Shown piece after piece: positions 1 through 24,000 of a stretch of DNA of 24,000 nucleotides (position 1 is the first letter of the stretch; each line of letters opens with the position of its first letter). A model generated the notes under the pieces. The model saw nothing but the letters and a program-made list of their open reading frames with translations, did not search any database and was not told the origin of the DNA. The translations under genes were made by a program, and so were the position numbers. Source of the DNA: Ferrovum sp. JA12. Its GTDB lineage: Bacteria; Pseudomonadota; Gammaproteobacteria; Burkholderiales; Ferrovaceae. The stretch spans positions 563,352 to 587,351 of the forward strand of contig NZ_LJWX01000002.1 of assembly GCF_001431705.1 (NCBI RefSeq), in the 5' to 3' direction.

Positions 1-2
1 CG

Positions 3-263
3 CCGTTGCAACTGGCGTTGGCCCGAGGTCATCGCTGGCTGGCCATGCTGGAATCGGGAGAGGTGAAAACCATGCGGGAATTGGCTAGCCGTGAGGGTGT
101 GGACAACAGCTACGTCAGCCGGATGATCAATTTGACGCTGTTGTCGCCGTGGACAGTTGCGGCCATCCTGGACGACACGCTACCGAACCACATCACGCTG
201 TTCGATCTGGCGGTCGATCCGCCGGCGTTGTGGGATGAACAGCGTGATCGGGTTGTGCTCTGA
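3..263 (+). CDS. C-terminal part of an HTH-type accessory protein of a serine-recombinase module. Paralogue of 10580..11029; 5' end cut by the window edge.
   Basis: The translation LQLALARGHRWLAMLESGE...NSYVSRM.NLT.L.P..VAAILDD.LPNH.TLFDLAVDPPALWDEQR aligns without gaps to the C-terminus of 10580..11029 (~82% aa identity, mostly conservative changes). The ORF is open to the window edge. Confidence 0.7.
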   Translation, partial: PLQLALARGHRWLAMLESGEVKTMRELASREGVDNSYVSRMINLTLLSPWTVAAILDDTLPNHITLFDLAVDPPALWDEQRDRVVL

Positions 264-278
264 GGTGATGACATCACC

Positions 279-797
279 TCAGTTCAATAAGCTTTTGAGA
301 TCCTTCAACATGAGGAACAGGTGATACGGGTCGGTCGGGCTGGGCTCGAATTCCCAGGATTCGTACCATTGCCGCGCGGCATCGTCTTTGGCATGCACAA
401 GCAGGCAGCGGATGCCAGCGATGTCTGCGGCCTGTGCTGTTCGCAGCAGTGCGTCCTTTAGCAGAGCCTGGCCCAGTCCCCGGCGCTGATGTTCCTTATC
501 TACCGCGAGCCGGGCCAGGATCATGACCGGGACCGGGTGGCGCGCCAGCCCCTTCATCACCCTCGACGGTGCGGCTTCCGGATCGACGCTACCGACAGCG
601 AGGCTGTAGAAGCCGACCACCACCTCGCCCTGGCAGCAGACGTAGGTCTGCGCGCTGTTGGCCTTTTGGTTGACGAGCGCGTAGCGCTGCAGGAACTGGT
701 TCAGCCCGGACTGACCACAATCGAAGGCATCGGTCTGATCCGTTGCTGCCAGTTTGCGAACGGGGGCGTAGGGTGACGCTATGGCGTCACCGCTCAA
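279..797 (-). CDS. GNAT-family N-acetyltransferase toxin (TacT/KacT/AtaT-like) of a type II TA pair
   Basis: 172-aa ORF. It has the acetyl-CoA binding motif QRRGLGQALLKDAL and an FDCG motif near the N-terminus, typical of DUF1778-associated GNAT toxins. Its TTG start overlaps the TGA stop of the upstream antitoxin gene (TTGA). Confidence 0.85.
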   Translation of the reverse strand: MSGDAIASPYAPVRKLAATDQTDAFDCGQSGLNQFLQRYALVNQKANSAQTYVCCQGEVVVGFYSLAVGSVDPEAAPSRVMKGLARHPVPVMILARLAVDKEHQRRGLGQALLKDALLRTAQAADIAGIRCLLVHAKDDAARQWYESWEFEPSPTDPYHLFLMLKDLKSLLN

Positions 798-1072
798 CCC
801 AAGACCCCGGGCTCACTCAGCAACTTCTTCAGGCGCGGCTTGCTTTGCACCGGCCGATCCAACGCTTCCTGGAAGGCCTGCCATTGCGCCTTGTCCAGTA
901 CGAACTGGCGACGATCAGCCAGTGTTTGGGCTGCCGCCGTCACGCCCGCGTCGAGCAGGAATTCGCTGACGTTTTTGTGACAAGCGCGCGCAGCTTCCTG
1001 CAGCAGTTGCTTGACTGGTGTGCTTGCTCGGACGTCAATGCGTTCGGTCTTGGAAATATTCAGGGTGCTCAT
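794..1072 (-). CDS. DUF1778-family (TacA-like, RHH) antitoxin
   Basis: Start chosen at the ATG at 1072 (MSTLNISKTERIDVRASTPVKQLLQEAA...), preceded by GGAGG 6 nt upstream. 92 aa, with the typical DUF1778 N-terminus. Overlaps the GNAT gene by 4 nt. The longer track ORF (to 1183) lacks an RBS. Confidence 0.85.
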   Translation of the reverse strand: MSTLNISKTERIDVRASTPVKQLLQEAARACHKNVSEFLLDAGVTAAAQTLADRRQFVLDKAQWQAFQEALDRPVQSKPRLKKLLSEPGVLG

Positions 1073-1100
1073 GGTGGCCCTCCGGACTTTAGATGCTCTT

Positions 1101-1130
1101 ATTATAGTTGTCCGGACGCTGTCCTGACAA
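1101..1130 (-). promoter_or_regulatory. Sigma70-type promoter of the DUF1778/GNAT operon, with an inverted-repeat operator in the spacer
   Basis: Minus strand reads TTGTCA (1130..1125), 18-nt spacer, TATAAT (1106..1101), about 30 nt upstream of the ATG at 1072. The inverted repeat TTGTCAGGAC/GTCCGGACAA (9 of 10 positions complementary) spans the -35 box and spacer. Confidence 0.5.
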
Positions 1131-1240
1131 GTCTTTTTGTTGCCTATTTTGTTGCCTCTGCTCTCAGCCATATGCGTGTGCATCCGCGTTGCGATACGTC
1201 AGGAGTTGTCGATAACTACCGACAAAACGCAAAGATGGTG

Positions 1241-1530
1241 GTTCCCTTCGCCACCCAATGCCGCAATCCAACCGCTTGATTCATCCGCGCGTAACACTTT
1301 GATCGGTATGGCGCTGACTTGTGGCCTTTGCGGACTTCGGGTTGGATTCGGAGAGCGAAGTCGGAGAGAAGAATGGCTGGGAGAGAGTGGAAAGAGGCCT
1401 TGGGTGGGCACTTTGGCTGATCGGTGAAGTCCGCAGGCTTTCGCACGAACCCTCGTAAACACGCGGGAACTGGCGCCATCGGACAAGAAGAAACCCCAAC
1501 CGAGAACGGTTGAGGTTTCATTATTGGTGG
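1241..1530. repeat. Copy 1 of a 290-bp conserved non-coding terminal region. It ends in a degenerate terminator hairpin followed by TTATTGGTGG.
   Basis: Hand alignment to 13636..13925 gives 217/290 identical positions and no indels. Conserved blocks include CTTTGCGGACTTCGG, CGGAGAGAAGAATGGC, AAGTCCGCAGG, AAACACGCGGGAACTG and CCCCAACCGAGAACGGTTG. Confidence 0.85.
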
Positions 1531-1709
1531 TGGAATCGCCGCCAGGTTCAAACCATGTCTGTTACGTGATTGCGAACATGTGAGGATTGGCGCGGAACAC
1601 CGCGGAATCATAATGTTACTACCCGCCGCTCTCGTGTCTCGTGGCTTTCGCCTCAAATTGGCTCTGTCAACATGTCCCGATCACCAATCAGTTCGATCCC
1701 CGTTTTCGC

Positions 1710-1726
1710 AATCGAACCCGCGTCCG
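1710..1726. repeat. Left copy of the 17-bp direct repeat AATCGAACCCGCGTCCG (att-type island boundary)
   Basis: Exact match to 13936..13952, which lies in the T-arm region of the tmRNA gene. The flanking bases differ on both sides. Confidence 0.8.
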
Positions 1727-1733
1727 TAATTAA

Positions 1734-2480
1734 TCAAAGCAGCCGCACCGGGCGTGCAATCTTAGGTCTTCGAGCTTGGCTGGCGGTCTGGAGGTTGGCC
1801 GACTTGGAGAGAATCCGCAGGATTGCCTGGCTGTGGTGATAGATCCGAAAGGCATCTGCGACTGCCTTCTCGACGAATGTGGGCGTCGTCTGCCCGTCAG
1901 CGGGTGGGGACACGACTCCGTCTGGGATGTCACCTGACCATCCCCTAGCAGCCCGAAAACCACTAACGATGTGTGAAAAATGCGGCCAGGCGTGATCCAG
2001 ATGGGCGTCGTCGATGCTGACCATCACGCCAGTCAGTTCGCACGCAACCTGCCCCTGAGCATCCCCATGCTCTGCGAAGGCACGCTTCTTGGCCAGAACG
2101 AGGTCGAGCGCCACAGCCTCCCGGCATGCTCCATAGAAGTCTTTTGACCGGTCCCCAGGTAGACCTTTGACGGCCCAGATGTAAGAAAAGTCTGTGGCGG
2201 AACCGTCCTGACGTACGACCCAGAATCCGGAATTGCTCCAGCCAGTACCAGTATTCAAGCGCCGCTCAAAGTAATCGATTTGGCCGCTACCCTTCGTCGG
2301 TTCTCCGACCTCCTCAAGAATCGGGTCATATCGTTCGATGAGGGCAACGAGGTCGGCGTGGTCCCCCGGGTCAGAGATACGATCCCCGTCCTGGTACCGG
2401 TGTAGCAGTGCCTTGTAATGGTCCAGTGCGCTTTTCTGGGTCCGGAAGCTGCGGGGTCCAATCTCGACGGGTTTTGCCAT
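1734..2480 (-). CDS. DUF3223-like protein with a C-terminal HNH-like (DH...P) segment
   Basis: 248-aa ORF with a strong RBS (GAGGAGAGGAAACC-ATG). N-terminal pattern F.T...A...Y..LL.RY..G..I......DL.AL..R...........G.G.I..F......G......F.VVR.DGS..DFSY resembles DUF3223. The C-terminus has CELTG......DDAHLDHAWP.F. The stop is 7 nt from the left direct repeat. Confidence 0.55.
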   Translation of the reverse strand: MAKPVEIGPRSFRTQKSALDHYKALLHRYQDGDRISDPGDHADLVALIERYDPILEEVGEPTKGSGQIDYFERRLNTGTGWSNSGFWVVRQDGSATDFSYIWAVKGLPGDRSKDFYGACREAVALDLVLAKKRAFAEHGDAQGQVACELTGVMVSIDDAHLDHAWPHFSHIVSGFRAARGWSGDIPDGVVSPPADGQTTPTFVEKAVADAFRIYHHSQAILRILSKSANLQTASQARRPKIARPVRLL

Positions 2481-2765
2481 GGTTTCCTCTCCTCACTACT
2501 GACAAACAGCAGATACGACGCTACCGACAAACAGCTCGATCCCGCACATCAAAGTAAATCACGCCAGCGTCTCTGGCTTGAGGTGAAGCTCTGCGAAATT
2601 CTGCATGGCGCTCGTACCGATCCTTTTATCGCCACGCCGCTTGTGGTTATCACAATGCGATGTACAAACAAATCAAAATAGAGCAATGGACAAATTCTAG
2701 GGCAGATCATATACTTTCCGCAATAACCCGTATAAGCATTCGCTAACCCGAACGAGCCAGCCAGG

Positions 2766-3071
2766 ATGTCGAACGAACAGCTTGCAGATCTAACCCAGCC
2801 ACAACGCGACCGGCTCGCGTTCGTGGAGTTGCGCGTGCGCTTCATCGGGGAGATACGCCGCCAGGACTTGGTCACGCGGTTTGGCATCCAGTCCGCCGCC
2901 GCATCCAGGGATCTGGCGCCGTACAAGGACTTGGCGCCCGGCAACATCGACTACGACCCCAAGGGCAAGTCCTACGTCCTGGGGCCAGACTTCCGGCCCG
3001 TCTTCGACTTCCCCTCGGATCGGGTGCTGTCGTGGTTGACCCAGCGCTTGAACTTCTTGGCGTTGGGTTGA
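2766..3071 (+). pseudogene. Truncated N-terminal wHTH part of a WYL-type transcriptional regulator. The ligand-binding part is missing.
   Basis: The 101-aa ORF (QRDRLAFVELRVRFIGEIRRQDLVTRFGIQSAAASRDLAPYKDLAPGNIDYDPKGKSYVLGPDFRPVF) matches, from memory, the first ~90 aa of ~300-aa wHTH-WYL regulators. After ~3037 the frame runs antisense into the BRO gene and stops. Confidence 0.45.
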
Positions 3072-3319
3072 TTACTGCCAAGGATGAGCGCATACAGTCC
3101 GGATTCATTGATGTGATTGGTTGGCTGGATGCCTCCTTCTGTAAGGGTGTCACGTTTCGTGACATCCTCTGGATCAACGTGATCGGCAACCGATTTACGG
3201 GCATTGCTGTAACCCAGTACTCCGCACACATCTTTGGCGTTGAACCAAGGCGCATCGGTTTCGTCGAGGCAAACGCGAATGGAATGACTCTCGAAATTAA
3301 ACGGGATAATATTGCTCAT
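2972..3319 (-). CDS. BRO-N domain protein (phage antirepressor family), truncated at the C-terminal end of the domain
   Basis: FNFESHSIRV...APWFNAKDVCGVLGY.N.....A...H.....DV........TEGG.Q....INESGLYALILGSNQPNAKKFKRWV is a textbook BRO-N pattern. The expected ..EVLPSIRK.G.Y is replaced by 21 unrelated residues. The ATG overlaps the upstream stop by 4 nt. Confidence 0.75.
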   Translation of the reverse strand: MSNIIPFNFESHSIRVCLDETDAPWFNAKDVCGVLGYSNARKSVADHVDPEDVTKRDTLTEGGIQPTNHINESGLYALILGSNQPNAKKFKRWVNHDSTRSEGKSKTGRKSGPRT

Positions 3320-3819
3320 TGTTGATTCTCCTTTACGAGAGCAAGGCGGTAGCTGGCCTTGCCCGATTTGACGGTGCGGGCCTTGGCAAACGACTCCTTG
3401 AGCGTTGCAGGCCAGGCGTTGAAACGGGATTCAGAAACCGAGTACTCGATGTCGATGTAGTCGCTGACTTTGTCGCCGGAAGCCGTGATGCGATGAGCAA
3501 TCTCGGCCAGTTGGACCTGATCCCACGCGACACGCTTCGGCACATCGACGGTGATCCGCAGCGGACCGTCATCGAGATGGCAGACGCCGAAATCACGTCC
3601 ATTTGCCTGACGGGCGGCCGTAGCCTGTTCGGCATAACGCTGGTCGAGAGCAGCATGGAAGCGTTCCAGCACACCCTTGATGGCCGACTGCAACGTGAGC
3701 AGATTGGTATGCGTTTCCTGCAACTGCGCTACAGGCAACGCAGCGATCTGAGCGACGCTCATTTCGGCCAGAGGCAGAACGTGGCCGAACACGACATTTG
3801 TGATGGTGGAATCGTTCAT
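3316..3819 (-). CDS. Hypothetical protein (167 aa) with a coiled-coil-like N-terminal half. Middle gene of the AlpA-like operon.
   Basis: Long ORF with a 4-nt start/stop overlap to both neighbours. No motif recognised. Confidence 0.65.
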   Translation of the reverse strand: MNDSTITNVVFGHVLPLAEMSVAQIAALPVAQLQETHTNLLTLQSAIKGVLERFHAALDQRYAEQATAARQANGRDFGVCHLDDGPLRITVDVPKRVAWDQVQLAEIAHRITASGDKVSDYIDIEYSVSESRFNAWPATLKESFAKARTVKSGKASYRLALVKENQQ

Positions 3820-4067
3820 ATGCGATCCCTCCCCGTGGTGGCTGAGGCTGGAACAACCCTAGTGCTCGGACTCTCGTGCAGGCAGTCGAGCTCGAATTGC
3901 TCGATGTCTTCAAGGCGGTACATCACCTTGCCGCCGATCTTGAGGTACCTGGGGCCGACGCCATCGGACCGATAGCGTTCTATGGTGGCTTCCGACTTGT
4001 TCCAGCGATCCGCAAGTTCCCGCTGGGTCAGATGCCTGGTCTTCAGATGTTCGTCATACATTTGCAT
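3816..4067 (-). CDS. AlpA/excisionase-type (MerR-like) HTH DNA-binding protein
   Basis: LTQRELADRWNKSEATIERYRSDGVGPRYLKIGGKVMYRLEDIEQFE is the typical excisionase-family HTH_17 pattern. Start taken at the ATG at 4067, just after AAGGAG (the ATG at 4061 is equally possible). The track start at 4190 is TTG with no RBS. Confidence 0.7.
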   Translation of the reverse strand: MQMYDEHLKTRHLTQRELADRWNKSEATIERYRSDGVGPRYLKIGGKVMYRLEDIEQFELDCLHESPSTRVVPASATTGRDRI

Positions 4068-4207
4068 CTCCTTCGATGATGGGTGTTCACCGGTTGCTGG
4101 TGCCTGGATCAGCACTGCTAACCGATGCGTCCATTTCATCAAGCGAGATGCCCCCGACCGTCCCTCAGATTCCTCAAGATCGTTCCTCAAATTGAATCGG
4201 TGGGTCT

Positions 4208-4249
4208 AAAAAGCAAAAAACCCGGCTGGATTGAAACCAGAGCCGGGTT
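4208..4249 (-). terminator. Rho-independent terminator ending the five-gene minus-strand cluster
   Basis: Minus strand reads AACCCGGCT, 13-nt loop, AGCCGGGTT, then TTTTGCTTTTT. It lies 31 nt downstream of the stop at 4280. Confidence 0.7.
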
Positions 4250-4279
4250 ATTGCGGAGAAGCGAGGGGTGACAGGTGGT

Positions 4280-5245
4280 TCAGTGCAACCAGTCGCGGTC
4301 GTCGTCAGGAATGATCAGAGCGTAGCGTTCATCGTCGCGCAGGTAACGGATGAATGCCCTGTAGACTTCTGGATTGCGCTCAAACTCCTTGCTGGGTGAA
4401 AACCGCTGGGATTGCGATCCGCAAGCGGTCTTGAGCGATTCCTTATCCAATTCATGATCCAGATCGTCGATCAGTGCAACCAGGATCTTTTGTTGGCGTG
4501 GCTCCAGCGGATACTCGGTACCATCGATGAACGCCTTGGCTTTGTCTCTGACGTAGCGGAGTGTGGTGTTTGGCGATGCCTCATCCAGAATTTGAGGACC
4601 AGGTGCCGATTGGCGCTCAGGGAAAAACTCGAACTTGCTCTGGCCGACGCGGCCAACTGTGAACAGCGGGCGCACGTCGAATTCGGTCAGTGCCGAGCCC
4701 GCCGGAAGCGGTACCTCGCTACTGGTCAAAATGACGCAGGATTGCGTAGTTCTTTCTGTGGTGATCTGTTCGCGCAGGCGAATCGCAATTTCCGGCCGAT
4801 GCAGGCGGCGAGCGAAATACCATGTCACCGGCTTGCCACGCTGTTTCTCGGTCGTGCCGAGCCGCCAGATCAGATCGAGTTCGATCTGCTTCATGCCGTT
4901 GACCGAGAGTTCGAGCCCGTTCAGCAGGCTCGAAACAAATTTCTGCAATGCCACCTTGTAGGTTTCGCGCAAATGCCCAGGTGCCACCACGTCGGCGCAT
5001 TCCGGACAGTGCAGAATAAACTCGCCAGGCGATTTTTCTCGTACCACGTGCGCGGTCTCGATGCCGCATTCCGGGCAAGTGACCCAGTCGAGCGGCTTGC
5101 CCAGCACCAGTACACGTTCACGAAGCAGGTGCGTGGCCGCGACCTTGTCCCGTCCTTCCAAAAGAGACTGCCCATTGATTTCCGGCTTCGCCAGATCCAG
5201 AAGCCGGCAAAACAACGCCGTTGCATCGACCTGCGCCTGACTCAT
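4280..5245 (-). CDS. Hypothetical protein (321 aa) with an N-terminal CxxC...CxxC zinc ribbon. Third gene of an unknown triplet.
   Basis: CPECGIETAHVVREKSPGEFILHCPEC is present. There is no Walker A or recognisable nuclease motif. The ATG overlaps the upstream stop by 4 nt and a terminator follows. Confidence 0.75.
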   Translation of the reverse strand: MSQAQVDATALFCRLLDLAKPEINGQSLLEGRDKVAATHLLRERVLVLGKPLDWVTCPECGIETAHVVREKSPGEFILHCPECADVVAPGHLRETYKVALQKFVSSLLNGLELSVNGMKQIELDLIWRLGTTEKQRGKPVTWYFARRLHRPEIAIRLREQITTERTTQSCVILTSSEVPLPAGSALTEFDVRPLFTVGRVGQSKFEFFPERQSAPGPQILDEASPNTTLRYVRDKAKAFIDGTEYPLEPRQQKILVALIDDLDHELDKESLKTACGSQSQRFSPSKEFERNPEVYRAFIRYLRDDERYALIIPDDDRDWLH

Positions 5246-6150
5246 TCGCCTTCCTCGTCCCCGGTCGAGGCGATCTCAGTCGGCTCGTCTGGCTCGACGA
5301 CATTCAAGGCAAGCAGCACGGCATTGGCGATGGCCTGATTCTGCGCGGACAGGTTCTTGATCGTTGAGGAGCCCGACGAAAATAGATCAAAGCTGAAATA
5401 ATGGTTCTTTCCCTTGTCACGCGTATCTGTATAGACGATGACGCTAGCTCCTTCCATGTTGTATTCCGCCTCGAAGGAGCGATCGACCTTCAGCGCATTG
5501 AGGGCAATCCGGATCGCATCGTCCTGATCCTTGTCGGGGGATGCCTCCACCTGAAAGGCGATTCCAGTACTTCCTGACGGACAGAAACGTGCGCGCCGCA
5601 AGCGGACTTTGTCGATACCGAGGGTCGACCAGTCCTCGAATGGCTCCATCAGCCCGTCGCGCAGGGCATTGAGCTGGTAGCGCTTCTTTTCGATCACCTC
5701 AGGCGTGAGTTCCTGGGCAACGACATGCTTGCCGAACAGTTGCAGCACGGCGGTGTGGTTCTTCGCACCTCCCTTGACGATGGTCTCCACGATGCCTGAG
5801 CCGGGATGGTAGACGATGGCTGTTTCCAGCGCAATGCGGGTCGTGAGTCGCGTAAAATTGTTCTGGGCAAAGTGCGCGAGGGCAGTCACAGGCCCTTCGA
5901 CATAGATCGTGAGTTGAATGCTTTCATCGACCGGGCGCTCGCTGACCTCGATATGGATGCCGTCGCCAGCGCCGTCCTTCTTGTAGAGTTTGGCGACATC
6001 GTGACAGAAAGCCTCGAGTTGGGTGCGGTCGCGCGTGGGGTCGAGTCCCGCCTGGATGCGATGCTTCTTCCAGTACTTGCCATTGGTCTTGGCCTGGAAG
6101 GCGATGTGCAGTTCGGCATCACGGAACGTCTTTTCACGGTTGGTCATCAT
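5242..6150 (-). CDS. Hypothetical protein (302 aa) with an acidic C-terminal tail. Second gene of the unknown triplet.
   Basis: Long ORF with normal amino-acid composition, overlapping both neighbours by 4 nt. No motif recognised. Confidence 0.75.
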   Translation of the reverse strand: MMTNREKTFRDAELHIAFQAKTNGKYWKKHRIQAGLDPTRDRTQLEAFCHDVAKLYKKDGAGDGIHIEVSERPVDESIQLTIYVEGPVTALAHFAQNNFTRLTTRIALETAIVYHPGSGIVETIVKGGAKNHTAVLQLFGKHVVAQELTPEVIEKKRYQLNALRDGLMEPFEDWSTLGIDKVRLRRARFCPSGSTGIAFQVEASPDKDQDDAIRIALNALKVDRSFEAEYNMEGASVIVYTDTRDKGKNHYFSFDLFSSGSSTIKNLSAQNQAIANAVLLALNVVEPDEPTEIASTGDEEGE

Positions 6151-6512
6151 CCAGAGGGCGCTTTCACGCTCGTCGCGCGATGCGAAGTCCTCCTGGAGGC
6201 CTGATCATCGGCACAGGCACAGCGGAATTCCTGAATGGCCAGATTGTTTGACATCATGTGGGCGCGACGCAGGTCATCATGCCAGAGCCACAAATCATGC
6301 TCGATGGCTTTGCGCCCTGTCGGGTCAATAGCGGGATCGCGCAAAGAAGCATCGAGGGCTTCAACCGCATCAGCCACGGCGGCGGGTAGCGTCTCGGGAG
6401 GTTGCGTCCAGTCGACGAGCAGCCTCGCGCCAAGGATATGCCCGTCAGTGAATTCCTGAAGCGTCGGCATCGAGACATGCCGCAGAAAGTGCCGAGCGTT
6501 GAAAACCTTCAT
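6147..6512 (-). CDS. Hypothetical protein (121 aa). First gene of the unknown triplet.
   Basis: ATG at 6512 preceded by AAAGGGGAACAGGA. The stop overlaps the next start (ATGATGA). The last ~25 residues are low-complexity (see finding on a possible split gene). Confidence 0.6.
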   Translation of the reverse strand: MKVFNARHFLRHVSMPTLQEFTDGHILGARLLVDWTQPPETLPAAVADAVEALDASLRDPAIDPTGRKAIEHDLWLWHDDLRRAHMMSNNLAIQEFRCACADDQASRRTSHRATSVKAPSG

Positions 6513-6630
6513 TCCTGTTCCCCTTTCATTCAGCCATTCAAAAATTCATAAGCAATCCTCCCGGCATGACTGGAAGTTGGCCCGGATTTCTTGTCTACGA
6601 ATCAAGACCACGGCGCCATCATGCCGTCGG

Positions 6631-7152
6631 CTATGGAATGATGCCCATCCGAATCTTGGTCTTGATGCTCGAAAGCCAGTCTTCCCGGTATTGCAGGGCA
6701 AATGCATCGAGGTTGGCGCGACCGACTCCTGCCTGGCGTGCCAGATATTCCAGAGAGACTGCGCAGTCGAGCCAGCCGAGTGCGTGTGTGGCAATCAATG
6801 CCGCCTTATCGGCGGTGGTCACGACCACGATGGCCGAAGGCAACAGGTTGTTGGCGAGCAGCCAGGCCAGCAGATGCTTCTCACCATCGTCGAGCGTGCC
6901 GCAGGACGGATGGGCGAGTACCACGGACGCCAGTTCCTTGCGCGTCACCGGATGCTGTCCGGCAAGACCTTCGTTCAGTTCGGCAGGAGGAACCGCGATG
7001 TGACGGGGATCAGACGGGTTGCCGGTGAGCGTCTCCTCGACGCACTTCTGAACTGTTTCGATCGCAAAATGGCTGCTGATTGCCGTCCAGCAGCCGGTTC
7101 GAAATGCTTCGAGGATGACGTTGGTATCGGCAAAGACTCGGGTTTTCGGCAT
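6631..7152 (-). CDS. PIN-domain-like nuclease (putative toxin/effector partner of the XRE-ImmA protein)
   Basis: N-terminal VFADTNVILEA, then LDDGEKHLLAW and VVTTADKA, fit the acidic triad spacing of PIN folds. It starts 12 nt after the ImmA gene stop. Confidence 0.65.
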   Translation of the reverse strand: MPKTRVFADTNVILEAFRTGCWTAISSHFAIETVQKCVEETLTGNPSDPRHIAVPPAELNEGLAGQHPVTRKELASVVLAHPSCGTLDDGEKHLLAWLLANNLLPSAIVVVTTADKAALIATHALGWLDCAVSLEYLARQAGVGRANLDAFALQYREDWLSSIKTKIRMGIIP

Positions 7153-7164
7153 ACGGTCCGCACC

Positions 7165-8286
7165 TCATAACTCAAACGGTGCTGGGAGATCGTACTGGGC
7201 GAACAGTTCGGTCAGACCACCAAGACCCAGCCCCATGGCTTTTGCTGCCTTGCGGGCCGACAGTCGTCCATTCTCCAATGACTCGTGCAGCATGCGCACG
7301 AAGGCAACGGAGAACCGCTTGGGGGGGCCTGACACCGAGGGTCGCTGCTTCTCTTGACAGAGATTGCGACGGGTGTCGTCACTGATGAGCTTGAGGTTGA
7401 ACAACCGCCACGCCAATGCCACCGGCGCCACGCGCAGCAGCGCTGCGACTTCGCACAGGTGGGGGATGTCATCCCGGCGATTGCCATCGATCAGTTGGGT
7501 CAATGAAATGCGCGGCATCAACAGGGCAGCGGCAAAGTTGTTCGCCAATTGCTCGATGCGTTTTCCCTTGTTGCGTTCCTCGATGGAATTCGATTCCCGA
7601 TGATCGGGTTGCATCGCATCCCAGGTGAGCGCATGAAAAAGCTCGTGCGCCAGATCGTAGTAGCGACGCGCCTCGCTCTCGTTGCGGTTGATGAGTATGA
7701 CGCCCATTTCCTCGAGGTGGCATGTCGCACCCGAGATGGATTGTCCTTCGCCAGCGTCAACCGTATCGACGAACAGCACCGGGATGTCCAGTTCGCGCTC
7801 GATCTTGTCGATCAGGGTTTCTGCCGGAATGATACCCAGGTCCAGTTCGGCAACGAGACTCTCTGCACGATCCTGTGCATCCTCGAACGATGACTGGGCA
7901 GACAGACGCAACGCGCGCTTGAGCACGCTTGCCCGGCCGCCTTGCCGTTCACGCAGCCAGCGGAGCAGGCCAATCCACTGACCAGCCTTCAATTCGAACC
8001 CGTCCAGACTGTCCTCAGGAACCTCGGGTGCCGTCCGCCACGAGAACTGTGCTTCTCCAGCCACGGCAAAAGGATCCACGAAAAACTCGATGTCACGATC
8101 CAGGAGGTCGGACAGCGCCAGCAGTTCCTCGGGCTTCAGCGCGCGCTTGCCGTTTTCGATGTCAGAAATCGACTGGCGGTCGTTCAGGCCCAATTCCTGG
8201 GTGAGTTGATCCTGCGTCCAGCCCGCCGCATCGCGCGCGGCTTTGACGCGGTAGCCGATCAATTTTTGCGAAATCTTTTCGAGCAT
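7165..8286 (-). CDS. XRE-family HTH fused to an ImmA/IrrE (COG2856, M78) zinc metallopeptidase domain
   Basis: The N-terminus GWTQDQLTQELGLNDRQSISDIENGKRALKPEELLALSDLL is an XRE HTH. The core has YDLAHELFHAL (HExxH) followed by EQLANNFAAALLMP, the ImmA/IrrE signature. Confidence 0.9.
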   Translation of the reverse strand: MLEKISQKLIGYRVKAARDAAGWTQDQLTQELGLNDRQSISDIENGKRALKPEELLALSDLLDRDIEFFVDPFAVAGEAQFSWRTAPEVPEDSLDGFELKAGQWIGLLRWLRERQGGRASVLKRALRLSAQSSFEDAQDRAESLVAELDLGIIPAETLIDKIERELDIPVLFVDTVDAGEGQSISGATCHLEEMGVILINRNESEARRYYDLAHELFHALTWDAMQPDHRESNSIEERNKGKRIEQLANNFAAALLMPRISLTQLIDGNRRDDIPHLCEVAALLRVAPVALAWRLFNLKLISDDTRRNLCQEKQRPSVSGPPKRFSVAFVRMLHESLENGRLSARKAAKAMGLGLGGLTELFAQYDLPAPFEL

Positions 8287-8305
8287 GGTTACCCCCTAAA
8301 CCAGT

Positions 8306-8334
8306 ATTTTAGTATTGCGTATTTAGAAAGGCAA
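8306..8334 (-). promoter_or_regulatory. Candidate sigma70 promoter for the XRE-ImmA cluster
   Basis: Minus strand reads TTGCCT (8334..8329), 17 nt, TAAAAT (8311..8306), ~20 nt upstream of GGGGG-N5-ATG at 8286. It sits in an AT-rich divergent intergenic region with GTATTT(T)AG direct repeats. Confidence 0.4.
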
Positions 8335-8505
8335 GAATTAATTGCTACTTGTTATTTGCATGAATTGTGCGTAAGTGTGGTCTGTGACCTTACTTCCGCA
8401 GTCACCTGCAGACGTTCGCAACGCTTGTCAATTCTGCGATGGAGAAAGACGATCTCCTTGCCCAGAATATCCATCAAGTAATTTTTATTGATGGAGTGCC
8501 CGACC

Positions 8506-8745
8506 ATGATGACAGCAAACTTGATTGACCCAACCCGAATGACCATCGAGGAACGACGAGCGGAAGTCGCATCGATACTGGCGCTCGGCGTTATGCGGTT
8601 GCGAACGAAGCCGGATGCGTTGGCCGAGAAAAATGAACCGCCTTATCTTGACTTCTGCCCACCACAACGCGTTCATACAAACCCGTCATCACGAGTTCGC
8701 AGCGCCATCCGCGAGGTGCTGCTGACCAAACAGAAAGGAGTTTGA
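8506..8745 (+). CDS. Small hypothetical protein (79 aa), first gene of the recombinase module
   Basis: ATG at 8506 lies 10 nt after GGAG. The stop at 8743..8745 abuts the ATG of the next gene at 8746. The start choice is uncertain (the track ORF starts at 8488). Confidence 0.5.
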   Translation: MMTANLIDPTRMTIEERRAEVASILALGVMRLRTKPDALAEKNEPPYLDFCPPQRVHTNPSSRVRSAIREVLLTKQKGV

Positions 8746-9231
8746 ATGAGCAAGAAAACCGTAGTCTCAGGCGTGATCGGCCGAATCGCGCACCTGCCCG
8801 ACACACCATTCGAAGAAATCAAATCGCTGTGGCAACAGATTTTCGCCACCCCCATGCCCACGCACAACCGTCAGTTTCTGGAACGGCGTATTGCCTACCG
8901 ACTGCAGGAAATCGAGTTTCGCAAAATTGATCGTAACCTGATGGATCGGAATGACCGTCGCATCAAAACCATCATAGAAACGGGCCAGAACAAAAAGCGC
9001 GATCGCGATCACCGTCCGGTTGCCGGTACATTGTTGACTCGGGAGTACAAGGGAGTAATTCACAAAGTGGTGGCAACCCCCGATGGTCAATATGACTTTC
9101 AGGGGCGTATGTACCCAAGCCTCTCCATGATTGCACGGGAGATCACCGGGACACGGTGGTCTGGTCCATTGTTCTTCGGGCTCAAGCCGTCAGCTACGAA
9201 ACCCACCTCCAAGAAAGGAGGTTGTCGATGA
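8746..9231 (+). CDS. DUF2924-like protein (usual partner of large serine recombinases)
   Basis: FLERRIAYRLQE ... G..L.REYKG..H.V......G.Y.F.GR.Y.SLS.IAREITGTRWSGPLFFGLK matches my recollection of DUF2924. The stop overlaps the recombinase ATG (ATGA), and AAAGGAGG lies inside its 3' end. Confidence 0.75.
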   Translation: MSKKTVVSGVIGRIAHLPDTPFEEIKSLWQQIFATPMPTHNRQFLERRIAYRLQEIEFRKIDRNLMDRNDRRIKTIIETGQNKKRDRDHRPVAGTLLTREYKGVIHKVVATPDGQYDFQGRMYPSLSMIAREITGTRWSGPLFFGLKPSATKPTSKKGGCR

Positions 9232-10583
9232 GCGAAGCACTGAAACGCCGTATGCGCTGCGCGGTCTACACGCGCAAGTCCACCGACGAGGGGCTGGACC
9301 AGGAATACAACTCGATCGACGCACAACGTGATGCGGGGCATGCCTACATCGCCAGCCAGCGCGCCGAGGGATGGATTCCGGTGGCAGACGACTACGATGA
9401 TCCGGCCTTCTCGGGCGGCAACATGGAACGCCCATCGCTGCGACGATTGATGGCCGACATCGAGGCCGGCAAGATCGATGTGGTCGTCATCTACAAGATC
9501 GACCGCCTGACGCGCAGCCTCGCGGACTTCTCCAAGATGGTCGAGGTGTTCGAGCGCTATGGCGTGTCGTTCGTGTCGGTCACCCAGCAATTCAACACCA
9601 CCACGTCGATGGGGCGGCTGATGTTGAACATCCTGCTGTCCTTCGCACAGTTCGAGCGCGAGGTCACCGGCGAGCGCATCCGCGACAAGATCGCCGCCAG
9701 TAAGCGCAAGGGCATGTGGATGGGCGGCGTGCCTCCCCTCGGTTACGACGTCGAGAACCGCCGACTGGTGCCCAACGAACGTGAGGCCAAGCTCATCCGG
9801 CACATCTTCCAGCGCTTCGTTGAACTGGGCTCCAGCACGATGCTGTTCAAGGAGCTGAAGCTCGACGGCGTGACGTCCAAGGCGTGGACCACGCAGGACG
9901 GCAAGACCCGAGACGGCAAGCCGATCGACAAGGGGCTGATCTACAAGCTGCTCAACAACCGGACCTACCTCGGTGAACTGCGCCACAAGGAGCAGTGGTA
10001 CCAGGCCGAGCATCCACCGATCATCGACCGAGAGTTGTGGGACAAGGTGCACGCCATCCTCGCCACCAACGGTCGGGTTCGCGGCAACGCCACCCGGGCG
10101 ACGGTGCCGTACCTGCTCAAGGGCATCGTGTTCGGCAACGACGGTCGCGCCTTGTCGCCGTTTCACACCACCAAGAAGAACGGTCGCCGCTACCGCTACT
10201 ACGTGCCGCAGCGCGAGAACAAGGAGCACGCGGGCGCGTCTGGGCTGCCACGGCTGCCGGCTGCAGAGCTTGAGTCCGCCGTGCTGGACCAACTGCGCGC
10301 GGTCCTGCGATCGCCGGATCTCCTGGGCGACGTCCTGCCACGAGCGATCGAACTCGACCCCAGCCTCGACGAGGCGAAGGTCACCGTCGCCATGACGCGG
10401 CTCGACGCCATATGGGAGCAGCTCTTCCCAGCCGAGCAGACGCGCATCGTCAAGCTGCTGGTCGAGAAGGTGATCGTGTCGCCCAACGACCTGGAAGTGC
10501 GGCTGCGCGCCAACGGCATCGAGCGTCTGGTGCTGGAACTGCAGCCAGCCGGCGCGGCCCAGCCCGAGGAGGCATTGGCATGA
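9228..10583 (+). CDS. Large serine recombinase (resolvase/invertase catalytic domain plus recombinase domain)
   Basis: CAVYTRKSTDEG contains the catalytic Ser context. Also present: DRLTRSL, GVSFVSVTQQFNTTTSMGRLMLNILLSFAQFEREVTGERIRDK, and GGVPPLGYD of the recombinase domain. 451 aa from the ATG at 9228. Confidence 0.95.
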   Translation: MSEALKRRMRCAVYTRKSTDEGLDQEYNSIDAQRDAGHAYIASQRAEGWIPVADDYDDPAFSGGNMERPSLRRLMADIEAGKIDVVVIYKIDRLTRSLADFSKMVEVFERYGVSFVSVTQQFNTTTSMGRLMLNILLSFAQFEREVTGERIRDKIAASKRKGMWMGGVPPLGYDVENRRLVPNEREAKLIRHIFQRFVELGSSTMLFKELKLDGVTSKAWTTQDGKTRDGKPIDKGLIYKLLNNRTYLGELRHKEQWYQAEHPPIIDRELWDKVHAILATNGRVRGNATRATVPYLLKGIVFGNDGRALSPFHTTKKNGRRYRYYVPQRENKEHAGASGLPRLPAAELESAVLDQLRAVLRSPDLLGDVLPRAIELDPSLDEAKVTVAMTRLDAIWEQLFPAEQTRIVKLLVEKVIVSPNDLEVRLRANGIERLVLELQPAGAAQPEEALA

Positions 10584-11029
10584 GCGAGATCCGCATCCAG
10601 AAGACGGGCGAGCCCGACGTCATCGAGGCCAGTGATGGGCGGCTGACTTTGTCGGTGCCGATCCAGATCAAGCGGCGCAGCGGGCGCAAGCTGGTCACGC
10701 TGCCGATCGACCCGGTGACGGGCGAACCAGCCAAGGCCAGACCCTGGGACACGGCCACCACGCCGTTGCAACTGGCGCTGGCCAGGGGTCACCGCTGGCT
10801 GGCCATGCTGGAGTCGGGCGAGGCCAAGTCCCTCAAGGAGATCGCCGCCCGGGAAGGGATCGACAACAGCTACGTCAGCCGGATGGTCAACCTGACCACG
10901 CTGGCACCCGACATCGTGGCGGCCATCCTGGACGATGCATTGCCGAACCACGTCACGCTGTTTGATCTGGCGGTTGATCCGCCAGCGCTGTGGGATGAGC
11001 AGCGGGCGAGACTTACAGTGAGCGGTTGA
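10580..11029 (+). CDS. HTH-type accessory protein downstream of the serine recombinase (possible directionality or targeting factor)
   Basis: The ATG overlaps the recombinase stop (ATGA). The C-terminal 85 aa are conserved in the paralogue at 3..263. The IAAREGIDNSYVSRMVNLTTLAPDIVAAIL segment looks like an HTH. Confidence 0.75.
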   Translation: MSEIRIQKTGEPDVIEASDGRLTLSVPIQIKRRSGRKLVTLPIDPVTGEPAKARPWDTATTPLQLALARGHRWLAMLESGEAKSLKEIAAREGIDNSYVSRMVNLTTLAPDIVAAILDDALPNHVTLFDLAVDPPALWDEQRARLTVSG

Positions 11030-11031
11030 TG

Positions 11032-11949
11032 CTACGTGACCAGGTCAGCTGTCAGCTTTTCCACCAACTCATTCGTGCTCGGCGCGTACGTTGGCAGCTG
11101 TCGCTGTGCTTGTCGAAATATCCCGACAAGTAAGCACGCCGTGAAGAGCCAGTAGTGCGACTCCTTGGCGAGCGGGCTGCCGGATATCATCGTCTGGATG
11201 CGCGTAGTAATCGGCGGATATTCCGCTGTTCCCCACCGAGCGCTTTCCGGGGTTATTTCGTGCAAGATCATTGCACCGAGTGCGATTCCCATTGATCGCT
11301 TATCCAGAACCCTTCTGAAAGCCTGGCCAACAGACTGGGCATAGTTTCCAATCTTGTCGGTCAGAAATGACCTTGCCCAGACATCGCATGCAATCTCTTC
11401 TTCGCGCCGGTCGGCGGGGTAGTCGCCGTCACTGAGAAATTTCACGTGCCGAAGTTCATGAAGAAAGACATAGGCGGTCGCCAGACAGACTAAGTCGAAA
11501 GCCGCCATTTCTTGATGGCTGCCGAGCGTTTCTCTATCGGCTTCAGGACGCGGAACATCTTGCGGCCAGGTGGTGTGCACCGAACTTTGCCCTTCGATGA
11601 TCGATCGAGCTGAATTTGAGCGAGACCTGTAATCCATCTCGAAAGAAGCAAGCTCGCCATCGGCGCGCAGTATGTCTTCAAGGGCCCCACCAGTGATGCC
11701 GGCGAGAATGATCGCTGGAGAGTACGTCTCGATTGATCTCCACCCATTGAAACCGAGCAGCCAGATTGCCTCGAGTGTCTTGTGGTCAAACTGGATGCGA
11801 CCCTTGCCCGCGCTGATGTTCACGCCTCGAGCGTCGTCGACTAGGCAGATCTTGGGTGCATAGCGATCCCATAGGTCCTCAATGTCTTGTTTTCGCTCAG
11901 GCGTGGCGCCTTGCAGCAGAGCCTTAACAGCGATGACTGCTTCAACCAT
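11032..11949 (-). CDS. HExxH zinc-metallopeptidase-like protein (305 aa), possibly Lit/peptidase-U49-like. Coupled to AbiEii.
   Basis: Start taken at the ATG at 11949 (MVEAVIAVKALL...), which overlaps the AbiEii stop (ATGGTTGA). It has YVFLHELRHVKF at residues 161-172 and EEEIACDVWARSFL ~20 aa later. The longer track ORF (to 12039) would run antisense-free but overlaps abiEii by ~100 nt. Confidence 0.6.
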   Translation of the reverse strand: MVEAVIAVKALLQGATPERKQDIEDLWDRYAPKICLVDDARGVNISAGKGRIQFDHKTLEAIWLLGFNGWRSIETYSPAIILAGITGGALEDILRADGELASFEMDYRSRSNSARSIIEGQSSVHTTWPQDVPRPEADRETLGSHQEMAAFDLVCLATAYVFLHELRHVKFLSDGDYPADRREEEIACDVWARSFLTDKIGNYAQSVGQAFRRVLDKRSMGIALGAMILHEITPESARWGTAEYPPITTRIQTMISGSPLAKESHYWLFTACLLVGIFRQAQRQLPTYAPSTNELVEKLTADLVT

Positions 11950-12964
11950 TGCTGCACCCATTGATCGTTGTTTCCAGCGCGCGCAGACGATCGGCGATGG
12001 CGTCGAAGGCGGGTGGCTCGCCGATGAACATGCCGGCACCGATCATGCGCTGGAAGTCATCGCGCAGCGCGGCCAGTGCGGCATCTTCCGGAATGAGTCT
12101 GAGCTGCCCGGCCAGGCATGCGTCGTAGTTGGCGTAGCTCGCGTTGTAGAAGACCTTTTTGTGCTTGACGACATCCGCGAGCAGAGCGCGATCGGCCAGA
12201 GCGGCTTGCCCATGGGCAAGATCAGCCAGCATGGCCAGGTCGTACCAGTGGCGTGACAAACGTTCGGCGCCAGTACGGAACTCGTCGCGCTGACACTCGA
12301 CGTGCATCAACGTCGCCTTCTCCCAGAAGGTACGCGCCGGGGACAGCACACTGACCTTCGAACGAGGAAAATCGAGCGCAGCGACATGCTCCGCGATGTC
12401 GGGCCGTACCTCATGCTTTTCGTTCGGCTCGGTGATGTTGCGACCACCGAACTCAATCAGGACGCTGTTGCCAACGTAGTCCCCCGGCGCATCAAGCACG
12501 GTCGGGTAGTGCACACGCAACTGCTCGCCGTCATCGCTGACTTCAAGCTGGAATGCGCCGGCATCGAACTCGGCTGCCAGTGTCCGCTGAAAGTGCGGTG
12601 CCACAACACCATGAGCATGATCGCGCACGAAGGACTTGAGATCCTCGCTGAATTTTTTCAGCCGATTGCGCGAGACGCCTTCGGCAAACGGATCGAAGGA
12701 ACCGTCCAAGCCACGGTAGTCGAGCGTGATGTCCACGTCTTCGGAGAAGCGTGCGATGGCTCCGAACACTTTGGATAGCGAGGTGCCACCCTTGAAGGCC
12801 ATCGGAAGTCGGCCGGGCATGGTGAACAGGGTCTGCAGCACCCAGCAGACCCAGACATCTTTTTCCAGGACTACGGGCGAGCGGGCAAGCTGCGGAGCCA
12901 GTGCCCGATAGATTTGGGACTGCTCTTGAGCTTTCAGGTGCAGGAAGGACTCAGGCATGAACAA
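11942..12964 (-). CDS. AbiEii/AbiGii-family nucleotidyltransferase toxin (DUF1814)
   Basis: EKDVWVCWVL..LF.......AFKGGTSLSK......RFSEDVDITLD is the characteristic N-terminal NTase motif of AbiEii. It overlaps the AbiEi gene by 14 nt. Confidence 0.85.
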   Translation of the reverse strand: MFMPESFLHLKAQEQSQIYRALAPQLARSPVVLEKDVWVCWVLQTLFTMPGRLPMAFKGGTSLSKVFGAIARFSEDVDITLDYRGLDGSFDPFAEGVSRNRLKKFSEDLKSFVRDHAHGVVAPHFQRTLAAEFDAGAFQLEVSDDGEQLRVHYPTVLDAPGDYVGNSVLIEFGGRNITEPNEKHEVRPDIAEHVAALDFPRSKVSVLSPARTFWEKATLMHVECQRDEFRTGAERLSRHWYDLAMLADLAHGQAALADRALLADVVKHKKVFYNASYANYDACLAGQLRLIPEDAALAALRDDFQRMIGAGMFIGEPPAFDAIADRLRALETTINGCSNG

Positions 12965-13571
12965 CCGTCCGCTCGCTCCGGAAGATGGCGTCGCTCATCC
13001 ATGCGGGCATTGAACTGGTGGCTGACTTCAGCACCCCGAATTCGCTTGATCCCAGCTTGCGCCGAATCTTCTCGACGAGAGCCGGCGTTACTTCCGTCTT
13101 GCCGAGGTACCACATCGCCGCAAGCGCGAGCCCGGCGGGTCGACCCGCCAAGGCCAACTTGCGCTGACAGACGTGCTGCAGACGGATCTCCATCTTCCCT
13201 ACGCGGATGCGCTTCGACGGGCCGGATGTCACGAATACCGACTGGGTCGGAACCTGCGTGGTCAGCTCGAGCCGACGCGCCGCTTCGGCACCGTGAACCT
13301 GGACGACGGCGCCAGTGGTCTTGGCGACCGTCTCGGCGACCTTCAAAGGCGAGGGACTAACCTTGCCGACGAAACGGCTAACCTCGGGGCGCACGAAGAC
13401 GCCGCGCGTCACACGCTCAATCGATCCTGCTTTGACGAGGCGGGAGAGGGTCTGATCGACGGACGCGCGCGTGCCGCACTCCAGGAATGCCGTTGGGGTG
13501 AAGGGCTCCCCAATCGGCATCGTCTCGATGCGCTGGCGAATCAGCTCGGCGGTCTTGGTCGTCGTGTTCAT
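12951..13571 (-). CDS. AbiEi-family (type IV TA) antitoxin / transcriptional regulator
   Basis: Start taken at the ATG at 13571 (MNTTTKTAELIRQRIETMPIGEPFTPTAFLECGTRASVDQTLSRLVKAGSIERVTRGVFVRP). This is the typical AbiEi N-terminal wHTH. The track ORF extension to 14024 crosses the terminator and tmRNA and is an artefact. Confidence 0.85.
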   Translation of the reverse strand: MNTTTKTAELIRQRIETMPIGEPFTPTAFLECGTRASVDQTLSRLVKAGSIERVTRGVFVRPEVSRFVGKVSPSPLKVAETVAKTTGAVVQVHGAEAARRLELTTQVPTQSVFVTSGPSKRIRVGKMEIRLQHVCQRKLALAGRPAGLALAAMWYLGKTEVTPALVEKIRRKLGSSEFGVLKSATSSMPAWMSDAIFRSERTVVHA

Positions 13572-13578
13572 GTATGAA

Positions 13579-13607
13579 AATATACGTGAGTTTCTGACAA
13601 ACAGCAA
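13579..13607 (-). promoter_or_regulatory. Candidate abiEi promoter giving a leaderless or near-leaderless mRNA
   Basis: Minus strand reads TTGCTG (13607..13602), 17 nt, TATATT (13584..13579), then only 7 nt (TTCATAC) before the ATG. There is no Shine-Dalgarno sequence. Confidence 0.45.
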
Positions 13608-13635
13608 GTGTGATGACTCACAGGGAGATGCTCGT

Positions 13636-13925
13636 GTTCCCTCCGGCAGCCAATGCTGCAATCCAACCGATTGAACGGTCCGCGCGTAACCCGTTGATTT
13701 CAAGGGGTGCCGGACCGGGTCTTTGCGGACTTCGGCGCATTCGCGGAGAGCGAGGCCGGAGAGAAGAATGGCCAGGAGAGAGCGAAAGGTTGCCGAGAAC
13801 GGGCCAGATGGCCGACCGGCCAAGTCCGCAGGTTTCCGCAGGAACCCGCGCAAACACGCGGGAACTGTCGCTGTCAGACGAGAAAAAGCCCCAACCGAGA
13901 ACGGTTGGGGCTTCGTTATTGGTGG
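13636..13925. repeat. Copy 2 of the 290-bp conserved non-coding terminal region. Includes the tmRNA terminator and the last bases of the tmRNA.
   Basis: See copy 1. Offset is exactly 12,395 nt, with 217/290 identities by hand count and no indels. Confidence 0.85.
13878..13912 (-). terminator. Rho-independent terminator of ssrA, carried on the island side
   Basis: Minus strand has the 11-bp stem AGCCCCAACCG/CGGTTGGGGCT with a 4-nt loop, followed by TTTTTCTCGTC. It starts 7 nt after the tmRNA CCA end. Confidence 0.75.
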
Positions 13926-14284
13926 AGGCGGCGGGAATCGAACCCGCGTCCGAAAGTCCTCTGCAGTCAGCTCTACATATTTAGCCTCGTTGTTGAATTT
14001 AACCACTAATACGTCAACGGACAAGCGGCTTAGTGACGATTCACCATAATTTTAATTCAGGAGGAGGTGACCCCCTCAAGAACGATTCTCTGTATATGAC
14101 TCCGCTACTTGGTTTCCCAAGCTCCAACCCAGAAGAACAATTGGTGCGGAGCCTAGCCTTAAGCGGCTAGGGCGTAGTTGTCGTCGTTGGCAACTATAAG
14201 TTTACCAGATGGATTTACGAGGTTTACTGGTCCTCGATATGCACTGAACTGTTTTGCAACCCCCGTCGAAGCCAGGTCGCCCCC
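13920..14284 (-). ncRNA. ssrA: tmRNA (transfer-messenger RNA)
   Basis: 5' end GGGGGCGACCTGGCTTCGACGGGGGTTGC. 3' end GGACGCGGGTTCGATTCCCGCCGCCTCCACCA. The acceptor stem GGGGGCG/CGCCTCC has the G3:U pair. The tag reading frame GCC AAC GAC GAC AAC TAC GCC CTA GCC GCT TAA (14191..14159) encodes ANDDNYALAA. Confidence 0.95.
13936..13952. repeat. Right copy of the 17-bp direct repeat, inside the tmRNA T-arm region
   Basis: Exact match to 1710..1726. Confidence 0.8.
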
Positions 14285-14349
14285 AATATTATTTTAATTA
14301 TCCAGTCTTTTAGGTTAAATGTCACGGTTTAATGTTATATTAAGGGAAT

Positions 14350-15624
14350 ATGACGACATTTCATGACTTAGGATTAATTGAACCATTACTAAAGGCAGTG
14401 GAAGAGATGGGCTACCTTGAGCCCACCGCTATCCAAAATATGGCCATACCTGCTATTTTATCAGGCCAAGATGTGCAGGCTATGGCCCAAACAGGAACTG
14501 GTAAAACTGCTGGTTTCACGCTCCCTTTACTCCAGCAGCTAGCTCCTTTTGCTAACACAAGCATGTCTCCTGCTAAGCATCCAGTAAGAGCCTTAGTATT
14601 AGCCCCTACAAGAGAACTTGCTATTCAAGTGGAGGAGAGCGTTAAAAATTACAGTAAACACCTATCTCTTAAATCCTGCGCCATTTATGGCGGGGTAAAT
14701 ATTCAAGAGCAAATCAAGTTACTCCAATCAGGTGTTGAAATCGTGATTGCAACGCCTGGACGACTCATGGATCATGTGAGCCAAAAAACTATCCAGCTCT
14801 CACAAGTCTCCCATTTTATTTTAGATGAGGCAGATAGGATGCTAGATATGGGGTTCATTCCCGATATTAAAAAAATTGTGGCGCTGTTACCTCTCCAGCG
14901 TCAAAATTTAATGTTTTCAGCGACCTTTTCCGATGAGATCAATCGCTTAGCTAAAGGCATTTTGAACCATGCCGTACAACTGCAATCAGCTCAGCGCAAT
15001 ACCACAGCGGCCTCAGTGGTGGAATCCTTCTATCTCATTAATGAGCACAGAAAAAAGGAGTTGCTAGTAGAGCTCTTTTTACAATCGAAAGGCACACAAG
15101 CTATTGTTTTTACTAATACAAAAATTGATGCTTCAAAAATCTCGCAAAGCATATTACGAGAGGGTATTAAATGTGATGCACTCCACGGTGACCGAAGTCA
15201 GAGAGAGCGCATTGATATTTTGGATAAATTTAAAACTGGCCAAATCGATTTATTAATTGCTACCGATGTGGCTGCTCGGGGCTTAGATATTGAAGCACTA
15301 CCACTCGTTTTTAATTATGATCTCCCCAGTGTTGCAGAGGATTATATTCACCGCATTGGCAGAACCGGACGAGCAGGGAGCTTGGGGCAAGCCATTTCCT
15401 TTGTTACGGAGAGTGACCGGCGTTTAGTTAGCGCCATTGAAAAACTTACCACTAACCATTATGAGCTCAAATCGGGTGAGGCTATACTTCACAAGCCCTC
15501 CCAAGAAGTCATAGAAACCCCATCAAGAAACCTCTCGCAAAAGAGCTCGTACTTAACAGCTTCCATTGATAAAAAGCCCCGTGAAATCCCCGCGCTGTTA
15601 AAAAACTTCAACCTTGAGGGTTAA
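14350..15624 (+). CDS. DEAD-box ATP-dependent RNA helicase (RhlE-like)
   Basis: Motifs AQTGTGKT, PTRELA, DEAD (ILDEADRML), SAT and HRIGRTGRAG are present. Confidence 0.9.
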   Translation: MTTFHDLGLIEPLLKAVEEMGYLEPTAIQNMAIPAILSGQDVQAMAQTGTGKTAGFTLPLLQQLAPFANTSMSPAKHPVRALVLAPTRELAIQVEESVKNYSKHLSLKSCAIYGGVNIQEQIKLLQSGVEIVIATPGRLMDHVSQKTIQLSQVSHFILDEADRMLDMGFIPDIKKIVALLPLQRQNLMFSATFSDEINRLAKGILNHAVQLQSAQRNTTAASVVESFYLINEHRKKELLVELFLQSKGTQAIVFTNTKIDASKISQSILREGIKCDALHGDRSQRERIDILDKFKTGQIDLLIATDVAARGLDIEALPLVFNYDLPSVAEDYIHRIGRTGRAGSLGQAISFVTESDRRLVSAIEKLTTNHYELKSGEAILHKPSQEVIETPSRNLSQKSSYLTASIDKKPREIPALLKNFNLEG

Positions 15625-15902
15625 TGGCTGTGGCTTTACCCTGTTTCATTGTGCTGTATGTACAGCCTGGTGCTGCCAATACTGAATTATCTGGATTTTA
15701 TGGAACAATGGCAAAAGTTCGCCTGCGAGCTCAGGCGATCGATAATCAGGCTAACGTTGCGCTAATTGCTTTCTTGGCGGAGTTCCTTGATATTCCTAAA
15801 CGTGATATAGAAATTGTCTCAGGTCATCATAGCCGGATAAAAAGAGTGCAATTAATGAAAAGTTCACCAAAGGTTCATCAACTTTTATTATCCAAAGAAT
15901 AA
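15624..15902 (+). CDS. DUF167 (YggU-like) protein
   Basis: V.PGA...E..G.......KVRL.A.A.DN.AN.ALI.FLAEFL.I.K..IEIVSG..SR.K fits DUF167. The ATG overlaps the helicase stop (TAATG). Confidence 0.7.
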   Translation: MAVALPCFIVLYVQPGAANTELSGFYGTMAKVRLRAQAIDNQANVALIAFLAEFLDIPKRDIEIVSGHHSRIKRVQLMKSSPKVHQLLLSKE

Positions 15903-15990
15903 GTTTAATCAATTGGCCAGCATTACCTTTCTACTTTAGAATGAGTTTAACTATTGATTTATTGATAGTTACCTCCCTTGATGTGTTGAT

Positions 15991-16017
15991 AGCCCGGTTC
16001 CCCCGGGCTTTTTTTTA
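15991..16017 (+). terminator. Rho-independent terminator after the helicase/yggU-like operon
   Basis: AGCCCGG, loop, CCGGGCT, followed by TTTTTTTT. Confidence 0.7.
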
Positions 16018-16061
16018 CTCTTTTTTATAAAATTTCAGCAAAAATTTCCAAATTAAGTAAA

Positions 16062-17552
16062 ATGAAAGATTATTTTAATCTGGTGATCAAATTCTCTATG
16101 GACAGAAATCATTTAGTGAATCTTCTTAGCCAATGCTTACCTCGTGAATCGATTCTTACGGATCCAGAGGATGTGAAACCCTTTGAGACAGATGGCTTAT
16201 CAGCCTATAAAGAATTACCTTGGATTGTGGTGTTACCTACCCAAGAGAATGAAGTTCAAGCTATTCTAAAAGTGTGTCATCAACACCAAGTGCCGGTGGT
16301 GGCTAGGGGTTCTGGCACGGGTCTCTCCGGTGGGGCATTACCCGTTAAAGAGGGAGTGGTATTATCCCTCTCCAAGTTCACTAAAATCCTTTCCATTGAC
16401 GCACTTTCTCGCACTGCCGTGGTTCAACCAGGGGTGAGAAACTTGGCGGTGTCAGAGGCGGCAGCTTCCTTAGGTCTGTATTACGCTCCAGACCCATCCT
16501 CTCAAATTGCCTGCAGTATTGGTGGTAATGTGGCTGAAAACTCCGGTGGCGTCCATTGCCTCAAATACGGTTTGACTGTGCATAACCTTCTCAAAGTGAG
16601 GGTCGTGAGTATGGAAGGGGAGATTTTAGAGTTAGGCAGTGATGCTTTAGATTCTGCAGGGTATGATCTGTTAGCTTTGATCACCGGCAGTGAAGGGTTG
16701 CTGGGAGTGGTGACCGAGGTTACAGTTAAATTGCTACCCAAACCGCAACTCGCCCAAGCCATTCTGGCGGCCTTTGATGATGTAGAAAAGGCCAGTACAG
16801 CTGTTGCCAATATTATTGCAGCAGGCATTATCCCAGCCGGTCTTGAGATGATGGATGGTCCCGCTACCCGTGCTGCAGAAGCCTTCGTTCATGCCAACTA
16901 TCCAGTGGATGCCGAAGCGGTATTAATTTGTGAATCGGACGGTACCCCTGAGGAAGTGGCCGATGAAATAGCGCGAATGAAGGCTATTTTAGAGGCGTCC
17001 GGTGCCTTGGAGTTACGTTACTCACAGGATGAGGCGCAGCGACTCAAATTCTGGGCGGGAAGAAAGGCTGCCTTTCCTGCAGTGGGTAGGCTCTCACCTG
17101 ATTATTATTGCATTGATGGGACGATTCCCCGGAAAACTTTAGGGTATGTGTTAAAGAAAATCTATGAGCTCGGACGAGAGTACAACTTGGAAGTGGCTAA
17201 TGTTTTTCATGCGGGAGATGGTAATTTGCATCCTTTGATTTTATTTGATGCCGCCATTGAAGGTGAGTTTGAAAGAACTGAGGCTTATGCTGGTAAGATT
17301 CTTGAGCTATGTGTGGAAGTAGGTGGCACCATCACAGGAGAGCATGGTGTTGGAGTGGAAAAAATTAACCAAATGTGTACTCAGTTTGATAGTCCCACTT
17401 TAACATCCTTTCATGGGGTTAAGGCTGCCTTTGATCAACAGGGTTTATTGAATCCAGGAAAACTGATTCCCACCTTACAGCGCTGTGCAGAAATGGGGGC
17501 AATGCATGTGCACCATAATCAACTGCCCCACGCTCATTTACCACGTTTTTAA
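16062..17552 (+). CDS. glcD: Glycolate oxidase subunit GlcD (FAD-linked oxidase)
   Basis: Has an FAD-binding PCMH-type domain (VVARGSGTGLSGGA) and the C-terminal GTITGEHGVG. It is followed by glcE and glcF. The true start may be the ATG at 16098. Confidence 0.85.
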   Translation: MKDYFNLVIKFSMDRNHLVNLLSQCLPRESILTDPEDVKPFETDGLSAYKELPWIVVLPTQENEVQAILKVCHQHQVPVVARGSGTGLSGGALPVKEGVVLSLSKFTKILSIDALSRTAVVQPGVRNLAVSEAAASLGLYYAPDPSSQIACSIGGNVAENSGGVHCLKYGLTVHNLLKVRVVSMEGEILELGSDALDSAGYDLLALITGSEGLLGVVTEVTVKLLPKPQLAQAILAAFDDVEKASTAVANIIAAGIIPAGLEMMDGPATRAAEAFVHANYPVDAEAVLICESDGTPEEVADEIARMKAILEASGALELRYSQDEAQRLKFWAGRKAAFPAVGRLSPDYYCIDGTIPRKTLGYVLKKIYELGREYNLEVANVFHAGDGNLHPLILFDAAIEGEFERTEAYAGKILELCVEVGGTITGEHGVGVEKINQMCTQFDSPTLTSFHGVKAAFDQQGLLNPGKLIPTLQRCAEMGAMHVHHNQLPHAHLPRF

Positions 17553-17553
17553 T

Positions 17554-18609
17554 ATGCCTAATTCCATTACAGAGATAATAGAGTTTGTGAAGAACGCTTC
17601 ACAAACTGAGCGCACCATCAACATAGCCGGCTCGGGTTCCAAAGCCTTTTGGGTCAACGCACAAGCTGATCTGATCCTTGATATGACCCATTATCAGGGG
17701 ATCATTGAGTATGAACCAAGCGAACTTGTTATGAGTGTTAAAGCTGGGACCCCCTTAGATGAAGTCATTCATACTTTAGATAAGGAAGGGCAAATGTTAG
17801 CCTTTGAACCGCCGCTTTTTAGTGAAGGGGGGAGCGTGGGCGGCATGGTGGCAAGTGGTCTATCAGGACCGCGGCGTGCCTATACCGGATCAGTACGGGA
17901 CTACGTGCTGGGAGTAAGAGTTATTGATGGTCTTGCCCAAGACTTACATTTTGGTGGGCGGGTAATTAAAAATGTGGCCGGCTTTGATGTGTCACGCCTG
18001 ATGGTGGGCGCCTTGGGCTCCCTTGGTGTAATAGCCGAAGTATCCTTAAAAGTCATGCCAAAACCTCAATATGAATTGACCTTAAGTTACTCTTTGAGTG
18101 AAACCCAAGCTTTACAAAAAATGAATGAGCTTGCGAGTCGCCCCTATCCCATTTCTGCCACGAGTTTTTCTCTTGGAGAATTGAAGATTCGTTTTTCGGG
18201 GGCTGAGGTGGCCGTGAAAGCCGCATACAGGGAACTTGGTGGGGAGGTGGTTGAGAAAGCTGATCTATGGTGGCATTCTCTGCGTAACCAAACTTATCAA
18301 GGGTTTCATTCCCAAAAGCCTCTCTGGCGTTTGTCAGTCAAAAACACTGCCAAACCGTTAGGACTCTCAGGACAATCTTTAATTGAGTGGGGTGGGGCAT
18401 TGCGCTGGATTAATAGCGAACACACTCCCGCGCAGATCTTTAAAGTGGCTGTAGAAGCCCAGGGCCATGCCCAGCTTTTCCGAGGTGGAGATCCACAGCA
18501 TCCCATCAGTTCCCCCCTGTCACCCACTTTGATCCCCATTCATCAGCGGCTCAAACATAACTTTGACCCCAAGGGGATTTTTAATCCCGGATTACCAGGA
18601 AACTTTTAG
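17554..18609 (+). CDS. glcE: Glycolate oxidase FAD-binding subunit GlcE
   Basis: The ATG at 17554 is 1 nt after the glcD stop. It has an FAD-binding domain pattern (GSGSK, VKNVAGFDVSRL) and lies between glcD and glcF. Confidence 0.8.
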   Translation: MPNSITEIIEFVKNASQTERTINIAGSGSKAFWVNAQADLILDMTHYQGIIEYEPSELVMSVKAGTPLDEVIHTLDKEGQMLAFEPPLFSEGGSVGGMVASGLSGPRRAYTGSVRDYVLGVRVIDGLAQDLHFGGRVIKNVAGFDVSRLMVGALGSLGVIAEVSLKVMPKPQYELTLSYSLSETQALQKMNELASRPYPISATSFSLGELKIRFSGAEVAVKAAYRELGGEVVEKADLWWHSLRNQTYQGFHSQKPLWRLSVKNTAKPLGLSGQSLIEWGGALRWINSEHTPAQIFKVAVEAQGHAQLFRGGDPQHPISSPLSPTLIPIHQRLKHNFDPKGIFNPGLPGNF

Positions 18610-18610
18610 T

Positions 18611-19837
18611 ATGTATGTGAATTTAACACCTGAATTTAAAGCGGCTGACTTTGGTGAGGAAGCTGAAAAAATCCTGCGAACCTGTGTGCACTGTGGTTTT
18701 TGTTTGGCCACGTGTCCCACCTATCAATTATTGGGTAATGAATTAGATAGCCCGCGGGGCAGAATTTATTTAATTAAAAATGTTCTTGAAGGCGAGCCTG
18801 TTACCAAGAATACTCAGCTTCACTTAGATCGCTGTCTCACCTGTCGCGCCTGTGAGAGTACTTGCCCCTCGGGAGTGCAATACGGTAAGTTGGTGGATAT
18901 TGGCCGCAAGGTGGTGGAGAAATCTGTTCCTAGGAGCGCCGTTGCTCAATTTAAAAGATATGTGTTAAAAAAGGTTTTACCTAACCCTAAACTCTTTAAT
19001 CCCTTGGTAGATGTGGGTCAGGCTTTCAAGCCACTGCTACCTAAAACTATGACACAAGCATTGCCGGATAAAACGTTTCTAGGATTGTGGCCAACCAGGA
19101 TGCACGCCAGAAAAATGATTGTGCTAGAGGGTTGTGTACAACCGAAGCTAACCCCAGAAACCAATCTTGCGGCAGCGAAAGTACTGGATCAACTAGGCAT
19201 CTCATTAATTCGTGTTGCAGGCAGTGGTTGCTGTGGCGCCCTAAAGCATCATTTAAATGATGAAGCAGCAGCCTTGATGGACATGAGGCGCAATATTGAC
19301 TTCTGGTGGCCTCAGGTAGAAAAAGGTGGTGTTGAGGCCATTGTAGTCACCGCCAGCGGTTGCGGCACGGAAGTGAAACAATATGGCTATCATTTGCAAC
19401 ATGATCCATTATATTCTGACCGTGCTCAGCAAATCTCTCATTTGGCTCGTGATATTTCCGAGGTGATGGCCATGTTACCAGTGGAAAGTCTACTTAAGGC
19501 GCAAAGCACGGATGAGAAAATTGCTTTTCATGCTCCCTGTTCCTTGCAACATGGGCAAAAGCTAAAGGGCTTTGTTGAGGGATTATTGACAGGTTGGGGA
19601 GCTCGATTAACAACAGTGCCTGATGCTCATCTATGCTGTGGATCAGCGGGAACTTATTCTATTTTACAGCCTGAGATTTCAAAAAAACTGCAAGCTAATA
19701 AAATTAAAGCTCTGGAGAGCGGTAGACCCGATGTGATTTTAACTGCCAATATCGGATGTCAAACCCATTTGAAGGCGGTGAGTTCAGTGCCTGTGATTCA
19801 TTGGATAGAATGGTTAGCGGCGAAATTGGAACTTTAA
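18611..19837 (+). CDS. glcF: Glycolate oxidase iron-sulfur subunit GlcF
   Basis: Two 4Fe-4S motifs (CVHCGFCLATCP and CLTCRACESTCP) plus C-terminal cysteine-rich CCG-type repeats. The ATG at 18611 is 1 nt after the glcE stop. Confidence 0.85.
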   Translation: MYVNLTPEFKAADFGEEAEKILRTCVHCGFCLATCPTYQLLGNELDSPRGRIYLIKNVLEGEPVTKNTQLHLDRCLTCRACESTCPSGVQYGKLVDIGRKVVEKSVPRSAVAQFKRYVLKKVLPNPKLFNPLVDVGQAFKPLLPKTMTQALPDKTFLGLWPTRMHARKMIVLEGCVQPKLTPETNLAAAKVLDQLGISLIRVAGSGCCGALKHHLNDEAAALMDMRRNIDFWWPQVEKGGVEAIVVTASGCGTEVKQYGYHLQHDPLYSDRAQQISHLARDISEVMAMLPVESLLKAQSTDEKIAFHAPCSLQHGQKLKGFVEGLLTGWGARLTTVPDAHLCCGSAGTYSILQPEISKKLQANKIKALESGRPDVILTANIGCQTHLKAVSSVPVIHWIEWLAAKLEL

Positions 19838-20704
19838 AATCACCAAGGCCACACCCAAGGCTACCAATGCCATACCGATCATAGCGAAGAACGTCAATCG
19901 CTCATCAAAACACAGAAAAGCGATAAGGGCTGTGACGGGTGGCACAAGGTAGAGGAGGCTTGAAACTCTCGATGCCTCTCCATCTCTAATTAATTTATAG
20001 AGTAACGCCACAGCCCCAACGGAGAGTGCTAAGACTGACCATGCCATGGCAAAAACCAAGGGGGGATTCCATACAACAGTACGTTGTTCAAAGGCTAAGG
20101 CCAGCGACCAAAAAAGAAGTCCTGAGGTGCAGTATTGTAAAACTCCTCCTGTTCTAATATCTACACTGGCAAAGAATTTCTTTTGATAAACAGTGCCAGC
20201 ACTAATACTGAGTAAGCCAATACACGAGAAGAGTGCTGATAAAGGTGTCAAGTCATTGGCAGAGACACGATGAGCCAGAACTAGAAACAAACCGATTAAA
20301 CCAATGAGTAATCCCAGCCACTGTCTGACATTGAGTCTTTCCTTTAATACAAAAAAAGCCGCCACAGAGGTGAGGATTGGTTGCATCCCCACAATGAGGG
20401 ATACCATGCCAGCTGGCATACCGATGGCAATGGCCGCCCACACCCCACCTAAATAGCCTCCATGAACCAGTAAGCCTGAAATCGTGACATGGAGGGCGGC
20501 CATGGGAGTAGGGGGCCAAGGTGCTTTTGAAATAAGTGCCACTATAAGAAGTATGACTGCAGCTAAGGCCATTCGAATGGCAAGAAAAGTCATGGGCTCC
20601 ATATAAGGTAAACCATAACGGGCCCCGATAAAACCTGTCGCCCAAAGAAAGACGAAAACGGCAGGAACCAAAAAACTGGTGAGAATTTTTTTATTCATGT
20701 TCAT
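19814..20704 (-). CDS. EamA/DMT-superfamily permease
   Basis: 296 aa, about 10 hydrophobic segments, two-repeat architecture typical of EamA. Confidence 0.75.
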   Translation of the reverse strand: MNMNKKILTSFLVPAVFVFLWATGFIGARYGLPYMEPMTFLAIRMALAAVILLIVALISKAPWPPTPMAALHVTISGLLVHGGYLGGVWAAIAIGMPAGMVSLIVGMQPILTSVAAFFVLKERLNVRQWLGLLIGLIGLFLVLAHRVSANDLTPLSALFSCIGLLSISAGTVYQKKFFASVDIRTGGVLQYCTSGLLFWSLALAFEQRTVVWNPPLVFAMAWSVLALSVGAVALLYKLIRDGEASRVSSLLYLVPPVTALIAFLCFDERLTFFAMIGMALVALGVALVILKFQFRR

Positions 20705-20985
20705 GTGTGGTTGACTATAAATTGCTTTTATTTATATGGCAAAGCTATGGGGTGTCAGCAAATTCCCTCTTAAGAAACAAGGATCCGTTAAAAGAAGAGG
20801 AATCATTTTAACTCATCTAATCGTGTCATGCCTTTGATGAGTAAACCCCAGAAAAGATTAAGGAAAAATTGCCCTAGCTAGTCACAACATCATACTGTTG
20901 CGTCTCATTCAATGCAGCGCTTTAGGGTCAGAGAGTAATCTAGTATAATCAATACATGTTTATTTTTTTTTAGGATATTCTCGCC

Positions 20986-21690
20986 ATGTTTGAAATTCGA
21001 AAAAGTCATGAGCGTGGCCATTTTAATCATGGTTGGCTCGACTCCTATCACAGTTTTTCCTTTGCCGAATACTACGACCCGCAACATATGGGCTTTAGTG
21101 TACTCAGAGTAATTAATGAAGATCGTGTGGCAGCAGGCACCGGTTTTGGTACTCACCCTCATCGTGATATGGAGATTGTTACCATCATTTTATCTGGTGA
21201 ATTAGAACATCAAGACAGCATGGGTAATGGCTCCATCATACGTCCTGGCGATGTACAAAGAATGAGTGCGGGTACTGGCGTGACCCACAGCGAAATCAAT
21301 CCCTCCTCCACGACCGGCGTTCATTTGCTACAAATTTGGCTGTTGCCCGAGGCGCGAGGACTCACCCCGGGTTATGAACAAAAGAGTTTTTCGGGGGAGA
21401 GCTACCTCAATCAGTTTGCTCTGTTAGCCTCACGGCATGGAGATCATGGTTCGGTGACTATTCATCAAGACGTGAAGCTTTATCGAGCAAAAATTAGTCA
21501 ACACTCCACCTTAAAGCATACTCTTAGTCCCTCAAGAAAAGCTTACTTACATATCATTGATGGTGCATTAATGGTCAATGATCATTATCAATTATCAGCA
21601 GGCGATGCACTCAAGGTTAGCGGTGAAAACGAGTTATCACTCGTGGCTCAGCATGAGGCTGAGTGTATTTTGTTTGATTTACCCCACTAA
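20986..21690 (+). CDS. Pirin-family protein (YhhW-like cupin)
   Basis: R....RG....GWL.S.H.FSFA.YYDP.....G.LRV.NED.V....GF..HPHRDMEI.T..L.G...H.DS.GN is the canonical pirin N-terminal signature. Confidence 0.85.
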   Translation: MFEIRKSHERGHFNHGWLDSYHSFSFAEYYDPQHMGFSVLRVINEDRVAAGTGFGTHPHRDMEIVTIILSGELEHQDSMGNGSIIRPGDVQRMSAGTGVTHSEINPSSTTGVHLLQIWLLPEARGLTPGYEQKSFSGESYLNQFALLASRHGDHGSVTIHQDVKLYRAKISQHSTLKHTLSPSRKAYLHIIDGALMVNDHYQLSAGDALKVSGENELSLVAQHEAECILFDLPH

Positions 21691-21698
21691 CAATAGCC

Positions 21699-22413
21699 AT
21701 GCATTACCAGCAAAATTTAATTGCGGCCACCTTGGTGAAACGTTATAAACGCTTTTTAGCCGATGTGATTCTCAGCGATGGATCAAGTTTAACCGTTCAT
21801 GTGCCTAACACGGGTTCACTGATGGGTTGTGTAGAACCAGGTTTAGAGGTGAGACTCTCTGACTCCCATAACCGGGATAGAAAATATCGTTTTACTCTAG
21901 AGCAGGTGGTGCTCGAACAAAGTCGAGTGGGAGTGAATACTCATCATGCCAATCAGCTAGTGGGTGAAGCTCTTGAGGCGGGATTAATTCCATCCTTAAG
22001 GGCATTCACCAGTCGCCGAGCTGAGGTTAAATATGGTCAAGAAAAAAGCCGTATTGATTGGCTGTTAAAGGACGAAATGGGCCACTCTTGTTATGTGGAA
22101 GTCAAAAACGTGAGTGCAGCGGTGGCGGGAAGAGTGGGGGGTTTTCCCTGATGCACCCAGCGAGAGGGCCACTAAGCATTGTCGAGAGTTGATACGCATT
22201 GTGAATGAAGGGCAGCGTGCCGCCATTATCTTTTGTGTCCAGCGTAGCGATGTAGAGGTGGTGGAGCCTGCTCAGATCATTGACCCCCACTACACTCAAG
22301 CCTTGATAGAGGCAGAGCAATCTGGCGTTGAGCTCTATGCGCTGAGGGCTAATTTAAGTGATGAAGGGGTACAATTGGTTGATGCTGTCCCTGTACGTTG
22401 CCCCCCAAAATAG
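21699..22413 (+). pseudogene. sfsA: sfsA (sugar fermentation stimulation protein / DNA-binding nuclease fold), interrupted by a +1 frameshift in a G6 run
   Basis: ORF 21699..22151 (..LVKRYKRFLADV..., VEVKNV) and ORF 22114..22413 (FPDAPSERATKHCRELI..) are the two halves of SfsA. Removing one G from 22136..22141 restores GRVGVFPDAPSER. Confidence 0.8.
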
Positions 22414-22450
22414 TATAATTGATTTTGTATTCAATTGATTGAGGTATGTT

Positions 22451-23425
22451 ATGCCCTATGCAATAAAATTCCATCGAACCGGTGGACCGGAAGTGTTTGA
22501 ATGGCAGGAAGTGACGGTAGACGAACCTGGTCCGGGAGAGATACGCCTGCAACACACAGCAGTGGGACTCAACTATATCGACGTCTATCACCGAAGCGGT
22601 TTGTATCCTGCGCCACTGCCTGCCGTCCCTGGTTTAGAAGCTGCGGGAGTGGTGATAGCAGTTGGCAAGGGAGTTACGGATTTGACGGTGGGTGATCGGG
22701 TAGCTTACGCCTCCGGCCCCTTGGGAGCTTACTCTGAAGAGCGAGTTATGGCAGCGGATAGAGTAGTGAAATTACCGGATAACATTAGCGATGAGGTAGG
22801 TGCTGCCATGATGCTACAGGGTTTAACAGCACAGTATTTATTGCGCCGCACTTATGCAGTAAAAAAAGGGGATACCCTTTTAGTCCACGCTGCCGCCGGA
22901 GGGGTAGGCTTAATCTTGTGCCAATGGGCGAAGCATCTTGGCGCAACAGTGATTGGTACCGTGGGTAGTGCAGATAAAGCGGAGCTTGCAAAAGAGTATG
23001 GCTGTGACCATCCCATTATTTATACTCAGGAAGATTTTCAGGAACGAGTGCTCGAAATTACCCATGGCCAAAAAGTCCCTGTAGTCTACGATTCTGTAGG
23101 TAAGGATACCTTTATGAAATCCTTAGACTGCCTATCTCCCTTAGGTTTACTGGTGCTCTTTGGTCAGTCCTCTGGCAATGTGCCACCCTTCGATTTAGGT
23201 GCTTTGTCAGTGAAGGGGTCCTTATTTATTACGCGTCCCACGCTAGCGACTTATACAGCCAAAAGAGAGGATCTTCTCAAGGGGGCTCAGGAACTCTTTG
23301 AGGTGGTGAGTCAAGGCATTGTTAAAATAAATATTCACCAGCGTTATGCTCTGAAGGATGCAGCGCAAGCGCATCGTGACTTAGAGGCAAGAAAAACTAC
23401 CGGTTCAACGATTTTAAAGGTGTGA
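22451..23425 (+). CDS. qor: NADPH:quinone oxidoreductase (zeta-crystallin-type MDR)
   Basis: GLNYIDVY.RSGLYP...P...G.EAAG.V..VG and the AAGGVG nucleotide-binding motif are present. The ATG at 22451 follows GAGG. Confidence 0.8.
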   Translation: MPYAIKFHRTGGPEVFEWQEVTVDEPGPGEIRLQHTAVGLNYIDVYHRSGLYPAPLPAVPGLEAAGVVIAVGKGVTDLTVGDRVAYASGPLGAYSEERVMAADRVVKLPDNISDEVGAAMMLQGLTAQYLLRRTYAVKKGDTLLVHAAAGGVGLILCQWAKHLGATVIGTVGSADKAELAKEYGCDHPIIYTQEDFQERVLEITHGQKVPVVYDSVGKDTFMKSLDCLSPLGLLVLFGQSSGNVPPFDLGALSVKGSLFITRPTLATYTAKREDLLKGAQELFEVVSQGIVKINIHQRYALKDAAQAHRDLEARKTTGSTILKV

Positions 23426-23427
23426 TA

Positions 23428-23655
23428 ATGGATATTGATAAAGAGTTAGACGCGAGAGGCTTGAGCTGCCCATTACCTATTTTAAGAACCAAGAAAACAC
23501 TGTCCGATATGAGTTCTGGTCAATTATTAAAAGTGATTGCTACCGACAACGGTGCTCCTAAAGACATGCAAGCCTTTGCCAATCAAACTGGTCATCAATT
23601 GGTGGATTCCCTTGAAACCAATGGTGAATTTATTTTTATCTTTAAAAAGAAATAA
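23428..23655 (+). CDS. TusA/SirA-family sulfur carrier protein
   Basis: LDARGLSCPLPILRTKK carries the conserved CP.P active-site motif. ~75 aa. Confidence 0.8.
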   Translation: MDIDKELDARGLSCPLPILRTKKTLSDMSSGQLLKVIATDNGAPKDMQAFANQTGHQLVDSLETNGEFIFIFKKK

Positions 23656-23666
23656 GGACAAAACCA

Positions 23667-24000
23667 ATGAAAAAGATGGCGATTATTGCCAGTAAGGGCA
23701 CCCTTGATATGGCTTATCCACCTTTTATCTTGGCTTCCACCGCAGCGGCCTTAGGCTTTGAAGTGAAGGTGTTTTTTACCTTCTATGGCTTGCAACTTCT
23801 TAAAAAAGATTTATCGGATGTGAAGCTCAGCCCTCTCGGTAACCCTGCTATGCCTATGCCACTCCCCATGCCATCCTTAGTACAGGTAATGCCTGGTATG
23901 GAGTCCATGGCTACCATGATGATGAAGGATAAGCTCAAGAAAAAAGGCGTAGCGAGTTTAGAGGAAATGCGTGATATGTGTCTTGAGGCGGAAGTGACCT
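23667..24000 (+). CDS. DsrE/DsrF-like family protein (3' end beyond the window)
   Basis: My translation is MKKMAIIASKGTLDMAYPPFILASTAAALGFEVKVFFTFYGLQLLKK... This is the typical DsrE-like N-terminus, next to a TusA-like gene. The ORF is open to the window edge and is not in the supplied ORF track. Confidence 0.65.
   Translation, partial: MKKMAIIASKGTLDMAYPPFILASTAAALGFEVKVFFTFYGLQLLKKDLSDVKLSPLGNPAMPMPLPMPSLVQVMPGMESMATMMMKDKLKKKGVASLEEMRDMCLEAEVT

Follow-up and report, generated by a model that had tools for sequence, protein, structure and literature searches.

Two related units in tandem at ssrA

The 24,000-nucleotide stretch of Ferrovum sp. JA12 DNA analyzed here (the window) probably covers the ssrA-proximal portion of an array of integrative elements arranged in tandem; the intact one carries a recombination module of the phage WO type and a slot for exchangeable cargo. 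Two blocks recur in the window in identical order and orientation, and the cargo between them is unrelated. A repeat search of the window returned the blocks as the direct repeats D1 (positions 1-244 versus 10761-11004, 79% identity), D2 (1349-1533 versus 13744-13928, 79%), and D3 (1241-1303 versus 13636-13698, 83%), with offsets of 10760 and 12395. By BLASTN within the window, 13636-13925 matches 1241-1530 with 76.7% identity over 296 columns (E = 3.8e-56), which is far beyond chance. A preliminary description of this DNA had estimated nucleotide identities of about 80% and about 75% for the two blocks, in agreement with the measured values (79% for 1-244 and about 77% for 1241-1530). For the 3′ end of the gene in the first block, here called acc, it had given about 82% amino acid identity; the homology stands, while the value is 78% (acc residues 62-149 versus window positions 3-266). 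The sharp break in homology described there is also seen, as the pairwise alignment ends immediately after TGTGGGATGA(A/G)CAGCG. The reading of both blocks as conserved element ends holds for the 290-bp block but not for the acc 3′ end, which belongs to an internal gene.

The intact element in the window is a high-GC island of 12.4 kb (approximately 1531-13925) that adjoins the 3′ CCA end of ssrA. Its left end was placed at 1531 by the logic of the junctions rather than from a host flank, and the block starting there (X; 1531-1727, repeat D14), which begins with TGGAATCGCC, is the putative left (P′) end of the island. Block X measures 197 bp in the window and 206 bp in the comparison of the copies around the left unit, and it closes with 17 nt (1710-1726) that also occur in the T-arm of ssrA. 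A second copy of X, 98% identical, flanks the left unit at its far side in contigs L081 and L086, and X-like blocks directly follow TGGTGG in four further loci (L014, L052, L117, and L118). Block X itself, its 98% identical second copy, and the T-arm resemblance, located 180 bp from where we place the crossover, count against our overall explanation, as does the way in which the left end was placed.

The backbone of the island (1734-8676, minus strand), as annotated by Pfam and PHROGs matches, contains genes for DUF3223, BRO-N, phrog_2480, HTH_17 (AlpA-like), and an HTH-XRE/ImmA-IrrE fusion, as well as unannotated open reading frames (ORFs) of 321, 302, 121, and 173 aa. Among full-length related loci, only HTH_17 (18 of 28) and orf167 (14 of 28) are retained. 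The island cargo, all on the minus strand, consists of genes for a Lit-like zinc protease of the phage exclusion type (11032-12039; Peptidase_U49; NCBIfam PRK09672, E = 2.3e-95, 319 bits with a cutoff of 274), an AbiEii nucleotidyltransferase toxin (11942-12964; Pfam AbiEii, E = 1.5e-40), and an AbiEi/DUF6088 antitoxin-regulator (12951-13574; Pfam DUF6088, E = 3.7e-27; AbiEi_4), which bears out the earlier assignment of AbiE and an HExxH protein.

A recombination module of the phage WO type

Upstream of the cargo, on the plus strand, lie the genes for a DUF2924 protein (8746-9231; Pfam DUF2924, E = 3e-40), which is the putative partner of the recombinase, and for a large serine recombinase (LSR; 9156-10583), which combines Resolvase (PF00239, E = 1.3e-39), Recombinase (PF07508, E = 8.9e-14), and Zn_ribbon_recom (PF13408, E = 3.4e-7) domains in one protein. 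The acc gene (10580-11029, plus strand; 149 aa; phrog_14161) overlaps the LSR stop codon in an ATGA. The DUF2924 protein resembles gp30 of phage WO (29% identity, E = 2e-22), the LSR resembles residues 12-412 of gp31 (35% identity, E = 3e-92), and acc aligns to residues 391-509 of the same protein (E = 3e-14). Judged from sequence, acc is the C-terminal (ParB/SopB-HTH-like) domain of the LSR, split off into a separate, translationally coupled gene; a profile search of solved structures with acc returned nothing meaningful.

LSR copies that are 92 to 97% identical occur in Comamonadaceae, Lysobacterales, and others, and the DUF2924-LSR gene arrangement was found again in 44 fetched loci. Homologs of acc form over 2,700 clusters (more than 2701), and relatives of acc are present in the genomes of 390 species.

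Proposed insertion at the CCA end of ssrA

The integration target is ssrA (13920-14284, minus strand), identified by ARAGORN (tag ANDDNYALAA) and Rfam (RF00023, 216 bits). The end module of the island (term; 13636-13925), which has a mean column identity of 84% in an alignment of 57 sequences, contains an inverted repeat (13725-13732/13822-13829) and a hairpin with compensatory changes (13888-13911), the putative replacement for the ssrA terminator; its last bases, TGGTGG (13920-13925), correspond to the CCACCA 3′ end of ssrA. The end module of the left unit (term′; 1241-1530, 76.7% identical to 13636-13925) aligns with 55 further end modules (56 including the island copy) and has the same features: an inverted repeat of GCGGACTT (1330-1337) and AAGTCCGC (1427-1434), a terminator-like hairpin (approximately 1493-1516), and TGGTGG (1525-1530). 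In 98 loci the inverted repeat, of 8 to 13 bp, is invariant and its arms are spaced by a constant 89 bp; it has no internal pairing. Two other roles considered for the module were rejected. As for a structured RNA, Rfam gave only tmRNA and weak terminator-like matches, and in RNAalifold runs with 57 and 70 sequences covariation was confined to the terminator hairpin, the only other supported element being the invariant outer stem. As for a small gene, the entropies of the three codon positions (0.47, 0.42, and 0.57) give no clear coding signal.

The end module directly adjoins a complete tmRNA gene in 38 loci. The acceptor and T stems are perfect in all 38 of these occupied ssrA genes, and the 3′ 20-mers of these genes are of 16 kinds. 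Between elements with end modules of 92% identity or more, two to four nucleotides within the 3′ 20 nt of ssrA differ, and among near-identical elements the 20-mers track the host, in every case pairing with the 5′ strands of the host. Because elements with near-identical end modules differ there, these 20 nt must be host DNA. End-module homology stops exactly at TGGTGG. At the middle junction of the window, and at junctions in three other loci (L069, L091, and L112), term-TGGTGG is followed by non-ssrA sequence.

A crossover in the T-loop or T-arm of ssrA, for which there is a precedent in Dehalococcoides and to which the 17-nt repeat at 1710-1726 might point, was rejected because the 3′ 20 nt of ssrA follow the host and the middle junctions lack ssrA acceptor sequence. 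A displaced ssrA 3′ fragment is absent from the far end of the island, where the junction reads TGGTGG and then directly the start of X; the sole stretch there that matches ssrA is the 17-nt one, which lies 180 bp inside the left end and is not contiguous with CCA. What the junctions share is TGGTGG, and no attP/attB pair was recovered. On the strength of the host-derived 20 nt, the limit of end-module homology, and the middle junctions, we propose that the crossover would lie at the CCA terminus of the ssrA gene, which reads TGGTGG on the plus strand, that the whole tmRNA gene would stay host derived, and that the 290-bp end module of the element would supply a new ssrA terminator. Under this model, the attP of an excised circle is expected to read ...GTTATTGGTGG|TGGAATCGCCGCC..., and the chromosome would then have ssrA joined to term′. 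Searches for an excised circle, a free attP, or an empty attB found none, which counts against the model; none of the 79 to 91 IMG/VR contigs with the module is circular, and the tail of contig L168 has no match to its head. Copies of acc are present on IMG/VR viral contigs of 40 to 52 kb, which are predicted proviruses.

A decayed left unit and the stacking of elements

Seen by itself, the left unit appears to be a decayed, recombinase-less remnant of 3.2 kb, made up of a Fic gene, a chimeric acc gene (acc′), a toxin-antitoxin (TA) pair, and term′. The window contains the 3′ part of acc′ (1-263, plus strand; FERRO_15790, 146 aa; full protein P0121), which is 78% identical to acc residues 62-149. 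The TA pair consists, as the preliminary description had it, of a TacT-like GNAT acetyltransferase toxin (279-797, minus strand; Pfam Acetyltransf_7/1/10) and a TacA (DUF1778) antitoxin (794-1072, minus strand; Pfam TacA1, E = 5.6e-26). An identical TacA protein is encoded on contigs L081 to L084, and the GNAT/TacA cassette is found in the slots of 13 other loci.

The sequence was extended leftward via L086 (100% identical over window positions 1-360) and L081 (96% over 11 kb). A second recombinase, for which the preliminary description had proposed to look on this side, was found in neither contig, while the junction repeat belonging to the left unit itself is present. In both contigs the N terminus of acc′ is replaced, and the gene upstream of it encodes Fic and not a recombinase. 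The order of the left unit is X, Fic, acc′, TA pair, and term′, flanked by two term-TGGTGG-X junctions. With att-type junctions on both sides and no recombinase match, it has the makeup of a cis-mobilizable element (CIME). Its nearest relatives are in other Ferrovum metagenome-assembled genomes (MAGs) and in metagenome contigs, and a third, more diverged end module lies further to the left in L081, which comprises three units.

It is highly improbable that 1-1530 arose when part of a single element was duplicated internally, even though no recombinase precedes acc′ and the 206-bp X block is 98% identical on either side of the left unit. The divergence already contradicts this reading, as acc′ and term′ are just 77 to 79% identical to the island copies, whereas proteins encoded in other Ferrovum MAGs and in metagenome contigs match acc′ with 95% identity, and the TA cargo is 82 to 85% identical to cassettes in other genera. 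Moreover, the cargo differs between the two units, Fic and a set of junctions belong to the left unit itself, and the more diverged third end module lies beyond it. The piling up of elements at ssrA proposed earlier is thus retained, except that the left copy is a decayed, CIME-like remnant and not a full element.

Remnants and arrays are common in the family. Non-ssrA sequence follows 15 of 57 end modules, and five loci (L014, L017, L030, L038, and L069) have two end modules each. The recombinase upstream of acc is full in 47 of 62 copies, truncated in 11, and missing in 4. In the proposed mechanism, the ssrA side would be the only part of the target that is conserved among hosts, and it would outlast integration; because it survives, an occupied ssrA may be targeted again, and elements may stack. 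A point against this mechanism is that both attB half-sites are normally required by serine integrases, and the integrase of the island would then have to tolerate a P-type half-site. Units far from ssrA would subsequently decay through deletion, and the left unit can possibly still be mobilized in trans. The family thus offers a natural case of how a serine integrase reuses an occupied site and builds arrays, and of how recombinase-less remnants persist.

A cargo slot with fixed borders

We sampled loci from 80 fetched genomes out of the 390 species matched by acc. The order recombinase, acc, variable DNA, and 290-bp end module is present in about 70 of the 80 fetched loci, and their hosts are Beta- and Gammaproteobacteria of many families. 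The cargo hotspot is the slot that runs from the conserved acc terminus (...LWDEQR), its left edge, to where the end module begins. It measures between 12 bp and 9.5 kb, some elements leave it empty, and its contents fall into 107 ORF clusters; related elements do therefore differ in this slot, as the preliminary description had anticipated. Among the loci, 261 pairs combine acc 3′ ends of 93% identity or more with a cargo similarity of zero.

The slot contains AbiE (about 21 loci), GNAT/TacA (14 loci), Lit, TOTE/PDC-M16, ABC-3C, and PDC-M68 among genes of the defense type, together with mer and ars operons, efflux genes, transposases, and unknowns; an unannotated protein of 380 to 410 aa, encoded for example at 742-1974 of L055, fills it in eight loci. 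TA and defense cargo is therefore present, as claimed earlier, but it is not the sole content, and anti-phage-type content is recorded here as locus counts. The orientation of the cargo is weakly biased (47 versus 35 clusters). In Ferrovum, AbiE, Lit, and TacAT were brought in by foreign, high-GC elements. Because its two borders are readily recognized, the slot can be mined automatically for new TA and anti-phage genes.

Proposed exchange of cargo

The break points on both sides of the slot are the same in about 65 loci. In pairs of loci with the same cargo, the cargo is more alike than the flanks, with a jump in identity at the slot boundaries, and L030 preserves a fossil join of the term fragment of one unit to the acc fragment of the next. 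Cargo exchange between elements was already supposed in the preliminary description; the mechanism that we infer for it is homologous exchange at the ultraconserved slot boundaries. Cargo would be replaced when related elements come together in arrays or coinfections and recombine homologously, with crossovers in the two longest invariant stretches, which border the slot. In several independent pairs, the identity jumps coincide precisely with the edges of the slot, an observation that counts against homologous exchange and that a site-specific process would match too.

There are two other explanations for the diversity of the slot. (i) It is unlikely that the slot is a permissive intergenic region, diversified mainly by independent insertions and deletions of other mobile DNA. 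A Mutator-family transposase in the slot of L058, the transposon-typical mer and ars operons in some others, a duplicated pair of genes (502 aa and 198 aa) in L035, and the empty slots would all fit. However, the same cassettes recur in diverged backbones with higher identity than the flanks, the acc tail is replaced by cargo instead of insertions being found at varied points, and the most recurrent cargo (AbiE, GNAT/TacA, Lit, and TOTE) lacks transposition genes. As the main process, it is further opposed by the general absence of target site duplications or inverted repeats at cassette ends and by the linkage of exchange to the flanks.

(ii) Quite doubtful, and less probable than such a permissive region, is a dedicated, integron-like, site-specific capture at two boundary motifs, perhaps by the LSR and acc. 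The constancy of the boundaries across dozens of cargo types, seen in about 65 loci, would be explained by it, as would the pairs L067/L070, L019/L033, and L044/L067, in which identity is about 100% from the slot edges and 75 to 95% in the flanks, and the invariant inverted repeat at its 89-bp spacing in 98 loci. Yet no shared core, site, or attC-like repeat was found at cassette ends, no tyrosine integrase was found, and the left boundary sequence is unlike the right one, both being unlike the TGGTGG junction. What travels with the cargo is the C-terminal tail of acc and, in some types, also a block of 70 bp beside the end module, which implies that the join points vary. The join in L030 is illegitimate, and the left edge is simply the end of a conserved domain, as WO gp31 stops five residues after LWSEQR. 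We give equally little credence to the idea that the end module is an accessory-site platform, similar to a resolvase res site, which would be bound by acc at the inverted repeats and, with the motif at the acc end, would direct a recombinase-dependent cassette exchange. If true, the family would be a serine-recombinase counterpart of the integron, located at ssrA.

Comparison with known systems

The family is a new instance beside the P2/P4 defense hotspots and the tandem arrays of Dehalococcoides and of the staphylococcal cassette SCC. The SCC of staphylococci (CcrAB/CcrC) are serine-recombinase elements at the 3′ end of the conserved essential gene rlmH (orfX), and they form tandem composites, which include recombinase-less pseudo-elements that lie between att sites and can be moved by the recombinase of a neighbor. 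Insertion at the 3′ end of a conserved essential gene and tandem composites with recombinase-less units are thus common to both, whereas the target is rlmH (orfX) and the recombinase has two subunits or is CcrC in SCC, as opposed to an ssrA target here.

Phage WO (AB036666.1; PMC9203015) has a related module. In both systems, the DUF2924 gene is immediately upstream of a homologous LSR gene, and the prophage boundary lies just downstream of the recombinase gene. Homology to acc extends over the last 120 residues of gp31 and takes in the terminal LW(S/D)EQR. In WO this domain is fused to the recombinase, while in the present family it forms an ORF of its own, with duplication of a linker segment, and the annotated features beside the recombinase in AB036666.1 include no ssrA, 290-bp end module, or cargo slot. 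Our literature searches found DUF2924 in Wolbachia papers only and turned up no work that deals with serine recombinases at the ssrA gene of Proteobacteria. The serine-recombinase phages Bcep22/JC1 were considered as kin and set aside as a separate system with rimO as the target.

The Dehalococcoides islands, which have a DsiB/CcrB-like serine recombinase, are likewise specific for ssrA, and several of them occur in tandem downstream of it (McMurdie et al. 2011, PMC3146451). They also share an integration module beside one end, variable cargo, and units without an integration module, which were read there as cis-mobilizable elements formed by accretion (PMC3146451), a process that has been reviewed (PMC5704250). 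The differences are as follows. Dehalococcoides belongs to another phylum, and its recombinase is related at the superfamily level only (131 bits with the CcrB model, with a cutoff of 900). It has a CcrB-family integrase of about 540 aa and a small DsiA, in place of which DUF2924 and a split C-terminal domain are found here; the search of the island for another ORF with a resolvase domain found none. In Dehalococcoides, the islands insert into the T-loop, and a direct repeat of 20 bp results, whereas here the 3′ 20 nt of ssrA are host derived and homology ends at CCA. A slot between two conserved blocks is not described in that work (PMC3146451).

The P2/P4 hotspots resemble the family in that a fixed locus beside the integrase holds differing anti-phage systems in otherwise similar elements; in P4 the hotspot lies between psu and int, and homologous recombination between coresident elements was proposed there as well (PMC9122126; PMC13586616). 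Many slot genes are unannotated in both cases, and the hallmark of conserved flanks with unrelated content among close elements is seen here in the 261 pairs. In contrast to the tyrosine integrases, tRNA targets, and enterobacterial hosts of P2/P4, the flanks here are a recombinase-domain gene and a noncoding end module, the cargo extends to mer and ars operons and efflux genes, and the hosts are Beta- and Gammaproteobacteria from many families.

Two related units beside ssrA

The preliminary description had proposed that related elements stand in tandem in the window, which derives from Ferrovum sp. JA12, with conserved ends framing exchangeable cargo. The two recurring blocks on which this rested are real: a repeat search of the window recovered a gene block (1-244 versus 10761-11004, 79% identity) and a terminal block (1241-1303 versus 13636-13698, 83%; 1349-1533 versus 13744-13928, 79%), all direct and with constant offsets throughout, and BLASTN of 13636-13925 against the window returned 1241-1530 (76.7%, E = 3.8e-56). 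Pairwise alignment bore out the sharp break in homology directly 3' of TGTGGGATGA(A/G)CAGCG in the gene block and carried the terminal homology to TGGTGG (1525-1530 and 13920-13925).

The gene block belongs to acc, a 149-aa open reading frame (10580-11029; FERRO_15940) whose start overlaps the stop codon of a large serine recombinase gene (9156-10583; Resolvase, Recombinase, and zinc-ribbon domains); with a DUF2924 gene (8746-9231), these form the island's module. The left counterpart, acc', is FERRO_15790. The tmRNA gene ssrA (13920-14284, minus strand) follows the 290-bp terminal block, or end module. Domain matches agree with the earlier cargo calls for the slot between acc and the end module, namely, GNAT and TacA/DUF1778 in the left copy and Lit/Peptidase_U49 (score above the NCBIfam cut-off), AbiEii, and AbiEi/DUF6088 in the right copy. 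The remaining island genes encode an HTH-XRE/ImmA fusion, an AlpA-like HTH protein, BRO-N, DUF3223, and unknowns; among them, only the AlpA-like gene and one neighbor recur in relatives. GC content is 52-67% left of ssrA versus 39-53% in the host genes to the right. The recombinase and acc (9156-11029) share 92-97% protein identity with copies from Polaromonas, Ramlibacter, Lysobacterales, and a gammaproteobacterial MAG (L003-L006; L numbers denote fetched loci or contigs of relatives), which, together with a host flank about 15% lower in GC than the island, points to recent transfer across families.

A family with a swappable cargo slot

Scanning genomes with an acc alignment turned up relatives in 390 species; 80 loci were retrieved. 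In about 70 of the 80, the end module follows acc in the same orientation, and in 38 loci it directly adjoins a complete tmRNA gene. The slot between the two measures 12 bp in L066, 27 bp in L015, 56-57 bp in L003 and L009, and 9.3-9.5 kb in L018 and L035. The 208 slot ORFs form 107 clusters. Recurrent cargo includes AbiEi/AbiEii of several types (about 21 loci), GNAT/TacA (14 loci), Lit, TOTE/PDC-M16, ABC-3C/DUF2326, and DUF4238; non-defense cargo comprises mer genes, ars genes, an outer-membrane efflux protein, a LysR regulator, and a Mutator-family transposase. An unannotated 380- to 410-aa protein occupies the slot in eight loci (L055, 742-1974; L005, L029, L035, L038, L049, L058, and L072), always preceded by a conserved block, ...GGTAAAATTG...GGTGCCCACCTTACTTGCACACGAG; it gave no match in Pfam or PADLOC and is a candidate defense or addiction gene.

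The slot borders are identical everywhere, on the left just after CTGTGGGATGAGCAGCG and on the right at GTTTCCTTCGCC..ATGCTGCAATCCAACCGCTTGATTCGTCCGCGCGTAAC. Unrelated cargo follows acc 3' ends that share at least 93% identity over their final 250 nt in 261 pairs of loci (e.g., acc identity of 98.8% for L035/L041 and 99.6% for L067/L075). Conversely, the same cassette occurs in diverged backbones and is often more alike than its flanks, as in L019/L033 (cargo, 98.8%; acc, 93.5%; end module, 88.1%), the jump in identity being located at the slot borders. The proposal of a swappable slot is thus well supported.

A split WO-type recombinase

acc aligns with the last 120 residues (391-509 of 514) of gp31, the large serine recombinase of phage WO (29% identity, E = 3e-14), including the terminal LW(S/D)EQR, and the 475-aa recombinase aligns with gp31 residues 12-412 (35%, E = 3e-92). 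The island DUF2924 protein likewise matches WO gp30 (E = 2e-22), and acc has a weak ParB/SopB-HTH match. By these alignments, acc is the C-terminal domain of the recombinase, separately encoded. The sharp break in homology coincides with the end of this domain, and gp31 likewise ends five residues past the motif. Because the C-terminal ~25 residues of the recombinase and the N-terminal ~25 of acc (window 10500-10660) align to one gp31 segment (~388-415), a linker or strand segment was apparently duplicated when the gene split.

Element ends at the ssrA CCA

In all 38 occupied ssrA genes, the acceptor and T stems are perfect, and 16 different 3' 20-mers occur. Elements with 92-97% identical end modules differ at 2-4 of these 20 nucleotides; the stretch is therefore host DNA, which places the predicted crossover at the CCA (TGGTGG) or immediately beside it. 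A crossover in the T arm was considered because of a 17-nt ssrA repeat at 1710-1726 and the insertion of Dehalococcoides islands in the ssrA T-loop (PMC3146451), but two observations speak against it: the 3' ends are host specific, and middle junctions run from an end module through TGGTGG into non-ssrA sequence (the window, L069, L091, and L112). With the crossover at the CCA end, these junctions would delimit the island to about 1531-13925.

The sequence after TGGTGG at the unit junction is a block of about 200 bp, X (1531-1727, 197 bp), which ends in the 17-nt T-arm copy. X-like blocks occur in L014, L052, L117, and L118, and shorter versions, TGGA[AC]CA[CT]GGAACCGAACCCGCGTCCG, occur in L067, L069, and L112. 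Two Ferrovum metagenome contigs, both close relatives, have deletions inside X relative to window 1518-1780: L082 lacks 1518-1589, including the TGGTGG junction, and L083 lacks 1643-1780. X may represent an att arm, a small insertion, or another feature.

Directly past the CCA, the end module supplies a terminator hairpin, and compensatory changes within the module are confined to this hairpin (AU to GC and CG to UA, 13 sequences each). Beyond the terminator lies an invariant inverted repeat, GCGGACTT...AAGTCCGC (13725-13829 and 1330-1434), extendable to 13 bp; of 70 distinct sequences, 59 have a total span of exactly 105 nt. The repeat occurs in 98 fetched loci, even where acc identity drops to 53-71%. 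Its spacer is purine rich, with GGAG(C/A)GAGG repeats, and the region gave no internal RNA helices, Rfam match, or coding signal; protein binding is our guess.

The left unit and array decay

Two contigs extend the window leftward: L086 (100% identical over 1-360) by 1.6 kb and L081 (96% over 11 kb) by 8 kb. Upstream of acc', whose first 13 residues are replaced by an unrelated HTH-like start, they carry a Fic/DUF4172 gene and not a recombinase; further left follow a second copy of X, 98% identical (the X blocks of L081 are at 12588-12793 and 9317-9555; the units themselves are about 77% alike), and a third, more diverged end module. The left unit is therefore a 3.2-kb unit that lacks a recombinase and lies between two term-TGGTGG-X junctions (term, end module). 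It was also considered as a duplication internal to the island, a reading that fails because the two are only 77-79% identical; acc' shares 95% identity with proteins from other Ferrovum MAGs and from metagenome contigs, and the toxin-antitoxin cassette is 82-85% identical to cassettes of other genera. The proposed tandem stands as two distinct units with their own junctions, a further one having been found leftward, but these contigs show no second recombinase module. The third unit of L081 (13560-13700, 13814-19293) contains a second Fic gene, an IS240-family transposase, an HNH_2 protein, and a small zinc-ribbon-like ORF beside the diverged end module; acc and recombinase are absent from it.

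Recombinase loss and decay of units are common. Among 62 acc copies with enough upstream sequence, the recombinase is full in 47, 5'-truncated in 11, and absent in 4; 15 of 57 end modules adjoin something other than ssrA, and several loci have two end modules. In L030 (10001-14855), acc and a toxin-antitoxin pair are followed by a piece of one unit's end module (positions 23-147) that runs straight into part of the next unit's acc (residues 104-143); 2.8 kb of different cargo separates this join from a complete end module and ssrA. Such a join is the product expected from deletion inside an array, and L030 looks like a scar fusing two stacked elements into one with two cargoes.

Relatives on phages and viral contigs

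Ralstonia phage YO134_1 (L087, ON170227.1), classified as P2-like (Peduoviridae), is a distant relative with the inverted repeat and a 53% identical acc; in positions 1-2300, the recombinase and acc are followed by a slot devoid of cargo and then by a diverged end module, a 26-nt ssrA 3' fragment, and the 3' end of an apparent tyrosine-integrase gene. This order suggests that a tyrosine-integrase element entered ssrA after the serine-recombinase phage, giving a mixed array. Among IMG/VR contigs (L089-L242), the module lies 0.4-2.5 kb from the end of many viral-listed ones, including some of 40-52 kb; two contigs end precisely at TGGTGG. One integration module and slot may serve full-size prophages and 12-kb islands alike.

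Proposed mechanism and comparison with known systems

The comparisons establish the family, its position at the ssrA CCA, fixed slot borders, cargo turnover, and arrays with remnants. The recombinase would recognize mainly the ssrA half of the target, the sole part conserved across hosts; since this half would persist after integration, occupied sites could be used again and arrays could grow. Homologous recombination between coresident relatives would transfer the cargo, with crossovers in the two invariant stretches on either side of the slot. A site-specific capture reaction could serve the slot instead and would suit identity jumps falling exactly at the borders, but no common site was found at cassette ends, and some cargo types carry along the tail of acc and a further 70-bp block. 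Homologous exchange is the reading that we propose.

Our literature search found no paper on this proteobacterial ssrA serine-recombinase family. It offers a useful handle for mining new defense genes, although a specialist would not find it surprising. Precedents are known: Dehalococcoides has tandem serine-recombinase islands at ssrA, including recombinase-less units (PMC3146451); P2 and P4 have fixed defense hotspots beside the integrase (PMC9122126, PMC13586616); and accretion and cis-mobilizable elements have precedent (PMC5704250). What sets the present family apart from these is the split WO-type recombinase, the apparent crossover at the CCA end, and the conserved noncoding end module.

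Follow-up and report, generated by a model that had tools for sequence, protein, structure and literature searches.

Two neighboring genes, here called A and B, form a core module of a family of temperate phages and are not defense-island cargo, judging from comparison of related loci. Since the pair has a damage-sensing repressor on one side and, at the early promoter, a subgroup-specific repeat array on the other, a regulatory core function fits it better than a defense system, and we tentatively propose, with slightly less than even confidence, that A-B is induced by DNA damage and activates the early operon of the phage, as the output stage of a lysis-lysogeny switch. The window analyzed here, a stretch of 24,000 nucleotides from Ferrovum sp. 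JA12 (contig NZ_LJWX01000002.1), carries one decayed copy of the module, with the features collected in Table 1. Both families are uncharacterized and neither has a Pfam entry.

Table 1. Positions of the features of the A-B module and of the surrounding element in the window.
Feature	Position	Strand	Basis and remarks
HTH_17 gene (AlpA/excisionase-like, 81 aa), first gene of the early operon	3816..4061	minus	Pfam HTH_17
Inverted repeat between array and HTH_17 start	4099..4118	minus	Position conserved, arms co-vary between loci
Direct-repeat array	4151..4189	minus	TGAGGAA / TGAGGAA / TGAGGGA / TCGGGGG (fourth degenerate), spacings 13, 9, 10 nt
Rho-independent terminator closing the repressor-A-B operon	4208..4249	minus	Scan: stem 4221-4241 and T-run
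Gene B (ORF3)	4280..5245	minus	321 aa; 224 homologs, AF2, Foldseek
Gene A (423-aa family), disrupted here	5242..6512	minus	PHROG 37634, full-length homologs, DNA alignment with L001
ORF2	5242..6150	minus	302 aa; gene A residues 122-423
ORF1	6147..6512	minus	121 aa; gene A residues 1-104 and a 17-aa out-of-frame tail
p173, 173-aa protein	6631..7152	minus	No family matches; constant companion of the XRE-ImmA gene
Fused XRE HTH and M78 (ImmA/IrrE/CapP-like) peptidase	7165..8286	minus	Pfam HTH_3 and Peptidase_M78
DUF2924, integration module (divergent transcription; module spans 8746..11029)	8746-9231	plus	Pfam
Large serine recombinase	9156-10583	plus	Pfam
205-aa protein of the integration module	10412-11029	plus	Conserved synteny
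tmRNA gene, attachment site	13920..14284	minus	ARAGORN

An earlier note on this DNA had described three overlapping minus-strand genes of unknown function closed by a clean terminator. The three ORFs are present as described, both junctions (ORF1/ORF2 and ORF2/ORF3) are ATGA overlaps, and the terminator is a real element (ACCCGG...CCGGGTTTTTTGC) that is kept in 42 distinct related loci. The number of genes comes down to two, since ORF1 and ORF2 are the halves of a single 423-aa gene, A, split by a one-base deletion. A profile search matched PHROG 37634 to both ORFs, and the conceptual fusion of the two aligns end to end with more than 200 intact proteins of 405-433 aa, the best full-length homolog being gapless, exactly 423 aa long and 92% identical. 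DNA alignment with the intact relative L001 places the 1-nt deletion between window positions 6198 and 6197, where a G is missing (CAGGCC[G]TCCAGG), and the shifted frame of ORF1 reaches a TGA within the conserved Trp-Met-Met codons TGGATGATG. Because the two ORFs are one frameshifted gene, the ATGA overlap between them is an accident. Programmed frameshifting was rejected, as the region of CAG GCC TCC AGG lacks a slippery heptamer and the close relatives are all in frame. A sequencing or assembly artefact was also considered as the cause of the split; a second public assembly (L136), 100% identical over 7.85 kb, carries the same split and possibly comes from the same sample, so it is not fully independent.

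Fused A was modeled with AF2 at a pLDDT of 82, and in Foldseek its beta-rich part matches CENP-N/Chl4 and RdgC (E 3e-5 to 1.4e-4, probability 0.99-1.0, with a TM-score of only 0.17-0.29 on the query) as well as phage proteins annotated as RdgC-like, which points to a predicted RdgC/CENP-N-class fold. The likeness is one of predicted fold alone: the TM-scores are low, A is acidic overall (net charge -16), and no Pfam match to the RdgC sequence family was found in A or in 61 diverse members of its superfamily. No polar or catalytic residues are conserved throughout the superfamily, and membrane segments were looked for in both A and B and found in neither. PDB sequence searches with deep family profiles (A2, A3, A8) gave nothing meaningful, and a third large protein search with a deliberately divergent alignment (A7) returned the close family only, with no new remote members. 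RefSeq names the A family "glycine hydroxymethyltransferase", which is an annotation error, since A and its relatives match no Pfam family and their fold bears no relation to serine hydroxymethyltransferase. Against Pfam, NCBIfam and PADLOC, ORF1 to ORF3 gave nothing beyond weak zinc-ribbon matches, and in the PADLOC-DB 2.0 HMMs, candidate systems included, 0 families matched any of the three at E<=1, in agreement with the earlier view of the proteins as uncharacterized.

What had been called a defense-rich island is instead a prophage remnant of ~12 kb at a tmRNA gene. A 17-nt core, AATCGAACCCGCGTCCG, at 13936-13952 is repeated exactly at 1710-1726, bounding an element of ~12.2 kb, and GC content falls from ~0.6 to ~0.45 at the element. 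The synteny of the integration module is kept in >100 loci, and tmRNA adjoins the recombinase end in 7 of the 19 relatives checked. In relatives the element is a full temperate phage with terminase, portal and P4-family primase. The remnant has kept the array and has lost the primase, replication and structural genes; with A frameshifted and the prophage decayed, its A-B module is a relic. The neighbors XRE-ImmA, AbiEi/AbiEii, GNAT-TacA and BRO-N are present as the earlier note named them, but its PIN label for p173 finds no family match.

A occurs in 109 of 113 loci (96%), whatever the neighboring cargo, and A and B occur together in 104 of the 113, a count that takes in loci reached through the recombinase alone (40/44 of these counted). 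Natural A-B fusions of ~750 aa also exist. The tight operon structure and mobile context noted earlier are borne out, and the two genes strongly co-occur. The host phages are temperate, 42-52 kb long, carry a serine recombinase, are often integrated at tmRNA and come mostly from Betaproteobacteria; the family is also represented by 74 IMG/VR contigs, and neither A nor B has a tblastn match among 50,697 GenBank phage records. Absence of tblastn matches in some loci had suggested an accessory cassette, which the HMM searches overturned. The A and B subfamilies diverge fast, at 23-28% identity compared with 55-94% for the recombinase. The defense neighbors that had drawn attention to the pair are genuine, and relatives have known defense genes (CBASS, AbiE, RES, HNH, AAA_15) inserted to either side of it, but the pair itself does not behave as accessory defense or addiction cargo, being found with any cargo.

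The pair always adjoins a DNA-damage-sensing repressor, which is of three interchangeable types: LexA-like S24, CapH/CapP, or fused XRE-ImmA. In 64 of 91 distinct loci a LexA_DNA_bind and S24 repressor gene directly precedes A, with a gap of 8-30 bp in most, and in these S24-type loci A-B and the repressor are transcribed in one direction, an arrangement shared with lambda cI-rexAB. Other loci have CapP (4.5e-73) and a CapH-type HTH protein (4.9e-31) divergent from A-B (13 loci), or the fused XRE-ImmA protein. The operator is confined to the repressor's own promoter, where a GAAC-N4-GTTC palindrome abuts a TATAAT-like box; of 45 loci, 40 have this palindrome at the repressor 5′ end, while other copies in 645 kb are very few and none lies upstream of HTH_17.

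In the window, the position of the repressor is taken by the XRE-M78 protein, which has 373 aa, is transcribed in the same direction as A-B and matches the PADLOC models RmrA (1.2e-26, residues 13-363) and capP (6.9e-19), and also capH. A promoter-like site lies near its gene at 8306-8334, and none was found in the 118-bp gap upstream of ORF1, as had been noted before. The adjacent p173 accompanies XRE-ImmA whether or not the cluster-1 pair is present, has no Pfam, PADLOC or NCBIfam match and does not resemble the PIN_3 proteins found in sibling loci. In comparison with RosmerTA, which consists of the toxin RmrT and the antitoxin RmrA, the XRE-M78 protein corresponds to RmrA, and p173, in the place where an RmrT would be expected, matches none of the models. 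CapH/CapP regulate CBASS and other immune operons (10.1101/2022.04.27.489752). The resemblance of these loci to CapH/CapP, ImmR/ImmA and DdrO/IrrE modules, visible in the full-length CapP and CapH-type HTH of the siblings and in the matches of the window protein to both models, concerns the upstream regulators and not A-B, and the window has a single protein that combines the two functions.

B begins with helices, followed by a CxxC-N19-CxxC zinc ribbon, an alpha/beta middle domain and, at the C-terminus, a predicted winged helix of the OmpR/CadC/ToxR type (~residues 232-310). The zinc ribbon, already recognized from the sequence, has its Cys57/60/80/83 invariant in 62 homologs, and the suggestion of a winged-helix-like C-terminus agrees with the AF2 model (pLDDT 89), whose last ~90 residues superpose in Foldseek on the DNA-binding domains of CadC, ArlR, OmpR and ToxR with TMt of 0.47-0.51 and probability of 0.8-0.97, but with E of 0.09 or worse. 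The Pfam model of OmpR type, Trans_reg_C, has no match to the B C-terminus at E<=1, and B further differs from the OmpR/PhoB family in having neither receiver domain nor membrane anchor and in adding the zinc ribbon and the middle domain. OmpR-type winged helices bind tandem direct repeats, and four direct repeats are what the alignment of 42 loci reveals upstream of the early operon, with a 7-mer that varies by subgroup. This took comparison across loci; a shared-operator search within the window alone gave no convincing repeat. The repeat cluster is unique per locus and remains with HTH_17 when cargo is inserted, and we propose it as a candidate B binding site at the early-operon promoter.

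Divergence of the array follows that of B residues 226-321 (rho 0.68) and, more closely, B 280-312 (rho 0.72), with lower values for A (0.53), the recombinase (0.47), the primase C-terminus (0.46, from 9 loci only), HTH_17 (0.42) and the B N-terminus (0.38). The B C-terminal domain exceeds A in only 86% of bootstraps, and the co-variation could partly reflect physical linkage, the B 3′ end being ~100 bp from the array. A residue-level match between the putative recognition helix of B and the repeat class is only suggestive. HTH_17 was rejected as the best candidate binder of the array, as the window protein is closer to that of L016 (76% identity), where the repeats differ, than to that of L008 (45% identity), where they are the same. 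The HTH_17 gene starts at the ATG at 4061 with the SD AAGGAG and not at the TTG at 4190, as the sequence and the gene call in L136 agree. At the proposed early-operon promoter there are no clear -10/-35 elements, and a sigma-54 promoter was rejected since the GG/GC elements are not conserved. The inverted repeat before the HTH_17 start may act as an operator or form an RNA hairpin; 5 of 6 of its pairs are changed on both sides, with 62.7% of cells paired compared with 54.6% in shuffles.

In the activator model, the damage-sensing repressor of a lysogen, whichever of the three types it is, would hold the A-B operon low; DNA damage would lead to its removal and to production of A and B; and B would bind the four repeats through its winged helix and switch on the early operon (HTH_17, p167, BRO-N, AAA_24, primase and so on). 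A, with its RdgC/CENP-N/RexA-class fold, would be the partner of B on DNA. The co-directional layout of S24-type loci could equally mean that the pair is expressed during lysogeny. The proposed logic is that of SetR/SetCD in the SXT/R391 ICEs, where a CI/LexA-like, damage-cleavable repressor controls a two-subunit activator of mobilization genes (PMC4344509, PMC4542580). A and B have no homology to the FlhDC-like SetCD and belong to a phage as opposed to a conjugative element, and it is by inference that we assign activation to them.

Lambda RexA/RexB is the other obvious comparison, and we think it improbable that A-B is a Rex-like exclusion or abortive-infection module, a prophage-encoded defense system coexpressed with or controlled by the repressor, with A as putative sensor of foreign or damaged DNA and B as putative effector or regulator. 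Placed as rexAB immediately downstream of a CI/LexA-type repressor and closed by a terminator, the pair also has in A a protein whose best structural matches, CENP-N/Chl4 and RdgC, are fold relatives of RexA, a DNA-binding protein that affects the choice between lysis and lysogeny and whose RdgC-like fold is likewise related to IML3/CHL4 (PMC11077077). The divergent CapH/CapP immune-operon regulators in 13 loci, the clusters of defense cargo on both sides and the fast divergence of the subfamilies would likewise suit such a module. However, the pair is core to the phage lineage regardless of cargo, unlike accessory defense genes, and sometimes fused, and it has no PADLOC match, candidate systems included. 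No sequence similarity links A to RexA (no Pfam match at E<=1; hhalign of A-family profiles, probability 0.2-0.3%, no signal), RexA is absent among the PDB and BFVD matches listed by Foldseek, and A, at 423 aa, has an extra N-terminal helical domain. RexB is a multi-pass membrane protein with a 19-aa hydropathy maximum of 2.39 and 51 windows above 1.6, whereas B is soluble, with a maximum of 0.98 and no such window, and the pair shows no effector domain, conserved polar residues or membrane segment. The A-B operon promoter, in another difference from rexAB, has a LexA-type operator, and exclusion leaves the subgroup-specific array at the early promoter unexplained. A new kind of soluble damage-triggered exclusion or abortive-infection module without membrane effector, in which the RdgC/CENP-N-fold subunit would detect phage or damaged DNA, wired to the three sensors and fixed in the lineage by protecting the lysogen, seems to us about as doubtful.

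We give lower odds to a role of A-B in modulating the switch without activating transcription, whether as an RdgC-like brake on RecA-dependent repressor cleavage, a RexA-like stabilizer of the lytic state or a directionality factor of the serine recombinase. The RdgC-like fold of A would agree with this, as RdgC is an inhibitor of the RecA-dependent cleavage of LexA and RexA tips the lambda switch to the lytic side (PMC11077077), and damage-timed expression would suit an excision factor encoded, as this pair is, next to and divergent from the DUF2924-recombinase operon. Yet the same pair occurs with ImmA/CapP-type sensors, which do not depend on self-cleavage of S24, sequence-specific DNA binding is what the winged helix of B and the co-variation of the array suggest, and the subfamilies of A and B do not obviously follow recombinase similarity. 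It is more improbable still, and by a reading of the array itself, that the four repeats are origin iterons bound by A-B as replication initiator or by the P4-family primase. Origins typically have short tandem direct repeats, and these phages carry a P4-family primase-helicase, whose homolog in P4 binds 8-bp iterons, but the array, which travels with the early operon, has the terminator on one side and the SD and start of that operon on the other, tracks the B C-terminal domain above the primase C-terminus, and is retained in the 12-kb remnant without a primase.

Two families without a Pfam entry, one of them misnamed as a metabolic enzyme, are thus a near-universal unit at the decision point of widespread prophages, a group that includes prophages of the plant pathogen Ralstonia solanacearum with type III effector and defense cargo. 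For annotation, the lesson is that a "defense island" can turn out to be what is left of a prophage, and its conserved genes without known function can serve regulation instead of defense. Should the cascade proposed here be true, it would be a new molecular implementation of prophage induction and a second functional context for the RdgC/RexA/CENP-N fold, and the phage family would offer a natural experiment in which three unrelated damage sensors have been plugged into the same output module.

All three minus-strand open reading frames (ORFs) of the earlier note, with an ATGA overlap at either junction, were found, as was the terminator 3′ of ORF3. They make up two genes instead of three separate ones, since PHROG 37634, full-length homologs and a missing G identify ORF1 and ORF2 as one gene. 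On the 416-position PHROG 37634 profile ORF1 covers positions 1-54 and ORF2 positions 110-410, and the ORF2 frame is open for 19 codons further 5′ of its ATG, up to a TGA within ORF1. The 423-aa conceptual fusion (A; ORF3 is B) gives full-length matches to >200 proteins of 405–433 aa, the closest being exactly 423 aa and 92% identical without gaps. DNA alignment with the intact locus of this match locates one G missing in the window, CAGGCC[G]TCCAGG, at a site with neither a homopolymer nor a slippery heptamer. The apparent overlap of ORF1 and ORF2 exists because the shifted frame runs into a TGA within conserved Trp-Met-Met codons. A is split in the same way in a second public assembly, 100% identical over 7.85 kb, and is in frame in all other close relatives. 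The A-B pair is a real, conserved and unannotated module; the window's copy is inactive or crippled, with a frameshift in the N-terminal helical domain of A and the phage that it would control gone.

Features of the window and their positions
Feature	Position	Strand	Remark
Second C-terminal copy of 205-aa gene	3-266		78% identity
146-aa protein	1216-1656	-	Resembles AbiEi N-terminal part
17-nt repeat, second copy	1710-1726
DUF3223 protein	1734-2480	-	HamC2/HamC match
Inverted repeat	4099-4118	-	Between repeat array and HTH_17 start
ORF3 (B)	4280..5245	-	ORF confirmed
ORF2 (part of A)	5242..6150	-	ORF confirmed
ORF1 (part of A)	6147..6512	-	ORF confirmed
Missing G in A	between 6198 and 6197
173-aa companion	6631-7152	-
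XRE-M78 protein	7165-8286	-	RmrA match
Peptidase_U49 protein	11032-12039	-
AbiEii	11942-12964
AbiEi ORF	12951-14024	-
tmRNA gene	13920-14284		Marks GC break
17-nt repeat, tmRNA 3′ end	13936-13952

A is encoded in 56 loci from reference genomes and in 74 IMG/VR viral contigs, the longer of which are 42-52 kb; neither A nor B was found in any isolated phage in GenBank. In the conserved arrangement, one strand carries a 205-aa gene, a large serine recombinase and DUF2924; divergent from these are a repressor, A, B, the terminator, HTH_17 (the first gene of the early operon), a 160-aa gene, BRO-N, AAA_24 and a P4-family primase, with terminase and portal genes further along in relatives. The window holds a remnant of this element. 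An exact 17-nt repeat, AATCGAACCCGCGTCCG, encloses about 12.2 kb in which replication and structural genes are absent and BRO-N is shortened to 115 aa, against ~251 aa in relatives. Of 19 relatives checked, 7 likewise have a tmRNA gene next to the recombinase end; in the window, everything to the right of this gene is host housekeeping. At the far left, the second copy of the C-terminus of the 205-aa gene indicates a second related element in tandem at ssrA. The 146-aa protein is similar to the N-terminal part of the AbiEi-like ORF, with which it shares tblastn matches in L026, L137, L139, L140 and L142 (L-numbers denote related loci); it may represent an AbiEi N-terminal domain, duplicated or truncated, that belongs to the tandem element. 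The N-terminal ~100 codons of the annotated AbiEi ORF are probably spurious because its start overlaps the tmRNA gene; its Pfam match starts at residue 162.

A first recombinase-anchored scan had suggested that the pair was missing from many relatives, which profile searches overturned. The 409-500-aa protein that otherwise fills this slot is a distant A homolog (E down to 1e-11), and proteins of ~750 aa are A-B fusions, whose halves, where scored, resemble A (N-terminal, E 1e-6 to 1e-9) and B (C-terminal, E down to 5e-13). With these profiles A occupies 109 of 113 slots and A with B 104 of 113, figures that include 40 of the 44 loci that were reached without using A. The pair stays whatever defence or virulence cargo flanks it (complete CBASS, AbiE, RES, HNH, AAA_15, effector popP1). 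Cargo hotspots lie just 5′ of A and just 3′ of B (L090, slot; L059 12517-16470; L135 18559-19665; L042/L043/L046/L128), carrying complete CBASS (cyclase, E1-E2, phospholipase), RES with HNH and AAA_15, the type III effector popP1 or AbiEi/AbiEii. In the window, the DUF3223 protein matches PADLOC HamC2/HamC over its full length (7.8e-82) with no HamA or HamB gene nearby, and its only homolog found in related loci lies beyond the 205-aa gene in L192. Between the tmRNA att site and the recombinase module, next to the AbiE pair, lies the Peptidase_U49 protein, of the family of the Lit phage-exclusion protease.

In 64 of 91 distinct loci, the gene directly 5′ of A, mostly at a distance of 8-30 bp, codes for a LexA_DNA_bind plus Peptidase_S24 repressor. 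Other loci have a divergent pair in which full-length CapP (4.5e-73) stands next to an HTH_3 protein, the most likely source of the CapH matches (4.9e-31), and further loci have a separate M78/HTH pair or, as in the window, a fused XRE-ImmA with a 173-aa companion. CapH/CapP and ImmR/ImmA are known repressor-protease modules that respond to DNA damage (10.1101/2022.04.27.489752). At S24-type loci the promoter of the repressor itself has a GAAC-N4-GTTC palindrome directly beside a TATAAT-like box (e.g., about 26 nt 5′ of the repressor start, 9401, in L013; also L035, L036 and L029). The palindrome lies at the repressor 5′ end in 40 of 45 loci, with only 48 sites in 645 kb and none upstream of HTH_17, a distribution that makes the repressor-A-B operon itself the evident predicted target of the damage sensor. 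The palindrome with its TATAAT-like box is the Gram-positive-type LexA box and not CTGT-N8-ACAG, the box expected for a betaproteobacterial host LexA, which implies that the phage-borne LexA-like repressor would have its own private operator. In two loci (L003 41-1231, L004 8682-9968) a UmuC/ImpB-type Y-family polymerase (IMS, E 1.8e-39), not a repressor, lies directly 5′ of A, a further link between the pair and the SOS response. The window's XRE-M78 protein occupies the repressor position of sibling phages and matches the RosmerTA antitoxin RmrA (1.2e-26); its companion could be assigned to no family and contains a single stretch of moderate hydrophobicity (maximum hydropathy 1.81). The two may form a toxin-antitoxin pair or the immunity module of the phage.

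Alignment of 42 distinct loci gives one order 3′ of B: the conserved terminator, four direct repeats spanning about 46 bp, an inverted repeat, and the Shine-Dalgarno and start of HTH_17. The repeat 7-mer varies by subgroup (TGAGGAA, TGCAGAA, TGTGAAG, GCGTAAC, TGAGTAG, CCATAAA, TCCGGAG), each 10-21-kb locus contains the cluster only once (at most 0.15 expected by chance), and where cargo is inserted 3′ of B the cluster remains beside HTH_17. The inverted repeat, at the same position in L008, L016, L026, L083, L089 and others, has arms that vary yet remain complementary (5 of 6 pairs altered on both sides), and might serve another regulator as its operator or form a 5′-UTR hairpin.

In B (pLDDT 89) the four Cys of a zinc ribbon are invariant, and the C-terminal domain can be superposed on the DNA-binding domains of OmpR, CadC, ToxR and ArlR (TMt about 0.5). 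Array divergence was compared with the divergence of each protein over 861 locus pairs. Spearman rho was 0.72 for B residues 280-312, 0.68 for residues 226-321 and 0.57 for its middle domain, against 0.53 for A, 0.47 for the recombinase, 0.42 for HTH_17, 0.38 for the B N-terminus and 0.23 for p167 of the early operon. The B C-terminal domain came out ahead of HTH_17 in 99.7% of bootstrap replicates over loci; against the B N-terminus, the recombinase and A the shares were 99%, 95% and 86%. It also exceeded the primase C-terminus (0.72 vs. 0.46) in the 9 loci whose primase is complete. With the 3′ end of B lying near the array, physical linkage may contribute to this co-variation. At the level of residues, the pattern seen in the putative recognition helix of B is no more than suggestive.

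A (AF2 pLDDT 82) combines a helical N-terminal domain with a beta-rich body. Its only significant PDB structure matches are CENP-N/Chl4 and E. coli RdgC, and its BFVD matches are phage proteins annotated RdgC-like. In sequence A resembles neither RexA nor RdgC, and it matches no Pfam family and no PDB chain, also when a profile built from 61 diverse members is used. Of 1.84 billion cluster representatives, 447 belong to the superfamily, which lacks conserved polar residues. Many RefSeq/UniRef records from Ralstonia, Nitrosomonas, Undibacterium and Rhodoferax name A 'glycine hydroxymethyltransferase' (e.g., protein records P0031, P0056 and P0059; L135 20001-21296); neither SHMT nor another Pfam domain is detectable in the 61 members, so the name is wrong, an annotation error that has been propagated.

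The most economical model, a serious possibility that falls just short of probable, is a two-tier induction switch. DNA damage would inactivate the sensor-repressor, A and B would then be produced, and B, as a partner of A or fused to it, would bind the direct repeats and switch on the early operon. SetR and SetCD of SXT elements follow an analogous logic (PMC4344509), although the proteins are unrelated.

A defence role, as the earlier note proposed, is partly supported at best. One rival to the induction switch is a Rex-like exclusion system. Lambda RexA is reported to have the fold class of RdgC and IML3/CHL4, to bind DNA and to tip the switch to lysis (PMC11077077). The position of the pair, the fold class of A, the CapH/CapP association and the defence-rich flanks all fit such a system. 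However, the pair is universal and lacks an effector, and the repeat array likewise counts against exclusion; lambda RexB, moreover, has a membrane segment, whereas A and B have none. We consider exclusion unlikely. That the pair modulates RecA or the integrase non-transcriptionally seems less likely still, and an origin or iteron role for the pair and its array is very improbable.

Follow-up and report, generated by a model that had tools for sequence, protein, structure and literature searches.

A Lit-family gene at the end of an AbiE operon in a tmRNA-targeting island: probably two stacked abortive-infection modules

Lit is among the oldest known abortive-infection proteins, yet nearly all work on it concerns E. 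coli e14. The canonical AbiE operon is bicistronic (PMC3985639). In the stretch of Ferrovum sp. JA12 DNA analysed here (24,000 nucleotides, hereafter the window), the toxin gene of an AbiE pair runs directly into a third gene, and a preliminary description of the sequence had proposed a coupled three-component abortive-infection module with a Lit-like protease as its third part. The question is whether these genes work as one system or share an operon as separate ones. We found that the third gene does belong to the Lit family. Judged from comparison of related loci, it is likely that two self-sufficient abortive-infection modules are stacked in one AbiEi-controlled operon, and the coupled three-component module was not borne out.

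The genes abiEi, abiEii and lit form a tricistronic operon on the minus strand (Table 1). Their physical coupling was confirmed by two 8-nt overlaps of identical geometry, ATGCCTGA between abiEi and abiEii and ATGGTTGA between abiEii and lit. The abiEii stop codon (TGA, 11944-11942) lies inside ATGGTTGA, so it had been read correctly as overlapping the ATG of the 305-aa reading frame. An alternative in-frame ATG four codons upstream (11961) likewise overlaps abiEii. The overlap with the Lit start encodes the final 4-5 residues of AbiEii (..INGCSNG); in Lit-free relatives the protein ends in ..INQ after 334 aa. Eight of the 10 related genome loci retain the abiEii-lit overlap, and the remaining two (L004/L005) have the abiEii stop 4 nt ahead of the Lit ATG, which argues that the junction is more than chance. 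ATGGTTGA itself was conserved in L001-3, L006, L039 and L048, while L033 carries ATA in place of the ATG.

No promoter or strong ribosome-binding site (SD) of its own was evident for lit in the sequence. A candidate abiE promoter, picked out by eye, ends 7 nt upstream of the abiEi start codon, apparently between inverted hexamers (GTGAGT/ACTCAC). A strict consensus scan of 10300-14300 returned no promoter-like sites, even upstream of abiEi, and is silent on an internal lit promoter. The tmRNA terminator hairpin was the sole match of a terminator scan of the same region, and an Rfam scan found nothing besides the tmRNA.

Table 1. Features of the abiEi-abiEii-lit cassette and its island (positions in the window)
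Feature	Position	Strand	Basis
Large serine recombinase, 451 aa from its ATG	9228..10583	+	Pfam Resolvase 1.3e-39, Recombinase, Zn_ribbon_recom
Convergent 149-aa island core gene	10580..11029	+	Pfam SoPB_HTH 0.0047, weak
lit, Lit-family (Peptidase U49) HExxH gene, 305 aa from ATG (MVEAV...)	11949..11032	-	NF007238, PF10463, PADLOC Lit
EEEIACD codons, residues 183-189, second conserved acidic motif	11403-11383	-	Direct translation
HELRH codons, residues 164-168, predicted zinc-binding/catalytic motif	11460-11446	-	Direct translation
ATGGTTGA, 8-nt overlap of Lit start and abiEii stop	11949-11942	-	Read from sequence
abiEii, DUF1814 nucleotidyltransferase toxin, 338 aa from its ATG	12958..11942	-	PF08843, PADLOC AbiEii
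ATGCCTGA, 8-nt overlap of abiEii start and abiEi stop	12958-12951	-	Read from sequence
abiEi, antitoxin and transcriptional regulator, 206 aa	13571..12951	-	PADLOC AbiEi, DUF6088
Candidate abiE promoter: TTGCTG, 17-nt spacer, TATATT	13572..13615	-	By eye, inferred
tmRNA gene (ssrA), integration target	13920..14284	-	ARAGORN; Rfam RF00023 216 bits

Matches to Pfam and PADLOC upheld the assignment of the first two genes to AbiEi and AbiEii. AbiEii matched PF08843 (1.5e-40, 140 bits) and PADLOC PDLC02289 (6.2e-101), and AbiEi matched PADLOC PDLC02226 (2.1e-64). As in AbiE of Lactococcus lactis and Streptococcus agalactiae and in MenAT of M. tuberculosis, a COG5340-type wHTH antitoxin gene precedes and overlaps a DUF1814 toxin gene, and the nucleotidyltransferase (NTase) motif is intact in the translation of the window AbiEii (KGGTS at 56-60, EDVDI at 73-77). 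The locus departs from canonical AbiE in the third gene translationally coupled to the toxin gene, and in an antitoxin that matches Pfam DUF6088 (3.6e-27) and PADLOC AbiEi but scores 24.5 bits against Pfam AbiEi_4, slightly below the cutoff of 25. AbiEi was 94-97% identical across the 10 related genome loci, with an abiEi dN/dS of 0.03-0.08.

The third protein had been called Lit-like from its size and motif. Profile searches supported this identity: the NCBIfam equivalog NF007238 'phage exclusion protein Lit' matched residues 2-302 of 305 (315.5 bits, cutoff 274, 3.4e-94), Pfam PF10463 (Peptidase_U49) matched marginally (24.7 bits, cutoff 23.9) and PADLOC Lit matched with 1.1e-15. M78, the other profile suggested, gave no match. 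The protein shares 24% identity with E. coli Lit across 258 aligned aa (E 3e-14), and the two HExxH motifs coincide in this alignment. Together these matches identify the third gene as a genuine, though distant, relative of E. coli Lit in the Lit / Peptidase U49 family. Direct translation reproduced HELRH at residues 164-168 and EEEIACD about 20 residues on, as first described. HELRH aligns with HEISH at 160-164 of E. coli Lit (H160/E161/H164) and EEEIACD with QEEREAD. The size and motif position earlier given for Lit were also correct, E. coli K-12 Lit having 297 aa and H160-E161-x-x-H164. Residues H164, E165, H168, E184, E185, C188 and D189 did not vary among 20 homologues with 32-87% identity to the window protein. 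Clustered at 50% identity, the Lit family amounts to roughly 815 clusters.

Like the cell death peptidase Lit of the E. coli e14 prophage (MEROPS U49, b1139), the window protein thus has a single domain of about 300 aa, an HExxH motif at the corresponding position (164-168 against 160-164) and an acidic EE...D motif after it, scores above the NCBIfam Lit and Pfam U49 cutoffs, and is encoded on an integrated mobile element beside a recombinase. Unlike E. coli lit, the window gene overlaps the abiEii stop and has no evident promoter. By homology, we take the protein to be a putative latent zinc metallopeptidase. A Foldseek search of the PDB with its AF2 model found no significant match (lowest E 1.5), and a sequence profile search of the PDB returned a chance match only.

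The cassette occupies the variable cargo slot that a small serine-recombinase island has at its tmRNA-proximal end. It begins about 350 nt from the ssrA 3' end, and GC content changes from ~0.60 to ~0.44 at the tmRNA boundary. With 2.5 kb the cassette is small and easily tested. The serine recombinase was found in every related island that extends far enough. The 149-aa core gene ends, 2 nt short of the Lit stop, at the inner edge of the slot; its counterpart directly adjoins abiEii in the Lit-free islands L082 and L086. In a second, tandem island in the window the slot holds TacA and a GNAT toxin, and the slot accordingly accepts other TA cargo. The cassette was absent from plasmid and phage collections, where the recombinase alone matched megaplasmids, and the Lit protein had no match in the phage collection.

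We considered whether AbiE and Lit are functionally wired, with Lit proteases serving, rather than as stand-alone systems, as modular downstream effectors or back-ups licensed by a co-transcribed defence gene. We regard this as unlikely, although several features were counted in this direction and against stacking. The abiEii-lit overlap, kept in relatives, and the lack of a separate lit promoter or strong SD form the kind of wiring that an integrated system would share. Both effectors are predicted, from their homologues, to target aminoacyl-tRNA delivery, which could reflect cooperation. A protease link also has a precedent by analogy in sanaTA, a DUF1814 toxin-antitoxin system proposed to be activated by Lon degrading its antitoxin. 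A more specific form would be an integrated three-component system, with Lit as the trigger or executor of AbiE: the protease might degrade AbiEi on infection and free AbiEii, or an AbiEii product might activate it. The distribution of the genes makes this form quite improbable, and each of the two works on its own elsewhere, Lit in E. coli and AbiE in lactococci and streptococci.

Islands closely related to that of the window carry AbiE without Lit. In Methylocaldum marinum (L082) and Sulfuriferula (L086/L087), where AbiEii is 94% identical, the 334-aa AbiEii directly adjoins a convergent 147-150-aa gene, followed by the recombinase and DUF2924; in L088-L090 Lit is present between AbiEii and the convergent gene. 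Absence of the third gene from related islands was what the preliminary description had named as evidence against its proposal. A survey of the genes behind AbiEii, also called for there, restricted the linkage to AbiEii at least 84% identical to that of the window. Lit was absent downstream of AbiEii in all of the roughly 55 loci at 53-84% identity, where the next gene was mostly convergent or spaced. One and the same database contained over 6,900 clusters of AbiEii homologues, compared with 56 of Lit. Nor is the Lit family specific to AbiE, as AbiE precedes Lit only in the clade that shares at least 70% identity with the window protein. In a neighbour-joining tree, AbiEii sequences that have the Lit-junction tail are interspersed with those that lack it, and there is therefore no sign of co-adaptation of AbiEii and Lit. 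The C-terminal tail proved an imperfect proxy for Lit linkage: Lit can also follow tails in ..AING (L004/L005), which makes the share of 26/112 a lower bound.

Where Lit is linked to AbiE, it is frequently broken. Truncated, frameshifted or remnant copies made up about 14 of about 21, though some apparent frameshifts in MAGs could be assembly errors. Among the 10 genome loci Lit was cut at differing points in six (L005, L006, L033, L039, L043, L048), whereas AbiEi was a full reading frame in all 10 and AbiEii in nine. In metagenome loci we found three intact copies (L103, L111, L112) and eight degraded ones (L097, L098, L100, L101, L104, L106, L107, L152). Only the first six Lit codons remain in L091, followed by other cargo (DUF1801, AHSA1, SymE), and residues 1-58 remain in L093. 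This independent decay, the AbiE-only islands and the absence of Lit below 84% AbiEii identity mean that the three genes are not obligately co-inherited. A literature search on AbiE with Lit, Peptidase U49 and PD-T7-1 with Lit found no report of the linkage; the AbiE-Lit arrangement is undescribed but labile, and its genes are new members of known families.

Lit proteases could instead be generic add-on effectors that depend on an upstream defence gene for sensing or licensing. A co-directional gene lies upstream in 58 of 69 distinct Lit loci and within 135 nt in 47 of the 69 (plain counts), which hints that Lit may need a partner and was likewise counted against stacking. The type of partner varies with the Lit clade, and outside the AbiE-linked clade the upstream genes were PD-T7-1 (15 of 58 non-AbiE loci), large NTPases, Hachiman HamB, pAgo or TA genes. 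Large NTPase genes overlap Lit or end 4 nt before it in L018, L032, L036 and L037, and in L055 a 375-aa reading frame that overlaps Lit lies between the two. Most other "STAND" assignments fell under the Pfam cutoffs, L055 being the exception, and that of the L045 upstream gene was dropped, since Pfam identifies a DEAD-box helicase matching Hachiman HamB. An apparent PD-T7-1-Lit fusion in L025 was also discarded, as it looks like one frameshift near the PD-T7-1 3' end in one genome. We nevertheless doubt strongly that Lit generally depends on such partners. They are mutually unrelated and several are known single-gene systems, their adjacency is explained by defence-island clustering, Lit of the PD-T7-1 clade has its own strong SD behind a 53-81-nt spacer, and E. 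coli e14 lit is autonomous and monocistronic, with an upstream gap of 457 nt.

That the window lit is a non-functional passenger heading for decay is less likely still: related copies are mostly broken and the dN/dS of Lit exceeds that of AbiE, but the window copy is complete and retains all residues invariant in the family, the dN/dS of intact copies (0.12-0.40, well below 1) showed purifying selection at the sequence level, and the AF2 model is confident (pLDDT 93.9).

Under the favoured reading of two stacked modules, AbiEi would, by homology, repress the sole promoter upstream of abiEi and neutralise AbiEii, and released AbiEii would act as a DUF1814 nucleotidyltransferase. S. agalactiae AbiEi binds AbiEii and induces its auto-phosphorylation, and mycobacterial MenT homologues modify tRNA acceptor stems, leading to a translation block (PMC3985639, PMC7450476, bioRxiv 10.64898/2026.01.19.700257). 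The Lit homologue would cleave EF-Tu once a phage late protein is made and so stop translation. This mechanism is established for E. coli Lit only, which cleaves EF-Tu at Gly59-Ile60 when the T4 gp23 Gol capsid peptide binds EF-Tu (PMC3014915). Since lit has neither a promoter nor a strong ribosome-binding site of its own, the level of Lit is probably low and set by AbiEi, with translation by termination-reinitiation at the abiEii stop. AbiE and Lit would act in parallel against different triggers, neither requiring the other.

A latent translation-targeting exclusion effector inside the operon of another system on a mobile element would resemble PrrC in the EcoprrI restriction-modification operon. 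PrrC is held latent by EcoprrI and released by T4 Stp; unlike PrrC, which is functionally wired to EcoprrI, the comparative evidence for AbiE-Lit points to independence. There is also a likeness to tripartite TA systems (TAC, and sanaTA with host Lon), in which antitoxin stability can be under the control of a third protein or a protease. There, that extra component is essential and inherited along with the others, whereas the third gene of the window is optional and often lost.

In this locus a distinct clade of proteobacterial Lit takes the final position in an AbiE operon, on an island that targets tmRNA; members of the family usually lie directly behind other defence genes. If the minority reading of functionally wired AbiE and Lit were true, it would mean partner-dependent control of a protease effector. 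If stacking is true, the island would provide a clean natural case of defence-gene gain and loss in a mobile-element cargo slot, and the operon a compact cassette for tests of additive protection.

The three genes lie on the minus strand where the preliminary description had placed them (see table), and the abiEii stop does overlap the ATG of the third gene. AbiEii matched Pfam PF08843 (1.5e-40) and PADLOC AbiEii (6e-101), its nucleotidyltransferase (NTase) motif GGTS...DVD being intact, and AbiEi matched PADLOC AbiEi (2e-64) and Pfam DUF6088 (3.6e-27). The third product is a Lit-family peptidase, as had been suggested: it scored 315.5 bits (cutoff 274), over almost its full length, with the NCBIfam equivalog NF007238 'phage exclusion protein Lit', 24.7 bits (cutoff 23.9) with Pfam Peptidase_U49 and 1e-15 with PADLOC Lit, while M78, the other profile proposed for it, gave no match. 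E. coli K-12 Lit was 24% identical over 258 residues (E 3e-14). HELRH and EEEIACD were found at residues 164-168 and 183-189, as described; HELRH aligned with E. coli H160-E161-x-x-H164, the position given in the preliminary description, and REEEIACD with QEEREAD. H164, E165, H168, E184, E185, C188 and D189 were invariant across 20 homologues, and a Methylococcus protein 88% identical to ours is named 'phage exclusion protein Lit family protein' in NCBI. The AlphaFold model was confident (pLDDT 93.9, pTM 0.92) and mainly helical, and had no significant PDB neighbour. The Lit family is small: a search of 1.84 billion representatives gave 815 clusters at 50% identity (E<=1e-3), almost all of which are single-domain proteins of ~305 aa.

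Genes, junctions and compared Lit loci (window coordinates unless a locus, L, is named)
Feature	Position	Strand	Description
DUF2924 gene	8746-9231		island core
large serine recombinase	9228-10583		island core
149-aa gene	10580-11029		island core, convergent; weak SoPB_HTH match
lit (third gene)	11949..11032	minus	305 aa
abiEii/lit junction	11949-11942	minus	ATGGTTGA, 8-nt start/stop overlap
abiEii	12958..11942	minus	338 aa
abiEi/abiEii junction	12958-12951	minus	ATGCCTGA, 8-nt start/stop overlap
abiEi	13571..12951	minus	206 aa
tmRNA gene	13920-14284		complete
Lit, L005			lacks C-terminal 96 residues
Lit, L006			stops directly after HELRH
Lit, L033			stops before motif; ATG changed to ATA
Lit, L039 and L048			stops before motif
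Lit, L043			internal deletions
four-gene block	L026:3526-7416		distant Lit clade; also L009, L012, L013, L017, L023, L024, L027, L028, L030, L035, L063 among others

An alternative in-frame ATG at 11961, four codons 5' of the lit start, would likewise overlap abiEii. We saw no strong Shine-Dalgarno sequence before lit. A consensus scan gave no promoter within the operon, but it also missed the evident promoter region upstream of abiEi. By eye, a candidate abiE promoter (TTGCTG-17 nt-TATATT, 13572-13615, minus strand) ends 7 nt before the abiEi ATG, so that a (nearly) leaderless mRNA would result. Inverted hexamers (GTGAGT/ACTCAC) flank the candidate -35 and could be an AbiEi operator.

GC content falls from ~0.60 to ~0.44 at 13.9-14.0 kb; this step, with the complete tmRNA gene alongside, identifies the cassette as the first cargo of an island that has inserted at ssrA. 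The three island core genes (8746-11029) are compact and linked by ATGA overlaps. The 149-aa gene terminates 2 nt from the Lit stop here and 2 nt from the AbiEii stop in Lit-free relatives, making the cargo boundary codon-precise. The island also contains an HTH_3 + Peptidase_M78 (ImmA/IrrE-like) regulator gene (7165-8286), and a related locus, L088, has an M78 gene in a comparable position beyond the recombinase. Two islands of the same family stand in tandem at the tmRNA gene (1-1730 and 1730-13935): the tmRNA T-arm 20-mer (13936-13955) recurs at 1710-1729, the 290-bp element end (13636-13928) at 1241-1533 with 79-83% identity, and the small-gene region 10761-11004 at 1-244. In place of AbiE-Lit, the second element carries TacA (794-1183) together with a GNAT toxin (279-797) in its cargo slot.

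We scanned one genome per species and obtained 80 Lit loci, 70 of them distinct. AbiEi-AbiEii was found upstream in only ten, all with Lit at least 80% identical to that of the window and alike in geometry; they come from Methylococcus, Alcanivorax, Uliginosibacterium, Massilia and several MAGs, and several adjoin a tmRNA gene. The loci remain 84-92% identical in DNA sequence through the recombinase, and so represent one recently spread island lineage rather than independent associations. Lit was broken in six of the ten, at differing breakpoints, with full ORFs of AbiEi in ten and of AbiEii in nine. By dN/dS (AbiEi 0.03-0.08, AbiEii 0.09-0.25, Lit 0.12-0.40), intact copies of all three are under purifying selection.

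AbiEii relatives (>6,900 clusters, E<=1e-20) were far commoner than Lit relatives. In Methylocaldum marinum and Sulfuriferula plumbiphila the same island has an AbiEii that is 94% identical and no Lit, and its 334-aa AbiEii lies directly against the convergent small gene; in L088-L090 Lit is present between the two. The 338-aa AbiEii ends in ..ING(C/G)(S/G)(N/D)G, a tail that results simply from read-through across the Lit start. Among 112 AbiEii clusters of at least 79% identity, 26 had this tail and 48 an ..INQ-like end, the two kinds being interleaved in a neighbour-joining tree. Only MVEAGN is left of Lit in L091, followed by unrelated cargo, and residues 1-58 (53% identity) in L093/L094, which confirms loss of Lit. 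Of the 80 best metagenome loci, whose AbiEii is 53-94% identical, three had an intact Lit (L103 and L111/L112, the latter with Lit 74-76% identical) and eight a degraded one; none with AbiEii <84% identical had Lit. In the other loci the gene after abiEii is mostly convergent or spaced, the canonical two-gene layout. The loci compared show AbiE of this lineage existing and persisting without Lit, and Lit often lost or decayed where AbiE stays, so a true functional coupling of the two is quite unlikely. L095 and L096 belong to a separate branch of this AbiE lineage, with an AbiEii of 337 aa that is 85% identical and ends in ..INER; there Lit's position is taken by a 71-aa ORF (L095:5004-5219) that matches nothing in Pfam and overlaps the stop of abiEii.

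The wider neighbourhoods show that the Lit family is not specific to AbiE. A co-directional ORF lay upstream of Lit in 58 of 69 distinct loci (<=135 nt away in 47), and the upstream gene matched PD-T7-1 in 15 of 58 non-AbiE loci. These PD-T7-1 genes usually belong to a conserved block of four, encoding in order a 307-aa protein with a weak PD-T7-1/PD-T7-5 match, a PD-T7-1-like protein of 471 aa (PADLOC 1e-83), Lit (307 aa) and a MUG113/T5orf172 protein of 167 aa. Hachiman HamB, a pAgo, HEPN, TacA, ParE and ~1,300-aa P-loop/STAND-like NTPases (a label for which L055 alone reached the Pfam cutoff) were also encoded upstream. The NTPases were seen in L018:2089-5967, L032, L037, L036:1859-5947 (with an N-terminal HTH) and L055:906-4895. 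In L018, L032, L036 and L037 they stop 4 nt short of Lit or run into its start; in L055 a 375-aa ORF sits between and overlaps Lit. Lit may be a separately encoded effector at these loci. The type of partner tracks the Lit clade. Lit of the PD-T7-1 clade has a strong Shine-Dalgarno of its own and a 53-81-nt spacer, and E. coli lit is monocistronic; that Lit homologues in general depend on upstream partners is improbable. One PD-T7-1/Lit locus, with Lit frameshifted, is identical in eleven genomes assigned to different species (L063-L073; Afipia, Bradyrhizobium japonicum, and Sphingorhabdus and Rhizorhabdus MAGs), which points to a shared contaminant or to very recent transfer. In one Methylobacterium genome (L025:4501-6894) a frameshift close to the stop of PD-T7-1 joins it to Lit in one 797-aa ORF; we rejected a conserved fusion, this being probably an error or one-off event.

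AbiE and Lit are both known families, NCBI annotation already places the window's third protein in the Lit family, and mobile elements are well known to stack defence genes. We found no paper describing an AbiE-Lit operon; the abiEi-abiEii-lit arrangement is undescribed, its genes themselves belonging to known families. AbiEi is both a repressor of the promoter and an antitoxin that binds and neutralises AbiEii, and AbiEii-type NTases modify tRNA acceptor stems, blocking translation (PMC3985639, PMC7450476, bioRxiv 10.64898/2026.01.19.700257); Lit cleaves EF-Tu once a phage capsid peptide binds EF-Tu (PMC3014915). By homology, the three window proteins would act likewise. That the Lit copy in the window is non-functional is unlikely. 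The observation and gene identification in the preliminary description stand, but its step to a three-component module is not supported, since AbiE persists without Lit, Lit often decays and its family is not AbiE-specific. These same points favour the reading that the cassette probably comprises two autonomous abortive-infection modules, placed on one AbiEi-controlled transcript in the cargo slot of a mobile element.
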